NCBI GenBank assembly: GCA_965221105.1
Contig: OZ244871.1
Coordinates: 511,648-575,647, forward strand
Reading direction: 5' to 3'
Length of the DNA: 64,000 bases
Source of the DNA: Pseudomonadales bacterium
GTDB lineage: Bacteria > Pseudomonadota > Gammaproteobacteria > Pseudomonadales > GM7GCV1
Shown here piece by piece: positions 1-64,000 of this stretch. The notes beneath the pieces are model-generated. The model saw only the letters and a program-made list of their open reading frames with translations. It did no database searches and was not told where the DNA came from. Positions within the stretch are counted from its first letter, which is position 1; the number at the start of each line of letters is the position of its first letter. Made by a program: the position numbers and the translations under genes.

Positions 1-9
1 AGTCTCGCT

Positions 10-2331
10 ATGTACAGGATCAGAAAGATGCTGACGAACGTTCGCATAATTACTGGGTGGTTCGCTGCGCCCGACTGGACTCTCTCTCCCCAACCTAGAC
101 AGGGCGCAGCCAGGAAGTGGCTGCTTGCAGGACTTGCGGCAGTTGTTGCGTCTGGTTTAATTGACGCAAGTGCCCTGGCGCAGTCGCAAAGTGACGTATC
201 CGGCGGGCTCGCCATTGAAGAGATCATCGTCACGGCCAGCAAGCGCGAGGAAAACCTGCAGGATGTGTCTGTTTCCATCACCGCCTTCAGCAGCGATGAC
301 ATCAGCGCACTGGGGTTTGACAACGGTCTGGACATCAGCGACCAGGTACCCAACTTCACCGTGCAGTCCCTGTTCGGGCCTTCGGGGCCACCATTTTTGA
401 ATATTCGGGGCGTTTCAACTGTCGCCTTTACCGTAGTCAACGAGACAGCAGCCGCTACCTATGTCGATGACGTGTATCAGGGCAGTATTTCTGCGGTCAC
501 CGGGCAGCTGTTCGATGTCGAGCGCGTTGAAGTGCTTCGCGGCCCCCAAGGGACAATCTTTGGCCGCAACACGACCGCCGGGCTCGTTCACTATGTGTCG
601 CGCAAGCCGACGGAAGCGCTCGATGGCTATGTGTCACTGCAGCTGGGCGAGAACGAGCAGGTCATTGTTGAAACGGCGGTGAGCAACACGCTGACCGAAG
701 GGGTCCGTGGACGAATCGCCTACAAACAGCACCGCGACGATGGTCTCCAGAAGAACACCAACCCGGCGTTCAACAACGCGAGAGCCGGCGTCACCGATGT
801 GCGCTCGGCCCGAGGCACACTGCAGTTCGATATCGGCGATGCCTGGATGGCGGAAGTCAGCACACACTGGGCGGAGTCCGACTCGACCTTGCCGGGCTAT
901 CGTTTCGCAGGGCTGTTCGACGAAACCCTGACGCCCGGCGTGCCCTGCAGTGTCAGCGACTTTCTCAATGACCGCTGCTTCAACGGTGCCGGGGGCAGTG
1001 ACTTCGACCCGGACCCCAAAGAGACCTATTCGGTATTTGATGGCAGTGACAACACCTATGATGCTTACGGCGGCTACCTAAGGTTCACTGGCGACCTCGG
1101 CTTCGCCAACTTTCTATCGACCACCGCCTATGAAACGTTCGATAGTCTGACTGTTCAGGACTACAATATCATTGAAATGGCATCGGTTCGTCGCACCGCT
1201 CCATTTGATATTGAACACGAACAAGTCACGCAGGAATTCCGCCTTGACGGCAGCACCGACTCGTTTGACTGGCTAGCTGGCTTCTTCTACTACAGCGATA
1301 AAAAAGCTATCGGCTTGGATTTTGTCTTCGCCCCAGATTCACCTGCTTCCCTGGGCTACAGAACCGCAACAGAAACCGATTCCTACGCATTGTTTGGAGA
1401 AATTGACTTCGGTCTCACTGACGACTTACGACTCATAGCCGGCGGCAGGGTAACTCAGGAAGATCGGGAGTTAACTCGATATGATGGCGGTGGCGGTGGC
1501 GAATTTGAACCAATAGACGAATTTGATCTTATCGACGATGTCGACGAAACAGAGTTCACTTGGAGGTTTGCTGCTGAGTATCAGTCAGTAGATGATCAAC
1601 TGTACTACGCTCAAATTTCCAAAGGGTTCAAAAGTGGCTCCTATAATTCTTCGATAAACCCTACCCTTCAAGGTGTCCTAAACACCGGTCCGGCTGATTC
1701 AGAAACCGTCATCAACTACGAACTCGGTGCTAAAACCGAGTGGCTGAACAGCCGGCTGCGTCTGAATGCCGCTGTCTTCTATCAGGACTTCAACGATATA
1801 CAACAGACGATCTCCACTGATGAACTGAGTCAGGTGTTCAGTAACGCAGGCACTGTCACGATGCACGGCATTGAGCTGGATCTTGCCTATCTACCCACCG
1901 AATGGATGCAAATCAGCTTTGGCGCCGCGACACTTGAATCTGATATCGATTCCAATTCTGATCTTCTTGATGGTAAAGAGCTGGGTGCCCCGGATTACAA
2001 TCTCAATGGCGTCGTCCGCATCTTCCAGGATCTGGGTTCTCATGGGCGCCTGACGTATCAACTCGATGGTCGCTATCAGGATGATACCTTCCTGTTTCCC
2101 GACAATAACCCCTATGAGTTCCAGGAGGCCTATGGCATCTGGAATGCACGATTAATCTGGAATTCGGCTAACGAAATTTATTCCATCACAGGATTTGTCG
2201 AAAATGCCGGGGATGAGGAGTATGTCACTTATGCCCTGCAGTCAACGCCAGCGAACATCAACTCGTTCGGGTTCAGAACCAACGGCCTGCCGCGGCTGTG
2301 GGGTGTGAAGCTGGCGATGACATTGCAGTAG
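10..2331 (+). CDS. TonB-dependent outer-membrane receptor (no N-terminal signalling domain)
   Basis: 773-aa ORF. Signal-like N-terminus (LAGLAAVVASGLIDASALA), plug motif EEIIVTASKREENLQDVSVSITAF, barrel C-terminus PRLWGVKLAMTLQ. Collinear paralogue of 25223..28045. Confidence 0.9.
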   Translation: MYRIRKMLTNVRIITGWFAAPDWTLSPQPRQGAARKWLLAGLAAVVASGLIDASALAQSQSDVSGGLAIEEIIVTASKREENLQDVSVSITAFSSDDISALGFDNGLDISDQVPNFTVQSLFGPSGPPFLNIRGVSTVAFTVVNETAAATYVDDVYQGSISAVTGQLFDVERVEVLRGPQGTIFGRNTTAGLVHYVSRKPTEALDGYVSLQLGENEQVIVETAVSNTLTEGVRGRIAYKQHRDDGLQKNTNPAFNNARAGVTDVRSARGTLQFDIGDAWMAEVSTHWAESDSTLPGYRFAGLFDETLTPGVPCSVSDFLNDRCFNGAGGSDFDPDPKETYSVFDGSDNTYDAYGGYLRFTGDLGFANFLSTTAYETFDSLTVQDYNIIEMASVRRTAPFDIEHEQVTQEFRLDGSTDSFDWLAGFFYYSDKKAIGLDFVFAPDSPASLGYRTATETDSYALFGEIDFGLTDDLRLIAGGRVTQEDRELTRYDGGGGGEFEPIDEFDLIDDVDETEFTWRFAAEYQSVDDQLYYAQISKGFKSGSYNSSINPTLQGVLNTGPADSETVINYELGAKTEWLNSRLRLNAAVFYQDFNDIQQTISTDELSQVFSNAGTVTMHGIELDLAYLPTEWMQISFGAATLESDIDSNSDLLDGKELGAPDYNLNGVVRIFQDLGSHGRLTYQLDGRYQDDTFLFPDNNPYEFQEAYGIWNARLIWNSANEIYSITGFVENAGDEEYVTYALQSTPANINSFGFRTNGLPRLWGVKLAMTLQ

Positions 2332-2342
2332 ATTAGGGGGCT

Positions 2343-3204
2343 GTGAACGGAGAAAAGGACAACAAGCCTAAGAGCATACTTGTGACCGGCGCGTCATCAG
2401 GTATCGCCAGGGATATTGCGCAATACCTTCACAAGAAGGGGTACAAGGTAATCGCCGCAGCCCGTCGCTTGAATAGAATGGCTCCGCTGAAAGTTCAAGG
2501 CATTTATACCGTGAAGATGGATGGGGCAATTCTGCATCGATTGACACGGCGCTGGCAGACATTCGTAGTCATGTTGGAGAGATTGATGTCCCTGTCAATA
2601 CCGCTGGCGTGATGTCTATGGTGCCAGCAGAACTTGCGGATATGGATGAAATCAAGCACCTCTTCAACATCAACTTGTTCAGCGTCATCAAATTGACCCA
2701 GAAATACTTGCCCCATAGGCGCGCACAGGGCTGGGCCGCGCATTGAATGTCGCTTCCACCGGTGGCATCAGAGCCGTGCCTTTTAACAACGTCTATGCGT
2801 CTTAAAAGTTTGCCCTCGAAGGGTGGACGCGCTGCCTGAAACAGGAAGGCAGATAATATGGTATTGAGGTCGCTGTCATTCGCCCCGGCCCCATCAAAAG
2901 CGACATTTTTGAGGGAAGCTTCGTCAGCGAAAAGGAGTATGCCTGGACGGGACCCTGCAAGGAGGATTTTACCCGCGTGATGAATACGTCAAGCGAACTG
3001 ATGAGTGAGAATAGCCTAGAGCGGGTGTGTATTTCAGAGATTGTGTACGAAGCCATTACCTCTGATTCACTCAAGGTTGGCTATATCGGACCGCAAGAAC
3101 TCGAAGATAGCATACAACACGAGATCCAGAGCCTGACGGACGACGAGCGTGACCGCCGGGCCGCTGAACGCTGGGACTTGTGCGGCATCAAAGAATCAAT
3201 CTAG
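2343..3204 (+). pseudogene. Short-chain dehydrogenase/reductase (SDR), decayed
   Basis: Starts with the Rossmann motif SILVTGASSGIA. Conserved SDR blocks (GEIDVPVNTAGV; LNVASTGGIRAVPFNNVYAS; IEVAVIRPGPIKSDIF) can only be followed by shifting frame near ~2520 and ~2735. Two in-frame TAA codons: 2803..2805 inside the catalytic YxxxK (VYAS*KFALEG) and 2854..2856 (QEGR*YGIEV). Confidence 0.8.
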
Positions 3205-4559
3205 TGCTCCGTCAAGCTGACATTGCCGGATCAGCGCCGAACTACCCAAAGCCCGGCTATGCCTGGTTTGTTGTTGCCGTATTAATGATCGCCTACCTGC
3301 TGGCGTTAGTCGATCGAATTATTCTCACGTTGCTGGTTGCCCCGATTCAGGAAGATATGGGGCTCAGCGATACCCAAATAAGCCTGCTGCACGGCATGGC
3401 TTTTGCGTTGTTCTACACCTTGCTCGGCTTTCCTCTCGGCCGACTGGTCGATCGGTTGAATCGTGTCAATATCATTGCCTGGGGCGTCGCTGTCTGGAGT
3501 TTGATGACGGCATTGTGCGGTGTTGCGAAGAATTTCACTCATTTATTTTTAGCTCGTATCGGTGTAGGTGTTGGCGAAGCAGCGTTAAGTCCAGCTGCCT
3601 ATTCGCTGATATCTGATTATTTTCCGCCTGACAAGCGATCGCGAGCCTTGAGCGTTTATGTTGCTGGCTCTCAGCTGGGCATTGGTATTTCTTTCCTGCT
3701 TGGCGGCCTCCTCATCAGTGCGGTCAGCATATTGCCCGATCTCGATTTGCCGATACTGGGCAAAATACACTCATGGCAACTGGTGTTCTTTATTGTTGGC
3801 CTTCCTGGCTTGCTTTTTCTCCTCATCCTCAAGCTGGTGAAAGAGCCTGCGCGCCAGGGCAAGCTCGATAAAGCACAGCAAAACGCTGGCATTCCTTTAA
3901 GGGAGCTCGGCCAGTTTTTGACATTGAACAAGAGAACATTCATATCGATTTTTCTAAGCATCGGTTTTACCAATGCGACTCTTCAGGCACAGTTCCTATG
4001 GCTGCCGACCTTCCTTTATCGAACCTATGGCATGGAAGCGACCGATAGTGCTGGGATCATCGGTGCGATTTTCGCCATAGGAGGCGTCTCCGGAACTATC
4101 TTCGCTGGCTGGTTAGCCGATTACTGGCAAAGCCGGGACAAAGGTATCGCCATTGTCATGTTGATTTTTGGCACGTGCGCTTTGGCCATTCTCCCAACAG
4201 CGCTTGCGCCGCTGATGCCGATAGCCACATGGGTGTTCATCGCTTTGGTGCCTGCGATCATTTGTTATTGTATTCCAACAGGTCTTGCAGTTTCGGCAAT
4301 TCAGCAGGTGGTGCCGAATGAATTGCGGGGTCAGATATCAGCGCTCTATCTGTTCACCATTAACGTTATCGGACTTACTATCGGCCCGACCGGTGTCGCT
4401 CTGCTCACCGACTATTACTTTCAAGACAGTGCGGATTTACGTTATTCGCTGGCAATCAGCACCACATGCTTTGCCCTGGGGGCGGCATTAGCCGCACTCT
4501 ATGGGATTCAAGGCTATCGACACAGCCTAGAGCGAGCCAAGCAGTGGCACAGAGGCTGA
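3180..4559 (+). CDS. MFS transporter (partner of the upstream TBDR)
   Basis: 459-aa ORF with many hydrophobic helices. MFS loop motif GFPLGRLVDRLNRVNII. N-terminal block LVDRIILTLLVAPIQEDMGLSDTQISLL resembles the MFS at 28179..29432. Exact start uncertain (GTG 3180 or later). Confidence 0.85.
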   Translation: MRHQRINLVLRQADIAGSAPNYPKPGYAWFVVAVLMIAYLLALVDRIILTLLVAPIQEDMGLSDTQISLLHGMAFALFYTLLGFPLGRLVDRLNRVNIIAWGVAVWSLMTALCGVAKNFTHLFLARIGVGVGEAALSPAAYSLISDYFPPDKRSRALSVYVAGSQLGIGISFLLGGLLISAVSILPDLDLPILGKIHSWQLVFFIVGLPGLLFLLILKLVKEPARQGKLDKAQQNAGIPLRELGQFLTLNKRTFISIFLSIGFTNATLQAQFLWLPTFLYRTYGMEATDSAGIIGAIFAIGGVSGTIFAGWLADYWQSRDKGIAIVMLIFGTCALAILPTALAPLMPIATWVFIALVPAIICYCIPTGLAVSAIQQVVPNELRGQISALYLFTINVIGLTIGPTGVALLTDYYFQDSADLRYSLAISTTCFALGAALAALYGIQGYRHSLERAKQWHRG

Positions 4560-4616
4560 TCTGCGATGGCGTTGGTGGTGCGAGAGCTTGAAAAGCAATA
4601 CAGCACCGACCAAAAT

Positions 4617-4679
4617 ATTATTAACATCAGGATGCATATTAACATTAGTAATGTTAATATGCATCCTGATGTTAATAAT
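4617..4679. repeat. 63-bp perfect palindrome (31-nt arms, 1-nt centre); putative operator and/or hairpin
   Basis: attattaacatcaggatgcatattaacatta g taatgttaatatgcatcctgatgttaataat. The arms are exact reverse complements. AT-rich, 58 nt after the MFS stop and 11-20 nt before candidate ATGs (4690/4699) of the next gene. Confidence 0.95.
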
Positions 4680-4689
4680 GAACTGTGAA

Positions 4690-5676
4690 ATGCTGGCAAT
4701 GCATATCGCCACCGAGCTCCAGAGCTATCTCGAAGACACGCTCCACGAACCCGCAAGGGTTTCTGCGCTCCACGGCGCACCCAGCCTCCCTTCGTTTCTT
4801 TCTCGGATGTACAGCTTGCTTGAAGGTCAGGTAGCCGGACGGCGATGTATCTTCCTCGCGACCACAGACAGCACTTTCACACCGTCCGGGATTGCCAAGC
4901 ATGTCGCCCTGGTCCGCCCCACTGTTGACGCGATCATCGTCTTCGTCGCTCCGTGGCTGAGCGCACACAACCGCTCGCGCCTCATCGGACAAGGAATTCC
5001 GTTCGTGGTGCCCGGCAAACAACTCTATATCCCTGACCTCGCGATGGACTTGCGTGAACGCTTCGGCACGCCGAAGCCGAGGCGCTCAGCCGGACTCTCG
5101 CCGGCGGCTCAAGCGCTATTGTTTCATCGTCTCCTGCGGCTCAACAAGACCGCAACAACCCCATCCCTCGCGGCGGCACAGCTGCACTACTCCGCGATGT
5201 CGATCAGCCGTGCGTTCGATGACCTGGTCGTTGCCGGACTTGCCCATACCGAACGACACGGTAGGGAGCGACGCATCCGGTTCGAGGCCGAAGGAAGGCA
5301 ACTGTTCGATGCCGCCCACGACCTGCTGCGCAGCCCGGTGCGCACCGAGAAGTTCATTCTGGACGTTCACGCTGCTCCGCCGTTGAAACTTGCAGGTGAG
5401 AGCGCGCTTGCCGAGTTGTCCAACCTATCCCCGCCCCCGCTGCCGACATTGGCGGTCGCGGCCAATGAATGGAGGATTTTCGCCCAGACCCATGAACTCG
5501 TAGAAACCGGCCGAGATCAGGCTTCCCACATCGTGGAAACCTGGTCATATGACCCAGAAGCCTTATCTACGGAACAGACCGTGGATCCGCTCTCGCTCTA
5601 CGCGCAGTTCCACGATCACCGCGATGAGCGCGTGTCCATGGCTGCGGAACGATTATTGGACGAACTGCCGTGGTAA
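4690..5676 (+). CDS. wHTH (MarR-like) domain protein, AbiEi-like putative antitoxin/regulator
   Basis: The ORF track starts at 4588, but its first ~34 codons merely translate the palindrome, so ATG 4690 or 4699 is more plausible. Central HTH-like segment LSPAAQALLFHRLLRLNKTATTPSLAAAQLHYSAMSISRAFDDLVVAGLAHTERHGRERRIRF. Its stop overlaps the GTG start of the next gene (GTGGTAA). Confidence 0.6.
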   Translation: MLAMHIATELQSYLEDTLHEPARVSALHGAPSLPSFLSRMYSLLEGQVAGRRCIFLATTDSTFTPSGIAKHVALVRPTVDAIIVFVAPWLSAHNRSRLIGQGIPFVVPGKQLYIPDLAMDLRERFGTPKPRRSAGLSPAAQALLFHRLLRLNKTATTPSLAAAQLHYSAMSISRAFDDLVVAGLAHTERHGRERRIRFEAEGRQLFDAAHDLLRSPVRTEKFILDVHAAPPLKLAGESALAELSNLSPPPLPTLAVAANEWRIFAQTHELVETGRDQASHIVETWSYDPEALSTEQTVDPLSLYAQFHDHRDERVSMAAERLLDELPW

Positions 5677-6440
5677 CCGGAATCGGCAAGTTTCGCGAAT
5701 ACTTCGCAGCCCACGAAGATCAATACGCAATCATCGGCGGTAGCGCTTGCGATCTGCTGTTCGACGCTGCCGGCCTCGATTTCAGGGCGACCAAGGACAT
5801 CGACATGGTGCTCTGCGTCGAGGTCGTGGATGTTGAATTCGGACGGGCCTTCCGCGCATTTCTGGAAGCGGGCGGATACCAAGCCCGCGAACGGAGTGAC
5901 GGGCGCAGGGAATTCTATCGCTTCCATCGTCCGACCGACCCAAACTTCCCCTCAATGATCGAACTCTTTGCGCGGTGGCCGGTGGACCTTGATCTGCCTG
6001 AAAATGAAATCTACACGCGGATGCCGGTAGACCAGGACATAGTCAGCCTCTCGGCGATCCTGCTGGACGAAGACTATTTCAAGGCACTCCGGACCGCCAA
6101 ACGCCAGCTCGACGGCGTCACGATCATCGACGAGACCCTACTCATACCCTTCAAGGCCCGTGCGGTTCTCGATCTCACCACTCGCTCCGAAGAGGGCGCA
6201 AACGTCAATCGAAAAGACATCAGGAAACATCGCAACGATGTCTTCCGGCTGGCACAGCTTCTGCCTGAGGATGCAAAGATCGCACTGCCGGATCCCGTCC
6301 GCAGGGATCTTCGCACCTTCGTCGACCTGGTTCAGGCGGACCAGACTCTTGACCCCAGTGCGTTTGACATTGCATTTACTCGGGACGAGGCAGCCGAATT
6401 TCTCCGCACGGTGTACCAGCTGACGGAGAAGCACAGGTGA
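5670..6440 (+). CDS. Nucleotidyltransferase-fold protein, AbiEii/AbiGii-like putative toxin
   Basis: 256 aa. NTase motifs IIGGSACDLL and RATKDIDMVLCVE. Later block FKARAVLDL...RKDIRKHRNDVFRL is as in AbiEii-type proteins. Translationally coupled to 4690..5676. Confidence 0.65.
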   Translation: MVTGIGKFREYFAAHEDQYAIIGGSACDLLFDAAGLDFRATKDIDMVLCVEVVDVEFGRAFRAFLEAGGYQARERSDGRREFYRFHRPTDPNFPSMIELFARWPVDLDLPENEIYTRMPVDQDIVSLSAILLDEDYFKALRTAKRQLDGVTIIDETLLIPFKARAVLDLTTRSEEGANVNRKDIRKHRNDVFRLAQLLPEDAKIALPDPVRRDLRTFVDLVQADQTLDPSAFDIAFTRDEAAEFLRTVYQLTEKHR

Positions 6441-6562
6441 CTCTCACAGGCACCCAGAGGATGGCACTCTCATGCCAGCAGCACTCTGACGACTCTGGCT
6501 TGGGCAGCCCCAGAGGGCCCGAGACCATGTTCAATGATGCGACGGACGAGAAGTGATCGACC

Positions 6563-6857
6563 GTGGACGGTCAATCCTGCATTCTTATGGTTGTTCACTC
6601 GGAGCAGGCCCGGATAATTGGAGGTGCAATCCATCTCAATAGCCCAGAGCCCCGAATGAACAACCTGTTGAAAGATCACACTCGAGTATCCCAGCGTACC
6701 GGCAGCACCTGTGAGTTGTGTGTCTCCGTATGCCACTTCCCACCTGGTACCAGTACATGGAATATGATCGAGCACCGCATGTTCAGCCATGTCACCCAGA
6801 ACTGGCGAGGCAGGTCCCTGGTGAGCCATGAGGTCATCGTCAACCTGATCGGTATGC
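6563..6857 (+). mobile_element. ISAzo13-family DDE transposase, C-terminal fragment
   Basis: VCHFPPGTSTWNMIEHRMFSHVTQNWRGRSLVSHEVIVNLIG matches the conserved C-terminal block of ISAzo13-type transposases. No N-terminal part. The reading frame runs directly into a P450 remnant. Confidence 0.6.
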
Positions 6858-7432
6858 TGATGAACACTGAGGTCAATGGAGAACACCTCAGTGATGAGGA
6901 AGTGCGCTCTTTTCTGGTCAACATTGTCAGTGCCGGACTCGATACCACAAGCCGCCAGACCGCGATTCTGGTCACTCAACTGCTGGAACATCCGGAGCAG
7001 CTTGAACTGCTCCGGCAGCAACCGGAATTGCTCGATCAGGCAATATGGGAGTCGCTGCGCTGCTACCCCACAACGGGTACCTTTCCCCGTGTCGCCCGAT
7101 CCGACACGGAAGTCGTGGGCATCGAGATACCGAAGGGCTCAAGAATATTTATCGCGATCTCTGCGGCAAACCACGACCCCAGCCGCTGGGAAAATCCGCT
7201 GGTCTTTGATATCACGCGCGAAAAGCAGCCAATCATGTCGTTTAACATGGGGTCGCACTCCTGCCTTGGTCAGAATCTTGCCCTGGCAGAAATCAGCATT
7301 GCGCTGCAGGGCCTGCTGGACAAACTGCCAAATCTCCGCAAGGACGAAGATCGCTGGCACAGCCTCAGGTGGTCCGGCTACTATTTCCGCTCTCCCACCC
7401 AGCTTCCCGTGAAGTGGGACATTCCGTCATGA
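6858..7432 (+). pseudogene. Cytochrome P450, C-terminal half only
   Basis: I-helix-like VSAGLDTTS, ExxR (ESLR), heme loop FNMGSHSCLGQNLA. The N-terminal ~200 aa are replaced by the IS fragment. Confidence 0.8.
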
Positions 7433-7940
7433 GAATCTCTCAAAAGCTCCTGCCAACGGGCTTGGAGTTATCCAGTGGGCAGGGATGAATTGGCGACTGA
7501 AATCGTCGTCGCCAGATAGACCATCACTCTCGTCGGAACCAATCTGGAGAAAGCCCGTAACCAGATGGCTCTCGCAGGCACAGGCATCGCCTGAATGGCG
7601 GGTCGGGCAGCCTCCGCTGCTCTCCTCTTCGCCGGTGAGGCAGCGTATTGCACCTTCCCTGTGCTGGACACTCACCGCTTCAGCAAAGCCGATCAGCCCA
7701 GTCAGTGGACGCACGATTGACAGCCGCATCAGGAACCTGTGTCGCACACTCAATCGTACCGACTGCAGAGCAGACCTGACCCGGTCACTCCATGGGGCGG
7801 GCTGCACACCGGAATAGAGTTTTTTGGCATGGATACGCTTTTGCCGTTATTATGGGGATGTCACGCAGGGGAGAGCTTGTGAAGCAACCATACTTCTAAA
7901 ATCGCCGTACGTGACATCGGTATTGAATCGGAGGCACACA

Positions 7941-8573
7941 ATGACAGAACTATTCGACATTATCATTCGTTGGCTACACCTGGTATTCGGTATTACCTGG
8001 ATCGGTATGCTTTATTACTTCAACTTTGTGCAGGGTGGATACTTCAAGCAGGCTACCCCTGAGGGTCTGGCGGATGCCAAGGCGAAACTGGCTCCGAGTG
8101 CACTCTGGTGGTTCCGCTGGGGCGCGATGCTCACCTTCCTCACCGGCCTTCTTCTGCTTGAATTTGTGTGGCGCAACAACTTTTTCAACGATTTCATCGT
8201 CGTCGGCGCGCTTATGGGCACACTGATGTTCCTGAATGTCTGGCTGGTTATCTGGCCAAATCAGAAGATCGCTTTGGGCATGGTCGAGGGTGATGGGCCA
8301 GCCGCAGCAGGGAAGGCGCTGCTCGCATCTCGCACCAACACCCTGTTCTCCGGCCCTATGGCCTTTGGCATGCTGGCTGGGGCTCACTATCCAGGTCAGG
8401 GCTACGGCACTGGTGTGGGCGGGGCAGATTTGTGGATTGCCATTGCCGTTGTTGCCGTCCTGGAGGTCAATGCACTGGCGGGCAAACAGGGGCCTCTCAC
8501 CACAGTAAAGGGTGTGATCTGCAGCAGCTTTGCGCTCACTGCGGCAATGATCGCTCTACTGGTTCTGCTTTAA
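7941..8573 (+). CDS. Integral membrane protein, PuuD N-terminal-domain-like (urate hydroxylase family membrane module)
   Basis: ATG 7941 is preceded by ggagg (7931..7935). WLHLVFGITWIGMLYYFNFVQGGYF motif and several TM segments. Confidence 0.65.
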   Translation: MTELFDIIIRWLHLVFGITWIGMLYYFNFVQGGYFKQATPEGLADAKAKLAPSALWWFRWGAMLTFLTGLLLLEFVWRNNFFNDFIVVGALMGTLMFLNVWLVIWPNQKIALGMVEGDGPAAAGKALLASRTNTLFSGPMAFGMLAGAHYPGQGYGTGVGGADLWIAIAVVAVLEVNALAGKQGPLTTVKGVICSSFALTAAMIALLVLL

Positions 8574-8594
8574 GCAGGAGCTCGTCGACGGATG

Positions 8595-8620
8595 GGAGGT
8601 GGCATGGCCACCTCCTTCTG
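8595..8620 (+). terminator. Candidate rho-independent terminator
   Basis: ggaggtggc-atg-gccacctcc is a perfect 9-bp stem, followed by ttctgt, 22 nt after the stop at 8573. Confidence 0.45.
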
Positions 8621-8690
8621 TCCGGGATATCCGATCCGGAATTTCACACACCTGGTAAGTACACATCGACCATGTTCGACAAAATCGAAT

Positions 8691-8942
8691 TCATAAAACG
8701 TAACTACTCGCACCCTTCTCCTGCTTGATCATGTCGGCGGCGGTGCCGTTGAGGGCGATCTGGATGGCGGTCAGCGGGTTGTAGCCCTGGTTGGCCATGG
8801 ACTGGAGATAGCTGGAGATTCGGCAGTGCGGGCAGGTCGTGATCTCGGCCTCGACCGTCAACTCGCGGGTCTCGGCGCTCATCGCGCCGTCCGCACACAG
8901 CGCCTCGAAGCGCGCTGTGTGCGCGTCGAACTCCGAGCACAA
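8691..8942 (-). pseudogene. Carboxymuconolactone decarboxylase / AhpD-like family, 5'-truncated or frameshifted
   Basis: ARFEALCADGAMSAETRELTVEAEITTCPHCRISSY fits the CMD-family core (K/ETRELxxxA...CxxC). The frame opens without an ATG (only TTG 8942). An ATG at 9036 lies in another frame. Confidence 0.45.
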
Positions 8943-9109
8943 CGACGCCGTGTTGACCGTCGCCTTGGAACCACACTATGCGGTGCCCATGACCCTGTGT
9001 GATCATGAAACGCACACACCAGAGAACCTCTTTCATATGGAGTCAAGGGTGGGGGTGAGTAGTTACCATAAAACCTTTCTGTGACCCAGGCTTTATGGGG
9101 CCTATCTGA

Positions 9110-9484
9110 TTATCCTTCAGTACCGGTGGAGACAAAAATCCATTCAAATATTTCGATCCGGATTTTACCTCGGCGACCGCCCGCAACGGCTGGTATTGTC
9201 ACGGCAGTCCCTTTATTGGCATGCACAGCTGTTGGGAGAATGTCTTTTCTCATGGAGGGCAGGATCTGAAGCCGGAGACCTATTGTGTCGATGTGCACGA
9301 AATTATTGATGCCGGCCCGGATACACTCATAGTGCTGGCACACTACACTGGCGATTCAGTGCGCTCGGGCGGACACCACAGAATCCAGGTGGCCCATGTC
9401 TGGACCTTCAAAAACGGGCGCATCAAGGAATTTCGGCAATACACTGACACCTACCATATGCAGCACTTTGACGAGATCGCGTAA
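9110..9484 (+). pseudogene. SnoaL-like / NTF2-fold protein, N-terminally truncated
   Basis: C-terminal signature RIQVAHVWTFKNGRIKEFRQYTDT. The frame is open from the stop at 9107 but has no start codon before ATG 9221, so the usual N-terminal helix is missing. Confidence 0.5.
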
Positions 9485-9507
9485 TTGTATGGTCTGGATG
9501 TGCTCCC

Positions 9508-10293
9508 CTATCCAGGCAACTTGAGCTGCCTGGATACTCTGCCACCCGGACTGCCATCGGAAAGCCAGGTCTGTTCAACCAGCGACACCTGCTCCGCGCC
9601 AAACAGTATCAGGCTGGTCGCACGGGTTCCGAATACATTGCCGTGAAGCTGCACCGGCGGAATGAATATTGACGATAAAACATGCTCAAGTTCCTGGGGA
9701 ATACCGGTTTTTGGAAGTTCCCGCAGGTCGGTCCGGGATGTGTCTCGCATCAACTCAATCAACCGGTCAATATCGATCCGGGATGCATTCTGAAGATAGT
9801 GCTCAATCATCTGGCTGCCGCGTGACATCTTCGGCCACTGCTGATCTTGGGGACCATTACTGATACTGGTCACACCATCATCCAACAGGCGCGGCTCCGA
9901 TTGCAGTGTGCCGCAACTGTAGAGTACTCCAGGGAGGCCAAACAGCAGATTGAACGGATTGTAGTCATCACACTTCTCGGTCAGTCGCCCAGCCAGTTCC
10001 GCCAATGCTTCGGGCCTGGTATGCAGTGCTTCAGTAACCAGTGCACCCCGGCTTCTGCTTTGACCGAGCGCTGCCTGTCCCGAACGGATATTGGTCACGG
10101 CGGCGACAACACCGGTATTGGCGTTGAATCCCAGCCAGGTGCCTCCGGCCTGCATATCCCGCCCGGCGACAATGGGGGAATTTTTCCACCGTTTCAGGGT
10201 GTCAGAGGGTCTGTGAAAAAACTCGTCGCGATTCGCGGCGACAATTAGCGGGTAATCCGTGCGAAGATTGCTCGCAATGAATAGAATACACAT
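9508..10293 (-). CDS. NRDE-family protein (TANGO2/DUF833-like)
   Basis: MCILFIASNLRTDYPLIVAANRDEF carries the eponymous NRDE motif, then GGTWLGFN. 261 aa. Confidence 0.85.
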   Translation of the reverse strand: MCILFIASNLRTDYPLIVAANRDEFFHRPSDTLKRWKNSPIVAGRDMQAGGTWLGFNANTGVVAAVTNIRSGQAALGQSRSRGALVTEALHTRPEALAELAGRLTEKCDDYNPFNLLFGLPGVLYSCGTLQSEPRLLDDGVTSISNGPQDQQWPKMSRGSQMIEHYLQNASRIDIDRLIELMRDTSRTDLRELPKTGIPQELEHVLSSIFIPPVQLHGNVFGTRATSLILFGAEQVSLVEQTWLSDGSPGGRVSRQLKLPG

Positions 10294-10456
10294 TCCGGTG
10301 GACTATGCGGAGACGGGTTCCGGTCTGCAAGACATCTGAATTTCCACTGCTGCCTGTTGCGGACCTGCAGTGTACAGGTGATACCGCGGCGTGTCCCTGA
10401 CATAAGTGCACTCTCACCTGTACCGATTTTGTGACCCTACCCATGAAGCAACTTGT
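10220..10456. repeat. Direct repeat copy A (237 bp): NRDE 5' end, intergenic region and first codons of the MBL gene
   Basis: Aligns base-for-base with 11585..11821 with about 11 mismatches by eye. Its MBL start reads MKQLVFTEF* (10443..10472), a dead stub. Confidence 0.9.
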
Positions 10457-10673
10457 GTTCACGGAATTTTGAAACCATAGATGGATAAAAAGGAGGTGAC
10501 TACTCACCCCCCTTGTCGTCATAGGAAGGCGATTCTATGATGTCGTAGTTACGGAACACTCTATTAAATTGCACAGTGGCGGCGGTAGGGTACTCAGTAC
10601 CGAACTGCTGGAAATGTGATAGTACGAGAAAAATCAACAGGTGAGCTCGATCCGCCTCTCGAAGTTCATTAGG

Positions 10674-11000
10674 TTAGCGGACAATTACCTGCGTGATCCG
10701 TGCCATGGCCGCGATGATCGCATCAGGGGCTCTTTCGATAAATGTGGCACGACGTTGCTCGAAGTCAACGGATTTGATCTGGTACGCCAGGGTCGCCCCT
10801 TGAGTCTCTGTCCCCTCAAGTACCACTTCCAACCGTATATTTCGCGCGGTACGTGTAATCGGGGCCACGACTGCGAATTTCGTATGTTCGTTAAATGCCT
10901 TTCTCGAAATCACATACGCTGGCCTGCGCTTTGTGATTTCCTTACCCACGCTTGGCTCAAAATCCAGCCAGATGATATCTCCGCGATCAGGAATGTACAT
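10674..11000 (-). CDS. mazF: Type II toxin, PemK/MazF-family endoribonuclease
   Basis: 108 aa. MYIPDRGDIIWLDFEPSVGKEITKRRPAYVIS...VVAPITRTARN is typical of MazF/PemK. TAATG overlap with the upstream antitoxin. Confidence 0.9.
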   Translation of the reverse strand: MYIPDRGDIIWLDFEPSVGKEITKRRPAYVISRKAFNEHTKFAVVAPITRTARNIRLEVVLEGTETQGATLAYQIKSVDFEQRRATFIERAPDAIIAAMARITQVIVR

Positions 11001-11251
11001 TAAAGCTCTGTACCAACGCTCGGTGCATCAATCCATTCGCGGTCTTCGTTAGTGGTTGCAAGATTTTCTTTGGGGCTACCCGCCAGCAACTCTTCCAGTG
11101 TTAATTCACTTTCAACTGGAGTCAGAACGACTGTGCCTTCCACTACCCGGGCATCGAGTGCATCCCCGATCTCCAGTCCAGCCTCCTGCAGGATGGCAGC
11201 TGGGATGATGGTGCCCGCCGAGTTGCCCCATTTACGTAGATTTGTGTGCAT
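11000..11251 (-). CDS. mazE: Type II antitoxin, AbrB/MazE/SpoVT family
   Basis: 83 aa. LRKWGNSAGTIIPAAILQEAGLEIGDAL is the swapped-hairpin AbrB motif. Confidence 0.9.
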   Translation of the reverse strand: MHTNLRKWGNSAGTIIPAAILQEAGLEIGDALDARVVEGTVVLTPVESELTLEELLAGSPKENLATTNEDREWIDAPSVGTEL

Positions 11252-11269
11252 GATGTCACTTCCTGAAAT

Positions 11270-11282
11270 TAGACATTGTCTA
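11270..11282. promoter_or_regulatory. Putative MazE operator (6-1-6 palindrome)
   Basis: tagaca-t-tgtcta, 19 nt upstream of the mazE ATG and embedded in an AT-rich promoter-like stretch (tatagac). Confidence 0.4.
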
Positions 11283-11584
11283 TACTACCACAAAGTTATA
11301 TGGTGTCTCACACGGAATATCTGCACATACTGGCGATATTTACCGCGAATTGCCTGCAGTTTCGACTGGGTATATACATCAGGACGACACTGCGGTTTCG
11401 AGACTCCGCGCTGAAATGCGCGCCAAGCTTATCCGGGGTTGCCAAGACTCCCCCTGTCCTGGATTACCCAGCGGAATCTGGTCGATGCACTGGTGGGCAG
11501 CAGGGATATCGAAGGCGATATTGCCGCGCCCGGCCGGGGATTTCTATCAGCTTGTTCGTGATAACACCGGCGCACAGGATCAAG

Positions 11585-11821
11585 AACTCGTCGCGATTCG
11601 CGGCGACAATCAGTGGGTAATCCGTGCGAAGATTGCGCACAATGAATAGAATACACATTCCGGTGGACTATGCGGAGACGGACTCCGGTCTGCAAGGCAT
11701 CTGAATTTCCACTGCTGCCTGTTGCGGACCGGCAGTGTACAGATGATGCCGCGGCGTGTCCCTGACATAAGTGCACTCTCACCTGTACCGATTTTGTGAC
11801 CTTACCCATGAAGCAACTTGT
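11585..11821. repeat. Direct repeat copy B (237 bp); carries a dead NRDE 5' stub and the live MBL start
   Basis: See copy A. On the minus strand 11585..11658 encodes MCILFIVRNLRTDYPLIVAANRDEF and then diverges (truncated duplicate of the NRDE gene). Confidence 0.9.
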
Positions 11822-12455
11822 TGTCCCTGTCACCAACTTCCAGCAGAACTGTACCTTTGTACTCTGCGAGCATACCGATACAGCAGCCATTATCGATCCG
11901 GGCGGAGATACAGACAAACTCCTGACCATTGTCGCCAAACACCAGCTCAACGTCGACAGGATTCTGCTGACTCATGGGCATCTGGATCATGCCGGCGGGG
12001 CAGCTATTCTCAAGGAGCGCCTGAGTGTTCCTATTATCGGCCCACACAAGGACGACGCCTTCTGGCTCGATCAGCTGCCACAGCAGTCTTCAATGTTGGG
12101 TCTCATGCCCCCTATTGAGAGCTTTACCCCGGATCAATGGCTTGAAGATGGGCACACTGTCACTGTGGGAACTATCGAATTCGAGGTCATTCACTGCCCC
12201 GGCCATACCCCGGGGCATGTGGTCTACTTTAATCGCAAGGCGAACTGGGCTCAGGTTGGTGATGTCCTTTTTGCAGGATCCATTGGTCGCACAGATTTCC
12301 CCAGAGGTAATCTTGAAGATCTGACCGACTCCATTCGAGGCAAGCTTTTCCCCCTTGGAGACAACGTCACATTCATTCCCGGTCACGGTCCCTCTTCTAC
12401 CTTCGGCCAGGAACGACGCCACAACCCTTTTGTTGCCGACCATCGGTACGGCTGA
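11808..12455 (+). CDS. MBL-fold metallo-hydrolase (glyoxalase II-like)
   Basis: MKQLVVPVTNFQQNCTF...LLTHGHLDHAGG (HxHxDH motif)...HCPGHTPGH. The track start 11796 is possible, but ATG 11808 fits family N-termini. Confidence 0.85.
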   Translation: MKQLVVPVTNFQQNCTFVLCEHTDTAAIIDPGGDTDKLLTIVAKHQLNVDRILLTHGHLDHAGGAAILKERLSVPIIGPHKDDAFWLDQLPQQSSMLGLMPPIESFTPDQWLEDGHTVTVGTIEFEVIHCPGHTPGHVVYFNRKANWAQVGDVLFAGSIGRTDFPRGNLEDLTDSIRGKLFPLGDNVTFIPGHGPSSTFGQERRHNPFVADHRYG

Positions 12456-12570
12456 ACACCTCACAGATCAAATATCAGAGGCCTGGGGCCGGGGTCTATT
12501 ATCAGAGGTGAGAAAGTGCGCTGAACGCACGTACACCGAGCACTCCGGGAAGACCTGTATGCGCGCCTGC

Positions 12571-12747
12571 TCATTGTCGCTGGTACTGTGAGACGGTCTC
12601 ATCCAACTCCACCCAGTCCTGTTTCGTCTCACACCAGCCATGCAGTTGGGGCTTAAACCAGGATGTGTCATCAAGAGTGCCGTTTTTCAGGATGACCACT
12701 GTCGCCACCTCCATGTCCAGTCGCCCCAATCCCGGAGGCCACACTAT
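12571..12747 (-). pseudogene. GFA-family (glutathione-dependent formaldehyde-activating/CENP-V-like) C-terminal remnant
   Basis: VVILKNGTLDDTSWFKPQLHGWCETKQDWVELDETVSQY matches the GFA C-terminal signature (GTLDD..W..P..H.W...K..W). The frame is closed by a stop at 12748..12750, and the zinc-binding Cys region is not recoverable in one frame. Confidence 0.5.
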
Positions 12748-13089
12748 TCACTGCGGCATTGATATCCGCAGTGTCTTGATGTCGGCATGCCACAGATCGA
12801 ACGACCGCGTGTGACGGGCGGTTGTGCGACAGGAGCGCGTGCAGATTGAGCATCCTGTCTCGGTTGAACCCGATTTCATCCGCGTGGCCGATGGGCAGCT
12901 CAATCTTGAACCACAGGACCGGGTCCATCGCCTGATCACATGCGGGCTGTCCGTTTTGGATAGAGCGGCCCGATCCTGAGCACACCCTGCTCCAGCGGCC
13001 TGTGCCCTCTCAACAGGCAGGGTGTTGGGGTGTTGACAGAAGCCGTCCTCGTTGTTCGCACGGGTGCGCCGCGGCAGGCGTGCGTCCGG

Positions 13090-13745
13090 CTACTGGATGG
13101 TGCCGTCGGTCTCGCCCCCTTCGCTGACCCGCGCGCAGCCCTTGCCGCCCATGAACAGGAAGTAGGCACTGCCTGCCGTTGCATACCCACGTCCACGAGG
13201 CTGGTAGATGACCGGTACCACCAGCTCTCCGGGGCCTTGATTGGGGTTGCTGGCGTTGCGGTTGCTCCAGATGTGGGCACCAGCCTTCGGCCGCACCTCG
13301 ACGATGTTCTCGCCAAGCTCACCGCCGGCGAAGGTAAGGGAATCTCTCCCGCCAAGCACATTCTGCCAAGCATTTGCGTTCACTTCCGGCGTGCGCCACT
13401 CCCAATCGGTGAACTCGCCACCAGTGCGGTATTCATTACGTGTGCTCAGAAATTTGACAGTCGTGAAACTCTGCCGCGTTACGTTGGGATTACTAGACGA
13501 CAGGATGACCTTGAAGCGGCCCAGCGTGGCGGAATCGCCGCAGCCATCCACGACTTGCGAAACCGATGCAAGCGTGACTGTGCAGGTGCTGGTGGTGCAT
13601 TGAGGAGGGGGAGGTGGGAGTTGCGCCTGCGCGGTACCTGCAAGCAGCAGGAAGCAGAGCATCGCGGCCGCGGTCGCCGCGAGGGCTGTCAGTCTAGCGG
13701 GGGGGGGGGGGGGGGTACATCACACTGAACTTTCAAGCTGAACAT
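13090..13745 (-). CDS. Secreted hypothetical protein, phase-variable candidate (currently frame-OFF)
   Basis: ATG 13745 sits 7 nt after AGGAGG (minus strand gcAGGAGGatcaacgATG) and is followed by MFSLKVQCDV and a C17 tract. With 17 C the frame stops after PPPPPPLD. With 18 (or 15) C it continues ARLTALAATAAAMLCFLLLAGTAQA|QLPPPPPQC into the 190-aa ORF 13090..13662, which has a signal-peptide look. Confidence 0.6.
13699..13715. repeat. Homopolymeric G17 (C17 on the coding strand)
   Basis: Counted directly: ...tctagc g(17) tacatc... Confidence 0.97.
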
Positions 13746-13944
13746 CGTTGATCCTCCTGCTGATGTCCTGTGAACATCGAGCCAATTACCAGCCAAAAGG
13801 TATAACACAGATTGGGCGGAATGCCAATACTTACTTGGCCTTGCCCAATATGAAGTGAGTCTGAAGGGAGGGCTTGTTTCTAACATGAAATGAGTCTGAA
13901 CTTTCGGGTATTGCCCCCATGAGAGCGGCACTCTGAGCGCTCTC

Positions 13945-14682
13945 ATGACCCTGACTGACCTGACCACCATCGAACACCTGGAGCGATGTCTGGATGGCTC
14001 CGAAACCTGCACCTACGAACTCCCCGGCACCACGGACGAACGCTCCAGCTGGATCCAGACAACCCTGGTGCAGTTCCGCTACACCAGCCTGGGCACAAGC
14101 GACAGAGGCGTCGTGGTCCGCTCCCTGCTGAAGGTCAGCGGCTCCTCCCGACACCAACTGACCCGGCTGATCCGGCAATACGTGACACCCGGCCGGTGCA
14201 CTCGCCGACAGCGCACCACGCGGGGGTTCTCCAGACGCTCTACCCAGGCGGATGTCCTGCTGCTTGCCGAGCTGGACAGGCTGCACGACACGCCCTGCGG
14301 CGCTGTCATCAAGAAGGAGTGCGAACGTGCCCTGGCACAGGGGGATGACCGTTGTGAGCGCCTGGCCGCGATCTCAGTGAGCCATATCGACACTCTGCGC
14401 ACATCCACCACTGACCAGCGCCAGCGCCGCCAGTTCACCACACCGCACTCGAAACCCGCACCCATTGGCGAACGCCGCAGGGCATCCCGGGGGTCTCTGC
14501 GAGTGGATAGGGTGCACCAGGGCTCCCGGTGCCACAACGATCAGGGAGCGTCCACCGAAGCGGATTCCGGAACAGTGGGATGCTCTCGGCGAAATGCGTG
14601 CGGTGGTGCAAATACTTCAGTGTCGATCAAAACCGCACAAGTTGGAGGCCTCCAGGAAGGAGCGGGTCATGCCACTAACTGA
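13945..14682 (+). mobile_element. DDE (rve-type) transposase/integrase, N-terminal fragment only
   Basis: LTDLTTIEHLERCLDGS...WIQTTLVQFRYTSLG...LLKVSGSSRHQLTRLIRQY...LLAELDRLHDTPCG...ISVSHIDTLR...IGERRRA...LRVDRVHQG is collinear with the N-terminal HTH region of transposases usually annotated 'integrase catalytic region'. Similarity stops at ~14530, just where the DDE core should start. IS family not determined. Confidence 0.6.
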
Positions 14683-14771
14683 ACCCAGTGTTGAGTATTG
14701 AATTACTCCTGACGAGCTTTCAGAACAATTGTATCCTCATTACCGATCTCACTGTACACCGGAGAAGAGTC

Positions 14772-15686
14772 ATGTCCAGACCATTTCGATATCGTGCGCG
14801 TATTATCATTTTTCTTGCAGTGCTGACGCTCTGGTCGGGCGTCTGGGCTGAACCTCCTCGAATCGCTGTAGTATCAGCGTATCCTCCAGAACGGGCTGCT
14901 TTCGTGTCAGAGCTTGAGGATAGTGAAACAACCCTTATAGCCGGCCAGACCTTTCACACCGGCACACTGGGAGGAAAAGATGTTGTCCTTTTCCTTTCTG
15001 GCATTTCCATGGTCAATGCAGCGATGAGTGTCCAGCGTGCCATTGATCATTTCAATCTCGAAGGCATCGTGTTCTCAGGCATAGCGGGGGGTGTCAATCC
15101 AGATCTTGGAATCGGCACTGTCGTGGTGGCGGAACAATGGGGGAAGTATCTCCTTTCAGTGTACGCACGTGAAATCGAGCAGGATTTCTCAACTCCAGAC
15201 ATTCCACTTTTTGAGTACCCCTTTCCAGGCTATGGAATGATGTACCCCATTCAAACAGATGTTGTCACGGCCGATTCGGATGAACCGGAATATCGATTTT
15301 GGTTTCCGGTCGATGAAGGGTATCTTGATACTGCACGGACAGTTGCAGAGAACATAACCCTGACCGCCTGTGATGACACAAACAACTGCGTCAGCCAGAG
15401 GCCAGCAGTTCTGGTCGGGGGCAATGGTGTCTCCGGTGCAGCGTTCGTTGACAATGCGGATTTTCGTATCCATGTGTTCGAGACCTTTGAAGCCCAGGTA
15501 CTTGACATGGAAAGCGCAGCCGTCGCCCACGTCGCCTATGCCAATGATCTTCCGTTTATTGCATTCCGGAGTTTGTCCGACCTTGCTGGAGGCAATGACG
15601 CAGAAAATGAGCTGCCCACCTTTTTCCGTCTTGCGACTCAAAACTCTTCTGCTGTGGTCCTGGCATTCCTTGAGGCACTGGAATAA
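14772..15686 (+). CDS. Secreted nucleoside phosphorylase/nucleosidase family protein (PNP_UDP_1, MTA/SAH-nucleosidase-like)
   Basis: ATG 14772 after ggagaag. Signal peptide IIIFLAVLTLWSGVWA. Blocks IAVVSAYPPE, FLSGISMVNAAMSVQRAI, FSGIAGGV, MESAAVAHVA, FRSLSDLAGG. Confidence 0.75.
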   Translation: MSRPFRYRARIIIFLAVLTLWSGVWAEPPRIAVVSAYPPERAAFVSELEDSETTLIAGQTFHTGTLGGKDVVLFLSGISMVNAAMSVQRAIDHFNLEGIVFSGIAGGVNPDLGIGTVVVAEQWGKYLLSVYAREIEQDFSTPDIPLFEYPFPGYGMMYPIQTDVVTADSDEPEYRFWFPVDEGYLDTARTVAENITLTACDDTNNCVSQRPAVLVGGNGVSGAAFVDNADFRIHVFETFEAQVLDMESAAVAHVAYANDLPFIAFRSLSDLAGGNDAENELPTFFRLATQNSSAVVLAFLEALE

Positions 15687-16093
15687 CGGTATTGCTGATC
15701 CTGTTATGGGAAGACCGATATGGGATCAGTTGTGCCCTATCCACAGGTACAGGCGAAGACATCATGAATTTCTGAGATCCTGAGCTCCTGACCCCAGAGA
15801 TCATATATGTCGTGCACCACTTCCCCGATTGTGCTTTCGATCTATGGCTCTGCACAGTCCGGTTCCGGGGAAGACCCTGCCGTCTCGCCAATGATCGCAC
15901 TCGCGCAGGTATCCTGACATCCACAAGATGGTCCCTCTTCCCACGTTTGTGCATTGAAGATACAAAGCCCGCCTCAGTACGAATCATGCACAGGACACTG
16001 CGATTCGGATTGATGCCTTGTCTGAAGGCACGATGCGGACACAGTGACTCACGAGCGCCCTATGCGATAAGTCACAGGCCGCGGATGTACCTG

Positions 16094-16125
16094 GTGCAGG
16101 GCCGGAATCGAACCCCTGACACGAG
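16094..16125 (-). other. tRNA 3'-end-like fragment (T-loop GGTTCGATTCC), not an intact tRNA
   Basis: Minus strand reads ...gtcaggGGTTCGATTCCggccctgcac. The T-stem does not pair (agggg vs ccggc) and no D-arm or acceptor partner is found upstream. Possibly an old att-site remnant at the accessory/core junction. Confidence 0.3.
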
Positions 16126-16202
16126 GGTTTTCGATTCCTCGCTACTCGCTCCGTTGGAAGAGCTGTATTATGGCACCTGTGCAATGTGAACATATTGGCA
16201 TG

Positions 16203-16653
16203 ATGCATATTTTCGACACTCAGAGTTTCAACCTGAACCTCCCGGGTACCCGGGAGCTTTCAAGGTACCTTGCTGCTGCGCTGTGCGGGGCAACCGAGCC
16301 TGGTCATAGCCGCATGGAGTAATACCGAACATGGAATCATCGAACTCATTCACCGATCACAGGAAACAACCGATTTTATGTGTGTCGGCCCCGGTGCGTT
16401 CACCGACAGCAGTGCGGCACTCCCAGATACACTGGCTGGAGTTGGGATTCTCTTCATTGAAGTCCGCATCTCCAGCCTGCACCAGCGTGAACCATTCTGG
16501 CACACAGGCTATATTTCAGATATCGCTGCAGCGGTCATCTGCGGGTGCGGAACCAACGGCTACACCTATGCATTGGATCACGCGATTCGTGCACCAGAGG
16601 CCATCTTGCAGGAGCTGAACCGTGGCCTGGCTGGAACTGCGGCTGAATATTGA
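16203..16653 (+). pseudogene. aroQ: Type II 3-dehydroquinate dehydratase, decayed
   Basis: MHIFDTQSFNLNLPGTRE (cf. NGPNLNLLGTREP), then a +1 frameshift near 16260 into ...AAWSNTEHGIIELIHRS...VGPGAFTDSSAALPDTL...FIEVRISSLHQREPFWHTGYISD...VICGCGTNGY. The conserved His of the (F/Y)THTS motif is Asp, and about 7 residues are missing between the YG and QSN blocks. Confidence 0.65.
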
Positions 16654-17506
16654 CAGCGAACACGCAGAGTACCTGGAAGATTCTCTCATCGCTACGGGGG
16701 CCAGCGCAGTAACCTATACGGATGCTGGCAACCAGTCCATTTTTGAGCTCGCGCCTTCCACTGCCCCGCCCTGGTCGCAAGTTGCACTGACTGCGCTGTA
16801 CCAGGAAGATACTGATACTGATGAGGTCTTGGCCTGTCTGGAAGCCTCTTATACTCACTCTCTGCCAACCATTCAATGGAGCACGCTGGAAGACAGGGTC
16901 TGGGAGCGCGAGTGGCTGGAGCATCATGAGCCTGCACTTTTTGGCAATTGCTTCTGGGTATACCATGAGCAGATCGAAGGCGACGTGCCGACACTTCTGC
17001 TGGACCCAGGTCTGGCCTTCGGGACGGGCAGTCACCCAACCACCGCTCTGTGCCTGGAGTGGATAGCCCAGCACAACTGGCAGAATAAAACCGCTGTCGA
17101 CTACGGCTGCGGCTCGGGCATACTCGGTATAGCGACTGCCCTGCTCGGCTGTAACCACGTACAGTGCATCGACACTGATCCCCAGGCTATTACAGCAACT
17201 CTCGACAACTTCTCAAAAAACCGGCTCGAGCCAAATTGCTTTGAGGTATGCCTGGCCGGAGAGGAAGCGGAATATCCTGCAGACATCCTTCTTGCCAATA
17301 TTCTTGCCGGTCCATTACTCCAACTGGGCGCACAGCTTGCCTCACGAATTAAACCCGGTGGACAGATCTGTCTGTCAGGTATCCTGCACAGCCAGAGAGG
17401 AGAGATTTTGGATACCTATGCAGCCTGGTTCGACGACATCAAGGTCGGCGGTCAAGATGAGTGGCTCAGAGTGACAGGCCGCAGGATGGATACAGATGGC
17501 ATTTGA
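16622..17506 (+). CDS. prmA: Ribosomal protein L11 methyltransferase
   Basis: MAWLELRLNIDSEHAEYLEDSLIATGASAVTYTD; SAM motif VDYGCGSGILGIA; 294 aa. Confidence 0.92.
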   Translation: MAWLELRLNIDSEHAEYLEDSLIATGASAVTYTDAGNQSIFELAPSTAPPWSQVALTALYQEDTDTDEVLACLEASYTHSLPTIQWSTLEDRVWEREWLEHHEPALFGNCFWVYHEQIEGDVPTLLLDPGLAFGTGSHPTTALCLEWIAQHNWQNKTAVDYGCGSGILGIATALLGCNHVQCIDTDPQAITATLDNFSKNRLEPNCFEVCLAGEEAEYPADILLANILAGPLLQLGAQLASRIKPGGQICLSGILHSQRGEILDTYAAWFDDIKVGGQDEWLRVTGRRMDTDGI

Positions 17507-18830
17507 ATCCGACCAAAACAGCCGCTTTCAGTCTGAATTCAGTTCGGTGACCCAATGCCCCCATTGCCACACTGCATTCCACATTGGACGCGCCCATCTG
17601 GACGCTGCAGGCAGCATGGTCAGATGCGGAGGGTGCCTGCGCGTTTTCAACGCCAGGAAGCACTTTCTGGTCGAGCAGAAACATCTATTTGAGGATGCGG
17701 CCAGTTCACAGGGGCACGACACTACTGTGCCGGAAGAAGTTGATCCTCTCGACCTGGACCTGTTCGGAGCCCTGATCCCGGACGATAACGAGCCCGTCAT
17801 TTTGGGCGACTTTGATCACGAGAGCGGCCAGTCAATTCCCCGCTCGGCTATTCTCAGCGACCCGGTCGAGAAGTTTAAGCAGGAAGACTATGTGTCGGTC
17901 GATGCCGAAGTAGTTCTGCGTGCATGTCCCGAGGACAGGTTCGATGCACGCGCCGGTGCCGGCACAGGCGGGCGGCAGCACCCGGAACTGCACGCAGAAC
18001 ATTCACCAAGAGACGCATTGGACTTCCATCCGCCGAGTGAAAGCGCTTCGACCGAAGCGGATACACACAGTACTGCCGGAAAGGACACCGGTGTATCAGG
18101 GAAAGATTCATCTGAGCCATATGCTGGTGCAGCCAACACAGGCGAGGATGCAGAAGCGAGGGTTGGAGATGTTTCCGCGGACTCTTTTGAGGAGCCTCGG
18201 CACAGTGCTGAACAGGAATCTTTTGGTGCTGGCGACTGTCTTCCCGAGCACCCCCTGTACCCAGCGGAATTCATGGACGGTGCGCCATCAGCTCGCAGTG
18301 AGCGTGCAGAGACCCTGTCACCTGCTCATTCTTTTGAACACAGGCATCTGACTGGCACCCGAATCCGGTCAAAACTCTGGTGGACCGCACTGTTCCTGGT
18401 CAGCCTGGCCCTGCCCGTACAAAGCCTGTACGTGCAACCACAGACACTTCTCGCGCTTTCCTGGTTTCGTGAAGCGGGCACGGTGCTCTGTCCCTATCTC
18501 GGCTGTCCTGCACCTGTATTTGTTGAACCTGAATTCATCCGAATCAGCGGAGTGATGGAACCCCACACCGAATATCAGGACGGGCTGATCGCAACAATTG
18601 ACCTACGTAATACTGCCGGATCTGAACAACCCTTTCCATCCATTGCCGTTGTGTTCCGCAACCATGCCGGACACATCACAGCTTCGAGAATATTTGAGCC
18701 AGAGGACTACCTGCGGGGCGATGCACGCGCATACACGCAGATGCCACGCAACAGGAATGTACAGATCCAATTGGAACTCATTGACCCGGGACAGCAATCC
18801 ACGAGCTACGAATGGCGTGTCAGTCCCTGA
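17496..18830 (+). CDS. MJ0042-type zinc-ribbon / DUF3426 domain protein
   Basis: CPHCHTAFHIGRAHLDAAGSMVRCGGCLRVFNA zinc ribbon, an acidic low-complexity linker, one TM segment (LWWTALFLVSLALPV), then a C-terminal DUF3426-like domain. Conserved position between prmA and fis. Confidence 0.8.
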   Translation: MAFESDQNSRFQSEFSSVTQCPHCHTAFHIGRAHLDAAGSMVRCGGCLRVFNARKHFLVEQKHLFEDAASSQGHDTTVPEEVDPLDLDLFGALIPDDNEPVILGDFDHESGQSIPRSAILSDPVEKFKQEDYVSVDAEVVLRACPEDRFDARAGAGTGGRQHPELHAEHSPRDALDFHPPSESASTEADTHSTAGKDTGVSGKDSSEPYAGAANTGEDAEARVGDVSADSFEEPRHSAEQESFGAGDCLPEHPLYPAEFMDGAPSARSERAETLSPAHSFEHRHLTGTRIRSKLWWTALFLVSLALPVQSLYVQPQTLLALSWFREAGTVLCPYLGCPAPVFVEPEFIRISGVMEPHTEYQDGLIATIDLRNTAGSEQPFPSIAVVFRNHAGHITASRIFEPEDYLRGDARAYTQMPRNRNVQIQLELIDPGQQSTSYEWRVSP

Positions 18831-19150
18831 CTTCGTCGAAGCACGATGCACTAATTGCACAATTTTTGATCAACGTACTTTGCATGGATCAGTTCCATGG
18901 GTATGATACTCCGCCTTGTTCTGGAGCGACTTTTCGACTCAACATGAGTGCGCTTTGGCAGGTATGACGCAACAGATTATCAGCTGTCTCAACAGGGGTG
19001 TTTGCCAAGAACTCGGGTTAGCTGAAAAACAGAAGCCCGTGCTCAGTCACCTGAACCTGCTCTACAGATATCGCAGGGGACAGAGGAGGTTGATGCTGGC
19101 ACCAAGCATCAATTGATCCGGGAACGCCTCGCAGAAATCAAGCAACTTTC

Positions 19151-19459
19151 ATGGGAAGAACACGCAACATGAGCGCAGCATCAACGAAAACCCGCACATC
19201 CAAAGGTAAGAAGACCCGGAATTTCAAAAAAGCTGCTTCCCTTGGCGATGCCGTCGCCATAGCCGTTGAAGATTATTTTCGTCATCTCGAAGAAGAGCAC
19301 ACCACCGATCTCTACCGACTCGTTCAGCGTGAGGTCGAAGTACCGCTTTTGCGGGCCGTGATGGAGCGGGCTCACAACAACCAGTCGCTCGCCTCACAGA
19401 TACTTGGCCTCAATCGCGGCACTCTGAGAAAAAAACTCATGGAACATAATCTGATTTAA
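19151..19459 (+). CDS. fis: DNA-binding protein Fis
   Basis: C-terminal HTH NNQSLASQILGLNRGTLRKKLMEHNLI and central DLYRLVQREVEVPLLRAVME. The start could be ATG 19170. Confidence 0.9.
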   Translation: MGRTRNMSAASTKTRTSKGKKTRNFKKAASLGDAVAIAVEDYFRHLEEEHTTDLYRLVQREVEVPLLRAVMERAHNNQSLASQILGLNRGTLRKKLMEHNLI

Positions 19460-19474
19460 AATCTGTCCCGCTCA

Positions 19475-21043
19475 ATGCCCACACACCTGAAAACAATCAA
19501 GCGAGCACTGATTAGCGCATCCGACAAGACCGGCATTCTGGAGTTTGCCCGGGAACTTGGCCGCCGGGATGTAGAGATTCTCTCGACAGGAGGCACCTAC
19601 CGCCTCCTAAAAGAAAACCAGATTCCTGTTACCGAGGTATCGAGCTACACCGGTTTTCCTGAGATGATGGATGGCCGCGTCAAAACTCTCCACCCCAAGA
19701 TCTACGGCGGCATTCTGGGCCGCAGGGGAACCGACGACAGGGTTATGGCAGAGCACGGCATTCAAGGTATCGACCTCGTGGTGGTCAACCTCTACCCCTT
19801 TCAGGAAACCGTGGCCAATCCTGACTGTACCCTGGAGGACGCCATCGACAATATTGATATCGGTGGGCCGACGATGGTGCGGGCTGCAGCCAAAAATCAT
19901 GCCGATGTTGCCATAGTGGTAAACACTGCTGACTATCAGCCCCTGTTGGAGGAAATGCGCGAGTATCAGGGGCTGAGTCAGGAAACCCGGTTTGATCTGG
20001 CCATCAAGGCATTCGAGCACACTGCTGCATACGATGCGGCTATTGCCAATCATTTTGGCACCATGGTCCCTGGGGGACGTGACCAATTTCCGCGCACCTG
20101 CAACATCCAGTTCATCAAGGTGGAGGACATGCGCTATGGCGAGAACCCACACCAGGAGAGCGCTTTTTACATTGATCGCCATGTGACCGGACACTGCATT
20201 GCAACAGCTCACCAGCTCCAGGGCAAAGCATTGTCCTTTAATAACATCGCTGATGCAGACACTGCACTGGAGACTGTTCGCCAATTTGACGAGCCCGCCT
20301 GCGTCATCGTCAAACACGCCAATCCTTGTGGTGTATCGATCTCCTCAAGTCTCAAGGAGTCTTACGAACGTGCATTCACGACTGATCCTGAGTCTGCTTT
20401 CGGCGGCGTCCTCGCCTTCAACATCGAGCTGGACGCTCAGACGGCCAAGGCGATTGTGAACACACAGTTTGCTGAGTTGATCATCGCCCCAAAAATTTCT
20501 GCGGAAGCGGTAGAGGTTGTCTCGGAGAAAAAGAATCTTCGTGTGCTGGAATGCGGAGAACTTGAGGAAATGGCACCTGACATGCAGTACAGACAGGTGA
20601 CCGGCGGCATGCTGCTGCAGGACCGGGATATGGGAGCGGTGACACCCGCAGACCTGAAAATCATGACTCAACGCACCCCTACCGAAAAGGAAATTGCCGA
20701 TCTGCTGTTCACCTGGAAAGTCGCAAAAATGGTGAAATCCAACGCCATTGTCTACGGCAAAAATGGCCAAACCATTGGTGTAGGCGCTGGCCAGATGAGC
20801 CGGATCAACTCGGCCCGCATCGCAGCTATCAAGGCTGAGCATGCGAAGCTTTCAATCCATGGTTCATGCATGGCCTCAGATGCCTTTTTCCCGTTCCGCG
20901 ACGGTATTGACTATGCTGCTGAAGTTGGTGTCAGCTGTGTTATCCAGCCCGGGGGCTCAATGCGTGACGAGGAAACCATAGCCGCAGCCGACGAACACAA
21001 CATGGCTATGGTGTTTACCGGAATGCGGCATTTCCGTCATTAG
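19475..21043 (+). CDS. purH: Bifunctional AICAR transformylase / IMP cyclohydrolase
   Basis: [19 protein letters not shown]...GGTYRLL...[20 protein letters not shown]...; 522 aa, full length. Confidence 0.97.
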
Positions 21044-21061
21044 AGCACTGAAGTAAAAACG

Positions 21062-22351
21062 ATGAACGTACTGGTAATAGGATCGGGCGGCCGGGAACAT
21101 GCTCTCGCATGGAAAGCAGCTCAATCCAGCGGAGTTGAAACAGTCTATGTCGCTCCTGGAAACGCCGGCACCTCCGCTGAAACCAAGCTGAAAAACGTCG
21201 AACTGAACGTCGACGAGTTTGAAAAGCTGGCAGACTTTGCCGAGGCGAATTCTGTAGCCCTGACCATTGTGGGTCCAGAGGCACCACTCGTTGATGGCAT
21301 TGTGGATTACTTTAGCGAACGCACACTGGCCTGCTTTGGACCCTCCAAAGGTGCTGCACAACTCGAGGGATCCAAAGCGTTCACCAAGGACTTTCTCGCC
21401 AGGCACAATATCCCGACAGCCGCGTACCGGAATTTTTCTGAAGTCGAGCCCGCCCTGGCCTATGTGCGAGAATGTGGTGCCCCCCTGGTCATCAAGGCAG
21501 ATGGGCTCGCCGCTGGCAAGGGTGTCATCATTGCCGAAACACTGGAAGAAGCCAATAAAACCGTGCGCGATATGCTATCTGGAAGTGCCTTCGGCAACGC
21601 CGGGCACCGGGTGGTTATTGAGGAATTCCTTGATGGCGAGGAAGCCAGCTTTATCGTGGTAACGGACGGTTCGTCAGCCATTCCCATGGCGAGCAGCCAG
21701 GATCACAAGAGGATTGGCGAGGGTGACACCGGCCCCAACACTGGAGGTATGGGCGCATATTCTCCCGCACCTGTTGTCACAGAAAACGTGCACCAGCGAG
21801 TCATGGAGGACATCATCATCCCAACGATTGAGGGCATGGCGTCCGAGGGAAATCCATACGTCGGCTTCCTGTATGCTGGGCTCATGGTCACGGCAAAGGG
21901 TACGCCAAAAGTCATTGAATACAACTGCCGGTTTGGCGATCCGGAAACTCAACCCATCATGATGAGGCTTCGATCCGGCCTTGTTGAACTCTGTCTGGCC
22001 ACACTCAACGGGACGCTCAGCAGTCAGAACGCAGACTGGGATCCCCGCCCTGCCCTGGGTGTGGTGCTGGCCGCAGACGGTTATCCTGGCAGCTACCCCA
22101 GAGGTGATCTGATCAACGGTCTGGATGACCTGCCCGACACCGACGCAAAAGTTTTCCACGCGGGAACCCGACACACCGAACGGGGTGTTGTAACCAACGG
22201 GGGGCGGGTCCTCTGCGCGACGGCACTGGGTGGCTCAGTATCCGAAGCGCACAATAACGCCTATGCCTTGGCCGACAAGATACACTGGCCCGGTGTCTAC
22301 AGACGCAATGATATCGGTTTCAGGGCATTCGGCCGTGAGTCCAATCGGTAA
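21062..22351 (+). CDS. purD: Phosphoribosylamine-glycine ligase
   Basis: MNVLVIGSGGREHALAWK...LVIKADGLAAGKGV...EYNCRFGDPETQ; 429 aa. Confidence 0.97.
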   Translation: MNVLVIGSGGREHALAWKAAQSSGVETVYVAPGNAGTSAETKLKNVELNVDEFEKLADFAEANSVALTIVGPEAPLVDGIVDYFSERTLACFGPSKGAAQLEGSKAFTKDFLARHNIPTAAYRNFSEVEPALAYVRECGAPLVIKADGLAAGKGVIIAETLEEANKTVRDMLSGSAFGNAGHRVVIEEFLDGEEASFIVVTDGSSAIPMASSQDHKRIGEGDTGPNTGGMGAYSPAPVVTENVHQRVMEDIIIPTIEGMASEGNPYVGFLYAGLMVTAKGTPKVIEYNCRFGDPETQPIMMRLRSGLVELCLATLNGTLSSQNADWDPRPALGVVLAADGYPGSYPRGDLINGLDDLPDTDAKVFHAGTRHTERGVVTNGGRVLCATALGGSVSEAHNNAYALADKIHWPGVYRRNDIGFRAFGRESNR

Positions 22352-22384
22352 ACCCTGCAGGTGATTTGGGTTACTATAGGTGCC

Positions 22385-23032
22385 ATGGATGCCAGACGAC
22401 TGGGACATTTGGACAGGTTGCTCGATTCGGCAGAAGCAGCATTGCGTACGCTTGCGGCAAAACCGAGAGCGAACCGCACCGCGCCTCTGCTCCATGAGCC
22501 GAATCTGCAGGATGAGCTGAGTGCCGAAGAAAAGAAAGTTTCGGCCAGTCTGATGCGCGTGAACCACACTGGCGAAGTCTGTGCCCAGGCTCTCTATCAG
22601 GGACAGGCACTGACCGCCCGGTTGTCAGACGTCAGGAGTGAAATGGAGCAGGCAGCGGTAGAAGAGATTGATCACCTGGCCTGGTGTGCCGAGAGATTGG
22701 ATCAGCTTGATGACCATCCCAGCTACCTGAACCCGCTGTTCTATGCACTGTCATTCGGAATAGGCGCAACCGCTGGACTGATCGGTGACAGAGTCAGTCT
22801 GGGGTTTGTTGCTGCCACTGAAGAGCGGGTGTGCAGACATCTGCGCGACCACCAGAAACGCCTGCCGGAAAAGGATGCACGCAGTCGTGCCATCGTCGAA
22901 CAAATGCTTGAGGACGAGGAACGTCACGGGCAGGCTGCCCTGGATGCCGCCGGCATCGAATTCCCGGAGCCGGCAAAGAGGTTTATGACGCTGGTGTCCA
23001 AGGTGATGACCGAAACCAGTTCGCGTTTCTAG
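22385..23032 (+). CDS. coq7: Demethoxyubiquinone hydroxylase (COQ7 family di-iron monooxygenase)
   Basis: [21 protein letters not shown]...EEIDHLAWC...[11 protein letters not shown]...MLEDEERHG shows the repeated ExxH di-iron motifs. ATG 22385 preferred over the track start 22361. Confidence 0.88.
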
Positions 23033-23051
23033 CCCAAGGTACGCTCAACAA

Positions 23052-23531
23052 CTATGCGGCTTCAATCTCATAGCTGTGACTGATTTCCACGCCCGCTGCC
23101 TCGAGCATAATCGAAGCTGAACAGTATTTCTCCGCGGACAACCTGACAGCCCGCTTCACCTGCGATTCCTTTATTTCAGTGCCCTTTATCCGGAAGTGCA
23201 AATGGATACAGGTAAACACCGCAGGAACGGCATCTGCCCGTTCAGCGGAGACATCGCAGACGCAGTCTCGTACATCCTGACGACCCTTACGCAACATTGA
23301 CATCACGTCAAAGGACGAACACCCGGCGACACCCAACAGCAGGAGTTCCATGGGTCGGACTCCCAGGTTTTCGCCACCTTGATCAGGTGGCCCGTCAATC
23401 ATGAATTCGTGGCCGGTGCCGCTTGCGGCTTTAAATGCGGCACCTCCCTGCCAGGTTACAGTTCCGTTCACAATTTCAATCCCGAAAAAAATGGGATACA
23501 GAGAGTAGCAGAAAGCCGGAGATTCGGGCAC
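23052..23531 (-). CDS. OsmC/Ohr-family peroxiredoxin-like protein
   Basis: GVRPMELLLLGVAGCSSFDVMSMLRK...AEKYCSASIML with the two conserved Cys. The true start is probably downstream of 23531. Confidence 0.8.
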   Translation of the reverse strand: MPESPAFCYSLYPIFFGIEIVNGTVTWQGGAAFKAASGTGHEFMIDGPPDQGGENLGVRPMELLLLGVAGCSSFDVMSMLRKGRQDVRDCVCDVSAERADAVPAVFTCIHLHFRIKGTEIKESQVKRAVRLSAEKYCSASIMLEAAGVEISHSYEIEAA

Positions 23532-23613
23532 TCTCTCCTCTCAAGCCTCACATCCCATTGGGTTCGTTCCCACACATTGCCGTGCCCTGCGGCATGTGTG
23601 CTAGAATGCACCC

Positions 23614-23865
23614 ATGTCTCCAGAGACTCGAATAGCAGTTCTTGAGGAACGTATGAAGACCGTGCAGGCAGAAGCCAAGGCAATGCAGGCTGAATATAAG
23701 ACCGACATAGCGCGTCTCGCCGAAGAGTCCGCGAAACGGGACGCGAAATGGGATGTTGAGGCAGCCAAGCGTGATGCCGAGACAGCCAAGCGGGAAACCC
23801 GCTTGCTGCTTGCGATTGCAGCCATGCTCGCGGTCGGGTTCACGGCACTGGGCTTTTTCACCTGA
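23614..23865 (+). CDS. Small coiled-coil protein with C-terminal membrane anchor (hypothetical)
   Basis: 83 aa. Heptad-like, repetitive AKRDAKWDVEAAKRDAETAKRE, then LLLAIAAMLAVGFTALGFF. The antisense ORF 23601..23861 is a mirror artefact. Confidence 0.4.
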   Translation: MSPETRIAVLEERMKTVQAEAKAMQAEYKTDIARLAEESAKRDAKWDVEAAKRDAETAKRETRLLLAIAAMLAVGFTALGFFT

Positions 23866-24096
23866 TCACACTTTGAGGTCGTTTAGGCATCGCTGCCAAC
23901 TCGCATGGACGAAGGCAACATGCTCAGAAGCCATCATCAATCGTAAGATTGAGCGCGATAAAAAGAGAGGCAATGATGAGGTGGATTCAGGAAACACCGA
24001 AACGCGCTGTAACATCTTGTGTGACATCCAGCCACGCAAATTATGCGGGAAAAATATAACTAAAACGTGCACTTATGACGAAATGTTTTAATCCCC

Positions 24097-24324
24097 CTAC
24101 CGTAACCAGAGGTTACGCGCACGGGCACCAGACATGGGGCTTCGCTGTGCCCGGATAGACCAGGAGGTGGGCAGGGCGCATACTGGATGGCAGCGACTGT
24201 CCACAGGATGACGTAGAACCAGAAGTGTTTGCCAAGATGAAGGACCGCGCACCACTCACCGGTGCGGGCAGCCCCTTCTTCTCCGGGCGCGAAGTGGAAA
24301 TCAATCAATTCCGCGAGAGCGCGG
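24097..24324. repeat. Direct repeat copy 1 (228 bp): 5' end of an AAA/P-loop ATPase gene
   Basis: Aligns with 32041..32268 with about 13 mismatches by eye; the last ~110 bp are identical. The + strand encodes ...FAKMKDRAPLTGAGSPFFSGREVEINQFRESA. Confidence 0.9.
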
Positions 24325-24563
24325 AGCGTGCCCAGGACGGCGGCGACGTGCCCGTGGGGCAGGGAGCGGACAATGTTGAAGGCCTCATCCCGCCCTATCA
24401 TGGGTTCATCCTTGAGCACCCGACGCAGGGCATCGATCTTGGCCTTGGGCCACTTGGAGAGATTGGCCAGGGTGCGTTTCTTGACCTGTCCGTCCTCGCG
24501 CCAGCCTTCACGCAGGAGGATGGCAGGTGGGGAGGAGCGGTTGGGGACTGTGTCCATGTACAT
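24325..24563 (-). mobile_element. IS1634-family transposase, N-terminal ~80 codons only
   Basis: MYMDTVPNRSSPPAILLREGWREDGQVKKRTLANLSKWPKAKIDALRRVLKDE...FNIVRSLPHGHVAAVLGTLR. Similarity ends abruptly at the junction with repeat copy 1. Confidence 0.65.
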
Positions 24564-25012
24564 GGGAATGGCAACGCATGCAATAAAAGCAACACAAATA
24601 TTATCAATTACATGGGAACAATAATCAGTCTCACATACACAGAATCCCCATGCGAATCAACCACTTGACGCGACATTGAGCGAAAATTTTGGGGGAAGTT
24701 CATATATGACCCGCCCCGGTGTGCACGAGCACTTTTCGATCTGGAAGAGACGGGCTGCTACCATATATCCGACCTGTCAATGGGGCTCTCTGCGCCCCTC
24801 GCCCTGATGGAGAGTCGCATCGGTGTGTCCTGATCAGACTATCGACCTCGACAGTGAACACCCTCAGGTGTCCCCATCGGGTCTGTGAACTGCTCAGGTT
24901 CTCACTCCGGCGGTGTGCCTTGTCTGCCATCACGATTCAGTACTCTCACGCACCCCTGGTGGGTTCAATTCATCTGTGTTGTCTGAGTGTCACCCCCTTC
25001 ATACGGGGTGTC

Positions 25013-25150
25013 CTAAAGCCCAAGGTCCTCGCGGATGGAGGGCGCGAGGATCGCCAGTATCTGTCGATCAACAAAATTGACGACACAGACAACCATTAGC
25101 ATGCCGAGCACATACCGGGTGTAGCCGAGGGAATATGGCGGTGCTTTCAT
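25013..25150 (-). pseudogene. MFS transporter 5' fragment (duplicate of the start of 28179..29432)
   Basis: MKAPPYSLGYTRYVLGMLMVVCVVNFVDRQILAILAPSIREDLGL*. About 137 bp are homologous to 29335..29470; it ends at a stop where the full copy continues SDTQIG. Confidence 0.85.
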
Positions 25151-25222
25151 GCTTTCAGGATTTTTGCCCTCGGACTGTCCAAAAATTGGGGAGCACCTCA
25201 CATCATGAGGATCCAACAACAA

Positions 25223-28045
25223 TTAGAGACGAGCACTGACCCTGACACCCCAAGCGCGAGGCAGACCCGACGTCCTGAAGCCAAAGCCGCTCGCACCGGC
25301 CGGAGTAGACTGTAGTGCATAGTTGACGTATTCCTCGTCCCCAGCGTTCTCAACAAACCCTTGGACAGAGTAGCGTTCGGAAGGCGAGTCCCAAGTCAGG
25401 CGCACATTCGCCACACTATATGCTTCCTGCACTTCATAAGGATTGTTGTCCGCAGCGAGGAAGGTATCATCTTGATAGGAGCCATCCAACTGGGCTGTGA
25501 GGCGTCCCCGATCGCCTAGGTCGTGGAAGTAACGAATAGCGTAGTTTGCCATCCGCGCGGGCGTAGCGAGTTCTCCACCATCCAATTCTTCAGCGATAGA
25601 TTTCAGTTCCGAGTCCAAGGTGCCCAGACCAAACACGAACTCCCAGGAATCATGGGGCACATACGTCAGTTCTAGCTCAAGCCCGTATATGTCGGCACTA
25701 CCCGCGTTGAAGTAAACATTCGTGCTACCCACGACGGAACCAGGGTCAGGAATCGTCACCTGTGCCTGCAGGTCTTCAAAGTCCTGGTAGAACACAGCGA
25801 GGTTGGCGCGCAGCCGATTATCAAACCATTCTGTTTTTCCACCTAGTTCATAGGAGGTTACCTGCTCTGAATCGGCAGGGCCCGTGGCGGCTACAGTGGT
25901 TGAGCCGCTGGCCGAGACAGACCAAGCACCACTCTTATAACCGGTAGACACTTGCGCGTAGTACAGCGCATCGTCAGTTGGCGTCCACTCAAGCGAGCCA
26001 CGCCAAGTGAATTCTGTCTCGTCGATATCACCGATTTGGTCGAAAAAGGCACGCGGGCTGTATGACCCACCCTTGGGGTCTCCGCTGAAATTGCTGCCAC
26101 GGTCATAGCGCGTCATCACACGCTCCTCCTGAGTGATACGCGCACCGACAATACCGCGCAGATTGTCAGTGAGATCAAAATTCAGTTCACCGAATGCCGC
26201 CAGCGATTCGGTTTCAGTCGCCGCATCGTAGGCAATGAAGTTTATCTGATCGCGTCCAAGGTAAATTAACAGGTTAGCGTCTTTTTCGTCGGTGTAGTAA
26301 TAGGCGCCAGCCACCCAACGCAGTCCTTCATCACCGCCGGAGAGGCGCAACTCTTGAGAGAACTGCTCTGACTCAAAAGATTTGATGGTATTCAGGTAGC
26401 CAACAGCTTCCGTATGGGCCTCAAAGTCCTGCCCGACAAGATCGTCGTACTCCTCAAATGCGCTAATGGACACAAAATCTGCCCAACCCAAATCGCCGGT
26501 GAACTTCAGGTAGCCGCCGAATGCATTGTATTCTTGGGGAATACTGTGAAACACTGAGAGGCCCTCGTCTGCTTTGGCGTCAAAAACGGACGCGCCTGCA
26601 CCGTTGAAACAGCGATCATTCAAGAAAGCATCCACACCGCATGCTCTACTCGCATAGACCGACCCTTCTGCGGCATCTCTCGCATCATCTATTTCGGCAG
26701 CAGTCGCTCCCGGCGGCAAAGCAGCTTCTGCCGCATCCTGTGCAGCGGCTACTTCCGCCCGAAAAGCAGAGGTTGGGATCTCATCAGTCGAGAACAACCC
26801 TGAGAAGCGATACATTGAAGCGGTGCCATTGGATTCCGCATGCTTGAGTTTGGCCTCCGCCATCCAGTCGTCGTGTAGGTCAACCTGCAAGGTGGCCCGG
26901 AGAGATTGAACGTCGGTTTTGCCCCATCTCGAGTCATTAAAGTCAGGGTTTAAGTTTTTCTGGTAGCCGTCATCCGTGTTTGATTTGAAGGCAATTCGGC
27001 CTCTCACGTCATCGCTGATTGGCCCGCCCACAGCACCTTCCGCAATTACTTGGCTGTTCTGGCCGACCTGAACAGACGCATAGCCATCAAATTCATCGCT
27101 GGGCTTGCGAGAAACAAAATGGACCAGACCGCCCGTAGTGTTGCGGCCAAACAGCGTGCCCTGCGGCCCGCGCAGCACCTCTATACGCTCGAGGTCGAAA
27201 ATCTGGCCGGTGACTGAGGCGTTCGCACCTTGGTAAACCTCGTCGATATAGGTGCCCACAGAAGGTTCATTGATGAAGCTGAAATCAATACTGGTGATAC
27301 CGCGAATGGTGAGAAACGGAGGTCCTGACGGCCCTAACAGGGAGGTGAACGTAAAGTTGGGCACCTGGGCGGACACATCCAGGCCATTTTCGAAGCCCAA
27401 AGATTCGATCGAATCGCCGCTGAAGGCGGTGACAGAAACGGACACATCCTGCAAGCTTTCTTCGCGCTTGCTGGCGGTGACGATGATCTCTTCAATGGTG
27501 GGCCGGTCGGACACGTCACTTTGCGATTGCGCCAAGGCTTCCGCGCCAAATAAGCCGGACACCAGTCCTGCCAGTGCGGCAAACAGTCGATTCCTGTTTA
27601 CTCCAGTATTATTTGCCCTGTCTTTTTTCATGGCACTCCCCGTATTCGTCAACTGACCATGCGCTGAAATACTCAGCACGGTTGCGTCGCTGAACGTCGA
27701 GGTCAACCCGGTACCCGCAAGCAGGATATCCACACCCTGTTGCAGCGTGTGCCTCCCTGTCAAGGCATTGGCGGACTTGTCGCGGACCACATCGTCCGGG
27801 AAAACCAGCGTCAGGTCAGCCTGTTCAGCAAACTCCATGAGTGCACTGTGAACTGGCTGCCGCGGAACATTGAAGTCGAACTCCGCCTCCGCCGCGCTCG
27901 CCCGCACAGCAAAGGCAAAACCCAAAATCAGCAAGGCTAGGCTTGCAGCCCACCTGCCGGCAGCGCGTCCTGTTTGCACTCGCTTAACTGACGAGTCAGG
28001 ACGACTTTTCCCTGAGAACCAGTAAAAAAAATATTTCCCCTCCAT
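25223..28045 (-). CDS. TonB-dependent transducer (FecA/FpvA-type, with N-terminal STN signalling domain)
   Basis: 940 aa. Signal peptide, then STN domain FDFNVPRQPVHSALMEFAEQADLTLVFPDDVVRDKSANALTGRHTLQQGVDILLAGTGL, plug IEEIIVTASKREESLQDVSVSVTAF, barrel end LPRAWGVRVSARL. Collinear with the TBDR at 10..2331. Confidence 0.92.
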   Translation of the reverse strand: MEGKYFFYWFSGKSRPDSSVKRVQTGRAAGRWAASLALLILGFAFAVRASAAEAEFDFNVPRQPVHSALMEFAEQADLTLVFPDDVVRDKSANALTGRHTLQQGVDILLAGTGLTSTFSDATVLSISAHGQLTNTGSAMKKDRANNTGVNRNRLFAALAGLVSGLFGAEALAQSQSDVSDRPTIEEIIVTASKREESLQDVSVSVTAFSGDSIESLGFENGLDVSAQVPNFTFTSLLGPSGPPFLTIRGITSIDFSFINEPSVGTYIDEVYQGANASVTGQIFDLERIEVLRGPQGTLFGRNTTGGLVHFVSRKPSDEFDGYASVQVGQNSQVIAEGAVGGPISDDVRGRIAFKSNTDDGYQKNLNPDFNDSRWGKTDVQSLRATLQVDLHDDWMAEAKLKHAESNGTASMYRFSGLFSTDEIPTSAFRAEVAAAQDAAEAALPPGATAAEIDDARDAAEGSVYASRACGVDAFLNDRCFNGAGASVFDAKADEGLSVFHSIPQEYNAFGGYLKFTGDLGWADFVSISAFEEYDDLVGQDFEAHTEAVGYLNTIKSFESEQFSQELRLSGGDEGLRWVAGAYYYTDEKDANLLIYLGRDQINFIAYDAATETESLAAFGELNFDLTDNLRGIVGARITQEERVMTRYDRGSNFSGDPKGGSYSPRAFFDQIGDIDETEFTWRGSLEWTPTDDALYYAQVSTGYKSGAWSVSASGSTTVAATGPADSEQVTSYELGGKTEWFDNRLRANLAVFYQDFEDLQAQVTIPDPGSVVGSTNVYFNAGSADIYGLELELTYVPHDSWEFVFGLGTLDSELKSIAEELDGGELATPARMANYAIRYFHDLGDRGRLTAQLDGSYQDDTFLAADNNPYEVQEAYSVANVRLTWDSPSERYSVQGFVENAGDEEYVNYALQSTPAGASGFGFRTSGLPRAWGVRVSARL

Positions 28046-28178
28046 TGTGAGTCGGCCTGATTCGCTTAATCAGATAATGCCACTGTCATTTCCTGATCTC
28101 TTCGCGCGCGCCCGGCCCCCTCGCGTGCAGCGGCACAGTCCGCTTGCCAGCCACCAAACCGGGCACATGATACTTCAG

Positions 28179-29432
28179 CTATTTTCCCACCCGGTCGGCT
28201 ACGGCACGGAGGTCGTCCTTCAGGGTGCGCGACGCGCGGAAGTAGAAGTAAAAACTGGCCAGGTAGACGAGATTGCAGAGCAGCAGTGACCAGCGCAGGG
28301 ACTCGACATCGCTTATCTGCGAGCTTGCCTGCAGAACATCGCTCAAAACTCCGACAGTCGTCGGGCCGAATACCAAGCCGATAATACTGGTGATGAACAA
28401 GAGCAACGCCGACGCCCCGGCGCGCATCGAGAGCGGTGCCATGGTCTGGGTCATCGCCAAGGTCGGTCCGATGCTCAGATTTGATAGAAAGGTCGGAAGC
28501 ATGTAGACGATCAAGACCATCCAGAGGGCATCCACGAGGAACATAGCAGCACTGACTGGCACCGAAATCAGCAAAGCCCAGGCTGGCAACAGCATGTACC
28601 AACGAACATCCCGCGCCCCTAGTTTGTCGCCGATGAAACCGGAGAGCAGGGTGCCGGCGCCGCCGAACAGGCCGATGATCAGCCCGAGCGCCGTCCCAAC
28701 TTCACCAGTACTCATGTCGTGTGTGCGCATGAGAAAAGATGGCATCCACGCGATTAAACCGTAGCCCACGAAACTCTGGGTGCCGGAACCTAGGGCAATA
28801 CAGCGAAAGGTCTTGAAACCCCACATGGTACGGATCACGTCGATGAACGGAACGTGATGGGCTGCAGATGGACGCTTCTCCGAATAACCGCGCGGTGGTT
28901 CGCTGACGGTCAGTTTCAGAATCACAGCGAGGATGATGCCGGGCACGCCAACGACGAAAAACGCGTTGCGCCAGCCAAAAAACTCGTTGATCCAACCGCC
29001 TGCGAGATTGCCGAGCAGGATACCGATGGAGACGCCGAGGGCGTAGATGCCGAGCGCGGTGGCACGTTTATCCGGTGCGAAATAGTCGGCGATGAGGGAG
29101 TGCGAAGGTGGCGAACCTCCAGCCTCGCCAATACCAACACCGATGCGCGCAATCAGGAGATGTAGGAAGTTCTGGGCGAATCCGGAGAGCGCGGTCATCA
29201 GGGACCAGATGCCAAGGCAGATCGAGATAATGTTGACCCGGGAATACCGGTCTGCGAGTCGTGCAATGGGTATCCCTAAGGTCGCGTAGAAGATGCCGAA
29301 GGCAACGCCGGAGAGGGTGCCGATCTGGGTATCCGAAAGCCCCAGATCCTCGCGGATGGAGGGTGCGAGGATCGCCAGTATCTGCCGGTCAATGAAATTG
29401 AATACATAGACGACCATCAGTATGCCGAGCAC
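28179..29432 (-). CDS. MFS transporter
   Basis: 417 aa, 12-TM-like. FNFIDRQILAILAPSIREDLGLSDTQIGTLSG...IARLADRYSRVNII. The ATG present in the truncated duplicate is CTG here, so the start is GTG 29432 or unclear. Confidence 0.85.
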   Translation of the reverse strand: MLGILMVVYVFNFIDRQILAILAPSIREDLGLSDTQIGTLSGVAFGIFYATLGIPIARLADRYSRVNIISICLGIWSLMTALSGFAQNFLHLLIARIGVGIGEAGGSPPSHSLIADYFAPDKRATALGIYALGVSIGILLGNLAGGWINEFFGWRNAFFVVGVPGIILAVILKLTVSEPPRGYSEKRPSAAHHVPFIDVIRTMWGFKTFRCIALGSGTQSFVGYGLIAWMPSFLMRTHDMSTGEVGTALGLIIGLFGGAGTLLSGFIGDKLGARDVRWYMLLPAWALLISVPVSAAMFLVDALWMVLIVYMLPTFLSNLSIGPTLAMTQTMAPLSMRAGASALLLFITSIIGLVFGPTTVGVLSDVLQASSQISDVESLRWSLLLCNLVYLASFYFYFRASRTLKDDLRAVADRVGK

Positions 29433-29511
29433 ATACCGCGTGTAACCGAGGGAATAGGGTGGTGCTTTCAGGTGACTCGCCCCATGTCGACAGAGAGCTG
29501 CACGTCCCCGG

Positions 29512-30023
29512 TCAGGTGGTGCCCGGGAGCTGCTGCAATGTCATCGCAAACTTCACGCCCCACAGGCGCGGCCTGGTTACGCCCATATTGTGTTTTCCCT
29601 GTCTTTTGTCATGTCACCCCCCTATTCATCAACTGTTCATTCGCTGAAATGTTCTGCACGTTTACGCTGCTGAACATCGGGGTCAACCCGGTACCCGCAA
29701 GCAGGATGTCTGCGCCCTGCTGCAGCGTATGCCTCCCCGTCAAGGCGTTGGCGGACTTGTCGCGAACCACATCGTCCGGGAACACCAGCGTCAGGTCGGA
29801 CTGTTCAGCAAAATCCATGAGCGCACTGCGAACCGGCTGCCGCGGAACATCGAATTCGAACTCCGTGTCCGCTGCGCTCGCCGACGCAGCAAAGCCAAAA
29901 CCCAAAATCAGCAAGGCTAGGCTTCCAGCCCGCCTGCAGGCAGCGAGTCTTCTTTGCACTCGCTTAGCTGACGATTGAGAACAGCTTTTCCCTGAGGACA
30001 GGTGAAAAGGCTTCCTCCCCCAT
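29512..30023 (-). pseudogene. Internally deleted TonB-dependent transducer (signal + STN domain joined to the last ~15 codons)
   Basis: 29585..30051 is ~85-88% identical by eye to 27598..28073 (STN: FEFDVPRQPVRSALMDFAEQSDLTLVFPDDVVRDKSANALTGRHTLQQGADILLAGTGL). There is a 2-nt length difference after the ATG (frameshift). 29533..29575 encodes RPRLWGVKFAMTLQ, the TBDR C-terminus (cf. PRLWGVKLAMTLQ at 2290..2331). Confidence 0.85.
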
Positions 30024-30047
30024 TGTGGGGAGGCCTGATTCTTTCGA

Positions 30048-31136
30048 TCAGAGACTGCTGAGGAGCACGCGACTCTCGCCATCGAACTCATGTGCGATAT
30101 CGAAGTTAACGTGCAGCGACGAGAGCAGTGCTTCAACATCGCCAACCCGAAAGCGGCCGGAGAGGGCGCGGGTTTTCAGCGATTCGTTGAGGAAAACAAA
30201 TTCGACTGTCGTATATCGCTCGACCTCCTTGAGCGCTTGTTCGAGCGGCTCCGAGCGAAAGACGAGGCGACCATCGCGCCAAGATAGCTTGAGCGCGATC
30301 TCGTCGTTCGAAACCAATTTTTTGACTGGCTCGGCGGTGCCCAAGCTCACCAACTCACCCACCGCAACAATGTTGTCGGCATCCTTGTCGCCCAATTTCC
30401 CAAGCAAGGGTGGCAAGGCCAAGTTGTCCATTTCATTGCTGTCGCTGGCACGCGGCGACGGCGCCATGGTTGTGTGCTTGCCAATGGCCACCTTGCCTTC
30501 GGTCACCAGGAGCTCGACATGGTGATCATCGGCCATTGCCACCACGAATTCCGTGCCAACCGCTTGAATGACTTGATTGCCGGCGAGCACGGATAATGGC
30601 CTGCTACGGTCTTCGGCGACCCGCACGAGAATCTCGCCTTGTGCCAGACGCAGCAATCGTTGATCTGGTGTGAAAGTGACCCCGAGTTGGCTGTTGGTGT
30701 TCAACACCACTTCGCTGCTATCGGGAAGCAGCAGGGTCTTCTGCTCGCCGATCGCGGTTGCGTACTCGGCTGATGTCGTTGGCGGCGCTTTATCGCCACC
30801 GGAAGTCGGCAGAATAAGTCCGACGGCTATCAGAACCGCCAAGGCGCCAGCCGCAGCGAGACCTTGGACCCACGGCCGATAGCCAAAGCCGCGCTTGACC
30901 CGATCATGCTCAGACCCGCGCGGAAACAGCTCGGCCAGCCGTGCAAGCGTATCGACCCTATCCCAGACCGAGGCGACTTCCATGAAGGATTCCCGATGTT
31001 CGACGCTCTCGTCCAGCCAGGCGCCAAGAGCCGCCTCGTCGCGTTCACTCAATTCCCCCTCATCCAATTTAAGCACCCAGCGGCTCGCGGCTTCGAGCGA
31101 TTCGTCATCGTGCGAGATCGACACGACGTTGTTCAT
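30048..31136 (-). CDS. fecR: FecR-family anti-sigma factor / transmembrane sensor
   Basis: AASRWVLKLDEGELSERDEAALGAWLDESVEHRESFMEVASVWD, a single TM (LAAAGALAVLIAVGLIL) and a periplasmic FecR domain. ATGA overlap with the sigma factor gene. Confidence 0.9.
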   Translation of the reverse strand: MNNVVSISHDDESLEAASRWVLKLDEGELSERDEAALGAWLDESVEHRESFMEVASVWDRVDTLARLAELFPRGSEHDRVKRGFGYRPWVQGLAAAGALAVLIAVGLILPTSGGDKAPPTTSAEYATAIGEQKTLLLPDSSEVVLNTNSQLGVTFTPDQRLLRLAQGEILVRVAEDRSRPLSVLAGNQVIQAVGTEFVVAMADDHHVELLVTEGKVAIGKHTTMAPSPRASDSNEMDNLALPPLLGKLGDKDADNIVAVGELVSLGTAEPVKKLVSNDEIALKLSWRDGRLVFRSEPLEQALKEVERYTTVEFVFLNESLKTRALSGRFRVGDVEALLSSLHVNFDIAHEFDGESRVLLSSL

Positions 31137-31720
31137 ACATCCTCTCTTCGTCGTCCCATAGACGAATGACGCTTCGTATTCCCTGAAGCCCGTCCCACAG
31201 CCAGCTGCCGACGCTTGCGCATGAACTGCACGCAGCGCTTGGTGCCGTTGGTGATATGGGTCTCAACAGTGGCTTGAGCGAGCCCCATCTCTGCCATGAT
31301 TTCCCGCAGCGTGTAGCCGTAGACCTTTTTCAGGACGAAGGCGCGGCGACCCTGTCTTGGCAGGGAGCGCACCGCCTCGCAAAAAAGCGCAAACTCCTCG
31401 TCAGAGGTGACCTGCGCATAGGTGGGATCCGACTCCGAGGGCACCAGCATCTCTTCGCGCGGCAATTCGTCCATGTCGGCACCGGCGGTCAAGCGCGACT
31501 CCGAACGCTTCACGTGGTCAATGGCGAGGTTGCGCGCCGTGCGGAACAGATAGGAACGCGGCTCACGGATGACCTTCTGATCATCTACGCGGCATATGCG
31601 GACATAGGTTTCCTGGACGATATCCTCAACATCTTTCGGCGGGACAATGCGCATCACCAACCGGGCGAGCTGCCCGCGCAGCTCAAGGTATGCGTCGATC
31701 AAACGATACGATCCAGCCAC
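31133..31720 (-). CDS. fecI: ECF sigma-70 factor (FecI-like)
   Basis: Region 2 DVEDIVQETYVRI...YLFRTARNLAIDHVKR. Region 4 RRAFVLKKVYGYTLREIMAEMGLAQATVETHI. Confidence 0.9.
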   Translation of the reverse strand: MAGSYRLIDAYLELRGQLARLVMRIVPPKDVEDIVQETYVRICRVDDQKVIREPRSYLFRTARNLAIDHVKRSESRLTAGADMDELPREEMLVPSESDPTYAQVTSDEEFALFCEAVRSLPRQGRRAFVLKKVYGYTLREIMAEMGLAQATVETHITNGTKRCVQFMRKRRQLAVGRASGNTKRHSSMGRRREDV

Positions 31721-32040
31721 AAGCCCGAACTTCTCACGAAACTATCGAGAGCGCCAGATACATATGCTGTAACTCTTTGACATATAAATCTAAAGAAGCA
31801 CGGCATAGATTTCCCCCCACTGGCGCACACTGTACCTTGACGAAGCCGGTGTACGCAACCTTCGGCGTTGTCCAACGCGACACGATGTTCAATGGAGAGG
31901 AGTGAATCTACGACGAATCGAGGTCGATTTCAGCGACGGCGCGACGCTGCTCGACGAAATACGGACCTAAGGCCCGAGCGCTGAGATCGGCAGAACAATC
32001 ACGCCGTCAGCGCGCTGGTAGCCATAGCCGCTGCCAACCA

Positions 32041-32268
32041 CTACCGTAAGCAGAGATTACGCGCACGGGTGCCAGACATGGGGCTTCGCTGTGCCCAGAT
32101 AGACCAGGAGGTAGGCAGAGCGCACGCTGGATAGTAGCGACTGTCCACAGGATGACGCAGAACCAGAAGTGTTCGCCAAGATGAAGGACCGCGCACCACT
32201 CACCGGTGCGGGCAGCCCCTTCTTCTCCGGGCGCGAAGTGGAAATCAATCAATTCCGCGAGAGCGCGG
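32041..32268. repeat. Direct repeat copy 2 (228 bp)
   Basis: See 24097..24324. Confidence 0.9.
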
Positions 32269-32477
32269 GGCAACTCGCCAAAGGCTTCCGCGCCAACAAC
32301 ACGCTGGTCTTTGAAGGGCCTCCGGGCTGCGGTAAGACCGCATTGCTTGACCAGATCACCGCTGATGTGAACGCCTACCCCGCTGACAGTGCACCGAATG
32401 GAGCGACTCGAAGGATGATCAGGCACGGTGGATTATCGGTAAGTCATCATGAAAAAAGCCTCAGCACCGACTTTTGA
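32169..32477 (+). pseudogene. P-loop ATPase (AAA-like) N-terminal fragment
   Basis: FFSGREVEINQFRESAGQLAKGFRANNTLVFEGPPGCGKTALLDQI (Walker A GPPGCGKT). It degenerates after ~70 codons and stops at 32477. Confidence 0.6.
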
Positions 32478-32839
32478 ATGTTCCTGCTCCAGCGGGCACC
32501 ATCCATTGTGGATTTGACGCGTATTACCCGTGCTGTCAACTCGCCGTTTCCAGGGGCAAGCTCCCATGCTTCCCCGTCAAGGTCTGTGGCTTCGATAGGT
32601 GCATCTTCGACATTTTGACCCTTCTTTCCAAACCGGCTTCTGATGTGGTGCCAATATGGAAACCAGTACAGACATATGCGAATGCCCAGACCACTCGCAA
32701 GAAACATGGCAAGAAAACCATGTACAGGCATGTCTGGAAACACGGAAATTGGCACCGCCTCGTTTTTCCGTTCTGCCTGAACCTGAGTATCCTGAAATAC
32801 TGGTAAGATTGATTCATTGCAATCTGGAAGGACGACACA

Positions 32840-33667
32840 ATGAAATCGGGCTGTGCTTCTTTTTTCTTGAGCCTGTCGGCACTCCTGCCGATATTGATTC
32901 TGAGTGCGGCAAGCGCCGCTGTGTTTGCCCGGCCTGGAATCGATTCCATAGTCACCCGTCCGGGTGGCACCATTCTCTTCAATCGGTACTGCGCGAACGA
33001 GGAGTACTATCAGGTGCACGCCTACGCAATTCTGGAATCCCACGACAGCGCAGCCAGAGCTTTGATGCAAATATCGACTGGTTACTTCCGACTGGAGAAT
33101 TCAGCCGTGCAAATCGGCTTCGATCCCCTTGAATTCGATTTTGACCTCGGCCCCGAATGGGCCGATTCCGAGTTGTCCATGCAGATTATGGCAACGACAG
33201 GTGAGCAGGAATTTGTAACGTTGGCGTTTGCTGCCTATCTCGATTCTGAATTCGGTCGGGAACCGATTCGGCGACCCTTCATCACCGATGCCAGAGGACG
33301 GCTGAATTGGCGGAATTTTGTTGAGCCAGAACTGGTGGAAACCAAGGCTGACCAAGGCTCTAACGTCGCCGAGTATGCCTACTTCGATGCCAGCGAACTG
33401 GTGATCAACAATTCGGGCGAGACGATCTGGTTCAGCCTGCGCCTGACCCGTGACCGCAGTGATGCGGAAATCCTGTTGACGGGGCCGGCATTCCGGATTC
33501 CCAATGGAATTTGGAATATGGACCTGTCCGAACCGCGTGTCCTTGGTCTGCTGCAATCCCTGAATCCGTTTCAGAAAGGTGGAATGATCGACGCGCTCAA
33601 CAGAGGAATGAGGTATCGCGACTGTCTGCAGGAGCGCAAGGAGGCCAGACTGCAATTCCATAACTGA
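32840..33667 (+). CDS. Secreted hypothetical protein
   Basis: 275 aa. Clear signal peptide MKSGCASFFLSLSALLPILILSAASAAVFA. No recognisable motif. Lower-GC region. Confidence 0.55.
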   Translation: MKSGCASFFLSLSALLPILILSAASAAVFARPGIDSIVTRPGGTILFNRYCANEEYYQVHAYAILESHDSAARALMQISTGYFRLENSAVQIGFDPLEFDFDLGPEWADSELSMQIMATTGEQEFVTLAFAAYLDSEFGREPIRRPFITDARGRLNWRNFVEPELVETKADQGSNVAEYAYFDASELVINNSGETIWFSLRLTRDRSDAEILLTGPAFRIPNGIWNMDLSEPRVLGLLQSLNPFQKGGMIDALNRGMRYRDCLQERKEARLQFHN

Positions 33668-34526
33668 CGCTTGTGAATGTCACGCCAGACCTCGACACAC
33701 TGTAGGGGAAGGCTGACACAGGCATCGTCGCACAGTACCTTGAGAAAGCCAGTGGCTTGTATCAAGTCTCAGCCCGCATTTGGATGGACTTGAGCGGCTG
33801 ACGCTGAGGAGTGCCACTGCAAGGGCACGAACGCGCCCCTTCGCTGCGTATCGGTTCGATCTGACCGTATCCTGCTCGAAACGCCCCGCTTCAAGCAAGG
33901 TCTCCGGAGCGAGAGCATCCTGCCCTCGGCCACATCACGACGATGACCTGAGTCCCGCTGAGCCACTGCTGGCTGTTGGGCACCGGTCTGTGCGTGCGCA
34001 GCGGTAGAAACCAGGACCCGCTCCTGCGCATGAGTTTCCGTTGTGAGTCCCGGCAGTAGCGGCAGGGCGAGCAACGTCGCGGCAAGCACGGTTCGCAATG
34101 GCTGGGCGATGGAAGAACTGCCCGCACGGATGCCATTGGCATTCCGAACAGCGTCGTCGGGAATACCGGGTTGCGTCGTCTTGCAGGGGCCATGCAATAG
34201 AACGGCTGCCCTGAGCAGCCAATCTGGACCCTCATGGAAGTGTGCACAGGATGGCCGGGCTGAACGGGGCCGTCAGGCCATTGATGTGCCTGTTCAGACT
34301 CCCTTCTCGGGCAACCTCCCGCTTCGACAGACCACATTTCTGCAGCAGCACTTTTATCTGACCCACCACAACCTACCCTGCATCAAACGTTCAGGCGATA
34401 CATCCATTGGGCCACTTCAGTACTGCAATTGCCATAGTCAAACTCATAGTGTTTTGTGCACACACGCTCTGGTCCGAAACCGCCCTGCGGTCAAAAAAGC
34501 TTCAATGGCTGATGGCTCAAGTGAAT

Positions 34527-34976
34527 TTACTGACTGCCAGACTGAACCTCGTTAAACGGCACGTTCTTATCAACGCGAATATCCCCAGGAAGCTCCAGGA
34601 CCTGTTCGGCAACAATAGTACGCAAAATCTCATCGGTCCCTCCAGCAACTCATAATGCCCGGAGAAAAAAGATATGTCTGCTGGAAAAAGGCTGACATGA
34701 TCGCTGTCTCTTCATCAACACAGGTACCTGTCTGAGCCATCAAATCCAGCGCATAGGCACGTTCTCCTGGCACATCGCCGTTCAGTCCCGCGTCCACAAA
34801 GCAGGCGTATTGCGAAATCCGGTGTTGGGTGATGCCCAGGGTGATCCCCGGATTGCTCGTGCTTCCTCATTCACGTCCAAAAGTTGCCGCAAAAGCCAGG
34901 CCAGGGGCGGGCGACACCCGAATTGGCTCCACCTGAATGTGAGTACAGTGAATGTAGTATAGTGTGTCATATTCAT
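34527..34976 (-). pseudogene. Acyl-CoA dehydrogenase, decayed C-terminal part
   Basis: 34530..34649 encodes VAGGTDEILRTIVAEQVLELPGDIRVDKNVPFNEVQSG, the FadE-type ACAD C-terminus. It is preceded by an in-frame TGA where W is expected (AL*VAGGT). Upstream pieces are scattered over other frames. Confidence 0.55.
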
Positions 34977-35002
34977 AGGTTCAGCACGGATGTCTCACGT
35001 GT

Positions 35003-38000
35003 GTGCCTGATTCACCAGCCGAGTGGGAGATACCAGTCATCAATCATCACCTGATTCGCACATCAATTCTGTTGGGATGTGTGTTGCTCGGCACCCAGGC
35101 CGTGTTGGCCCAGCAGGCCGCGCCAAGGCAGATGTTGGAATCCGATCCGGTTGAGCAACAAACTCTGGAAGCTGGGGCCACCGAGGACCTCGCCGACAGG
35201 GCCTTGCCCGCTGAGGAGATCGTGGTCACCGGCTCCCGTATCCGGCGAACCACCTTCAGCAGCACGTCACCCATTACGGTCATCACCAGTGAACGGTCGG
35301 CCCTCGCGGGATTGCTTGACACAGCGGACATCCTGCACTCTTCAACTATCGCCTCCGGGCAGCAAATCGACGATTCCTTTTCTGGATTCGTGACCGACGG
35401 CGGCCCCGGTGCCAATACCCTGTCGCTGCGCGGCTTGGGTGCGCAGCGAACGCTGATTCTCGTAAACGGCAAACGTTGGGGATCTTCCGGTGTTCGGGGC
35501 TCGACCAACTCTGTGGACCTCACCGCCATCCCCTCGTCTATCATTTCCCGCATTGAAATCCTTAAAGACGGCGCCTCATCCGTGTATGGCGCCGATGCAG
35601 TGGCCGGGGTGGTCAACGTGATCACCAAAACCCGCCAGGATGGCCTGCAAGTTAATGCAGTCGGGGCCGTCCCTGGCGAAAACGGTGGTGAAGGGTACGG
35701 CATTGATGTCGTCTACGGTCAGATTGGAGGCGATTGGTCATTCCATGTTGCTGCAGACTACCTCACGCAGCTGGAGTTGCGGCAATCACAGAGGGATTGG
35801 TCCTCCTGCAACCGGCGCCCGCGGCTGACCGACCAGGATGGCAATGGCACGATCGACAACCGCGACCCGGCCACTGGTGAACAGCTGTGCTTTGGCCTGC
35901 CGCACGGTTTTGTAGTTTCGCCGTTCGGCCGGGTGCGCTACGACCCCGAACTTGGGCCAGGTGCCGATCCCGGTGTGCCGTCTTTCGACTCCCTGTTGAA
36001 CGGCGTGCTGGGCATTCCATGGTTTACACGGCAGCCTTCTGGCCCCTTGGACAACGAGGGTGCCTTTTACCGGGACACGCGCAGTCCTCATGTGACGCAG
36101 ATATTTTCGGAATCGGACCGATTCTCCATCACCGCCTACGCAGACAAGGACCTGACGCTCTTCGGGAGTGCCTCCAGCGCCTTCCTGGAGTTCTACTACA
36201 ATCAGCGCACCTCCCGCACCAACGGCGGGTACCGGCAGCTGTTTGAGCCGGTTCCCGCGAGCAATCCGACCAATCCCTTTGGGGATTATGGGCCAGTGCC
36301 CGCTGCCTTCAGTCGAGGGGGCTTCGCCGCTCAGCCGGTGCTGATCAGCTACAACCTTCAGGATCCGAACTTTCATGTGGACGTATGGAGATACAACCTG
36401 TTCGGAGGGGTGGAGGGAGAACTTACCAGCAACTGGTCATACAACACCCACTTCGGCTATAGCTACTCGAAGGGAAGCTACGAAGAGGACAACTGGCTGA
36501 ACGACCGTCTGGTCGCATCGCTGGACGCTACGCTGGACAAGAATGGCAACCTGGTGTGTCGACAATTGGACCTCTACCCAGGCTGCATCGCAGCCAACAT
36601 GTTCACGAGCGAGGCACTGCTCGAAGGCACCTTGCCAGCGGAATACGTCGCCTACATCTCCAAGATCATACGGGGCGAGACCGTCTACCAGGGCTGGCAA
36701 GCCTCCGGCTACGTTACGGGGACGCTGTTTTCGCTATGGGGCGACGAAGCGGTGCGCACGGTCATTGGGGGCGAGGTGCGCCGCGAGGAGATCGACGACC
36801 AGCCCGACTTGGAGTCGCAAAACGACAACGTCTGGAATTCGACCTCAGCCCTGATAACCTCCGGCAGGGATACGGCGCGTGAAGTGTTCCTTGAAGTGGA
36901 GTTGCCCCTGCTGCCGTCCAACACGCCCCTGGCCGAAGAGGTTCTGCTCAATGTCTCCAGCCGCTTTACCGACTACGACTCATACGGGAGCGACTGGACT
37001 GAACGCGTGCAACTCAGTTGGCAGTTCAATCCCGTGCTGCGGGTCAGAGGCACCTACGGCACGTCGTTTCGCCCACCGGACCTGTTCGAGCAGTTTCTGG
37101 GCAACGAGACCGGATTTGTGAGCTACCTTGTCGATCCCTGCGTCCAATACGGCACCGACTATAATCCGGGCGATCCGATTCACGACAATTGCGCCAGCCT
37201 GGGCCTGCAGCCGGACCACGGCAGTGAAGGCGGCCCAGGCGCACGTTCCATCACCGGTGGGAACCGGGATTTACAGGCGGAGACATCGGAGGCCTGGACC
37301 GCTGGCCTGGTCATCTCACCGGAACAGATGGGTGTTTCCATAGCGCTGAACTTCTTCGAAATCGAGCTCAGAAACACGGTTGCCAGTCCGGGAGCAGGCT
37401 ATGTGCTGTGGCAATGCCTCAACTCCGTCGGTCTCAGCCACCCCTTCTGCGATCGCGTCGCACCACGCGACGCGGATGGGTTTCTGACCGATGTAAATGC
37501 GTCCCTGTTGAACGTCGGTGTACAACGCACCAGGGGGCTGGACATCAATGTTCTGTACGAGCAGGCCTTCCCCCGTTTCGATCTGACGGTGGATTTCTCG
37601 ACCACACGTCTCGACGAGCAGTACCTGGAATTGCTCGGGGAGGAATACGAATTGGCTGGCCGATGGGGTCTCCCCGAGTGGTCGGCGGAACTCGATATCT
37701 ACCTGGACTGGCGCGACTGGCGTTTCCTCTGGAGCCTTGGTTATGTCGGCCCCAGCCGGGAGGAGCGCATATTTGACCCCGGCACGACCAACGTGGACCG
37801 CATTCACAGAACACCGTCCAAGGACTACCATACCCTGTCGGCCCGGTACACCAGTGCCAACGATTGGCAGGTCATAGCCAGCGTGCGCAATCTGTTTGAC
37901 TCCGACCCACCCATAGTGTCCGATGGTCAGGGATCCAATTCTGCCTACCGAATCTTCAACACGATACCAGGAGCTGGCTACGACCTGCTCGGCCGCACCT

Positions 38001-38029
38001 TCGTTCTGCAGATTTCAAAGGGGTTCTGA
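35003..38029 (+). CDS. TonB-dependent receptor (large, 1008 aa)
   Basis: Signal LLGCVLLGTQAVLAQQ. Plug EEIVVTGSRIRR...NTLSLRGLGAQRTLILVNGKRW...IEILKDGASSVYGADAVAGVVNVITK. Terminal ...FVLQISKGF. Confidence 0.92.
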   Translation: MPDSPAEWEIPVINHHLIRTSILLGCVLLGTQAVLAQQAAPRQMLESDPVEQQTLEAGATEDLADRALPAEEIVVTGSRIRRTTFSSTSPITVITSERSALAGLLDTADILHSSTIASGQQIDDSFSGFVTDGGPGANTLSLRGLGAQRTLILVNGKRWGSSGVRGSTNSVDLTAIPSSIISRIEILKDGASSVYGADAVAGVVNVITKTRQDGLQVNAVGAVPGENGGEGYGIDVVYGQIGGDWSFHVAADYLTQLELRQSQRDWSSCNRRPRLTDQDGNGTIDNRDPATGEQLCFGLPHGFVVSPFGRVRYDPELGPGADPGVPSFDSLLNGVLGIPWFTRQPSGPLDNEGAFYRDTRSPHVTQIFSESDRFSITAYADKDLTLFGSASSAFLEFYYNQRTSRTNGGYRQLFEPVPASNPTNPFGDYGPVPAAFSRGGFAAQPVLISYNLQDPNFHVDVWRYNLFGGVEGELTSNWSYNTHFGYSYSKGSYEEDNWLNDRLVASLDATLDKNGNLVCRQLDLYPGCIAANMFTSEALLEGTLPAEYVAYISKIIRGETVYQGWQASGYVTGTLFSLWGDEAVRTVIGGEVRREEIDDQPDLESQNDNVWNSTSALITSGRDTAREVFLEVELPLLPSNTPLAEEVLLNVSSRFTDYDSYGSDWTERVQLSWQFNPVLRVRGTYGTSFRPPDLFEQFLGNETGFVSYLVDPCVQYGTDYNPGDPIHDNCASLGLQPDHGSEGGPGARSITGGNRDLQAETSEAWTAGLVISPEQMGVSIALNFFEIELRNTVASPGAGYVLWQCLNSVGLSHPFCDRVAPRDADGFLTDVNASLLNVGVQRTRGLDINVLYEQAFPRFDLTVDFSTTRLDEQYLELLGEEYELAGRWGLPEWSAELDIYLDWRDWRFLWSLGYVGPSREERIFDPGTTNVDRIHRTPSKDYHTLSARYTSANDWQVIASVRNLFDSDPPIVSDGQGSNSAYRIFNTIPGAGYDLLGRTFVLQISKGF

Positions 38030-38032
38030 TCC

Positions 38033-39991
38033 GTGCGCACAGGAACGCGCTTGCGGAACGCCATGCAGCATGGTGCCGTGACGCTGGCACTGATTTCGGG
38101 GTGGGCTCAGGCCATCACCCAGGAGGACATCAGGATTCCGCTTCAAGCCTGGGTTCACGATCCGGTCATTGCCAGCGTCGGTGTCAGCCCAGATGGCCAG
38201 CGCCTGGCGGCATTAACACTTCAGAATGTCAACGAGGCAGCGCAGGTGACCCTGTGGAGTACACATCAACTCCATGCCGAACCGGTTCGCTTCGCACCCA
38301 AAGACGCCAAAGCACTTTCCGTAGTTTGGCTCAGCAACACTGCGCTGGCAGTCGTGGGGCGCCAGAAGTTCGATTTCCGAACCGGCGGCAGACCTACCCG
38401 CTGGTTTCGGGACCTGATCTACATCTACGCCCTCGGACCAGATAACCAGGTAGTGCGCGAACTTCGGCTACTCGACAAGGAGGAAATCATTGGTTTCAGC
38501 ATCCAAAACCTTTTGAAGCTGGAAGCGGACAAGGTGCTGCTGCGGGTTACATCACGGGAGTTCATCACGGACCTGTATGAGCTTGACCTGAACACCTTCC
38601 GAACACGACGCGTTCATCGAGGATCGCCCAAAGCCGCTGCAATCACCAATTTCCGTGGTGAGGTCATGGCCAAAACGGAGTTTGAAGGCGGCGGTGATCG
38701 CGGGCCTCACATCCGATATTTTTACCGGCACCCGGAGACGGGTCAGTGGGAGCACCACCACAGCGTGTATGCCAAGGAACGGGAAGGCTTGACCCCGGTA
38801 GCCCAAGACCCGGACGGCCGAACACTGTACATGCTGGACAACACCGGCCGGGAGAACCGCGTGCTGCGCACGTACGACCTTGCGACCCGTGAACTCAGTG
38901 AACCGATTTTTGGCGAACCGGGGCTCGAGGTGATTGACGTCATGCAAAGTCAGCTGCTGGACTCTTATGGCGAAGTTATTGGCTTCGTCTACGCCGACGA
39001 CCAGTTGCGGCGCACATGGGTGCATCCGCAGTGGAAACGCCTGTACGAGATGTTGGAGAGCACGTTGCCGTCCGGACAGATGCATCTGATTATTTCAAGG
39101 TCCGATGACGGACATCAGCAGGTGGTTCACTCTACCGGCGACCGGGAGGCCGGCAGCTATTACCTGCTGAGCAACCACAGGGAACTGATACCCCTGGGGC
39201 GCGCCTACCCGCATCTCGACCCGAACAAACTGAGCGACATGCGCTATGTGGAATACCCCGCTCGGGACGGGTTGACCATTCCAGCTTATCTGACCCTGCC
39301 GCGCTATGGCGAAGCGCCGTACGCTGCGGTGGTGCTGCCCCACGGCGGCCCTTGGGCACGGGACTACTGGGGTTGGGATGCCTGGGTACAGTTTCTGGCG
39401 AACCGCGGCTATGCCGTCCTGCAGCCGAACTACCGAGGCTCCCAGGGTTTCGGGCAAAAGCTCTGGCGGGCCGGTGACCGCGAATGGGGCCAGAAAATGC
39501 AGGACGATAAGGATGACGGCGCGGCGTGGTTGGTTGATCAGGGTATTGCGCATGCGGACCGCATTGCACTCTTCGGCTATTCCTACGGCGGATACGCAGC
39601 CATGGCCGCAGCAGTGCGCCCAAACTCGCCTTTTCAGTGTGCCATTGCCGGCGCTGGCCTGTCCGAGCTGAGAACTTTCGACAAGATTATCTTTAAAGAT
39701 CCATATAACCGTGAATACCAACATCCTGCCGTGGCCGGGCTGTCACCCCTGGATCACGCGAACTCCGCCAGTATTCCCATCTACCTGTTTCACGGTGACC
39801 GGGATCAGCGGGTGCCTGTGGAGCAGTCCCGCAAGTTCCAGCGAGCCCTGCGCCGGGCCGGTAAGACGGTGGAGTACAACGAGATTCCTGACCTCTGGCA
39901 CAGCACCCCCTGGTGGCCCACGCACCGCATGAATCTGTTCGAAAACCTGGAAGACTATCTGGCCAGCCGCTGTGGGCCAGGGGGGTTATGA
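38033..39991 (+). CDS. S9-family serine peptidase (prolyl oligopeptidase / dipeptidyl aminopeptidase-like)
   Basis: N-terminal beta-propeller-like region. Catalytic domain VVLPHGGPWARDYWGWD...RIALFGYSYGGYAAM (GxSxGG)...FHGDRDQRVP...H. GTG start 3 nt after the TBDR stop. Confidence 0.88.
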   Translation: MRTGTRLRNAMQHGAVTLALISGWAQAITQEDIRIPLQAWVHDPVIASVGVSPDGQRLAALTLQNVNEAAQVTLWSTHQLHAEPVRFAPKDAKALSVVWLSNTALAVVGRQKFDFRTGGRPTRWFRDLIYIYALGPDNQVVRELRLLDKEEIIGFSIQNLLKLEADKVLLRVTSREFITDLYELDLNTFRTRRVHRGSPKAAAITNFRGEVMAKTEFEGGGDRGPHIRYFYRHPETGQWEHHHSVYAKEREGLTPVAQDPDGRTLYMLDNTGRENRVLRTYDLATRELSEPIFGEPGLEVIDVMQSQLLDSYGEVIGFVYADDQLRRTWVHPQWKRLYEMLESTLPSGQMHLIISRSDDGHQQVVHSTGDREAGSYYLLSNHRELIPLGRAYPHLDPNKLSDMRYVEYPARDGLTIPAYLTLPRYGEAPYAAVVLPHGGPWARDYWGWDAWVQFLANRGYAVLQPNYRGSQGFGQKLWRAGDREWGQKMQDDKDDGAAWLVDQGIAHADRIALFGYSYGGYAAMAAAVRPNSPFQCAIAGAGLSELRTFDKIIFKDPYNREYQHPAVAGLSPLDHANSASIPIYLFHGDRDQRVPVEQSRKFQRALRRAGKTVEYNEIPDLWHSTPWWPTHRMNLFENLEDYLASRCGPGGL

Positions 39992-40318
39992 GGCCGCGCC
40001 GGGCGAGCGATGGCTCGGAATTGATCACGTACACCCTGCACAAAGGCACAAATCGACGCTTTGATACGGGCACAGGGTTCACTCCGATCAACACATACGA
40101 GCGGTCGCCAATCGCACATGCTTCTGCGGTGCTGGATGTCTGACTGAAAGCGCCCCGTCGTCGCACGTCTCATTCCACATTCGACAATGCTCTTGCAAAA
40201 CCCCGCCAAGCCCCTTAGGCTTCGCCTCGTTCAACGTATCATGTCGGGCGCGATTCGGAGATAGAACTGTGCCCGTCTCTGCGTGAGTTGTTGTGGTCGG
40301 CCGATTGGCGACTGCGTC

Positions 40319-42667
40319 ATGAGGTACCCTAATGTGACCGATACGTTCATATCCCGGTTTTTCGAACTGATTGTGCATAGAGCGCTGTCTGCACTTCTTG
40401 CAGTGATGCTGTGCGTCGCCGCTCTTGCGGCCGGGCTCCAGCATCTCACCACTGCGGGCGTGGGCATCCGAACCCAGTTTCAGGAAGACGATCCCCATCT
40501 GCTCAGGCTGGAAGAATTCGAAGCGACCTACGCCGTGTCCGACAGCGCACTCATCGTTGTCGCGCCGCCCGGCGATAGTGTGTTCACTCGTGATGCGCTG
40601 GTTGCTGTCGAGCGGTTGACCGACGCGCTGTGGCACGCACCCTACGTTGTACGTGTGGACTCGTTAACGAATCACATGCATATCGAAGGAACCGAGGACA
40701 GCCTGATCATCGGACCGCTCGTCGAAGATGCTGCCTCGCTTGACGGCGCCATGATCGACGAGACTCGATCAATCGCACTCACCAGTTGGAACACGGCTGG
40801 CCGCCTGGTTTCACGCGATGGTCGCCTCGCTGGCCTGATCGTCAGCCTCGCCCTCCCCGAGTCAGAGGAAGATCGGGAACAGGCGGAGGCTGAGGTCGTC
40901 GAGGCCTTCTACGATATTGTTGATGCACAAGGCACGGCACACCCCGAATTTTCCTACTATGCATACGGCGAGATGCTTCTTGCTGAAGACATTCGAAATG
41001 CGGTGGATGAGGACATGTCCATTCTCGCGCCGACTGCCTTCGCGACAATGATGCTGGTTGCCATCCTCGTGTTGCGCTCATTCTGGGGTGTCGTGGGAAT
41101 CCTGTTCATGATTGTTTCGGTGATGCTGTCAAGCTTCGGGTTCGCAGGCTGGTCGGGGCTGAAGTTCTATGCCTCGAGCGGTGCCGCCATATTCGTCCTC
41201 ATGGCAATCGCCATCGCCCACTCGGTCCACCTGATCCACGGCGTGATCAATGGAATGTGTGAGGGAATGGACCGCACTTCTGCAACGCTTCATTCGCTGA
41301 GAACACATGCCCGTCCGATTTTCCTTACATCACTGACGACGGCGATCGGCTTCCTGAGCTTGAACTTTTCGGAAATGCCTCCATTCCGAGTCATGGGAAA
41401 CATCGTCGCGTTCGGGTCCATGATCGCGTTTGCCTATTCGGTCACGCTCCTGCCTGCCTTGATGTCGATAGTCCCCATGAAAATACCTTCGAGGGCTCCC
41501 GCACAGCAGGAAGGGAACGCTGTTTTTTCCGAGCGTCTGGGGCATTTCGTGATTTCCCATAGTGTCAAGCTGCTTTGGATTTTTGTGGCCCTGGCGATTG
41601 TGAGCGCATTTGGAATCGCCCGAATCGAGCTGGACGACAACAATGCCAAGATACTCAATCAGAGCTACCAGCTTCGCCAATCCGCCGACTTCATCGACGA
41701 GCACTTCTCGGGACTGGATTCATTGGAGTACTCGCTGGATTCAGGACAGGAAAACGGGATCATTGACGTCGAATATATACGTCAGGTTGAGTCGTTCGCG
41801 AACTGGCTCCGCCAGCAACCCGAAGTCAACCATGTTTCCTCGATTGCCGATGTTCTGAAACACCTGAACGAGACCCTGAGCGACGAAGCGGACGGCTCTG
41901 AGCGCCTGCCCGAGGATCCTGATCAGATCGCTCAGTACCTGCTTCTGTACGAACTCTCCCTTCCTGTCGGGCTTGACCTGAACAATCTCATAAGCTTTGA
42001 TCGCTCGGCCAGTCGCTTGACGGTGTCAATACAAGGGCTCTCGGCGAGGCAGCAGATCGAGTTTGATGAACGTGCTTCGACCTGGCTTCGGGAAAACGCC
42101 CCCAATATCCAGACTGGCGCAACAGGTGTCATCATGGTCGGCGCTTATGCAGTGATCAGAAATATCACGAACATGCTGATCGGAACCATGGTGGCCATGT
42201 CCATCGTCTCCCTGCTGCTGGTCTTCGTATTCAGGAGTGTGCGCTTGGGACTGCTCAGCCTCGTTCCCAATTTCCTGCCGGCAATCATGTCGATGGCTAT
42301 CTGGGGCTATGTGGTCGGACACGTTAGCGTCGCGGCTTCTATCGTGACAGCAATCGCGTTTGGCATCGTCGTCGATGACACCATTCACCTGATGTCGAAA
42401 TACCTGAGAGCCCGTGCTGAGGGCAATTCACCCCCTGAGGCAATCCTGCCGACATTCAGGCTCGTGGGAAGACCGTTGCTTACGACAACCTTGATTTTTG
42501 CGCTGGGCTTCCTCGTTTTTGGCGCATCAGGACTTGTGGCTAATCAAACGCTCGGCATACTGGTCGGCATGACGGTCGTCATCGCGCTCGTGGCGGATTT
42601 CCTTCTCTTTCCGCCGCTCCTGCTCGCTCTTGACAGGAACGAAAAAAATGCTGAGGCCAGGGTTTAA
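40319..42667 (+). CDS. RND-superfamily exporter, MMPL/HpnN-like (COG1033 type)
   Basis: About 780 aa with two 6-TM bundles separated by large periplasmic domains. ATG 40319 (MRYPNVTDTFISRFFELIV). No AcrB-type motifs; the architecture is that of MMPL lipid exporters. Confidence 0.8.
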   Translation: MRYPNVTDTFISRFFELIVHRALSALLAVMLCVAALAAGLQHLTTAGVGIRTQFQEDDPHLLRLEEFEATYAVSDSALIVVAPPGDSVFTRDALVAVERLTDALWHAPYVVRVDSLTNHMHIEGTEDSLIIGPLVEDAASLDGAMIDETRSIALTSWNTAGRLVSRDGRLAGLIVSLALPESEEDREQAEAEVVEAFYDIVDAQGTAHPEFSYYAYGEMLLAEDIRNAVDEDMSILAPTAFATMMLVAILVLRSFWGVVGILFMIVSVMLSSFGFAGWSGLKFYASSGAAIFVLMAIAIAHSVHLIHGVINGMCEGMDRTSATLHSLRTHARPIFLTSLTTAIGFLSLNFSEMPPFRVMGNIVAFGSMIAFAYSVTLLPALMSIVPMKIPSRAPAQQEGNAVFSERLGHFVISHSVKLLWIFVALAIVSAFGIARIELDDNNAKILNQSYQLRQSADFIDEHFSGLDSLEYSLDSGQENGIIDVEYIRQVESFANWLRQQPEVNHVSSIADVLKHLNETLSDEADGSERLPEDPDQIAQYLLLYELSLPVGLDLNNLISFDRSASRLTVSIQGLSARQQIEFDERASTWLRENAPNIQTGATGVIMVGAYAVIRNITNMLIGTMVAMSIVSLLLVFVFRSVRLGLLSLVPNFLPAIMSMAIWGYVVGHVSVAASIVTAIAFGIVVDDTIHLMSKYLRARAEGNSPPEAILPTFRLVGRPLLTTTLIFALGFLVFGASGLVANQTLGILVGMTVVIALVADFLLFPPLLLALDRNEKNAEARV

Positions 42668-42684
42668 CTGAAGTGGGAATAGTG

Positions 42685-43494
42685 ATGCAAACAGCGAGTG
42701 TTCGGAGTGTGAGTCTGTGGATACTGGTAGGTGGCCTGCTGCTGGCCCCTCTGGCTGCGGCGGTGGATGCCGAGCCGAGTGCCGAGGAGAAGGGGCTGGC
42801 CATTGCCCGCGAGATGAAGGCGCGTGACAGCGGCTGGGGCGACAGCACAGCGACCATGGAGATGCTGCTCTACGGACGCAGCGGCACACCGGCACTCAGG
42901 GAAATGCGGATTCTGACCCTGGAAGTGGAGGACGACGGTGACAAGTCGCTGATCATCTTTGACACCCCTCGTGATGTCCGGGGGACGGCCTTTCTCAGCT
43001 TTACCCACATCGATAAGCCCGACGACCAATGGCTCTACCTGCCGGCCCTGAAGCGGGTCAAGCGTATCTCCTCAAAAAACAAGACCGGGTCCTTTATGGG
43101 CAGTGAATTCGCCTATGAAGACCTCAACTCGTTCGAGGTGGAGCGCTACCGGTATCTGTGGCTGCGGGATGAGGCCTGTGGGGAGCTGGTGTGTTACCTG
43201 GTCGAGATGACGCCGCTCGACAGCTATTCCGGGTACAGCAAGCAGCTGTTCTGGATTGACCAGGAGCACTACAGGATCCAGCGGGTGGATTATTATGATC
43301 GCAGGGACACGCTGGCAAAAACTCTGGAACTGAGCGAGTACACCCAATACCTGGATGTGTGGAGGGCACTCACCCAGTCCATACTCAATCACCGCAACAA
43401 GCGGAAATCAGTGATCCAGATGAGGGACTATGAGTTCAGAACCGGCCTGACGGAGGCGGATTTTACCTCGAACAGCCTCAGGCGCGCCCGCTAG
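42685..43494 (+). CDS. LolA-like outer-membrane lipoprotein-sorting protein
   Basis: Signal peptide, then RILTLEVEDDGDKSLIIFDTPRDVRGTAFL...DDQWLYLPALKRVKRISS...SFMGSEFAYEDL, the typical LolA_like family block that accompanies COG1033 exporters. Confidence 0.8.
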   Translation: MQTASVRSVSLWILVGGLLLAPLAAAVDAEPSAEEKGLAIAREMKARDSGWGDSTATMEMLLYGRSGTPALREMRILTLEVEDDGDKSLIIFDTPRDVRGTAFLSFTHIDKPDDQWLYLPALKRVKRISSKNKTGSFMGSEFAYEDLNSFEVERYRYLWLRDEACGELVCYLVEMTPLDSYSGYSKQLFWIDQEHYRIQRVDYYDRRDTLAKTLELSEYTQYLDVWRALTQSILNHRNKRKSVIQMRDYEFRTGLTEADFTSNSLRRAR

Positions 43495-43501
43495 CTGCGC
43501 C

Positions 43502-44719
43502 ATGGTGTGTCCGGGCCGGGTCTGGTGCACTCTGGGCATACTCCTGGTGCCTGCTGGCCTGATGTCAGGGTCGGCCCATGCCGAACTGCTGGGGTACGTC
43601 GGCGGCCAGGTTCGCTGGTTTCCCAGTGACGGGCTGGATCCCCGCCAGGTGGAGACCCAGATCTCCACAGTGCTGGCCCCTGAGTGGTTTACCCACTGGA
43701 ATGACGGCGATGACAGCGTCACTGTCAGCCTGTTCTACCGATACGATGCAGATGACGAGAAGCGCTCCCGTGGTGATGTCCGCGAGCTGTACTGGCAGCA
43801 TGTGGGTCATCAGTGGGAGCTGACCATGGGGATCAAGCAGATGTTCTGGGGGGTGACCGAGTCCCAGCACCTGGTAGACATCATCAATCAGATTGACCTG
43901 GTGGAAGCCGTGGACGGCGAGGAGAAGCTTGGGCAGACCGTGGTGCATCTCGCGCTGCTGCGAGACTGGGGGACACTTGACCTGCTGCTGCTCCCCGGCT
44001 TTCGCGAACGGACATTTCCCGGGACAGCGGGTCGTCTGCGCACGCACCCGGTCACTGTTGAGGCGGCGCGGTATGAGAGTGCCTCGGGCGATGATCATGT
44101 CGACCTTGCCGCCCGCTGGAGTCATGACATCGGGGCCTGGAGTCTGGGTGTCTCGGCATTTACCGGCACCTCCAGAGACCCGCTGATCAGGCTCTCTGCC
44201 CGGGATGGTGCGGCGATTCTGCAGCCGCTCTATCCCCAGATCCACCAGTTCGGACTCGAGCTCCAGTATCTCTCGGGTGACTGGTTCTGGAAGGCTGAAG
44301 GTAGTGCGCGTGACTACCAGGACGATGCGCTGGGCGGCGATGATTTCGGGGCTATGACCGCGGGGTTTGAATACACCCATGTCGCCCTGTTCGACACCAG
44401 TTGGGATCTGGGCCTGCTGGCGGAGTACTCGGCGGATACCCGGGAGACCTCGGAGGGTGCCCTGCTGCAGAACGACCTGTTTGCCGGCCTCAGGCTCAGT
44501 TTCAATGACCTTGGCAGTTCGGAGATCCTGCTGGGTGGCATTCAGGATCTGGACCGCTCCGGATCACGGTCGGTGTTTGTCGAAGCCAGCACCCGTTTTG
44601 GCAACGCCACCCGCGTCACCATCGATCTCTTCCACTTCAGTGCCGATGCAGAGGCGGATGCGCTCCATGCGTTCAGCCGGGACAGCTATCTGGAGATCAG
44701 CCTGAACTACCACTTTTGA
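43502..44719 (+). CDS. Putative outer-membrane beta-barrel protein (hypothetical)
   Basis: Signal peptide LGILLVPAGLMSGSAHA, alternating-residue strands, terminal ...LEISLNYHF (aromatic C-terminus). Third gene of the exporter trio. Confidence 0.6.
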   Translation: MVCPGRVWCTLGILLVPAGLMSGSAHAELLGYVGGQVRWFPSDGLDPRQVETQISTVLAPEWFTHWNDGDDSVTVSLFYRYDADDEKRSRGDVRELYWQHVGHQWELTMGIKQMFWGVTESQHLVDIINQIDLVEAVDGEEKLGQTVVHLALLRDWGTLDLLLLPGFRERTFPGTAGRLRTHPVTVEAARYESASGDDHVDLAARWSHDIGAWSLGVSAFTGTSRDPLIRLSARDGAAILQPLYPQIHQFGLELQYLSGDWFWKAEGSARDYQDDALGGDDFGAMTAGFEYTHVALFDTSWDLGLLAEYSADTRETSEGALLQNDLFAGLRLSFNDLGSSEILLGGIQDLDRSGSRSVFVEASTRFGNATRVTIDLFHFSADAEADALHAFSRDSYLEISLNYHF

Positions 44720-44879
44720 CCGCCACAGCCTCTGTCACCAACCCGCACCTGACGCACCGATGGTGCCCTTTCTGCTAGCGTTCGCCTTTCGCATGAACCG
44801 GAGGAAAAGCCTTTAGTCAGAAGGCCTTAGGGTCCGTCGTGCCCCTCGCCGCCGCGCGGCTCGAACGGGAGCCGCGACC

Positions 44880-45355
44880 ATGAGCGACAAGACCAAATCC
44901 ACATTCGCCCCACGCGTCCGCGCCATGCCGGTACTGTCGATGATGATGCGCATGGCCGAGCTTTGGGGATACCGCGTCCACAACCCGTACAAGAACGCCA
45001 AGCGATACAGGATGGAGCCGAAGGAGCGTTTCCTCACCGTCGAGGAAATGGTGCGGCTCAACGCCGTGATCGACGCGATCCCGCGCTACGGCCCCGATTG
45101 CTCGTATCTCTTTCCCGCCCGCCGGCGCGGACCATCGACAACATCGCCTCGCAATGGAACCGCATCCGCGACGAGGCTGGATTGTCCGGGCTGCGGCTTC
45201 ACGACCTTCGCCACTCCTTGGCATCCACTGCCGCCATGAACGGCTTGGACATGGTGGCTATCGCCAAGCTGCTCGGTCACGCGCTGGTCGAGACGACGGA
45301 GCGGTGCGTCTCTCTGTCCGACCAGTCGGCCACTGACGCCGCTCACTGTGATTGA
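44880..45355 (+). pseudogene. Tyrosine recombinase (phage-type integrase) remnant
   Basis: AELWGYRVHNPYKNAKRYRMEPKERFLTVEEMVRL (frame 1), then after a frameshift near 45130 ...WNRIRDEAGLSGLRLHDLRHSLASTAAMNGLDMVAIAKLLGH..TTER. The N-terminus and part of the catalytic domain are missing, and the catalytic Tyr context is degraded (RCVSL). Confidence 0.75.
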
Positions 45356-46407
45356 GGAGGATTGAAAATGTCCTCCAGCGTTTCAGCGCTGAGCAGAGCG
45401 TGCAGCCAGTGATCCAGTTGCGTGGCAGAGGCGATGCGCACCGCTTCGATGCACTGCTCGGAGAGATCGCCATATTTGAGACGCGCCAGTTGCAGGAAGG
45501 TCTCAGCTTTGCCCCTGGCTTCACCTTCAGCCATCCCAGCAGCCTTGCCTCTGGCTTCACCTCTGGCTTCACCTCTGGCTTCACCTCTGGCTTCACCCTC
45601 AGCCATCCCATCAGCTTTGCCCTGTTCGAACCAGGTTTCAGCAAGTGTGCCCATGAGAGCCTCCCATCGTTCCGGTTTCGCCTGACGCAGCGCAGCCTCA
45701 AGCATGGTCTGCGTAATCTTCTGATCACCTACTATATAGTGCAGAGTTGCCGATTCCAAGTCCGATCCATCGACAAGCGGGGCGATGATATCGGCCAGTT
45801 CCTCGTGCCCAATCCTGTCTCGCCGCGAGATATGCAGCACATGAAACACTGACCGGACTTCAGGGCGGGACGACATCTGCTCCAGGCTCATCTGACCAAT
45901 ATCACGCAGGACATAGGCCATGGAACGGCTGAATGGACGTATCTCCTCATCATCCTCGATCAGATCAAACAGGGAGCGCGGAACAGTCCAATTCATGGCG
46001 CCATGGTAGAAGACAATCGGAATGATCGCTGGCAATCGGCTCTTGAGGTCTGGATGCTCATCGGCATAGCGTTTCCAGATATTGATCATATACCCGGCAA
46101 GCTGGAGCGGGGTTTTCTGGTCCGGTTCGCTTTTGTGTTCAAGCAATGCGTAAATGAGCAGCGGAGTGCCACCATCCAGTGTCACCTCGAACAGTCGGTC
46201 GGCCTGGCTCCCGCGCAGGGCCTCATCAACAAAGCTGCCATCGATCAATCGCGGATCCTGCGCAGCAAGACGCGTGGCAATCGGCTCTGGCAGATGATCG
46301 CGCAAGACCTGTCCTGCCCGCTCAGGATTGGTCAGCAGGGTGCGGAACAGCGCATCGTGCCGCGTGGTCGGCAGGCCAGTTGGTCTTTTCGGTGTGTCTT
46401 CACTCAT
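45343..46407 (-). CDS. Rpn-family recombination-promoting nuclease / putative transposase (PD-(D/E)XK, YhgA-like)
   Basis: HDALFRTLLTNPERAGQVLRDHLP...ADRLFEVTLDGGTPLLIYALLEHKS...IIPIVFYHG. ATG 46407 preferred over the long track start 46653. The C-terminal region contains a GEAR x4 repeat. Confidence 0.8.
   Translation of the reverse strand: MSEDTPKRPTGLPTTRHDALFRTLLTNPERAGQVLRDHLPEPIATRLAAQDPRLIDGSFVDEALRGSQADRLFEVTLDGGTPLLIYALLEHKSEPDQKTPLQLAGYMINIWKRYADEHPDLKSRLPAIIPIVFYHGAMNWTVPRSLFDLIEDDEEIRPFSRSMAYVLRDIGQMSLEQMSSRPEVRSVFHVLHISRRDRIGHEELADIIAPLVDGSDLESATLHYIVGDQKITQTMLEAALRQAKPERWEALMGTLAETWFEQGKADGMAEGEARGEARGEARGEARGKAAGMAEGEARGKAETFLQLARLKYGDLSEQCIEAVRIASATQLDHWLHALLSAETLEDIFNPPQSQ
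45548..45595. repeat. 12-bp tandem repeat x4 (cctctggcttca)
   Basis: Four exact units, counted directly. Encodes (GEAR)4 inside the Rpn-like ORF. Confidence 0.95.
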
Positions 46408-46676
46408 AAGTACATCTCTGTCACTGCGCTCGTGTCCGGTCCCGAAGGTGTCGTACAGCCCGCCATCGCTGGGAGGCGATGATTGACACCCATCATCAAC
46501 TGGGATGGAATCGGTCGCCCGGCGGCCAGATGCGCTACTGGGCTCGCTCGGCGCGGCACGGGGTGCTTGGTGGCATCGGCTTTGGGTCAGTGACCTTTCA
46601 TTTGACGACCTGCCGGGTCTCGCCCCCGCGGATGTGCTGGCTCCTCGCCCCAAGTGGTGTTACAAGCCAGCCACAC

Positions 46677-47453
46677 TCAATACCCCAGAACACCGTAATC
46701 CCCGTCGACGATAAGGCGAATGGAGGTCCAGAGGCCCAGCAGTGCGAACAGCACCCAGGGCGAATTCAGCGCCCAGATATAGATGAGCATCTCACGTGCG
46801 CTGAGCCGGGCCTGTCGGTTCGCCACGAAGAAGCTGACCCAGTACACCGATGTCGCGTACGTCAACTGCCAGAACAGCATCGTTCCGACGATACCCACAA
46901 TCACCGCGGGCAACAGCTCGAACGTGAAAGCGGCATACAGGATCAAAGTTGGAACCGGAGTCAGGAAGCCATTGGCAATGTCCACGTTGAAACCGTAGGT
47001 GCGGCGGTCCGCGTAGGAACCATCGATTTGGGAATATGTCGCCCAGACCTCGGCCCAGACCATCGAGGACAATATTCGTCGAAGTGGAACCCTCGTGGTC
47101 AGGAATTCAACGGCCGCTGGCCGACCTGTTTCGAGCTGGCGGGCGCGCCAGTAATCGGCGCGTCGCTCGATGAGGTCACGCCTCAAGAACAGGCACATCT
47201 CCCAATAGCAGATCACCAGATTAATCGAAAAGAACAGGATCAGGAGGGCATGAACGATGCCGAAGTTTCCAAGGACCCAGTAGCGTGCACCGATTCCCGC
47301 CAATGTCAGGACCGCGATGATCAGGACTGTGAAGAGCCAGGCCGAAATTGTCGGCCTGGTCTCTCGTGCGTCGGATTCAGGATACGCGGAATCGGCACGG
47401 CGTTCGGTCATGTGCCCCAATCCGGGTGACACATAAATCGTTTTCCCCTGCAC
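46677..47453 (-). CDS. 4-TM membrane protein, EBP/EXPERA-like (possible sterol delta8-delta7 isomerase)
   Basis: Hydrophobic segments and spacing resemble emopamil-binding protein: VWATYSQIDGSYADRRTYGFNVDIANGFLTPVP vs human EBP [33 protein letters not shown]. The EBP His/Glu catalytic positions are not obviously conserved. Alternative start ATG 47411. Confidence 0.4.
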   Translation of the reverse strand: MQGKTIYVSPGLGHMTERRADSAYPESDARETRPTISAWLFTVLIIAVLTLAGIGARYWVLGNFGIVHALLILFFSINLVICYWEMCLFLRRDLIERRADYWRARQLETGRPAAVEFLTTRVPLRRILSSMVWAEVWATYSQIDGSYADRRTYGFNVDIANGFLTPVPTLILYAAFTFELLPAVIVGIVGTMLFWQLTYATSVYWVSFFVANRQARLSAREMLIYIWALNSPWVLFALLGLWTSIRLIVDGDYGVLGY

Positions 47454-47536
47454 TTCAAGTCGCCGTCAAGCTGGGTGTATATCAAGCACCCACACCACGC
47501 CCTCCGTCCGAACCGCCGCATTTCTGTGCGCATGAT

Positions 47537-47695
47537 CAGCCAGTGGGCACCGCAATACCAGACTCGCCGCTGTCCTTGGATAAGGCGGAACAGATAGACC
47601 AGCAGCACGAGGCGCACATCGTGGACGATGTGCTGGAACCAGTGTCGGAGCACGATCTTCGCCTCGTCAATCAGGGCAATTGGGGTGCAGGCCAC
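47537..47695 (-). pseudogene. Relic of a second COG2907-type FAD oxidoreductase (C-terminal ~53 codons)
   Basis: IALIDEAKIVLRHWFQHIVHDVRLVLLVYLFRLIQGQRRVWYCGAHWLI parallels NSRIDESKIVKRWWFQHVVHDVRHVALLVHLFRFIQGKRRSWHCGAHTLI of 51265..52638. No upstream part. Confidence 0.7.
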
Positions 47696-47886
47696 CTGGC
47701 CCGATGGGGAGCACGTATCGCTTGGTCCTGGGTTGTTGAGTCCTCCATGCCTATACTCACCCCGCAGATGTGGCTTGGGCTTGGGCTGGGGAGCGGAACA
47801 CACACATGTTCCTGGGTCCTGAGCTGCAGCGTGACACACATCCTGCAGAATGTGCGACCCATGCCTTTCAATCACAATCCAGCAGT

Positions 47887-48408
47887 CTAACCAGGCACCC
47901 TTCCCGCTTCCTCCCCCGATTCCAGAGGCACTCCCGCCTCCACATATGCCTTCACGGCTTCCACATCGGCGGTAATGCCTTTAACGGCTGCTGGACGGAG
48001 AAAGGGCGTGATCAGCTTACCCATCAAACTGATGGGTTCTATCCGGACCAGCATGTCGAGCTGGGCTTCATCACCGCTTTCACTGGGCGTCACAGTGAAG
48101 GTTGTATGCCAACGGGCTCCTGCCTCTTCGGTCACAAGACGAACCATCCTGCCATCCTCGAAGCCAGTCACCTCGCTTTCGGTCGCCGAGAGGCCAAAGA
48201 CCTGAGCAAACAATGCCTGTGCGCCGCTGAAGTGCCGCGTCTCGCGAAATCGCGCCCCGACCCCAGTTTCGTTGTCGGTGAGAAACTCCACCGTGTCAAT
48301 CTCCGGAATCGCCAAGCCGTAGTTGCGGCCATTGGCGACGACATCGAATACGGCCTGCGCTGTTGCAGCGACAGTCCGGCTAATTGTGACTGGCTTCAAT
48401 GTGATCAA
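47887..48408 (-). CDS. SRPBCC (START/Bet v1-like) lipid-binding-fold protein
   Basis: 173 aa. ITISRTVAATAQAVFDVVANGRNY...GARFRETR...WHTTFTVTPSE is the typical polyketide-cyclase/SRPBCC pattern. Confidence 0.7.
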   Translation of the reverse strand: MITLKPVTISRTVAATAQAVFDVVANGRNYGLAIPEIDTVEFLTDNETGVGARFRETRHFSGAQALFAQVFGLSATESEVTGFEDGRMVRLVTEEAGARWHTTFTVTPSESGDEAQLDMLVRIEPISLMGKLITPFLRPAAVKGITADVEAVKAYVEAGVPLESGEEAGRVPG

Positions 48409-48717
48409 CCTCCTTTTTTCGTAGTCGTGTCTTGGCTGAAGACGCTGTGGGTGCCCACGATGGACGCCGTCGGTGTCATGATCACGCTCCAGTGCTGCGC
48501 CGAATTATGCGAGCTGCTGCTGGGCCTGACCGCCGAAGGCGAGTTCACAATCCGGGCGATCCGCCGGGCAACGCTTCGGGCTGCATCCCCAACCACTCGA
48601 CGGCGACACAATGAAGCGCAGCGCCACGCTTTCTTCTCCAGGCTGGCCAGCAATAGCAACGCCGCTGCACCCCAACGCCAACCATGTACGCACTTGGTCG
48701 GAATTGCTGAAAAAAAG

Positions 48718-50820
48718 TCATGCTCCCCCCGCAGTGACTGGACAGGTGGCAGCCTCCGAAGGAGTGAATTCGGCGGGTGCGCAGGGCGGGCGGGCGGGCG
48801 GTGAATTCAGCTCATGCCTTTTCTCTGCAATCCGGAGCTTCATCTTACTGTTCGGCGACATTGTCGGAAAGGGGTTAATCCGAAGCTGGTAGTCAGTGGG
48901 TGCCAGCTCGAAGCGGAAATAGTGGACGAGCATCAGCAGACTGATTGCCAGATGGAGCTCGACCCACCGGGAACCCAGGCACTTGTGGGTGCCCAGGCCG
49001 AAGGGGGCGTAGCTCGAACTCTTCCAGTCGGTACTCCCGTCGCTCTCTGCACCATCCGAAGCTTTTTCCGTCTGGTGACGTTCGATATCGAAGGCAAAGG
49101 GATCGGGAAAGACATCCTCCATGTAGTGCGTGGCCGTCTGGACAAGGTGTATCTTCGAGCCCACCCGTATCTCGTAGCCCTCGACCACGCAGGTGTTCAT
49201 CACCGTTCTGATCTGTATGGGGATGATCGGGTAGAGACGCTGGGATTCCATCATGAAACGGTAGGTGAGATCGATTGCCGATCTGCTCAGCGCATCCGCC
49301 TCGGGATCGCCATCTGCAAAGACCCTGTCGGCCTCCTCTTGGATCTGCCTGTACAGATCGGGCTGACGCAGAAGGTTGTAGAGCGCAAAGCTCAGCGCAT
49401 TGCCCATGTAGAGGCTGACGATCAGCGGAGAAATCAGGGAGAAGGCAAGATCCGTCTCGGGCAGAAACTGCGAATCAGCTGCGTGCAGGCTCATTATGTC
49501 GTCCACGATGTCGCGGGGGCACCCCACGCGCTGGGCCGGCATATGTGCAACCTGAATGCGGTGTACCAGATCGGCGATCATCTTCTTGCGCCGGTTCATG
49601 CTTGGAGTTTTCAGCATGAACTTCGGGAGCGCCCGCTGAACATGTGTGACCAGTGAACGCTCCTTGAAATTGAGTACGTCTCGGAATTCCTTCTGGGTGT
49701 CGATGCCGACCGAAAGCTGCGAAAATTGCGCATTCATGAAATCCTGGCACGCCTCAACGGCAGGGAGCACATCGCCAGCCTTCCATGTCACAATATGGTT
49801 GTGGGCGTGGTAATACACCTCATCGAGACGGTCGGCCAGCGCGCCGCGCGAGTAGACTGCCTGAATAGCCTTGCGCATGCGGAAGTGATCGGCACCATCC
49901 ATTGAGGGCAGAATGCGCGATGCCCCATAGACCTGCTCGAATCCCGTGAGGTAGTCCTTCGATCGAACATAGATGCGGCCGATTCGATGCAGCCATTCAT
50001 TGGCCCCGGGGCCACACAGAACGAGCATGCCCCCCTTGACAAAGGGTACGTTGAGGTTGAAGACGGGGCCGTGCTTGCGAGCGAGGTCGGCAAAGACAGC
50101 GGGAACGTTGCCGGTTCGTAACTCTGGGCTGAAGAGCAGGTCGCGCAGGGGAACTGATGGAATCGGTTTCGTGCTCAGGGCACGACGAAAACGCGGCTGG
50201 GAGATGCTCTTGGCGGTCGCCTCGCCGATGGAACGACCGATGATATCCAGTTTGCAGATAAAGTCGACGCGCTGGTTGATCTCCTTGTCCAAAGGGAAGA
50301 TGAGCTGAAGGACGTTGCACGAATTGGCGAGCGCGACCAAAATTGCGTCCTTCGGATGGGGAATTTCGTCCGCAAGCAGAATCTTGGCGACCCGCGCCTT
50401 GATGAACTCGCTCGGTATGTCTTCGGGTGTTGAGTATGCGTCCACTTGCCATGTGCCCGAGGCGAGAGACCAGAATCCCCCATTGTGGTGGATCAGGATT
50501 CCTTTCTCCCTGAGGCTATCCAGGGTGTCTACCATGACCGCTTCAGAGCGCGGCGAAAGGTATTCGATCCAGTATTGGATGTTTCGCTTCTGTGGCTCAT
50601 CGCTGATTACTTTCAGCATGGAGTCCAGATGTGGATCTTCTGTCGCAGTCGGGTCGGTAACGAAGACATGCTCCAGATCCATGTCAATGCGACCCGATAA
50701 TGCCAATTCTGCAAGGCAGGCACCTGCGACGGCACAGTTCAGGTTCCAACCGGGAACCTGATGGAAGTAGCCGCTCTCATCGTTGAGGAGCAGCAGGACC
50801 AATTCATGCGGCAAATTCAT
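48718..50820 (-). CDS. GPP34/GOLPH3-domain - cytochrome P450 fusion protein
   Basis: 700 aa. Residues 1-~215 are GPP34-like (ELVLLLLNDESGYF...LNCAVAGACLAELALSGRIDMD...DSLREKGIL...AILVALANSCNVL). Residues ~230-680 are a P450 (ExxR: ESQR; PERF-like DPFAFDIERH; heme loop FGLGTHKCLGSRWVELHL). Confidence 0.88.
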   Translation of the reverse strand: MNLPHELVLLLLNDESGYFHQVPGWNLNCAVAGACLAELALSGRIDMDLEHVFVTDPTATEDPHLDSMLKVISDEPQKRNIQYWIEYLSPRSEAVMVDTLDSLREKGILIHHNGGFWSLASGTWQVDAYSTPEDIPSEFIKARVAKILLADEIPHPKDAILVALANSCNVLQLIFPLDKEINQRVDFICKLDIIGRSIGEATAKSISQPRFRRALSTKPIPSVPLRDLLFSPELRTGNVPAVFADLARKHGPVFNLNVPFVKGGMLVLCGPGANEWLHRIGRIYVRSKDYLTGFEQVYGASRILPSMDGADHFRMRKAIQAVYSRGALADRLDEVYYHAHNHIVTWKAGDVLPAVEACQDFMNAQFSQLSVGIDTQKEFRDVLNFKERSLVTHVQRALPKFMLKTPSMNRRKKMIADLVHRIQVAHMPAQRVGCPRDIVDDIMSLHAADSQFLPETDLAFSLISPLIVSLYMGNALSFALYNLLRQPDLYRQIQEEADRVFADGDPEADALSRSAIDLTYRFMMESQRLYPIIPIQIRTVMNTCVVEGYEIRVGSKIHLVQTATHYMEDVFPDPFAFDIERHQTEKASDGAESDGSTDWKSSSYAPFGLGTHKCLGSRWVELHLAISLLMLVHYFRFELAPTDYQLRINPFPTMSPNSKMKLRIAEKRHELNSPPARPPCAPAEFTPSEAATCPVTAGGA

Positions 50821-51041
50821 GGCATGCCCCCAACCACTGACTGGCTTACAATTCGTGCTCCCTTGGTTCTGCGTTCATATGGGTCAGTGCGGCTATGATG
50901 CCGCGAAAGAACCGGCAATGTCGTCCAGCCGAAGCGGATGAAAGGCGCCTCCAGCTTCTCAAGGGCAGACAGTACTTCTTCCTGCGATAGACCGCGTTTC
51001 TGCCTGAACACCCCACTCCGAGTGCCAATGTCCCCAGCCAT
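50817..51041 (-). CDS. Small hypothetical protein translationally coupled to the GPP34-P450 gene
   Basis: GGAGG then a 6-nt spacer then ATG (51041). The stop overlaps the P450 start as ATGA. An AT-rich promoter-like tract lies just upstream (51050..51130). No recognisable motif (MAGDIGTRSGVFRQKRGLSQEEVLSALEKLEAP...). Confidence 0.4.
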   Translation of the reverse strand: MAGDIGTRSGVFRQKRGLSQEEVLSALEKLEAPFIRFGWTTLPVLSRHHSRTDPYERRTKGARIVSQSVVGGMP

Positions 51042-51264
51042 ACACATCCTCCAAGTAATAATCGTAATCGCGCAAGTTTATGAATTCAATAAAAATATAT
51101 TCGAATCGGGAACTGAATGAAACTCGACTCACAGCTGTCCACTCACTGAGGCACCCACAGCCACTGGATTCGAGACGAGAAAGTATGCGAAACACCTGGT
51201 GTTCTACGCGTCGACATGCAGGTCTGTCGCACAGATCGGAGCACAGGGCCCTGAAGCCGGATGC

Positions 51265-52638
51265 TCACCCGGTTCGAGAACGCGCTCGCCTGAAGCGCCT
51301 GCCGTACATCATGCGTCCGTAGAAGTTAAACCATTTCCTGGCTTCTTCGTCGTCGAACGGATAGTCTGCACCGAGTTGCCGCGCCGTGACCAGTCCGGTG
51401 ACGAAACAGGTCTCCTGGCTATTGATGAGCGTATGGGCACCGCAATGCCAGCTTCGCCGCTTGCCCTGAATAAAGCGAAAAAGGTGTACGAGCAGCGCAA
51501 CGTGCCTCACGTCATGGACGACATGCTGAAACCACCAGCGCTTGACGATTTTACTTTCATCGATACGGCTGTTTGCATTGTAGGTCACCAGACAGGGCTT
51601 GTCCGAACGTTTTGCCCAAGGCTGCTGGTTATGCATGATGTACGTGATTTCGTAATTGTCAGGCCGTGCGGCGTATTGCTCAATGTGGTTGCTGCGGGTG
51701 TCGTTTGGCTCTGCCTCGTTGTCCGGCAGCACGGATGCATCCGAGTGGACGATGGCGTGATTATGCAGCTCGCTCTCGTAACGAATCGACGACAAGAGCC
51801 AGGTCTCGAAGAGACTCGGGGCCTCCAATGCCATCAGGGTTTGATTGGCATTGCAGGCGAAAACTGCATCGTCGAAAATTTCCGTGTCGCCGTTCTCGTC
51901 AACGACGGCTACTTCCGTCTCGCGGCGGATGACCTTCCGCACCGGCCGGGCCAGGTAGATCTTGTCGCGAAAAGATTCCGTCAGCTTGTTGTAGATATTG
52001 CGCGTACCGCCATCCCATGTCCGCATCGGTGTCGCATTGACGATGTCGAAGAAATCCAGGTACCGGGCAAAGAGCGATGCCGGCATGTCAAACACATTGG
52101 TCGCCATCAGAAAGTTGACGAACATGGGCTTGAGCACCTTGTACCTGAAATCTCCGGAAAATCGGCCCAAATTCAGCACCATGCCCATGCTGAGGTAATT
52201 AAAGGGATTGAGGGCATTGAGGAATCTTGACCGGGTGCGGGTGAGCGCGCCGAACCATTTCAGGCGTTTCAGCAGTTTCTGGAATCTATCGATTTCCACC
52301 CGCAACTCCCGACTGATTTCGGTATCGAGATCATGAGCATAGATTTCACCACGGTATTTCACGCTGTAGCTAAATCGTGTATCGACGAGTTCGACGCCGA
52401 GTTGCCGCATCACCAGCAGGATATGCGTATAGACTGAGGGGATGCACGCGGTGACTGATATATCGAAGGGGATTGATGAGCCGTCGTCCTGCGGCATGTC
52501 AGCGGTGACGGCGTTACCACCGACCTGAGGCTGGGCTTCATACAGTCGGAAATCGAACTTGTCCGGATTGTGCTGCAGAGCCCAGGCAACTCCGAGTCCA
52601 GAGACTCCTCCTCCGATGATTGCTATCCTTCTTGGCAT
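51265..52638 (-). CDS. FAD/NAD(P)-binding oxidoreductase, COG2907 / amine-oxidase-like
   Basis: RIAIIGGGVSGLGVAWAL...YEAQPQVGGNA dinucleotide fold. C-terminal WWFQHVVHD...CGAHTLINSQETCFVTGLVTARQLG. ATG 52638 or GTG 52647. Confidence 0.85.
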   Translation of the reverse strand: MPRRIAIIGGGVSGLGVAWALQHNPDKFDFRLYEAQPQVGGNAVTADMPQDDGSSIPFDISVTACIPSVYTHILLVMRQLGVELVDTRFSYSVKYRGEIYAHDLDTEISRELRVEIDRFQKLLKRLKWFGALTRTRSRFLNALNPFNYLSMGMVLNLGRFSGDFRYKVLKPMFVNFLMATNVFDMPASLFARYLDFFDIVNATPMRTWDGGTRNIYNKLTESFRDKIYLARPVRKVIRRETEVAVVDENGDTEIFDDAVFACNANQTLMALEAPSLFETWLLSSIRYESELHNHAIVHSDASVLPDNEAEPNDTRSNHIEQYAARPDNYEITYIMHNQQPWAKRSDKPCLVTYNANSRIDESKIVKRWWFQHVVHDVRHVALLVHLFRFIQGKRRSWHCGAHTLINSQETCFVTGLVTARQLGADYPFDDEEARKWFNFYGRMMYGRRFRRARSRTG

Positions 52639-53355
52639 CTTCGCCACCCTGCGAGAAATAGGGCGCGCACTGTACCAGTTTTAACGGACAGTTTGAACAC
52701 TCACTCACGCACCCATACCCACAGGTACTCAGCCATATGCGGCGATACTGGGTCAACGCTCTCGGGGCAGGCTGATCGCCGGACTGCTCGAAGAACTCAA
52801 CCAGACCGGCACGGTCTTCTCTGGAGTCAGACTGCGCGTGTCCTGCGAGCTGCCCTGGACCGAATGCACAACTCCGGGGGGAACCGTGCATACACTCTGC
52901 TCGGGGTCAGGACCTTTGAACTCGGAACGAAGCGCTGAACCGCCCGCCCTCGGAAATGAAGCTGTTCATTGAACAGCTTCCATTGCACCATTGAAAACGG
53001 GAATCAGGAGGCACATCGTCTTCGGGTGAGCCTGTTGCGCCCCGCTGTGAATGCCTCCAAAGGATATACCCCTGTCTTTCACCGGCAAGATGGAAGCCGG
53101 GGCCGTCAACTTCAGGATGGTCAGCGCGGGGATGATCCGGAATACGAAAGCATGGTCACGCGGCACTTCCGGGTCTCACGCCAGTGCAGGTTTCTGAATG
53201 CCAACTTCCCTGATGCACAGATCGCAGGGTCCGATGTTGTGTGGCCTCTGACCTCTGATGAAGATGAAGAAGTCAATGGGGTTCGGGCACCCCGGCCTGC
53301 GCGCCCAGGCACAAGGAGCCCAAGTGCAAGCCCGGCCATATTCTGTCCATCCATG

Positions 53356-53919
53356 TCACAACTTCGCAGGTTTTCTGATCGAACGCAGCACATGCCGGCC
53401 GTAGACGCGCAAGCTGCGGAGCAGGGTCCTGTAATCAAGCGTACTGAACAAGGTATCGGCCAGCCCGAACGGCAGCATGGAGGGTACTGAGCCACGGACG
53501 TACTCGAGTATCCAGGCTTGATCCACCATGCGATAACCCTTGGCTACACCTTTCGGCAAATACACCACATCGCCCTTGCCGAACACCTGTCGTTGCGTAT
53601 CGCCCTGATTGAAATACCAGAACTCGCCATCCAGAATGTACGTGTAATCCTCTGCAAAATGATAGCGCCCGGTGTGACCGCCGCCGCCGATGGGGGTTCC
53701 GAAAAAGACCAGGTATTCCCACAGCGAAGCGTACAGGATGGTGAGTTGTCCCATGGTGCCGCCAGCGTTGGAGAAGACCCATTCAGGTTGAGTATCAATC
53801 CGGCCCGGGTAGCGCTCGACCAAATCTTGGGTTATTGCCGCCATCATCTGTTCCAATGGCGCGTCGAGATGCCGCTGGGCAATCTCGCGCAAAACCTCCG
53901 GTTCGAATACATATTTCAT
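53356..53919 (-). CDS. ERG2 / sigma-1-receptor family protein (C-8 sterol isomerase-like), lacking the N-terminal TM anchor
   Basis: Collinear with human sigma-1 receptor from residue ~35: WVFSNAGGTMGQLTILYASLWEYLVFFGTPIGGGGHTGRYHFAEDYTYILDGEF / LEYVRGSVPSMLPFGLADTLFSTLDYRTLLRSLRVYGRHV (cf. [53 protein letters not shown] / [40 protein letters not shown]). Confidence 0.85.
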   Translation of the reverse strand: MKYVFEPEVLREIAQRHLDAPLEQMMAAITQDLVERYPGRIDTQPEWVFSNAGGTMGQLTILYASLWEYLVFFGTPIGGGGHTGRYHFAEDYTYILDGEFWYFNQGDTQRQVFGKGDVVYLPKGVAKGYRMVDQAWILEYVRGSVPSMLPFGLADTLFSTLDYRTLLRSLRVYGRHVLRSIRKPAKL

Positions 53920-54980
53920 TGGGTGACTGAAGCGTCCGGTTTGCGGGCCAGAAAGAAAAACATCGGCGTAAAAATCCCGGACTCACCTCCGATCACCAGC
54001 GCGTCCCCCCCTCTATTGAGCAGGGTGCTGATGTCCCTGGCACCTTTCGGAAACACACGCAATGCCTCACCCACCCTCAACACCAGGTTCGTCAAGGCGC
54101 GACCAACCGGCGTGCGCGGGATACTTCTGAAGCTGATATCACGGCCTTGCAGGGCTCGTTGCCAGGGTGTTTCCGGATCGGAATCCACAGCGCGGTCATG
54201 AGCGTCGACAAGTTCAAACCCCGCCTCTTGCAACGCGTGGGACACTTCCGTAGTCAGAGAAATCTCAGGCAGTCCGTTGCCGACCATGATGTCGTTCTTG
54301 ATACGCTGATGTTCCTCGTCGTCCTGGTCGAATCTTTCGGTAACGCACCAGTCATACCCGGCGAAACAGCCACCCGGACGCAGCACGCGCAAGATCTCCC
54401 GGAACGCTGCGGTCTTATCGGGAGCGTGCGGCATGGATTCGATCGCGATGGCTGCGTCAAAACGATTATCCGCTTCAGGAATGTGCATGTAATCGCCCTG
54501 AATGAAGTGGCATAAAGACTGAACATCACGGGTGTGATGTCTGGCGCGCTCAAGCTGGTATCCGTTGTTGTTGAGGCCAACGAAACTGGCCCCGGAGTAG
54601 CGTGCCAGGTTGCCCGTCGGTCCACCGACTCCACAGCCCGCGTCCAGCACCTCCATACCCGGCTTCAGCCCCATCCGGTCGGAAAGGTAGTGCTGGTGCC
54701 TGAGCAGCGATGCCTGTAAGGTCTCTCCCCGCCGTCGCGGAGCAAAGTGGAATGACTGGCCCCAACCGTATTCGTAAAAATCGGTTGCCAGATCGTAGTA
54801 GTTGTTGACCAGAGCGCGATAGCGCTCTTTCCTGCTGTCGAGGCCGCCATCGTAGATCTCATTGTATTCATCAACCACAGACTTGACATCATCTGGAGCG
54901 ATGTCTGCGAGAAACTCGGACTTCGAATTTTCATTTCGCACTGATTTCACCATATCCATATTATAGTTGCCCTTTTCCAA
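53916..54980 (-). CDS. Sterol C-24 methyltransferase (ERG6/SMT family)
   Basis: YYDLATDFYEYGWGQSFHF (SMT signature, cf. yeast YYNLVTDFYEYGWGSSFHF), SAM motif VLDAGCGVGGP, GLNNNGYQ, IESMPHAP, and the sterol-MT C-terminal domain ending GIFTPMFFFLARKPD (cf. LFTPMMLFVARKPE). ATGA overlap with the ERG2-like gene. Confidence 0.9.
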   Translation of the reverse strand: MEKGNYNMDMVKSVRNENSKSEFLADIAPDDVKSVVDEYNEIYDGGLDSRKERYRALVNNYYDLATDFYEYGWGQSFHFAPRRRGETLQASLLRHQHYLSDRMGLKPGMEVLDAGCGVGGPTGNLARYSGASFVGLNNNGYQLERARHHTRDVQSLCHFIQGDYMHIPEADNRFDAAIAIESMPHAPDKTAAFREILRVLRPGGCFAGYDWCVTERFDQDDEEHQRIKNDIMVGNGLPEISLTTEVSHALQEAGFELVDAHDRAVDSDPETPWQRALQGRDISFRSIPRTPVGRALTNLVLRVGEALRVFPKGARDISTLLNRGGDALVIGGESGIFTPMFFFLARKPDASVTQ

Positions 54981-55450
54981 TGATGACCTGTTTCTTATTG
55001 ATTTGCCAATTTATTCATTCAGTGGCCTCTTTCAAAAGTCAAAAGCCTCTGTGTGCCGACAGTCGTTCGAACCCGGCCCGCTGTTCGCATCACAAAATGG
55101 GCAGTATTCGCGTGCAGGTGCACCCATGCGAACTGCTGCTCATCCGCTTCGCGCGTCGGGCAAACCTCATCCTCGCTCAGCCAGCACCCGCTGCTAATCC
55201 TTCCCTCCAACCCGTCCATACCACCGCTAAAACACACAGCTGCTTTTAAGGCCAGCACAGACTGACGGACATCTCAGCGACCCGCCATCAGGACCTGTCA
55301 ATCGTTCTGTTTTGTGTCGCCGCTGTGTGTAACACTCTCAACCGACGCTGTTCCGGGGTGTTCCTGTCAGTTTCACGACGATTGCGGTTGACCACCCGGA
55401 ACCAATCTTTTACGGTGTGTGGCGACTGAGATTCGACTTCACCCGTGCGC

Positions 55451-55726
55451 ATGACCACAGAGACAGGGAGCGACAGGCCGATTGACTTCGAGCAGCACCT
55501 CGCGGAGCTTGAGCAGATTGTCGCTGAGATGGAGCGGGGCGAGATGACGCTGGAGCACTCGCTGTGTGCCTATGAGGCTGGCATTGCGCTCACCCGCAAG
55601 TGTCAGGCGGCACTTGATGCTGCGCAGCAGCGCATTGCGGTGCTGACCGAGGGTGCGGGTGTCTCTGGTGCGCCGCCTCTGGGTGATGCTGGTGACGGAC
55701 GGGCCCGGTGCCTGGACGATGCATGA
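55451..55726 (+). CDS. xseB: Exodeoxyribonuclease VII small subunit
   Basis: FEQHLAELEQIVAEMERGEMTLEHSLCAYEAGIALTRKCQAALDAAQQRI. ATGA overlap with ispA. Confidence 0.9.
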   Translation: MTTETGSDRPIDFEQHLAELEQIVAEMERGEMTLEHSLCAYEAGIALTRKCQAALDAAQQRIAVLTEGAGVSGAPPLGDAGDGRARCLDDA

Positions 55727-56628
55727 GTGCTCCTGCTGATCTGGCGTCCTTTCGAGGCCTGGTGGCGCAGCGTGTGGACCAGCGTCTGGACGGGGTGCTG
55801 GCGGACATTGAGTCGCCGGCCGTGCAGCCTCTGGTTGAGGCCATGCGCTATGCGCTGGTGGGTGGTGGCAAGCGGGTGCGCCCGACGCTCTGTGTGGCCA
55901 GTGCGCTGCTGTTTGATGACGCGGCGCTGGACAGTGCGGCGACCCTGGCGGCGGCGGCCTCGGTTGAGATGATCCACGCCTATTCGCTCATTCACGATGA
56001 TCTGCCGGCCATGGACGACGACGCGCTGCGCCGGGGGCGGCCGACCACGCATATTGCGTTTGATGAGGCCACGGCCATTCTGGCGGGGGATGCGCTCCAG
56101 GCGCTGGCTTTTGAGACCCTGGCATCGGCCCCGGGCATGGAGGATGCCTCCAGGAGTGCGGCGGTTGTGCTCCTGTCCCGGGCGAGTGGTGCCTGCGGCA
56201 TGGTGGGGGGCCAGATGATTGACCTTGAGGTGGTGGGTACCCAGCCTGATCTGGATGCGCTCAACACCATGCATGGGCTCAAGACCGGGGAGTTGATCCG
56301 TGCCAGTGTGCTGCTGGGTGCCCACTCGGCGGGCTGTTCGGACGCGGCGGCGCTTGACCGGCTGGGGCGGTTTGCTGCCCAGATTGGGCTGGCCTTCCAG
56401 ATCCAGGATGACATTCTTGACGCGACGGGCAGCACTGAGGTGCTCGGCAAGACCCGGTGCGCGGATGCGGCCCGTGGCAAACCGACCTATGTGTCGCTCC
56501 TGGGTGTGGCGGGAGCCCGCGCCCGGCTGGAGCAGGCGCACGCCGAGGCGGTGTCTGCCCTGGAGCCATTCCGCACGGCCACCCTGTTGGTGCACCTGGC
56601 CGAGTACATCGTGGCCAGAACGCACTAG
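55723..56628 (+). CDS. ispA: Farnesyl diphosphate synthase
   Basis: First DDxx[21 protein letters not shown], second [12 protein letters not shown] 55723. Confidence 0.93.
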
Positions 56629-56645
56629 TCTCCGCTGCCCCGATC

Positions 56646-58595
56646 ATGCCCAGGACCTTTACCGCGATCCCCGAGTGTGCACCGGCGACACCGCTGCTGG
56701 ATCAGATTGATCTGCCCGAGCACCTGCGTGCTCTGGAGGAGGGCCAGCTCGGTCAGCTGGCCGACGAGCTGCGCGAGTATCTGGTGTATGTTGTCGGGCA
56801 GGTGGGGGGGCACTTTGGTGCCGGGCTGGGTGTGGTTGAGCTGACGATTGCCCTGCATTACATCTTTGACACGCCCCACGACCGGCTGGTCTGGGATGTG
56901 GGGCACCAGACCTACCCCCACAAGATTCTCACCGGTCGCAGGGACCGGATTACGACCCTGCGCCAGAAGGGTGGTCTGTCCGGTTTTCCCAAGCGCTCTG
57001 AAAGTGCCTTTGACACCTTTGGCGTGGGCCACAGCAGCACCTCGATCAGCGCGGCGCTTGGCATGGCGCTGGCCGCCCGGCAGACGGGCACGGATCGCAA
57101 GCATGTGGCGGTGATCGGCGATGGGGCCATGACGGCGGGCATGGCCTTTGAGGCACTCAACCATGCGGCCCACACCGGGGCGGACATGCTGGTCGTGCTC
57201 AATGACAACCAGATGTCGATTTCGGAGAATGTCGGCGGTCTGTCCACCTACTTCTCAAAGATCTGGGCGAGCAAGTTCTACAACTCTATCCGCCGCGAGG
57301 GGCAGAAGGTGCTGTCCCGGGTGCCGTCCGCCTCGGAGTTTGTCCGGCGCACCGGGGAGCATATCAAGGGCCTGGTCTCGCCGGGCATGCTGTTTGAGGA
57401 GATTGGCTACAACTATATCGGCCCCATTGATGGTCACAACCTGCCGTGGCTGGTTGAGACCCTGCGCAACATCAGGGCCCTGTCCGAGCCGGTGCTGCTG
57501 CATGTCATTACCCAGAAGGGGCGTGGGTTTGATGTCGCTGAAGAGGATCCCATCGCATACCACGCCATCGGGCGGATTGCCTCGGCCCAGGAGTCACCCC
57601 CGGCCCAGTCCCCACCCCCGCCCCCTGCGGGGCCCAAGTACCAGGATATTTTTGGTCGCTGGCTGTGCGATATGGCGGCCCGGGACGAGGCGCTGGTCGG
57701 GATCACGCCCGCCATGCGGGAGGGGTCTGGCATGGTGGCGTTCTCCCGCGAGTTTCCGGAGCGCTACCACGATGTGGGCATTGCCGAGCAGCATGCGGTC
57801 ACCCTGGGTGCGGGCCTGGCCTGTGAGGGTCTCAAGCCGGTGGTGGCCATCTACTCGACCTTTCTGCAGCGCGGCTATGACCAGCTGATCCATGATGTGG
57901 CCCTGCAGAACCTGGACGTCACCTTTGCGCTGGACCGCGCCGGTCCGGTTGGGGAGGATGGGGCCACGCATGCCGGGTCGTTCGACATCAGCTATCTGCG
58001 CTGTATTCCCAACATGCTGGTGCTGACGCCATCGGACGAAAACGAAACCCGCCAGGCACTCTATACGGCCTACCAGCACAGGGGGCCTGCGGCTGTTCGG
58101 TATCCGCGGGGTTCGGGGCCAGATCATCCGGTGGAGGCTGAGATGACGGCCTGGCCGCTGGGCCGGGGCTGTGTCCGCCGGTCTGGCGAGGCGCTGGCCC
58201 TGCTGGCCTTTGGCCCGGTGCTGGAGGGCTGTCTCAGGGCGGCCGAACAGCTCAATGCCACCGTGGTGGACATGCGCTTTGCCAAGCCGCTGGACGAGGA
58301 TCTGATCCGGTCCATGGCCGAGCGCCACGAGACCCTGGTGACGGTGGAGGAGAATGTTGTGGCGGGTGGTGCCGGGTCGGCGGTTCTGGAGTGTGCGAGC
58401 CGGGCGGGCATTCGCACGCCCATCCTCACCCTGGGGCTCCCTGACCGGTTCCAGGAGCATGGGTCGAGGGGCGACCTGCTGGATCAGGCCGGGCTCACGG
58501 CCCGGGCCATTGTGGACCGGTTCGCCCGGCACTCGCGGCAGCTCCGGAGCGGGTCCGGACGGGTCGGCGGGTCTGGTGCGGGACAGTCTGGCTGA
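56646..58595 (+). CDS. dxs: 1-deoxy-D-xylulose-5-phosphate synthase
   Basis: [13 protein letters not shown]...[46 protein letters not shown]...[18 protein letters not shown] 56646; the track's upstream extension is not plausible. Confidence 0.95.
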
Positions 58596-58899
58596 CATGA
58601 GGCCTGTGAATGACTGGACATGGGTGGATGAATGACTACTATGTGCACTGCCCCGGAGGGGGCGAACTGACACAGCACCTGACCACCGACTGCGGTGTGG
58701 CACTGTGCTGCCGAACCTGTCCAATCTCCACGAGAGGGAACCATGTCTGAATCAATGCCTGCTGTAGTACCGCCCCTGTTGGGCGCATGTGGTCGATTGA
58801 CACTGTCTGGCGGGACAACCAGAAAAGTATTGACTGGCTTGTTGCGAATATGGTGGAGTTCTGTTGTACCCTTCAGAAAGAACACGCAGACCAACACAG

Positions 58900-60036
58900 A
58901 TGAGATACCAGGATACTAAGGTGAGCAGACATTCTTCCCCAGCTGCCGACTCTCAGGCGAATCCAGTACTCGTTACCGGCTCCGCCGGACACGTTGGCGC
59001 AAATCTCGTGCGTCGGCTGCTCGACGAAGGCATCCGGGTACGTGTTCTGCTGCGACAGGAGGACAATAACCAGGCATTGGAAGGCCTTGACGTCGAGCGC
59101 GTATGGGCTGATATCAGATATCTCGACGCGACCCGGCGCGCACTCGAAGGCTGTCAGGGGGTCTATCATGTCGCAGCCAAGATTTCGACGATCGACGGCA
59201 ATAATGCCCATCGCCGGGAAATCTACGAGTGCAATGTGATCGGAACCCGCAACGTGCTGCAAGCTGCGCGCGAGGCCGAAGCCGGGCGGGTCGTGGTGAC
59301 GGGTTCCTTCAGCGCGGTGGGCTACGATCTCGATGATCCGTCGGCACCGAGCGATGAGACGATGCAGTTCTATCCCATGGAGCGCACCATGCCCTACGAA
59401 CGCAGCAAGACACTCGTCGAGCACGAGTGTCTGCACGCTGCTGCCATGGGTCAGGATGTCGTCATCGCGACCTGCTGCGCTGTGGTGGGCGGCGCCGACT
59501 ATCTCCCGTCACGCCTCGGCAGAACCATGTGCGATTATACCAACGGTAAGTTGCGCGCCTATGTGGACGGCGGCTTTGAATTCGTCGCCGCGCGCGATAT
59601 CGTGGAAGGCCACCTGCTCTGCATGGAAAAAGGCCGCTCCGGCGAAAAATACATATTCAGTTCCGAGTACAAGACCATTTCCGATATCATTGACCTGTAC
59701 GAGGAGGTTTCGGGAGTTCCCCGTCCAAATCGGCGAGTCCCCGCCAACCTGATGTACCTGTTTTCTGAAGTGGCGAGTTCCTATTTGAGCCGCTTTCACC
59801 CGAATTTTCCGCAACGTTTTACACCTGGTGCCATCCGCCTCCTTAAAAAACGCCGGCACGCCAATCTTGCCAAGGCGAAAAGCGAACTTGGCTACCAGCC
59901 AACAAGCATTCGTGATGCCGTGCATGACGCCTACGCTTTTCATTATTACCAGCGCAGGGCTATCAGCAATCCGGACGCGAAACTTCCACGCCAACCAGTG
60001 GAAGAGGAGGCACCGCAAGACGAGATTCTGGTGTAG
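58900..60036 (+). CDS. Extended SDR, NAD(P)-dependent (3beta-HSD/decarboxylase-like; SdmB-like candidate)
   Basis: VLVTGSAGHVGANLVRRLL (GxxGxxG), YERSK (YxxxK), immediately upstream of a Rieske oxygenase. Confidence 0.75.
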   Translation: MRYQDTKVSRHSSPAADSQANPVLVTGSAGHVGANLVRRLLDEGIRVRVLLRQEDNNQALEGLDVERVWADIRYLDATRRALEGCQGVYHVAAKISTIDGNNAHRREIYECNVIGTRNVLQAAREAEAGRVVVTGSFSAVGYDLDDPSAPSDETMQFYPMERTMPYERSKTLVEHECLHAAAMGQDVVIATCCAVVGGADYLPSRLGRTMCDYTNGKLRAYVDGGFEFVAARDIVEGHLLCMEKGRSGEKYIFSSEYKTISDIIDLYEEVSGVPRPNRRVPANLMYLFSEVASSYLSRFHPNFPQRFTPGAIRLLKKRRHANLAKAKSELGYQPTSIRDAVHDAYAFHYYQRRAISNPDAKLPRQPVEEEAPQDEILV

Positions 60037-60082
60037 AATAAGGATGCGTAGGACTTATATTCATAGCAGGAGATAGTGTGTC

Positions 60083-61180
60083 ATGAACACGGCAGTAAAT
60101 GCGCCTCCCGATTTCGCAGAGGCACGCAATCTGCGCCAGAAGGCGCGGGCGGCGGGTATGAATCCCAACTACTGGTACGCAGTGGAAGAAGTTCGCAATG
60201 TGAAACCGGGTTCGGTTGTCGAGGTCGTTTTCTGGAAGCGATCAATTGCACTGTTCCGCACGGATGAAGGCGAGTTCCATGCAATGGAGAATCGCTGCGC
60301 CCATCGCCAGCTCAAGTTGTCGCTCGGACAGGTGGAGGGCTGCCGTTTGGTCTGCGCCTATCACGGCTGGAGGTATGATGAACACGGCCGCGTGGACAGC
60401 ATTCCAGACGTGTTTGGACGAGAGAACATTCCTGATATTTCGATCAGGAGTTATCCGGTGCAAGTTCGCTACGGCCTCGTCTGGCTGTTTCCCGGCGATC
60501 CCGAACTCGCTCAGCAGAGCCAGATTCCGGAAATTCCGGAGATAGAGGGGCCGGACCGCTGGGCCTGCGTACCGATCAGTTTTACCTGTTCAGCTCATCA
60601 TTCGATGATTATTGACAACGTCAGCGACTTCTCCCACGCCTACCTGCACCGTAAATACAAACCTTTCGACACTGCAGATCTGCCTCACTTCGAAACCAAA
60701 GGGGACGATGTTCATCTCGCCTACAATACGCAGGTCGGGTACGGGCGCATTTCGAGATTGTTTGTGGATCACGACCGTCTCAACACCAACTTCATCAAGC
60801 TGTGCTACCAGTACCCCTATCAGTGGTCCAATACCGACGACGAAATCAAGCACTGGCTTTTCGTGCTGCCCATCGACGAGCGCACGACCCGAACATTCTT
60901 TCTGTTCTACTTCAAGTCACTGAAAATCCCCTTGCTGCCGGTGCGCTTTCCGCGTGTCGCAATGACCGCGGTGATGAAGCTCTCGAACCGGTGGCTGATT
61001 GGCCCACTGCTCGATCAGGATCGGGTCGCCGTCGAAGCAGAGCAATTGGGATACGAGCAACATTGGGATGCTCAGGCCATCGAACTCAATCCGGTAGTCA
61101 GCGCGTTCCAGCGCGTGACCGTTCGCAAGTGGCAAGAGTACCTGGCCCAGGACGCGAAGACAGAGCATGCTGTCGCCTGA
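60083..61180 (+). CDS. Rieske [2Fe-2S] non-heme-iron oxygenase (SdmA-like candidate)
   Basis: aggag RBS. Rieske motif CAHRQLKLSLG...CAYHGWRY. Mononuclear Fe motif NVSDFSHAYLH. Confidence 0.85.
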   Translation: MNTAVNAPPDFAEARNLRQKARAAGMNPNYWYAVEEVRNVKPGSVVEVVFWKRSIALFRTDEGEFHAMENRCAHRQLKLSLGQVEGCRLVCAYHGWRYDEHGRVDSIPDVFGRENIPDISIRSYPVQVRYGLVWLFPGDPELAQQSQIPEIPEIEGPDRWACVPISFTCSAHHSMIIDNVSDFSHAYLHRKYKPFDTADLPHFETKGDDVHLAYNTQVGYGRISRLFVDHDRLNTNFIKLCYQYPYQWSNTDDEIKHWLFVLPIDERTTRTFFLFYFKSLKIPLLPVRFPRVAMTAVMKLSNRWLIGPLLDQDRVAVEAEQLGYEQHWDAQAIELNPVVSAFQRVTVRKWQEYLAQDAKTEHAVA

Positions 61181-62270
61181 CTCCACGCTTGCACCGATGG
61201 TGCTCTCAAGTGAAACCCTGCTCGATGCGGCGGTTATGCTACTGGTATTTATGAGTTTCCTGTTTGTCGGCTCCCTGGTCCTGCCAGGACGGAAGCTTAT
61301 GCTGACCGATGCCAACGGTGAAGTCAGGACGTTCAAGCTGAACGGGCTCTCCCTTTTTCTGCTGGTCTCGGCCTTGGCCGGACTGGCCCAGTACCTGGGC
61401 TGGTTCTCGCTGTCATCGTTGTATTTTCACTTCGCAGCGCTGTTCGTAATGGCCAATGTCTTCGCTTTCGCGTATTCCGGCTGGCTGCAGTGGTGCGGCG
61501 CAGGGAAGCCGGGCACGACGGAGGGATTCTGGCGTGGTTTCTTCATGGGCCGACAACTCAATCCCACCTACCTTGGGGTCGATATGAAGCTGTTCAGCTA
61601 TAGGCCCTCCCTTATCGGCCTGGCACTGCTCAATGCTTCATTCGCAGTTGTGCAATATGAGGCCTATGGCGAGTTGACGCTGGGAATGATGCTCTACCAG
61701 GTTTTTACCTTTATATATATATTCAACTATTTCCAGTTCGAGCAGGGTATGATCCACACATGGGACATTCACAGCGAGCGCTTCGGCTGGATGCTCGTGT
61801 GGGGTGATTACGTGCTCGTGCCCTTCTTTTACTGCCTCGCTGGCTGGTGGCTGGTCGATGCGTCCGGGCCAGCGTTATCGCCCATCGCCGCCGTAGGCAT
61901 CGCGCTGCTGTTCGTCTTCGGTTTCTGGCTTTTCCGGGGATCCAACCAACAAAAACACCGTTTCAGGCAGGATCCAGATACCAGAATCTGGGGCAAACCC
62001 GCCGAGGCTCTCGATGGTCGCCTGCTCGTTTCAGGTTTCTGGGGTATCGGACGGCATCTCAATTACACCGGCGAAATCTGTATTTACCTCTCCTTTGCCC
62101 TGACTACCGGCTTCGTATCCTGGATACCCTTTCTTTTGCCAGCCTGGCTGACGGGATTGCTGGTGCACAGGTCACGCCGCGATGAACGCCGCTGTCGCGC
62201 CAAATATGGTGAACTCTGGGATCGCTACACACAACGGGCACGGTTTGTAATGGCACCATACGTCTATTGA
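61167..62270 (+). CDS. ERG4/ERG24-family sterol reductase (C-14 reductase-like)
   Basis: LLVSGFWGIGRHLNYTGEICIYLSFAL...LLVHRSRRDERRCRAKYGELWDRYTQRARFVMAPYVY (cf. TM7SF2 LLTSGWWGMVRHPNYLGD...LLVHREARDERQC..KYG...IMPYIY). Multi-TM. Overlaps the Rieske gene by 14 nt. Confidence 0.88.
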   Translation: MLSPDSTLAPMVLSSETLLDAAVMLLVFMSFLFVGSLVLPGRKLMLTDANGEVRTFKLNGLSLFLLVSALAGLAQYLGWFSLSSLYFHFAALFVMANVFAFAYSGWLQWCGAGKPGTTEGFWRGFFMGRQLNPTYLGVDMKLFSYRPSLIGLALLNASFAVVQYEAYGELTLGMMLYQVFTFIYIFNYFQFEQGMIHTWDIHSERFGWMLVWGDYVLVPFFYCLAGWWLVDASGPALSPIAAVGIALLFVFGFWLFRGSNQQKHRFRQDPDTRIWGKPAEALDGRLLVSGFWGIGRHLNYTGEICIYLSFALTTGFVSWIPFLLPAWLTGLLVHRSRRDERRCRAKYGELWDRYTQRARFVMAPYVY

Positions 62271-62278
62271 GGAATTTG

Positions 62279-63679
62279 ATGATGTCCTACTCCCATAGCG
62301 CTCTGGAGAGGCACACACCTGGGCTGGCGAACGGAGAGATCCCCGAAATGACTGGGGGCTGGCCCGTACTTGGTCATCTTCTGGAATTCCAGCGCGACCC
62401 GGTCGCGTTGCTGCGCCGCGGCTGGCGCGAGAACGGTGAATTGTTCCAGTTCCGTATTGGTCGGCACAAGTTCGTGGTGTTTGCTGGCCCCGAAGCCCAC
62501 GATGCCTACTTCAAGGCACCGGAAGAGACACTCGACGCCAAGTCGGTGTATCAGTTCACCGTACCGATTTTTGGCCGCGGCGTGGCCTACGACGTCTCAT
62601 CCGAACTGATGGCCGAACAGCTCGGATTTCTGTTCCCCGCGCTTCGGAAATCCGCCATGCGGCGCTACGTCGACATCATGTTCGAGGAACTGGAAAGCTT
62701 CGCCGAGGCACTCGGTCAGGAAGGAGAACTCGACCTGCCCTATGCGATGAACCAACTGACGGTCAATATCGCAAGCCGTTGCTTTATCGGCGAAGAAGTC
62801 CGTAACGAGGTGGATTCTGGTTTCGCCGAGGCGTACCACGATTTGCAGAATGGTATCAATACGCTCGGTTTCTTTTTCCCCAGGTTGCCAATTCCGGCGC
62901 ATCTCACACGCGATCGTGCGCGACGCAAGATTACTGAAATTTTCAGCGGGATCATGCACGAAAGACGACGCACTGGTGCCCGATCCGAGGACTTTATGCA
63001 GACCCTGATGGAAGCACGCTACAAGGACGGACGGATGCTGAGCGACGATGAGATCACGGGAGTGCTGCTGACGACATTGTTTGCGGGCCAGCATACCAGT
63101 GCCGTGCTCGCGACCTGGACCGGCCTGGAATTGCACCGGGATATCCCCTATCTGGATCGGGTCCGCGACGAGATGCTGAAGGCCTATGGCGGTGAAGACG
63201 CTCTGAGCTACGAAGGTCTCAAACACCAGGAAGTGCTGGAAAATGCTGTTCGCGAGTGCGAGCGGCTGCATCCACCGTTGATCATCCTGATCCGCAAAGT
63301 GTTGAGATCACTGACCTATGCGGAGCGCACCGTTCCCGCCGGAGCCATGGCCATAGTGGCTCCGGCACTTTCGCACGTGCTGCCGCATGTATTTGCCGAC
63401 CCTGATAGGTTCAATCCAGACAGATTCGCCCCGCCTGCAAGTGAGGGAAAGCAGCATACCTACACGCTGATTGGCTTCGGTGGCGGCAAACACCGCTGCA
63501 TGGGCGAGAACTTTGCCATTATGCAAGTCAAGGCGATCTGGACCGTCTTACTCGACCGTTTCGATTTCCAGTCAGACCGCCAGGTTCCCGCGCCGAATTA
63601 TGGAAGCTGGGTAACAGGGCCCAGGCCGCCGTGCCGAATTCGCTACAAACGCCGCGCGCAGGTCGGCATTTTTCAGTGA
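62279..63679 (+). CDS. cyp51: Sterol 14-alpha-demethylase (CYP51)
   Basis: Collinear with M. tuberculosis CYP51 as I recall it: GHLLEFQRDPVALL, TVPIFGRGVAYD, I-helix LFAGQHTSA, LHPPLIILIRKV, FGGGKHRCMGENFAIMQVKAIWTVLL, terminal PPCRIRYKRR. gagga RBS 5 nt before ATG 62279. No fused ferredoxin. Confidence 0.9.
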   Translation: MMSYSHSALERHTPGLANGEIPEMTGGWPVLGHLLEFQRDPVALLRRGWRENGELFQFRIGRHKFVVFAGPEAHDAYFKAPEETLDAKSVYQFTVPIFGRGVAYDVSSELMAEQLGFLFPALRKSAMRRYVDIMFEELESFAEALGQEGELDLPYAMNQLTVNIASRCFIGEEVRNEVDSGFAEAYHDLQNGINTLGFFFPRLPIPAHLTRDRARRKITEIFSGIMHERRRTGARSEDFMQTLMEARYKDGRMLSDDEITGVLLTTLFAGQHTSAVLATWTGLELHRDIPYLDRVRDEMLKAYGGEDALSYEGLKHQEVLENAVRECERLHPPLIILIRKVLRSLTYAERTVPAGAMAIVAPALSHVLPHVFADPDRFNPDRFAPPASEGKQHTYTLIGFGGGKHRCMGENFAIMQVKAIWTVLLDRFDFQSDRQVPAPNYGSWVTGPRPPCRIRYKRRAQVGIFQ

Positions 63680-64000
63680 ACGTTTCGGCGCAGCCCCACT
63701 ACGACGTTGCCATCGTCGGTGGGGGTCCGGTGGGGAGCTTCTGCGCGCTTGCCCATGCGCGCAAAGGAGCCAGAGTCGCCCTGCTCGAGGGCAATCCGAA
63801 GGCAGCCAAGAGGTTGGCGGGAGAGTGGCTTCATCCGCCCGCCGTGCGAATGCTGGAAAATTTCGGCCTGAATCTCGTCGGGAGGCCGGGATTTTTCCCC
63901 GGGAAGGGATTCGTAGTATTTCCGGAAGACCGCTCGGAATCCATTCTGCTGCCTTATCCAGCGGATGCCACCGGTCTGGCATTCGAACATTTCACGCTCG
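63676..64000 (+). CDS. FAD-dependent monooxygenase, squalene-epoxidase-like (5' part, runs off the window)
   Basis: Not in the ORF track because it is open-ended. GTG 63676 overlaps the CYP51 stop (GTGA). HYDVAIVGGGPVGSFCALAHARKGARVALLEGN...RLAGEWLHPPAVRMLENFGL (cf. the GELLQPGG motif of squalene monooxygenases). Confidence 0.6.
   Translation, partial: MNVSAQPHYDVAIVGGGPVGSFCALAHARKGARVALLEGNPKAAKRLAGEWLHPPAVRMLENFGLNLVGRPGFFPGKGFVVFPEDRSESILLPYPADATGLAFEHFTL

Follow-up and report, generated by a model that had tools for sequence, protein, structure and literature searches.

Two overlapping genes, A and B, preceded by a perfect 63-bp palindrome, probably constitute an autorepressed toxin-antitoxin or abortive-infection module that resembles AbiE and MenAT and employs a new family of antitoxin/regulator. 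We assign this reading, which is based on comparison of sequences and predicted structures, a probability of roughly 0.6. In the window (the whole stretch of 64,000 nucleotides analysed), positions 4617–6440 are best read as a self-contained bicistronic module of 1.8 kb; in most loci DNA homology to relatives covers just 4633–6434, with unrelated sequence on either side, and no target-site duplications or terminal repeats were found flanking 4617–6440. Copies are common among bacteria and on plasmids, but none of the protein-family libraries searched recognises the module, and sequence records label its genes “hypothetical protein” or “MarR family.” Its features are listed in Table 1.

Table 1. 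Features of the A-B module, in positions of the window.
Feature	Position	Strand	Basis or remark
Second promoter-like site, TTGAAA, 17 nt, CAAAAT	4588..4616	+	Just upstream of palindrome
63-bp perfect palindrome, predicted promoter/operator of A-B operon	4617..4679		Aligns with family-wide upstream element
Box 1 (TTAACAT)	4621..4627	+	Matches conserved TAACa column block upstream of -35 hexamer
Putative -35 hexamer ATGCAT (family TTGCAC or TTGCAT)	4632..4637	+	Window version degenerate
Box 2 (TTAACAT), inner left half-site within promoter spacer	4639..4645	+	Family consensus cTAACAt
Box 3 (ATGTTAA), inner right half-site overlapping -10 hexamer	4651..4657	-	Family consensus TGTTAG
Putative -10 hexamer TAATAT (family TAGnrT)	4655..4660	+	TAnnnT in 73/74 loci
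Box 4 (ATGTTAA), near expected transcription start, holds in-frame ATG 4669	4669..4675	-	Family consensus ATGTTAGaA
Gene A, regulator with three domains, presumed antitoxin (325 aa counted from ATG 4699)	4699..5676	+	Alternative in-frame starts 4669, 4678, 4690
A, N-terminal alpha/beta domain, aa 1–121	4699..5061	+	AF2 secondary structure
A, central MarR/ArsR/Csa3-type winged helix-turn-helix, aa 132–192	5092..5274	+	MarR_2, Foldseek, AdcR and CARF3 matches
A, C-terminal domain, aa 215–325	5341..5673	+	Invariant ETW.YDP...VDPLSLY...DERV motifs
A stop/B start overlap GTGGTAA	5670..5676	+	NTGGTAA/TAG/TGA in all 74 readable loci
Gene B, 256-aa divergent DUF1814/AbiEii-superfamily nucleotidyltransferase, presumed toxin	5670..6440	+	Homologues, motifs, AF2 model
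B, catalytic motifs I and II: G23 G24 ... R39-A-T41-K-D43-I-D45	5736..5804	+	Invariant in 72 and in 64 homologues
B, C-terminal motifs K162-A-R-A165-F..R172, K186-H-R-N-D190..R193	6153..6248	+	Invariant or nearly so

From Alphaproteobacteria to Lactobacillales, A and B are strict partners, and remote homologues of A precede remote homologues of B (hhalign probability 96–97%; BLASTP 1e-30). The overlap of the regulator stop with the nucleotidyltransferase start, part of the original prediction, was confirmed: the TAA of A (5674–5676) overlaps the GTG start of B at 5670, and the same NTGGTAA-type overlap recurs in 74/74 readable loci, which suggests translational coupling. In seventeen loci A is intact but B is truncated or deleted, a count biased by the selection of loci through A. 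The B family comprises 2540 representative clusters (50% identity) and ranges from Alphaproteobacteria to Lactobacillales and gut phage contigs; the nearest relatives are sponge-associated MAGs, and some genomes hold several copies. Some copies sit in defence islands, others on conjugative plasmids or at plain chromosomal sites. One is flanked by SIR2/Piwi, Ea47 and a DNA methylase, another by HNH and CBASS (SMODS/SAVED), and further copies lie near ArdC/TraG/RepA regions; among the 49 plasmids with B homologues, 32 are conjugative. The window copy is accompanied by an MFS transporter gene and pseudogene debris, with no defence island.

Homologues of A mostly start at the equivalent of position 4699 (MPIA...) or at the box 4 ATG. 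The N-terminal domain has an alpha/beta fold that is Rossmann-like by the order of secondary-structure elements in the AF2 model; it had no Pfam match and only low-probability fold matches. Like the C-terminal domain, it is unassigned. For the central winged helix, Foldseek returned ArsR and MarR repressors, and a profile search with the A family against PDB sequences retrieved AdcR; beyond this winged helix, the A and B family profiles yielded nothing significant among PDB sequences. A itself scores 21.5 bits against the MarR HMM, whose cut-off of 27 is passed by two relatives (L085, 31.5 bits; L082, 27.6 bits). Its three-domain scaffold is, however, unlike the dimeric all-helical scaffold of MarR. 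The regulator had been described as larger than AbiEi, with the helix-turn-helix in the middle and an additional N-terminal domain, and this is correct: the winged helix covers residues 132–192 of 325.

B itself matched no Pfam, NCBIfam or PADLOC model, even at E <= 10. Among its full-length homologues, which are 36–45% identical to B, however, 18/64 matched PF08843 (E from 4e-9 up to 0.01), and two examined homologues exceeded the cut-off of 22.5 bits (P0464, 37.2 bits, a match spanning profile positions 8–171 of 238; P0474, 23.4 bits). Because full-length homologues match PF08843, two of them above the cut-off, B would by transitivity belong to the AbiEii/DUF1814 superfamily, an assignment at superfamily level that homology and motifs partly support. 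Relatives of B also gave weak matches to the PADLOC AbiEii models. The AF2 model of B (pLDDT 81) matched only nucleotidyltransferases of the Pol-beta type in the Foldseek search (best E 3e-3), with no MenT structures among the top 50. A search of PDB sequences with the B family profile found MenT1 (8an4) weakly, at E = 0.67, and alignment of the family to a single canonical AbiEii by hhalign was likewise weak (E = 0.086).

The GGSA...DIDMV motif on which the nucleotidyltransferase had been recognised is present: I22-G23-G24 is followed after 18 residues by D43-I-D45, with R39 four residues before the first Asp. G23, G24, R39, T41, D43, D45 and K162 are invariant in alignments of 72 and of 64 sequences; the 72-sequence alignment also shows no exception at K186, H187 and D190, which are nearly invariant in the other. 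In AbiEii, residues R63/T65/D67/D69 form R-x-T-x-D-x-D (PMC3985639; bioRxiv 10.64898/2026.01.19.700257), and a phospho-acceptor precedes the first catalytic Asp by two residues in AbiEii (T65), MenT1 (T39) and MenT3 (S78) (bioRxiv 10.64898/2026.01.19.700257). The invariant T41 of B occupies this position and is a putative phosphorylation site. Towards the C-terminus, K162-A-R-A165-F166 fits motif III (K..Aa), and K186-H-R-N-D190 retains only the last Asp of motif IV (+DxxD). This mapping is ambiguous: the Pfam alignments of relatives agree with it, but hhalign instead pairs K162..D168-L with the AbiEii sequence KGRDWYDL.

Alternatively, B might be a non-toxic nucleotidyltransferase that modifies a small molecule or antibiotic, as does ANT(2'')-Ia within DUF1814, and A a ligand-responsive repressor of the MarR type, whose extra domains would sense the substrate, so that the pair would form an ordinary enzyme operon. 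A does possess a MarR-type winged helix, its two extra domains could bind a ligand, the DUF1814 superfamily includes non-toxin enzymes (bioRxiv 10.64898/2026.01.19.700257), the toxicity of B is presumed by analogy, and some copies, including that of the window, sit among metabolic or transport genes. Against this speak the gene overlap and strict partnership across phyla, the copies in defence islands and beside plasmid replication and transfer genes, the multiple copies in some genomes, the frequent deletion of B, and the invariance of Thr41 at the AbiEii/MenT phospho-acceptor position. We regard an enzyme operon as unlikely.

Less likely still, with only a slim chance of being correct, is an assignment to canonical AbiE, with AbiEi (COG5340) and AbiEii (COG2253) as the two partners. 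Gene order, gene overlap and a palindromic operator are like those of abiE (PMC3985639), and relatives of B match PF08843. For A, however, this assignment is contradicted. None of 26 + 8 A-family members matched AbiEi_1, AbiEi_3 or AbiEi_4 of Pfam, alignment of A to a canonical AbiEi_4 protein by hhalign gave a probability of 0.1%, the winged helix is central instead of N-terminal, and the entry 6Y8Q was absent from the fold matches of A. AbiEi_2 (COG4861) was touched by 1/26 members only, at E = 0.033, in a comparison with Pfam HMMs, and a remote homology to COG4861 may still exist. Furthermore, B itself falls below every AbiEii model, and on the Arcobacter plasmid pACLO a canonical AbiEi/AbiEii pair adjoins an A/B pair, the two being distinct modules. 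A is without detectable relation to AbiEi. The original label “AbiE-like” holds in part for B, whose membership in the superfamily is reached through its homologues although no AbiEii model recognises the protein alone, but not for the regulator, which had been taken for a possible variant of AbiEi. Read literally, the lack of an AbiEii match for B alone is the outcome that had been named in advance as refuting the label.

It is highly improbable that A and B form a signalling circuit, with A as a sensor of the Csa3 type and B producing a nucleotide signal or modification sensed by A: 23/26 A-family members did match PADLOC CARF3 and the N-terminal domain is Rossmann-like, but the matches are limited to the winged-helix part (profile positions 145–205 of 208), the N-terminal domain matched no CARF structure among the top matches of the fold search, and the closest relatives of B are tRNA-modifying toxins, not cyclases.

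Recomputation reproduced the arms, AT-richness, ATGCAT cores and distance to the start codons reported earlier for the palindrome. A repeat search identified exact reverse-complement arms of 31 nt (4617–4647 and 4649–4679; 100% complementary), separated by the single base G4648. Within the window the 63-mer is unique, and 0/100 shuffles gave a match. By direct count its G+C content is 24% (15/63) versus 50–61% in the flanks, and ATGCAT is found at 4632–4637 and 4659–4664. From the palindrome end it is 11 nt to the ATG at 4690 and 20 nt to that at 4699; the right arm contains two more in-frame ATGs (4669 and 4678). A search of Rfam returned only sub-threshold models of miRNA precursors, which match any long hairpin, and a scan of viral contigs with the central 17-mer gave >120 matches, taken as chance matches of AT-rich sequence.

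The same element precedes the same gene pair in approximately 75 related loci, and the window copy is a perfectly symmetrised version of it. In the family, it consists of four 7-bp boxes, two copies of CTAACAT followed by two of ATGTTAG (order -> -> <- <-), interleaved with a promoter resembling the sigma-70 type (TTGCAC, 17 nt, TAGnrT). The -35 hexamer begins with TTG in 70/74 loci, the spacer measures 17 nt and the -10 hexamer fits TAnnnT in 73/74 loci each, boxes 3 and 4 are spaced by 18 nt in every locus, and the columns of box 2 are the most conserved of the element. This layout also exists on plasmids of Shinella, Methylocella, Azospirillum, Croceicoccus, Latilactobacillus and Edwardsiella. 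In a distant Pseudomonas clade the boxes read GTAAACC/GGTTTAC and the recognition helix of A changes with them, from M-[ST]-x-[ST]-R-A to V-T-L-S-K-A. Inverted repeats are thus seen to overlap the -35 and -10 hexamers and to co-vary with the recognition helix; autoregulation of the AbiE type, in which A would bind the repeats and repress the operon, is predicted. The proposal that the operon downstream is served by the palindrome as an operator-type element is supported by conservation of the boxes and their co-variation with the helix.

In the window, the left half of the palindrome is one base short of the usual 19-nt spacing between boxes 1 and 2, and ATGCA replaces TTGCA. The perfect symmetry is best read as having arisen locally from an element that is normally imperfect. 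Palindromisation, in which the right arm would have overwritten the left, received mild support only, from these features of the left half and from the identity to the closest relatives (0.71 for the right and 0.64 for the left arm), and was not retained. Given the degenerate -35 hexamer ATGCAT, the TTGAAA/CAAAAT site, which sits upstream of the start of DNA homology (4633 in most relatives), may be the real promoter in this genome. The operator had also been called unusually long, but it is not unusual in kind: a long operator is to be expected because that of the S. agalactiae abiE operon is already a near-palindrome of 49 bp (PMC3985639), and only the perfection of the window copy is unusual.

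The other role originally considered for the palindrome, that of a bidirectional terminator for the MFS gene, or the related one of a simple terminator or a hairpin barrier in the RNA of this upstream gene, would agree with its distance of 58 nt from the MFS stop codon and with the stable hairpin it would form if transcribed (-48.7 kcal/mol, z = -11.4), but is hardly credible, as no terminator-like site was found, as the palindrome combines an AT-rich stem and a loop of 1–3 nt without a following T-tract, and as in every locus the element goes with the A-B module irrespective of the gene that lies upstream.

For the autorepressed toxin-antitoxin module that we favour, the following mechanism can be proposed. 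The palindrome would serve as both promoter and operator, its inner boxes filling the 17-nt spacer between -35 and -10 hexamers of the sigma-70 type and its outer boxes lying upstream of the -35 hexamer and near the transcription start. A would bind these boxes via its central MarR/Csa3-type winged helix and repress its own operon. B, translationally coupled to A, would be the growth-inhibiting effector, a divergent DUF1814 (AbiEii/MenT) nucleotidyltransferase that, by analogy to the work on MenT and AbiEii, most likely adds nucleotides to the 3' ends of tRNAs. Because A has no detectable relation to AbiEi, its way of neutralising B is a matter of pure inference; the conserved C-terminal domain plausibly mediates it, and A might, speculatively, induce B to phosphorylate itself on the invariant Thr41, in the manner of AbiEi and MenA with their toxins. 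The whole would act as a mobile cassette for toxin-antitoxin or abortive-infection functions and plasmid maintenance. A more far-reaching version, which we put forward tentatively and consider rather doubtful, is that A and B represent a large unnamed family of nucleotidyltransferase defence or addiction systems with a new antitoxin of three domains, in which the N-terminal domain senses a cue of infection or stress, the winged helix reads the four-box operator within the core promoter and control of the toxin falls to the C-terminal domain, possibly via auto-phosphorylation of Thr41. If true, one polypeptide would combine sensing with transcriptional and toxin control, which is not described for AbiE or MenAT.

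With this module, a widespread branch would be added that present-day annotation tools overlook altogether. Its conserved catalytic and phospho-acceptor core, joined to an unrelated and larger partner, offers a natural test of how general induced auto-phosphorylation is, and the interleaving of four boxes with the -35 and -10 hexamers, together with the co-variation of boxes and helix, makes for an unusually clear cis-regulatory design. Moreover, the abundance of the family, its multiple copies and the frequent loss of the toxin in genomes of sponge symbionts may be relevant to how such cassettes come to be domesticated or lost by symbionts.

Among known systems, AbiE of S. agalactiae and L. 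lactis is similar in being bicistronic with the regulator preceding the nucleotidyltransferase, in the long near-palindromic operator inside the promoter (PMC3985639), in the hGG...R-x-T-x-D-x-D signature of the nucleotidyltransferase, and in its association with mobile elements and defence contexts. It was originally referred to as a type IV system, a dated label now that type VII has been proposed (bioRxiv 10.64898/2026.01.19.700257). The partner proteins are, however, unrelated: AbiEi consists of an N-terminal winged helix and a C-terminal domain, whereas A has three domains. B is too divergent to match PF08843 itself, its spacer between motifs I and II is 18 residues long versus 15 in AbiEii (PMC3985639), and the operator comprises four boxes instead of the two inverted repeats of AbiE. 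The MenAT systems of M. tuberculosis (MenT1, MenT3, MenT4) likewise have DUF1814 nucleotidyltransferases as toxins, the role presumed for B by analogy, with a phospho-acceptor Thr/Ser two residues ahead of the first catalytic Asp (T41 in B), and they tolerate varied antitoxin partners (PMC11375011; bioRxiv 10.64898/2026.01.19.700257). They differ in their antitoxin family, and B had no significant direct match to them in sequence or fold.

The COG4861-COG4849 pairs, for example Rv0837c-Rv0836c with AbiEi_2, also place a larger winged-helix regulator upstream of a DUF1814 nucleotidyltransferase. Rv0837c has approximately 370 aa. K-A-R-A-F of B resembles the COG4849 motif KLxAaxxR (PMC3985639), but for A the only link to COG4861 seen with Pfam HMMs is the single AbiEi_2 match described above. 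Finally, although A lacks the dimerisation helices of MarR, having separate N- and C-terminal domains instead, and its N-terminal domain has no CARF match as in Csa3 (CARF plus winged helix), its central winged helix resembles MarR/ArsR repressors and Csa3 in both fold and sequence. MarR repressors typically bind palindromic sites overlapping the -35 and -10 hexamers.

The 63-bp element in front of the regulator gene (A, the presumed antitoxin) is a perfect palindrome, each arm of which has the layout TTAACAT-N4-ATGCAT-N1-TTAACAT, with four 7-bp boxes and two ATGCAT cores in all. Its G+C content is 24% against a background of 50–61%, it occurs once in the window and was reproduced by no shuffle, and its predicted RNA fold reaches -48.7 kcal/mol (z = -11.4). 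The factual statements of the original prediction (arm coordinates, G+C contrast, ATGs, and the stop/start overlap of A with the second ORF B, a nucleotidyltransferase and the presumed toxin) were all borne out on rechecking.

Features of the A-B module and its flanks, numbered within the window
Feature	Position	Strand	Remarks
63-bp palindrome	arms 4617-4647 / 4649-4679		centre G4648; arms exact reverse complements
Boxes 1-4 (7 bp each)	4621, 4639, 4651, 4669 (starts)		orientation -> -> <- <-
Second promoter-like site	4588-4616	+	TTGAAA-17-CAAAAT, just upstream of palindrome
A ORF	4588..5676	+	in-frame ATGs at 4669, 4678, 4690, 4699
B ORF	5670..6440	+	GTG start overlapped by TAA stop of A
ORF right after B	6563-7432	+	DDE_Tnp_ISAZ013 fragment (aa 49-98) joined to cytochrome P450 C-terminal half (aa 91-254)
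Apparent debris beside the module	6470-7021	-	
89-aa ORF	2343-2612	+	covers only the N-terminal 40-50 residues of a short-chain dehydrogenase/epimerase

An element of the same type is found at the same position in nearly all of 79 fetched genomic loci encoding A relatives (41–85% identical). The family consensus, TAACa-N9-TTGCAcAcTAACAtT-N5-TGTTAGcaTGCa-N5-ATGTTAGaAA, lies about 30–35 nt from the conserved N-terminus of A and is interleaved with a putative core promoter: the first hexamer starts with TTG in 70 of 74 loci (TTGCAC in 38, TTGCAT in 17), the second reads TAnnnT in 73/74, and their spacer is exactly 17 nt, again in 73/74. The inner inverted boxes fill this spacer, while box 1 is located upstream of the -35 hexamer and box 4 at about the expected transcription start. 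Three departures from the consensus, namely ATGCA for TTGCA, TGTTAA for TGTTAG, and a spacing of 18 instead of 19 nt between boxes 1 and 2, together give the window copy its perfect symmetry, which is approached only by locus L066 (28-nt arms, two mismatches). The left half departs from the family pattern and the right half is nearer to the relatives (identity 0.71 vs 0.64); judging from this comparison, the symmetry may have arisen by copying of the right arm onto the left.

The window copy has a degenerate -35 hexamer, and because a second promoter-like site adjoins the palindrome upstream, the palindrome might instead act from +1 downstream. A role as transcription terminator, proposed in the original prediction as a bidirectional alternative serving the MFS gene, is improbable, since no terminator-like site was found, the AT-rich stem is not followed by a T-run, an Rfam search of the palindrome returned only sub-threshold generic hairpin matches, and the element accompanies the A-B module irrespective of the upstream gene.

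An operator read by A is suggested by the wider distribution of the element. The same layout is kept on plasmids of Shinella, Methylocella, Azospirillum, and Croceicoccus and, with GTAAC/GTTAC cores, also in Latilactobacillus, Edwardsiella, and Acetoanaerobium. Within a Pseudomonas megaplasmid clade, the boxes read TTGTAAACC (twice), then GGTTTACAG and GGTTAACAC, and sit inside TTGACT-N17-TACAGT; here the predicted recognition helix is V-T-L-S-K-A, replacing M-[ST]-x-[ST]-R-A. The conserved architecture and the co-variation of boxes and helix are as predicted for an operator of the adjacent regulator, to which we infer that A binds.

A is a protein of approximately 325 aa with three predicted domains. 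The central one (aa 132–192) is a MarR/ArsR-type winged helix according to profile, fold, and PDB-sequence matches, and 23 of 26 A relatives match the winged-helix part of the PADLOC CARF3/Csa3 models; neither of the flanking domains, of which the N-terminal one is alpha/beta, had a confident match in fold, sequence, or Pfam searches. A relation of the regulator to AbiEi found no support: the A family matched none of the AbiEi Pfam families except for one AbiEi_2 match (E = 0.033), and hhalign against a canonical AbiEi_4 protein gave a probability of 0.1%.

No Pfam, NCBIfam, or PADLOC model matched the 256-aa protein B itself, even with the threshold relaxed to E ≤ 10. Its family is nonetheless large: over 6,800 clusters (90% identity) were counted within the set of scored candidates, and 2,540 representatives at 50% identity (E ≤ 1e-3). 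When 64 diverse full-length relatives (36–63% identical to B) were searched, 18 matched the AbiEii family PF08843, the best with E = 4e-9 and 37.2 bits (cut-off 22.5) over profile positions 8–171 of 238. Several relatives weakly matched PADLOC AbiEii models. An AF2 model (pLDDT 81, pTM 0.83) matched Pol-beta-type nucleotidyltransferases only, albeit weakly. Invariant in both B alignments (72 and 64 sequences) are G23, G24, R39, T41, D43, D45, and K162; in the larger set this also applies to K186, H187, and D190, which are nearly invariant in the smaller one. [quoted passage not shown] Based on the relatives' PF08843 matches, the fold, and these residues, B is classified as a divergent DUF1814-superfamily nucleotidyltransferase, without recognizable membership in Pfam AbiEii. 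The predicted AbiE-like nucleotidyltransferase thus stands at the level of motifs and relatives, but not as a match of B to any AbiEii model.

In some B homologs of 324–325 aa (P0258, at L088:2042-3016, L089, and L090; also P0251, P0255, P0257, and P0259), the nucleotidyltransferase is extended at its C-terminus by an additional winged helix of the MarR type; these homologs still have an overlapping 328-aa A-like gene in front. A helix and beta-hairpin following the DxD strand (…FLEAGGYQARERSDGRREFYRF…; residues 26–108 of the homolog P0464, about 55–90 of B) weakly and non-significantly resemble the part of MarR regulators that comprises recognition helix and wing (E = 0.16), probably by chance.

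The partnership of A and B is strict. An NTGGTAA stop/start overlap is present in all 74 readable loci, and remote full-length A homologs (BLASTP 1e-30; hhalign probability 96–97%) precede distant B homologs on Pseudomonas, Latilactobacillus, and Edwardsiella plasmids. At the DNA level, homology with the nearest loci extends from 4633 (in most loci) to 6434 and not beyond; the pair makes up a compact cassette of 1.8 kb, which occurs in unrelated surroundings. A is intact in 75 of the 79 loci, and within these 75 B is intact in 53 and shortened in 17, several of these being true deletions after the first 10–45 codons. The pattern is compatible with loss of a toxin and retention of the protein that serves as its antidote and regulator, but selection of the loci through A biases the asymmetry. 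Two or more module copies or fragments, sometimes no more than a few kb apart, occur in several genomes, most of them MAGs associated with sponges (L025, 8023-8705; L059, 4006 and 7121; L036, 7121-7439; L004 and L017 in one MAG, L045 and L053 in another).

Mobile and defense-related surroundings recur. In the L091/L095 and L097-L104 set, one lineage has the module flanked by a SIR2/Piwi (short Argonaute) pair on one side and by Ea47 and a DNA methylase on the other, whereas in another lineage its two neighbors are an HNH endonuclease and the operon of a CBASS system (SMODS, SAVED, ThiF); a further context is an ArdC/TraG/RepA region. B homologs are carried by 49 plasmids, 32 of them conjugative, and homologs 34–40% identical occur on unannotated human-gut 'Bacteriophage sp.' contigs (MT835494.1, MT835483.1, MT839224.1). 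On the Arcobacter cloacae plasmid pACLO (L086 / L111, NZ_CP053834.1 22179-25650), a distant A/B-type pair adjoins a canonical AbiEi_4/AbiEii pair (PF08843, E = 1e-31), placing two nucleotidyltransferase modules in tandem. Plain chromosomal sites, the window included, were also found. Here, the ORF right after B looks like pseudogene or transposon debris, and the 89-aa ORF between the TonB-dependent receptor and MFS genes is a gene fragment.

In the proposed mechanism, A would occupy the four boxes and repress the promoter. By analogy to MenT and AbiEii, both of which modify tRNA 3' ends, B would inhibit growth by transferring nucleotides. A would also neutralize B, speculatively by inducing auto-phosphorylation of Thr41. 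By this analogy the module would work like AbiE and MenAT, and its kinship with them is limited to the superfamily of the toxin: their partner proteins belong to a different family than A, and the Pfam, NCBIfam, and PADLOC models used in the searches miss the B subfamily, although some relatives match PF08843. A long operator, considered unusual in the original prediction, has a precedent in the 49-bp near-palindrome of AbiE (PMC3985639); new are the interleaving of four boxes with the core promoter and the perfect symmetry of the window copy.

Follow-up and report, generated by a model that had tools for sequence, protein, structure and literature searches.

A chpB/mazEF-like module between two divergent genes is flanked by 240-bp direct repeats and probably arose by insertion with long target duplication

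Introduction

How did a toxin-antitoxin cassette of the mazEF type come to lie between two divergently transcribed genes, with the starts of both genes repeated on either side of it? The question arises from a locus in a 64-kb stretch of Pseudomonadales DNA (hereafter the window), where an NRDE/TANGO2-family gene and a metallo-beta-lactamase (MBL)-fold hydrolase gene are separated by such a cassette. An initial annotation had described two repeats, 10220..10456 and 11585..11821, as about 95% alike with some 11 mismatches, and had proposed that the cassette was inserted with a target duplication far longer than those made by transposases, in an event that the divergence of the copies suggested was not recent. 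Here, we analyzed the repeats, the inserted DNA and the corresponding locus in other genomes, and weighed the ways in which the arrangement may have been formed.

Results

The repeat search, MAFFT and self-BLAST (E = 1.7e-105) agree on a gap-free direct repeat of 240 bp whose copies differ at 12 positions, that is, 95.0% identity (Table 1). This is the exact value that a pairwise aligner was expected to supply; over the 237 bp originally delimited, a recount gives 11 mismatches. Each copy comprises codons 1-25 of the NRDE gene (minus strand, ATG at 10293 and 11658), the entire 149-bp intergenic region and the first 14 nt of the MBL gene (ATGAAGCAACTTGT, ATG at 10443 and 11808), so that the composition initially read from the letters, an NRDE 5′ end, a divergent spacer and the first MBL codons, is recovered from sequence, ORFs and Pfam alike. 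Full genes continue from the outer copies only, while ORFs and Pfam matches identify the inner copies as stubs, as had been noted. The intact NRDE/TANGO2 protein is 99% identical to the sister-strain protein P0001, and the MBL hydrolase is 100% identical to that of the sister strain and 68% to that of the outgroup. The NRDE stub is called as 64 aa in the window and as 54 aa in the sister strain (L001). A hairpin with a 7-bp stem lies within the NRDE motif beside the left repeat boundary in both copies, an observation to which we give no weight. Scanning for consensus promoters and terminators returned counts no higher than in shuffled sequences.

Table 1. Coordinates of the repeats, the flanking genes and the components of the insert (positions in the window)
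Feature	Position	Strand	Evidence or remark
Intact NRDE/TANGO2-family gene, 261 aa	9508..10293	-	Pfam PF05742, E = 2.4e-53, profile 1-255/257
Left repeat copy	10217..10456	.	95% identical to 11582-11821, no gaps
MBL stub ORF, MKQLVFTEF*	10443..10472	+	Departs from MBL sequence past nt 14 (reading and alignment)
Flank A, 217 bp	10457..10673	.	No family-bearing ORF, no Pfam match; outside the conserved mazEF unit
Solo mobile-element end, 64 bp	10496..10559	+	Shares its family with the MITE at 8700-9066 and with a 2116-bp element in L092, a sister-strain sequence
87-bp stretch	10583..10669	.	77% identical to sequence upstream of a TonB-receptor gene, sister strain L001 19915-19998
mazF/chpBK-like toxin gene, 108 aa	10674..11000	-	Pfam PemK PF02452, E = 7.8e-21, profile 2-103/109
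mazE/chpS-like antitoxin gene, 83 aa	11000..11251	-	Pfam MazE_antitoxin PF04014, E = 1.1e-9; NCBIfam ChpS 2.4e-13
mazEF promoter/operator region (putative function)	11252..11300	-	Palindrome; upstream limit of the conserved unit
Flank B, 281 bp	11301..11581	.	No Pfam family; outside the conserved mazEF unit
NRDE stub ORF, MCILFIVRNLRTDYPLIVAANRDEF...	11464..11658	-	25 genuine codons, then unrelated sequence; Pfam TANGO2 residues 1-26 only
Right repeat copy	11582..11821	.	Repeat search, MAFFT, self-BLAST
Intact MBL-fold hydrolase gene, 215 aa, GloB-like	11808..12455	+	Pfam Lactamase_B, E = 8e-37

Between the repeat copies lie 1125 bp that contain an intact chpB/mazEF-like module (10675-11300), and the mazF, mazE and palindrome that had been placed in this interval of about 1.1 kb were all located, by Pfam and in the sequence. 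A PemK-fold toxin and, upstream of it in one operon, an AbrB/SpoVT-type MazE are both present, as in type II toxin-antitoxin systems of the MazEF/ChpB (PemK) family, and the stop codon of mazE overlaps the start codon of mazF at position 11000. The toxin matches the solved MazF structures 7bye and 1ub4 with E-values of 1e-17 to 8e-19, and the NCBIfam models MazF (7.6e-24) and ChpB (1.2e-17), each under its equivalog cut-off. The module resembles E. coli chpB (chpS-chpBK) and mazEF in having the antitoxin gene first, a stop/start overlap, a promoter palindrome, an AbrB/MazE-type antitoxin of 83 aa and a PemK/MazF-fold toxin of 108 aa, but its scores lie below the equivalog cut-offs (83.8 vs 120 for MazF; 50.1 vs 101 for ChpS), and we therefore treat it as a family member and not as an orthologue. 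Toxins of the MazF family are endoribonucleases. A perfect 6-1-6 palindrome, TAGACA-T-TGTCTA, at 11270-11282 overlaps a conserved promoter-like stretch, the aligned upstream regions of mazEF relatives having in common ..GTGGTAGTATAGAC..GT..AA.TT. Judging by its sequence, the module looks functional, and MazE would repress its own promoter at this palindrome.

The conserved mazEF unit accounts for 626 bp of the insert, the remaining ~500 bp being orphan flank. Relatives of the unit (76-87% DNA identity) are carried by a Tn3-family transposon, neighbor IS66 together with an integrase and genes for Qat defence, or lie immediately upstream of MksB/E, and homology to them ends at the edges of the unit, at 10673-10700 and 11300 (L007, L008, L090, L091). 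From these comparisons, the unit is of horizontal origin. In L090, the homologous mazEF lies between 113-bp repeats; we considered these as a second case and rejected it, because their left copy is part of an intact gene that runs on normally on both sides.

The flanks carry debris of mobile elements. At the solo end in flank A, the motif GTGACTACTCACCCCC is one of only three matches in the window; the local alignment of this end with the MITE scores 52, vs about 25 for the other three orientations or ends against the same region, and 48 bp of it align at 79% identity with the end of the L092 element. An IS66 identity for the MITE, suggested by its GTAA start and 8-bp duplication, was discarded, as the real IS66 in L007 has other ends (GTAAGCGCC...), and no family was assigned. 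By ORFs and Pfam, mazE and mazF are the only family-bearing ORFs of the insert, with no transposase or integrase ORF, and the repeat search revealed no terminal inverted repeats at the insert ends, 10457 and 11581. The proposal that the duplication far exceeds those of transposases stands at 240 bp. Searches of plasmids and phages with the insert gave a single match, 66% between the mazEF coding part and a Vibrio plasmid, and none for the flanks. No match came from metagenome scans with a 30-mer of the repeat or a 20-mer of flank B, nor from viral-contig scans with flank B and the solo element end; a full HMMER scan with the open frame across flank B retrieved nothing beyond the 54-aa call of the species itself and long, repetitive proteins. 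A donor of the insert and its flanks was accordingly not found in the plasmids, phages, metagenomes and viral contigs searched, nor in the HMMER scan.

The same repeat-insert-repeat structure is present in the independent assembly (L001) of a second genome of the species (~98% identical), with its own variants in both copies. The structure is therefore no assembly artefact and is older than the split of the two strains. Differences between the strains number 1/252 in mazE, 3/327 in mazF and 8/281 in flank B, the fastest-evolving part of the insert; in the region 11252..11300 there are none. The MazE protein is identical, and MazF has two amino-acid differences, both conservative. The only other lineage with the gene pair, which is also the nearest, lacks mazEF: there, the divergent MBL and NRDE genes are direct neighbors separated by 87 bp. 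This genome is distant (amino-acid identity of 52% for NRDE, 68% for MBL): its spacer is too far removed to align, and the alignable sequence is limited to the 78-bp NRDE part, with 79.5% identity to either copy. The databases searched hold no closer relative, the best match in a scan of species-representative genomes with NRDE being 45% identical. Neither of the two observations that the initial annotation had named as able to overturn its reading was made: no related genome with the repeat and without mazEF was found, and the sister assembly, carrying both copies with their own substitutions, speaks against a duplicated assembly.

Six of the 12 differences between the copies predate the strain split, and five of these six fall within the 77-bp NRDE part (P = 0.015). 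One site of the repeat has changed in concert in both copies. The view that the event is not recent is upheld by the structure shared between the two strains; the 5% divergence from which it had been deduced cannot be read as a clean clock, given the clustering of the older differences at one end and the site with concerted change. When polarised with the outgroup, both copies bear derived changes (R8S and a TTT codon in the left one, A7V and a CCA codon in the right one), and on this sequence comparison neither copy can be called the original or the import. The clustering of the old differences, set against the roughly even divergence to be expected of copies that began as identical, needs either a later gene conversion of the rest of the repeat or the import of an already divergent copy.

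Discussion

The locus matches a kind of event that has already been described, mainly for restriction-modification genes, as insertion with long target duplication. In the published class (Nobusato 2000, Gene 259:99; Furuta 2010, PMC2853133), repeats are 45-423 bp long and 93-100% identical, for example 384/412 and 368/393 (PMC2853133); they surround restriction-modification units without mobility genes and often span start or stop codons, the target gene being kept intact (PMC2853133). The screen of Furuta 2010 called for direct repeats of more than 30 bp, and those found here have 240 bp, 95% identity and no gaps. It called for an insert of less than 20 kb without integrase, transposase or phage genes, which here measures 1125 bp and bears only a trace of mobile DNA, the 64-bp solo end, and for a repeat that is not high-copy, which here occurs twice in the 64-kb window and twice in 41 kb of the sister strain, with no high-copy repeat there. 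It also called for restriction and modification genes as cargo, and the cargo here is mazEF. This last requirement therefore limits the original screen and not the mechanism, because the class was later reported for “other DNAs” as well (PMC3457768).

The likeness extends to the long, unique repeats, which would correspond to a single-copy target stretch, around a short insert without mobility genes, to a length and identity within the published range, to translation starts that are spanned while the target genes stay intact, and to an addiction-type module as cargo. It differs in that the cargo is a type II toxin-antitoxin system with an RNA-cutting toxin instead of a restriction-modification system, in that one repeat takes in the starts of both divergent genes, and in that a distant lineage alone shows the empty site. 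The screen of Furuta 2010 further looks for an empty site in a related genome, a single-copy sequence with which both repeats align; here, the distant lineage has the two genes side by side and aligns with the copies in the NRDE part. Both gene starts are contiguous in each copy, which is internal evidence that points to a single-copy empty site. In our literature search, we found no paper reporting long target duplication for a toxin-antitoxin module.

Other classes of insertion fit less closely. A transposon also leaves the target sequence directly duplicated on either side of the insert, but the duplication here is 240 bp, and transposase and terminal inverted repeats are absent, whereas genuine transposition in the same genome made 8-bp duplications. 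Target-site duplications are typically shorter than 10 bp, the longest quoted being the 19-26 bp of IS1630 (PMC2853133). The locus also resembles integrative elements in its long, slightly divergent direct repeats and in a target gene that stays functional, as with phage 21 and e14 at icd or with tRNA-targeting islands; it differs in having no integrase, no tRNA and an insert of 1.1 kb. Phage 21 and e14 are integrative elements that bring a replacement copy of the end of their target gene. In the insert there is no integrase ORF or remnant, and an Rfam search of 8000-14500 gave no RNA family, hence no tRNA or tmRNA target.

We propose that a fragment of ~1.1 kb probably inserted into the NRDE/MBL spacer with duplication of the 240-bp target, the copies later diverging and converting, and that its persistence may have been aided by addiction. 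The fragment would stem from a donor rich in mobile elements and would consist of the self-contained chpB/mazEF unit and ~500 bp of debris, one mobile-element end included. Its landing site would have been the short spacer of the divergently transcribed NRDE and MBL-hydrolase genes, where 240 bp of resident sequence were presumably duplicated along with the insertion. The duplicated block would cover both start codons and the whole intergenic region; therefore, neither gene would have lost its 5′ end or the control region upstream of it, and the host would have borne no cost. Should the inner promoter copies fire, one, from the NRDE-side copy, would read into mazEF in sense, and the other, from the MBL-side copy, into mazF in antisense. 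We infer that the duplication most likely arose at insertion itself, without a dedicated recombinase. Breaks in opposite strands ~240 bp apart may have left long overhangs to which, once they had been filled in, a captured linear fragment was joined; or replication may have switched template to the donor and then back, 240 nt upstream. Afterwards, the copies would have diverged with occasional mutual conversion. Because recombination between the 240-bp direct repeats would precisely delete the cassette, a plausible reason for its persistence in both strains is that cells losing it would be killed or arrested.

Several other origins have to be weighed against this insertion with duplication. 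Exactly the observed topology, a[R]X[R]b, would also result from a Campbell-type event, in which a small circle with mazEF and a 240-bp NRDE/MBL copy entered the chromosome by homologous recombination; one repeat would then be partly imported and divergent from the start, which could contribute to the six clustered differences older than the strain split. Such a circle could have looped out of another strain with the repeat-insert-repeat structure, and for restriction-modification units, repeats of this kind have been proposed to mediate a life cycle in which the unit is amplified and released and later re-enters (PMC2853133). This accounts for spread and not for origin, an earlier event still being required to create the first duplicated structure, and our searches of plasmids, phages and viral contigs found no circle, plasmid or phage with the insert or its flanks. 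Moreover, a single crossover with a divergent donor should spread differences along the whole repeat, and not mainly at one end. We consider a Campbell-type origin rather unlikely, and give somewhat less credit to the decay of an integrative element, that is, of an integrase-bearing island or prophage that entered at one edge of the 240-bp block with its own replacement gene start or starts, and of which deletions left mazEF and debris. The relatives of mazEF that ride on elements with integrases, Tn3 or IS66 and the mobile-element debris in the insert are in keeping with such an element, as is the divergence of the copies, given that replacement copies borne by such elements typically differ by a few per cent, as in the icd case. 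Against it, the 500 bp of the insert outside mazEF contain no integrase, excisionase or recognisable remnant, there is no tRNA or tmRNA target, and decay must have stripped everything yet spared both 240-bp copies and mazEF. An integrase or a tRNA is what sets the integrative class apart from long target duplication according to Furuta et al. (PMC2853133), and both markers are absent here.

Less probable again, to the point of being very unlikely, is a multi-step history, in which a larger segment with the spacer and a neighbouring mazEF was tandemly duplicated and then trimmed by deletions. Tandem duplication with reciprocal decay does occur in the window, in the TonB-receptor/MFS pairs (27593-28080 / 29572-30058 and 25006-25149 / 29327-29470), and an alternative of this kind is discussed in PMC3457768. 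It would take at least three events with end-points that spared both genes by chance; around the two genes, self-BLAST detects neither a further copy of the insert or its flanks nor a remnant of them; and mazEF and its flanks are unrelated to their surroundings, the mazEF unit being of horizontal origin. That one repeat copy comes from a collapsed or duplicated pile-up of reads has next to no probability: the copies differ at 12 positions, the assembly of a different strain, whose contig measures 2.81 Mb against 2.77 Mb here, has both with their own substitutions, and we found no point in its favor.

The chromosomal landing of small toxin-antitoxin cassettes without a recombinase is poorly documented, and the locus provides a clean, twice-assembled example, although it is one instance only, with an empty site that is not seen at the nucleotide level, and does not itself reveal the mechanism. 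It also illustrates how a gene pair can take up an insert at no cost: the two divergent genes have their start codons and their entire control region within the block that is duplicated. Since MazF is an RNase, breakage of DNA by the cargo cannot be the driver here, as has been suggested for restriction-modification long target duplications, where the cargo itself cuts DNA (Nobusato 2000; Furuta 2010). This argues that the property shared by such cargo is more likely addiction than DNA cleavage, with selection against loss via the flanking repeats.

A wider reading, which is speculative and which we hold to be improbable, is that long target duplication is a general insertion route independent of cargo, whose unstable products survive mainly when the cargo is addictive, with a recombinase-free circle form as an extension. 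If so, the mazEF case would show that DNA-breaking cargo is unnecessary, its toxin being one that cuts RNA instead of DNA. The cassette and one repeat copy (1365 bp) could then leave as a looped-out circle and, through homology, integrate into naive relatives, which would give toxin-antitoxin modules a recombinase-free mobile form, like the life cycle that has been proposed, and never shown, for restriction-modification units.

Direct repeats around a mazEF cassette

The mazEF cassette is bracketed by a 240-bp direct repeat (10217–10456 versus 11582–11821) whose copies align without gaps and with 12 mismatches (95.0% identity, E = 1.7e-105), a result obtained in three independent computations. 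Aligning the two copies shows that similarity drops sharply beyond either end. The initial annotation had described repeats of 237 bp, and its mismatch count is borne out, with 11 in 237 bp over those shorter coordinates. It had also described a gene start on either side of the intergenic region in each copy, with only stubs on the inner side, and Pfam searches agree: the outer genes, NRDE (NRDE/TANGO2 family) and MBL (MBL-fold hydrolase), are full-length, and the inner ORFs are partial. The mazEF module is intact, both flanking genes are intact and conserved, and the locus has the topology a[R]X[R]b.

Features of the mazEF locus and of the segment downstream of MBL (window coordinates)
Feature	Position	Size	Description
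Repeat copy, content			NRDE/TANGO2 codons 1–25 (minus strand); whole 149-bp intergenic region; first 14 nt of MBL (plus strand)
NRDE gene, intact	9508–10293		Left copy runs leftward into it; Pfam TANGO2 E = 2.4e-53, full profile covered
MBL gene, intact	11808–12455		Right copy runs rightward into it; Lactamase_B E = 8e-37
Inner stub, MBL side	10443–10472		MKQLVFTEF*
Inner stub, NRDE side	11464–11658	64 codons	TANGO2 match limited to residues 1–26
Insert	10457–11581	1125 bp	
mazF	10674–11000	108 aa	PemK E = 7.8e-21; matches to solved MazF structures at ~1e-18
mazE	11000–11251	83 aa	MazE_antitoxin E = 1.1e-9; nearest NCBIfam model ChpS; 1-base overlap with mazF
Perfect palindrome TAGACA-T-TGTCTA	11270–11282		Directly upstream of mazE
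Flank A		217 bp	Orphan sequence outside the portable unit
Flank B		281 bp	Orphan sequence outside the portable unit
Remnant of one mobile-element end	10496–10559	64 bp	In flank A
ORF (minus strand)	13090–13662	190 aa	Within the 12698–13885 segment
Direct repeat	13847 / 13882	19 bp	Right junction of the 12698–13885 segment

A portable mazEF unit and its relatives

Since mazE and mazF both score below the NCBIfam equivalog cut-offs, we regard them as members of the family and not as orthologues of the mazEF or chpB genes of E. coli. DNA homology to other mazEF loci (76–87%), compared at five loci encoding a MazF 81–90% identical to that of the window, is confined to the stretch from 11300 to 10673–10700; as it never passes these limits, the portable unit spans ~626 bp, made up of a predicted promoter/operator, mazE and mazF. 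Flanks A and B yielded no family-bearing ORF with Pfam and no informative homologue in plasmid/phage and HMMER searches. An 87-bp stretch of flank A just downstream of mazF (10583–10669) is 77% identical to 19915–19998 of the sister-strain locus L001, ~100–185 bp upstream of a TonB-receptor gene, and may represent a repeat scattered among the intergenic regions of this genome.

Among the relatives of this mazEF, that of locus L090 (Halieaceae MAG) lies within a Tn3-family transposon, beside an ArdC-like gene; that of L007 has IS66, a KAP-NTPase/QatB pair, an integrase and a Tn3 transposase as neighbours, and others are directly upstream of MksB/MksE. These mobile or defence contexts mark the unit as a habitual passenger of mobile DNA, and the element-end remnant in flank A is consistent with a mobile-DNA donor. 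At the loci read, close homologues sit 10–70 bp upstream of defence genes (L007/L008 5750–9002, L089 130–1725, and the contigs of protein P0123), with MksB/MksE downstream in two lineages and KAP-NTPase/QatB in a third, suggesting recurrent recruitment to the head of defence operons. The mazEF of L090, with 81% amino-acid identity, is likewise enclosed by direct repeats (4230–4342 and 5889–6001; 113 bp, 90% identical). We rejected these as an instance of the same topology: the left copy sits in the ArdC-like (MPTase-PolyVal) gene, which is intact, and the right one is an isolated fragment of that gene.

The duplication is older than the strain split

The species is represented by two genomes in the protein database, and the second, a sister strain read as L001, is ~98% identical across the region, with the same arrangement and both repeat copies. 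In a four-way comparison of the copies, six left-versus-right differences are common to both strains and are therefore older than the strain split, and nine more sites vary in a single copy of a single strain. At site 10352, the two window copies carry G and the two sister-strain copies A, which implies gene conversion between copies or parallel change. The NRDE-coding 77-bp end holds five of the six old differences (binomial P = 0.015), the younger differences are evenly distributed along the repeat, and derived changes, polarised with the outgroup, are found in left and right copies alike. The insertion/duplication event thus predates the strain split, as the initial annotation anticipated in calling it not recent, but the 5% divergence it relied on is unusable as a clock because old clustered differences, young ones and conversion are mixed in it. 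mazE (1/252 positions) and mazF (3/327) are better conserved between the strains than flank B (8/281), and both strains encode the same MazE protein.

A candidate empty site at the level of gene order

Besides the sister strain, a 5.8-billion-protein collection contained no NRDE homologue above 52% identity, and species-representative genomes gave no match above 45%. In the 52% lineage, a sponge-metagenome MAG of the Cellvibrionales seen in five assemblies, MBL (68% identical) adjoins NRDE divergently and mazEF is absent from the locus. The spacer there measures 87 bp, counted from the real MCILFI... start; the 12-bp spacing given by the gene caller was rejected as reflecting an over-extended ORF. 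Such an MBL neighbour was found at 0 of the other 79 NRDE loci fetched, which argues that the adjacency is specific to this clade. The adjacency of the outgroup genes without mazEF, together with the contiguity of both gene starts in each copy, supports a target that was once a contiguous NRDE-spacer-MBL, with a candidate empty site, at the level of gene order, in the 52% lineage.

Other elements and repeats

A 367-bp MITE-like element (8700–9066; ends GTAACTACTCGCACCC and GGGGGTGAGTAGTTAC, 8-bp target duplication CATAAAAC) is missing from the sister strain, where a clean empty site indicates recent mobility. An element of 2116 bp that shares these ends lies at 10481–12596 of sister-strain locus L092, flanked by an 8-bp duplication (CTATGCGG); its insertion point corresponds to window 23052–23059, where the window has the empty site. 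It encodes ORFs of 131 aa and 358 aa, the latter Transposase_31/YhgA-like (Rpn family, E = 3e-46), and has no other recognisable transposase. A 95% copy of the Rpn-family gene, without the element ends, lies at window 45341–46578. Rpn proteins are currently seen as toxic nucleases or defence genes (PMC5350276, PMC10400941), and such a gene within an element with inverted repeats and target duplication may merit attention.

A second direct-repeat pair (24094–24327 and 32038–32271; 234 bp, 93.6%), much like the mazEF repeats in size and identity and also a[R]X[R]b in topology, contains the 5′ end of an AAA_16-like ATPase ORF and encloses a 7.7-kb block with a transposase-like fragment (family assigned by eye, no Pfam hit), an ECF sigma factor, FecR, a TonB receptor and an MFS gene. 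Its left copy is present in the sister strain, whose locus as read ends before the right copy and so shows no empty site. TonB-receptor 5′ ends (27593–28080 and 29572–30058) are 83% identical and MFS 5′ ends (25006–25149 and 29327–29470) 87%, which looks like tandem duplication of a receptor-MFS pair followed by reciprocal decay. Between receptor stub and MFS gene, the sister strain (L092 1–9024) has DruA (Druantia) and a 226-aa ORF, both missing from the window. Just downstream of MBL, 1187 bp (12698–13885; G+C 0.60–0.66 versus ~0.53 nearby) stand in place of 60 bp in the sister strain.

Probable insertion with long target duplication, and its alternatives

Repeat, ORF and Pfam searches of the insert revealed neither a transposase or integrase nor terminal inverted repeats, and target duplications by true transposition in this genome are 8 bp, versus 240 bp here. 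Furuta, Abe and Kobayashi (PMC2853133), after Nobusato et al. (2000), described restriction-modification units of <20 kb without mobility genes, bracketed by unique direct repeats of 45–423 bp that match one copy at the empty site (left-right identities include 417/423, 384/412 and 368/393), often with a start or stop codon within the repeat, so that the target gene is kept intact. The window locus is most likely a rearrangement of this known kind; what is new is the mazEF cargo and a repeat covering two divergent gene starts. No toxin-antitoxin example was found in the literature searched, where reviews only cross-cite the pattern. Topology, intact outer genes and outgroup gene order thus support in substance the original reading of a mazEF insertion with long target duplication.

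Assembly duplication, which had been named as a potential refutation, is excluded: the copies differ at 12 positions, and the sister-strain assembly carries both, with its own variants. Campbell-type homologous integration of a circle already bearing the 240-bp block could give the same topology and account for pre-existing divergence of the copies; it merely shifts the origin problem elsewhere, however, and plasmid, phage and viral-contig searches found no such circle. A decayed island with an integrase, carrying a replacement gene end, is possible, but ORF, Pfam, Rfam and HMMER searches found no remnant in its support. For a multi-step history via tandem duplication, the window does hold a genuine duplication with apparent reciprocal decay (TonB-receptor/MFS), yet several fortunate deletions would be required, and self-BLAST of the window found no second copy of the insert.

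Origin and persistence of the structure

For restriction-modification units, Furuta et al. (PMC2853133) suggested that the event rests on a property shared by all types, e.g., double-strand breakage. We propose that at the mazEF locus insertion and duplication happened in one event that needed no dedicated recombinase, either through opposite-strand breaks whose long overhangs would be filled in before capture of a linear fragment, or through a replication template switch with a return point 240 nt upstream. Both flanking genes would stay expressed thanks to the duplicated control region, and loss of the cassette via repeat-repeat recombination would be selected against by the toxin. MazF is an RNase, whereas restriction-modification cargo is linked to DNA double-strand breakage; for this reason, judged by the mazEF case, addiction preserving such structures fits better than cargo creating them.

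Follow-up and report, generated by a model that had tools for sequence, protein, structure and literature searches.

Fusion proteins with an N-terminal GPP34 domain and a C-terminal cytochrome P450 domain have been described in bacteria as the GPP34_L family; namely, Ferreira et al. 2025 (Microbiome 13:4; PMC11706023) found the GPP34-P450 architecture in 656 of 663 long GPP34 proteins. GPP34_L was reported only from sponge symbionts and was proposed to be a secreted, PI4P-binding effector against phagocytosis; the pocket residues, secretion signals, and P450 motifs of GPP34_L were not inspected there, and the word "sterol" occurs 0 times in that paper (PMC11706023). In rare cases, GPP34 was found to be fused with a Rieske domain or an ABC ATPase, and the genes of stand-alone GPP34 were often located no more than five genes from a P450 (PMC11706023).

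In GOLPH3, PI4P is bound in a pocket formed by W81, R90, R171, and R174 and located at the N-terminus of helix alpha6 (Wood et al. 2009, PMC2806290). Substitution of the pocket residues with Ala abolishes the PI4P binding in both GOLPH3 and Vps74, and the role assigned to the hairpin in these proteins is oligomerisation (PMC2806290).

Sponge symbionts are furthermore enriched in sterol gene clusters and functional sterol C-24 methyltransferases (SMTs), which have spread among them by horizontal transfer (PMC9531527; PMC10070321). The clusters of Kelly et al. 2022 (PMC9531527) and Brown et al. 2023 (PMC10070321) were annotated only for KEGG or erg/sdm homologues, and GPP34-P450, an FAD oxidoreductase, a KshA-like Rieske oxygenase, and an MMPL protein with a sterol-sensing domain were not described as their parts; the text and supplements of Brown et al. 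2023 include no P450, erg5, GPP34, or FAD partners (PMC10070321).

Here, we have analyzed a window of 64,000 nucleotides (the whole stretch of DNA under study), which encodes a GPP34-P450 fusion of the published GPP34_L family at 48718..50820 on the minus strand. The sequence-only reading of this DNA had taken the architecture as undescribed; with GPP34_L in print (Ferreira et al. 2025), a novel architecture is ruled out, and what is new here is the sterol genomic context, the loss of the pocket, and the derived deletion in the I-helix. The analysis joins three literatures that have been unconnected, namely those on sterol clusters in sponge microbiomes, on bacterial SMTs, and on GPP34_L.

Architecture and P450 domain of the fusion protein

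The gene is a single uninterrupted ORF of 700 amino acids beginning with ATG, just as it had been read from the sequence, and both of the domains proposed in that reading were found with Pfam: GPP34 (PF05719) at residues 3-191 with 120.6 bits (gathering score, 29.1) and P450 (PF00067) with 120.5 bits (gathering score, 22.8), the latter being complete with the heme motifs. The architecture is identical to that of GPP34_L (~670-700 amino acids). An assembly artefact at the junction, or the presence of two separate genes, had been considered but is excluded, because hundreds of independent assemblies share the uninterrupted architecture and the linker is conserved; the junction is therefore real. 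A 100%-identical fusion protein is found on a 2.77-Mb contig, and both domains are present in all of the best 120 of 738 homologues (~662-716 amino acids). More than 120 protein clusters contain the full-length fusion, and species-representative genomes encode it at 587 loci or more; the fusion is real and widely conserved among bacteria. The closest homologues come from metagenome-assembled genomes named Poriferihabitaceae, Palauibacter, APA/COS/RHO/SB06xx bins, and similar, and the window protein is 50-80% identical over the full length to homologues from such genomes of the sponge-symbiont type. By its PurH, the organism of the window is placed among Gammaproteobacteria close to Spongiibacteraceae.

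The GPP34 domain directly precedes the Pro-rich start of the P450 fold, KPIPSVPLRD. The inter-domain linker with this Pro-rich start spans residues 208-230 (TKPIPSVPLRDLLF; 50131..50199, minus strand), in which I220 and P221 are invariant in a family alignment of 27 sequences. In the distant clade, the mean pairwise identity is 66% for GPP34, 61% for the linker, and 66% for P450, and the three segments are thus conserved about equally. The model of the whole protein has a pTM of 0.72, which, as weak evidence, would be above the expectation for two freely hinged domains. Neither a transmembrane helix nor a signal peptide was found in the fusion protein, and a search of NCBIfam gave no specific equivalog for it.

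The P450 domain (residues 216-677; 48790..50175, minus strand) shares no more than 20% identity with any solved P450 and, as judged from its sequence, forms a distinct family. Its nearest folds are those of CYP102, CYP184, CYP51, and CYP97, with Foldseek TM scores of 0.75-0.79 to the first three. The ExxR motif (E525-S-Q-R528; 49237..49248, minus strand) and the heme-binding loop FGLGTHKCLG (F607-G616; 48973..49002, minus strand), both of which had been picked out in the earlier reading, are present, with C614 being the thiolate ligand. G608, G610, T611, H612, and C614 are invariant in the 27-sequence alignment, as are E525 and R528 and also P574, F577, and R581 of a PERF-like motif; the heme loop is conserved across the GPP34-P450 superfamily in an alignment of 32 sequences.

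The I-helix (residues 455-484; 49369..49458, minus strand) was compared with CYP51/P450DA by HMMER and in the paralogue and 32-sequence alignments. Its motif, IVSL-YMGN, departs from the canonical (A/G)Gx(D/E)T(T/S): a deletion of one residue removes the acid, and Tyr471 stands at the position of Thr. Deeper GPP34-P450 subfamilies retain the acid-Thr pair as AG(L/I)DT, and the deletion in the window's clade is a derived state. Some genuine P450s also lack the canonical I-helix motif, so that the membership in the P450 superfamily stands; canonical monooxygenase chemistry is, on this sequence, in doubt, and a plain hydroxylase cannot be assumed from an I-helix with no acid-Thr pair. For P450 enzymology, this superfamily with a GOLPH3-fold N-domain is a natural experiment, in which one clade has lost the pair and its sisters have kept it.

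The top match in sequence among solved P450s is CYP51 (68.7 bits, in the C-terminal half only). This weak match, together with an I-helix different from the AG(Q/H)HT(S) expected of CYP51 (one residue deleted and Tyr in place of Thr), separates the protein from CYP51, and the identity to the CYP51 of the window itself is 20%, in support of the earlier view that the fusion contains a second, distinct P450. Eukaryotic sterol P450s (CYP51; CYP61/CYP710) resemble the fusion in having a non-catalytic N-terminal module before a Pro-rich hinge and in their sterol setting, but their module is a transmembrane anchor helix, whereas that of the window protein is a soluble domain with the GOLPH3 fold. The CYP61/CYP710 C-22 desaturases likewise have no Thr in the I-helix. 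Among bacterial P450s with an extra domain and a eukaryote-like fold, P450 BM3/CYP102 and the CYP51-ferredoxin fusion of Methylococcus capsulatus (PDB 6MCW/7SNM) are comparable, and CYP102 and Methylococcus CYP51 structures are among the closest structural neighbours of the fusion P450 (TM, 0.75-0.79); the Methylococcus protein is, furthermore, a sterol enzyme, which is the role proposed here for the window P450. In both of those proteins, however, the extra domain is a C-terminal redox partner, while that in the window protein lies at the N-terminus, lacks a cofactor motif, and does not carry electrons.

The GPP34 domain and its PI4P pocket

Bacteria have neither Golgi nor COPI. The GPP34 domain of the fusion (residues 1-210; 50191..50820, minus strand) was assigned to the GOLPH3 fold by Pfam, by profile comparison (E = 2.8e-7 to GOLPH3), and by Foldseek with AF2 models. 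The model of the N-domain (pLDDT 84.9; pTM 0.85) matched only GOLPH3/Vps74 in the PDB, with E-values from 2.9e-8 to 5.5e-5 and TM scores of 0.63-0.70, all other fold matches being noise. In addition to the fold, W81 (as W25) and the beta3/beta4 hairpin are common to the window domain and GOLPH3/Vps74 (PDB 3KN1, 9QPQ, 2ZIH), whereas R90, R171, R174, and the alpha5-alpha6 loop are absent from the window domain, which is, moreover, fused to an enzyme.

The earlier reading had described eukaryotic GOLPH3/GPP34 as a phosphoinositide-binding module, and such binding is not borne out by the residues of this domain. A32, E93, and M96 stand at the positions of R90, R171, and R174, respectively, and the 10-residue alpha5-alpha6 loop, which builds the PI4P pocket, is deleted, with residues 81-105 forming one continuous helix in the AF2 models. 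Where R171 and R174 map to depends on the placement of the 10-residue gap, and the profile alignments with GOLPH3 and Vps74 differ there; in the window's clade, however, neither of them puts a basic residue opposite R171/R174. By these alignments and models, the canonical PI4P pocket is lost in the window's family.

The beta3/beta4 hairpin (residues 109-119; 50464..50496, minus strand) is a candidate element for membrane insertion or oligomerisation. Its strands comprise residues 109-112 and 116-119 in the models, and its tip is aromatic (G114-F116-W117-L119 in GGFWSL) and conserved as G(G/D)FW(S/T)L in the window's clade; the hydrophobicity of the hairpin is not conserved in the deeper GPP34-P450 subfamilies.

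Sterol locus and conserved neighbourhood

The setting of a sterol cluster, as claimed from the sequence, was confirmed in the window, where SMT, ERG2, ERG4/24, CYP51, and SdmA/SdmB-like proteins are encoded along with an MMPL transporter, Dxs, and a polyprenyl synthase. The next gene downstream of the fusion encodes an SRPBCC/START-like lipid-binding protein (47887..48408; Pfam Polyketide_cyc2), which adjoins the fusion also in nine close relatives. On the same (minus) strand are an FAD oxidoreductase of the amine-oxidase fold (51265..52647; Pfam Amino_oxidase, NAD_binding_8), the only solved relative of which is LkcE (E = 2.8e-25), an ERG2-type sterol C-8 isomerase (53356..53919; Pfam ERG2_Sigma1R, 213.7 bits), and the SMT (53916..54980; Pfam Sterol_MT_C, Methyltransf_11, CMAS).

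The core sterol genes extend over 58864..63679 on the plus strand and encode an SdmB-like protein (58864-60036), an SdmA-like Rieske protein (60083-61180), an ERG4/24 C-14 reductase assigned by Pfam (61167-62270), and CYP51 (62267-63679; 351 bits to the Methylococcus enzyme, 7jj1). SdmA (415 bits) and SdmB (303 bits) are the best NCBIfam matches of the respective proteins, with scores under the equivalog cut-offs of 600 bits. OSC was not found within the 64-kb window, at the end of which the cluster runs off. An HAE3/HpnN-type MMPL transporter with a LolA-like protein and a 405-aa protein (40283..44719, plus strand) was recognized from recurrence and domain matches as a putative set for sterol export; this set recurs beside the fusion at three other loci (L011, L060, and L076). 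None of the FAD enzyme, the SRPBCC protein, and the uncharacterised neighbours matched a specific equivalog in NCBIfam, and relaxed Pfam searches of the uncharacterised neighbour proteins gave nothing credible.

We then took 80 fusion loci from about 12 phyla and performed a targeted census (tblastn within 10 kb) and an unbiased census (clustering of all ORFs around the same loci). At least one sterol-linked neighbour was found in 66 of the 80 loci by the targeted census. The most frequent neighbour is a KshA-like Rieske oxygenase with Rieske and KshA_C domains (52/80), followed by an HpnN-type MMPL protein with a sterol-sensing/Patched domain (48/80), SMT (46-48/80, and within 600 nt of the fusion in 37), and the FAD oxidoreductase (37-39/80), which is 70-83% identical across phyla. 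AcrB/HlyD/OEP, an LppX-LprG lipoprotein, and ERG4/24 were the next commonest neighbours in the unbiased census. Neither a ferredoxin nor a reductase is encoded near the fusion, and clustering of ORFs of 45-130 amino acids gave no conserved ferredoxin. Fourteen of the 80 loci have no homologue of SMT, FAD oxidoreductase, MMPL, or SRPBCC within 10 kb by tblastn; three of these are short contigs, and several appear in the Rieske/MMPL clusters of the unbiased census.

Of the 37 adjacent SMT genes, 28 run convergently to the fusion. An operon of SMT and the fusion is thus rejected, and we claim only a conserved neighbourhood but not co-transcription. At one locus (L075), two tandem GPP34-P450 paralogues adjoin ERG24, CYP51, an SQMO-OSC fusion, SMT, and SdmA/B, and at four others (L016, L043, L048, and L080), several of SMT, SdmA/B, ERG24, and CYP51 are present within 10 kb. 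A Chloroflexi symbiont carries the fusion and SMT as a two-gene cassette, the surrounding genes being unrelated. The deeper subfamilies adjoin an EcKL/APH kinase with an MFS transporter, a sulfotransferase, or RND pumps.

Being conserved in about 12 phyla, the sterol link of the fusion is much stronger than the sequence-only reading could know. These loci resemble the clusters of Kelly et al. 2022 (PMC9531527) and Brown et al. 2023 (PMC10070321) in that ERG24-CYP51-OSC is flanked by SMT and SdmA/B, in the phyla concerned, and in the signature of horizontal transfer (cross-phylum identity of 64-73% here). The analysis adds to bacterial sterol tailoring no fewer than four candidate enzymes and transporters that had not been studied.

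Proposed function and its alternatives

As the best explanation on the whole, we propose with moderate confidence that the fusion is a cytoplasmic sterol-tailoring P450 at the membrane interface; the sterol as a substrate, the membrane docking, and the type of reaction are all what we infer. The heme-thiolate P450 would have a sterol as its substrate and would most likely attack it at or close to the side chain. Its pathway would be shared with SMT and the FAD oxidoreductase, as well as with the KshA-like Rieske oxygenase in most relatives, and an MMPL transporter of the HpnN/sterol-sensing type or an RND transporter would move the substrate or the product. GPP34 takes the position held by the transmembrane anchor in eukaryotic sterol P450s, and by this analogy, it is plausible that GPP34 stands in for the N-terminal anchor, as had been suggested earlier. 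It would dock the catalytic domain on the surface of the inner membrane or on a membrane-protein partner by way of the aromatic beta-hairpin and a flat face instead of the canonical PI4P pocket. The chemistry in the window's clade is probably not a standard hydroxylation, because the I-helix acid is deleted and Thr is replaced by Tyr; desaturation or another non-canonical oxidation would be the leading guess. The earlier reading had named C-22 desaturation or hydroxylation of the side chain as candidate activities.

Within the same pathway, GPP34 might not be a membrane dock but a protein-protein adaptor or a module for sterol handling or oligomerisation, by which the P450 would be coupled to SMT, the MMPL transporter, or a redox partner. 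We consider this unlikely, if still credible. GOLPH3 and Vps74 do bind the tails of enzymes (glycosyltransferases) and oligomerise via the same hairpin (PMC2806290), and an adaptor would suit the rare GPP34-Rieske and GPP34-ABC ATPase fusions as well as the stand-alone GPP34 genes near a P450 (PMC11706023). Extra stand-alone GPP34 genes are also present near the fusion at two loci (L006 and L011), one relative of the fusion carries two GPP34 domains, and the deeper subfamilies have not kept the hydrophobicity of the hairpin. No specific partner, however, co-varies with the fusion in all loci; the hairpin tip in the window's clade is aromatic, as expected for insertion into a bilayer, and the N-terminal position is topologically equal to that of a microsomal anchor.

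A role in the uptake and the catabolism or detoxification of steroids, with side-chain oxidation like that of CYP125/CYP124, KshA-like ring opening, and import or expulsion by MMPL/RND proteins, seems improbable to us. The Rieske protein with KshA_C is indeed the commonest neighbour, MMPL/RND transporters recur together with an LppX/LprG-type lipoprotein, and RND pumps flank the deep subfamilies. KshA_C Rieske domains are, however, found also in sterol-biosynthetic oxygenases such as SdmA, which is the only NCBIfam match of the conserved Rieske family. The closest neighbour, SMT, is a biosynthetic alkylating enzyme, and the fusion is itself part of de novo clusters that contain OSC, CYP51, ERG24, and SdmA/B. 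Genes for beta-oxidation and ring cleavage, as well as KstD, Hsa meta-cleavage, and KshB genes, are absent from the neighbour families conserved at the 80 loci.

The substrate might also be another hydrophobic compound (a hopanoid or other triterpenoid, a sponge natural product, or a xenobiotic), with the sterol genes being neighbours co-transferred in an island. Such a case would be supported by the best scores of the transporters as HAE3/HpnN, i.e., the hopanoid type, by the 14 loci with none of the four main sterol-linked homologues in tblastn, and by the deep subfamilies, beside whose sulfotransferase, EcKL kinase, or RND pumps no identifiable sterol genes were found; the substrate range of the superfamily may therefore exceed sterols. 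For the window's protein, we give this idea little probability, since SMT lies tightly adjacent to the fusion in many phyla in which the rest of the flanks differ, the matches of the conserved MMPL to the sterol-sensing domain exceed the Pfam threshold, and core sterol genes surround the fusion in L075.

Highly improbable, finally, is the secreted effector that binds PI4P of the host on the phagosome and blocks its maturation with an accessory, undefined role of the P450: it was proposed for GPP34 proteins by Ferreira et al. 2025, who found GPP34_L only in sponge-symbiont genomes (PMC11706023), and agrees with the GOLPH3 fold and the conserved W25, but the three Arg positions are non-basic and the pocket loop is deleted, the equivalent Ala substitutions being sufficient to abolish the binding in GOLPH3/Vps74 (PMC2806290); neither pocket residues nor secretion signals were examined in the source paper (PMC11706023), and no signal peptide was found here; a heme P450 with invariant motifs depends on a redox supply, which a host phagosome is unlikely to offer; sterol enzymes and transporters, instead of secretion systems, make up the conserved neighbours; and the fact that sponge symbionts are enriched in sterol clusters accounts equally well for the apparent sponge specificity (PMC9531527). 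While that paper reads GPP34_L as a secreted effector, our analysis points to an intracellular enzyme of a sterol pathway; the conserved neighbourhood points to sterol tailoring and not to host manipulation. The sterol-tailoring P450 is thereby a concrete alternative to the sole published hypothesis on GPP34_L, with residue-level evidence against PI4P binding and genomic evidence for a role in sterol metabolism.

A broader reading, which we put forward only tentatively and would doubt as one joint claim, is that GPP34-P450, SMT, the FAD enzyme, the KshA-like Rieske oxygenase, and the transporter with the sterol-sensing domain constitute a horizontally mobile island for remodelling of sterol side chains. 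With this island, sponge symbionts of a dozen phyla would be able to produce or modify unusual sterols, including the alkylated sterols in the debate on the 24-isopropylcholestane "sponge biomarker". The active site of the window's P450 clade, with no Thr and a deleted acid, would have evolved for a reaction new to sterol biochemistry, for example, regeneration of a side-chain double bond for repeated methylation, and GPP34 would ancestrally be a bacterial interface module for lipid-modifying oxygenases that later became eukaryotic GOLPH3. For geobiology, the gene set bears on whether bacteria contribute the distinctive sterols of sponges and hence sterane biomarkers. The GPP34-P450 superfamily is far wider than the clade with at least 50% identity, and one of the deep relatives derives from a TARA sample.

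Architecture of the fusion protein and its published relatives

In the window, the GPP34-P450 fusion is read as a single, uninterrupted, ATG-initiated ORF of 700 amino acids (48718..50820, minus strand), of which residues 3-191 match GPP34 in Pfam (120.6 bits against a gathering score of 29.1) and the remainder matches cytochrome P450 (120.5 bits against 22.8); NCBIfam gave weak generic P450 matches and nothing else. The single ORF noted in the sequence-only reading is thus borne out, as are the motifs quoted there: ESQR is the ExxR motif (E525-R528) and FGLGTHKCLG is the heme loop with C614, and E525, R528, and C614 are invariant in an alignment of 27 family members. The junction of the two halves is also genuine, since both Pfam domains were found in all of the best 120 of 738 homologues (~662-716 aa, down to 50% identity), and at least 587 fusion loci were confirmed when each bacterial species was scanned through a single genome. 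A 100%-identical protein is furthermore present on a 2.77-Mb contig. In a distant clade, the mean pairwise identity is 66% for GPP34, 61% for the linker, and 66% for P450; these parts are about equally conserved, and the protein is therefore considered to be under selection as a unit.

At the C-terminus, residues 678-700 (48721-48789, minus strand) form a Pro/Ala-rich tail with a conserved 'CPVTG'-like terminus, which is predicted to be disordered in the structure model and, in the alignment, is confined to the closer relatives that we call the window's clade (at least 62% identity), being absent from the 50% clade. Just ahead of the heme-binding loop, an acidic nine-residue insertion, 'ASDGAESDG' (residues 587-595; 49036-49062, minus strand), is specific to the window protein (none of the 26 other aligned family members has it) and is modelled with low confidence.

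The architecture had been taken as undescribed, a statement that fails because the arrangement is precisely the 'GPP34_L' of Ferreira et al. (2025, Microbiome 13:4, PMC11706023); the window gene adds one more member to a known family. According to that study, 656 of 663 long GPP34 proteins are GPP34+P450, the rare variants being GPP34-Rieske and GPP34-ABC, and a P450 is often encoded no more than five genes away from a stand-alone GPP34 gene. GPP34_L was reported to span many phyla of sponge symbionts and to be exclusive to them. The word 'sterol' does not occur in the paper, and neither the pocket residues nor secretion signals were analysed there (PMC11706023). Kelly et al. (2022, PMC9531527) described horizontally transferred ERG24-CYP51-LSS clusters flanked by the sterol C-24 methyltransferase (SMT) in 115 of 537 Ircinia MAGs from 10 phyla, with all non-KEGG genes labelled 'Others', and symbiont SMTs were shown to be functional by Brown et al. 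(2023, PMC10070321); the fusion is absent from the text of both papers. In the literature searched, we found no link between GPP34 and sterols, nor any account of what is new here, namely that sterol and transport genes are conserved around the fusion, that the PI4P pocket has been lost, and that the I-helix is derived.

The GPP34 and P450 domains

The fold of the GPP34 domain is that of GOLPH3/Vps74; a profile search matched 3KN1 (GOLPH3) at E 2.8e-7 and Vps74 at 7.6e-5, and Foldseek with the model of the N-domain (pLDDT 84.9) hit GOLPH3/Vps74 at TM 0.65-0.70 and nothing else. The PI4P site of GOLPH3 consists of W81, R90, R171, and R174 at the N-terminal end of helix alpha6, and either W81A/R90A or R171A/R174A abolishes the binding (Wood et al. 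2009, PMC2806290). In our alignment, W81 corresponds to W25 of the fusion, which is invariant in the clade, whereas R90, R171, and R174 are replaced by A32 (A, M, S, V or I across the family), E93, and M96, respectively. The alpha5-alpha6 loop of GOLPH3 is lost through a 10-residue deletion, and residues 81-105 form one continuous helix in both AF2 models, so that the architecture of the PI4P pocket is gone. Aligning to Vps74 shifts the gap, yet no basic residue comes opposite Vps74 K178 or R181. Across the wider superfamily, no basic residue occurs at the R90 position, Trp is found at the W81 position solely in the window's clade and its sisters, and many of the deeper (more distant) subfamilies, though not the window protein, have Arg at the R174 position. 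Binding of PI-phosphates by the GPP34 domain of the fusion thus appears unlikely, as judged from alignments and models.

The beta-hairpin is nonetheless kept, with an aromatic tip, 'G(G/D)FW(S/T)L', in the window's clade. Neither a TM segment nor a signal peptide was found in the fusion protein, the two most hydrophobic 19-residue stretches being buried core helices, and the GPP34 domain is followed directly by the Pro-rich 'KPIPSVPLRD' with which the P450 fold begins. In microsomal P450s, the TM anchor occupies the position just ahead of the P450 fold, and by analogy the GPP34 domain would sit where those enzymes carry their anchor. A membrane tether, as proposed in the sequence-only reading for a sterol P450, is plausible.

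The P450 domain itself is a distinct family: among solved proteins, those closest to it are CYP51B1 (68.7 bits over the C-terminal half), CYP184, P450DA/CYP102, and CYP97, and Foldseek gave TM 0.75-0.79 at no more than 20% identity. When 1.84 billion cluster representatives were searched exhaustively by HMMER with this domain alone, 232 matches were obtained at E<1e-30. Among the best 150 of these 232, ~40 representatives (26-46% identity) have a length of ~600-690 aa and a P450 match that begins at residue 206-281, and stand-alone P450s first turn up at 39% identity. All 10 representatives whose domains were tested are GPP34+P450, one of them (P0326, 872 aa) with two GPP34 domains ahead of P450. 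The fusion thus constitutes an old, radiated superfamily that extends far beyond the published clade.

In the superfamily alignment, most deep subfamilies have the canonical I-helix motif 'AG(L/I)DT', and 'AG(L/I)HT', the form seen in CYP51, occurs in some. In the window's clade and the sisters nearest to it, there is a one-residue deletion with loss of the acid ('IVSL-YMGN' or 'ASV-YLGD'), the Thr position being Tyr471 (sometimes Asn), and no register restores the acid-Thr pair in HMMER alignments to CYP51, P450DA, and the window's own CYP51. On this comparison, the deletion is a derived change, and such a derived loss of the acid-Thr pair suggests an altered oxygen-activation chemistry in the window's clade. 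Deeper subfamilies with the canonical motif adjoin an ecdysteroid-kinase-like (EcKL)/APH gene and an MFS transporter (following GPP34-P450 in loci L084 and L087), a sulfotransferase (Sulfotransfer_3 in L088), or RND pumps, which is what we would expect for lipid hydroxylation followed by conjugation or export.

The sterol neighbourhood in the window and across phyla

The sterol-cluster setting of the fusion holds. On the minus strand, its neighbours are SMT (53916-54980), ERG2 (53356-53919), an FAD amine-oxidase-fold oxidoreductase (the FAD enzyme; 51265-52647), and an SRPBCC lipid-binding protein (47887-48408). On the plus strand, an MMPL transporter, a LolA-like protein, and a 405-aa unknown protein (40283-44719) lie on the upstream side, and ORFs for polyprenyl synthase (55708-56628) and Dxs (56457-58595, GTG start at 56457) on the downstream side are followed by SdmB-like, SdmA-like, ERG4/24, and P450 genes. 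The last is a true CYP51 (351 bits to the Methylococcus enzyme), with 20% identity to the P450 domain of the fusion. The first 35 kb of the window contains housekeeping, TonB-receptor, and MFS genes. Judged by its PurH, the organism belongs to Gammaproteobacteria, close to Spongiibacteraceae/Cellvibrionales.

The comparison was then widened to 80 related loci, each taken with 10-kb flanks; according to the labels of their MAGs, these loci represent at least 12 phyla, among them Chloroflexota, Nitrospirota, Latescibacterota, Gemmatimonadota, Acidobacteriota, Verrucomicrobiota, Actinomycetota, Binatota, Thermodesulfobacteriota, and Alpha- and Gammaproteobacteria. When the window's proteins were searched against them by tblastn, at least one sterol-linked neighbour was found in 66 of the 80 loci, an SMT homologue in 48, and the FAD enzyme in 39 (70-83% identity). 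In 37 loci, no more than 600 nt separate SMT from the fusion (28 convergent downstream, 6 co-directional downstream, and 3 upstream). In an unbiased census of the 80 loci, all ORFs of at least 90 aa were clustered, shadow ORFs were removed, and cluster representatives were annotated. The most frequent family after the fusion was a Rieske oxygenase with a KshA C-terminal domain (52/80), followed by an MMPL transporter of the HAE3/HpnN type with a sterol-sensing/Patched domain (48/80), SMT (46/80), the FAD enzyme (37/80), AcrB (17/80), HlyD (15/80), an LppX/LprG-type lipoprotein and an MFS transporter (14/80 each), OEP (11/80), SRPBCC (9/80), and ERG4/24 (8/80). Among the small ORFs, none (e.g., ferredoxin) was found to be conserved across the 80 loci.

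In L075 (Thermodesulfobacteriota), two tandem GPP34-P450 paralogues (7737-9761 and 10001-11989), with 29% and 32% identity to the two domains of the window protein and 'D-P' at the I-helix site of the second, directly adjoin ERG24, CYP51, a 1273-aa squalene-epoxidase-oxidosqualene-cyclase (SQMO-OSC) fusion (14098-17919), SMT, and SdmA/B, the cluster being preceded by an RND efflux system. Several of SMT, SdmA/B, ERG24, and CYP51 lie within 10 kb of the fusion also in L016, L043, L048, and L080, and the fusion and SMT of a Chloroflexi symbiont stand together as a two-gene cassette amid unrelated genes. The fusion proteins of Nitrospira, Gemmatimonadota, Acidimicrobiia, and Chloroflexi share 64-73% identity, and such values across phyla fit horizontal spread, in agreement with the transferred sterol clusters of Kelly et al. 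(PMC9531527) and the functional symbiont SMTs of Brown et al. (PMC10070321). The trio of MMPL (HAE3/HpnN-type), LolA-like, and 405-aa proteins adjoins the fusion in the distant loci L011, L060, and L076 as well; this trio is similar to BstABC, the sterol-transport set of Methylococcus, but NCBIfam BstA scored 36.8 bits only.

Several smaller features were noticed. A 258-aa protein (46677-47453, minus strand) with no Pfam or NCBIfam match has 57-62% identical homologues in L001, L002, L009, and L075, adjoining the fusion in close relatives and lying between the SQMO-OSC fusion and SMT in L075 (~17916); it is a conserved sterol-cluster protein. In a 155-aa unannotated ORF (47408-47875, minus strand), a 59-aa stretch (47522-47695) is 63% identical to residues 359-417 of the FAD amine-oxidase-fold family. 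The ORF looks like a decayed second copy of the FAD enzyme beside a YhgA-like Transposase_31 gene (45343-46653, minus strand), which suggests that an IS-mediated rearrangement took place where the sterol locus ends. A 76-aa ORF (50817-51047, minus strand) with a GGAGGA ribosome-binding site and an HTH-like 'FRQKRGLSQEEV' segment has its TGA overlapping the ATG of the fusion (ATGA), which suggests translational coupling of the two; in the distant locus L084, too, a small ORF (71 aa) borders on the start of the fusion. The Dxs ORF overlaps that of polyprenyl synthase by ~170 nt, and its DXP_synthase_N match begins only at residue 81; the true start is probably further downstream than the GTG. 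Upstream of the fusion, at a distance of 4-6 kb, extra stand-alone GPP34 genes occur in a Palauibacter MAG (L006, 3797-4846, 349 aa) and an alphaproteobacterial MAG (L011, 5118-5855, 245 aa).

Proposed function

The best-supported reading is that the fusion is an intracellular, interface-bound sterol-tailoring P450, which would act in common with SMT, the FAD oxidoreductase, the Rieske oxygenase, and the sterol-type transporter, while the GPP34 domain would provide PI4P-independent docking. Sterols are proposed as the substrate class through guilt by association, the association being strong and replicated across phyla but genomic rather than biochemical; the docking role is weakly suggested by topology, conservation of the hairpin, and a whole-protein pTM of 0.72. 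The sole solved relative of the FAD oxidoreductase is LkcE, a flavin amine-oxidase-fold enzyme of a polyketide pathway.

A role in catabolism is less likely, since the gene most closely associated with the fusion is SMT, a biosynthetic methyltransferase, and degradative genes are not conserved nearby, beta-oxidation and ring-cleavage families being absent among the most frequent families of the 80 loci. The published proposal of a secreted PI4P-binding effector that blocks phagosome maturation (PMC11706023) is disfavoured for the P450-fused form because the PI4P pocket is lost, there is no export signal, P450 requires heme and a redox supply, and the neighbouring genes are sterol genes.

The apparent limitation of GPP34_L to sponge symbionts is readily understood if the gene is carried along with the sterol clusters enriched in sponge microbiomes (PMC9531527). 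Locus L088, one of the deeper GPP34-P450 relatives, comes from a TARA sample, so that the sponge-only distribution may not be true of the whole superfamily.
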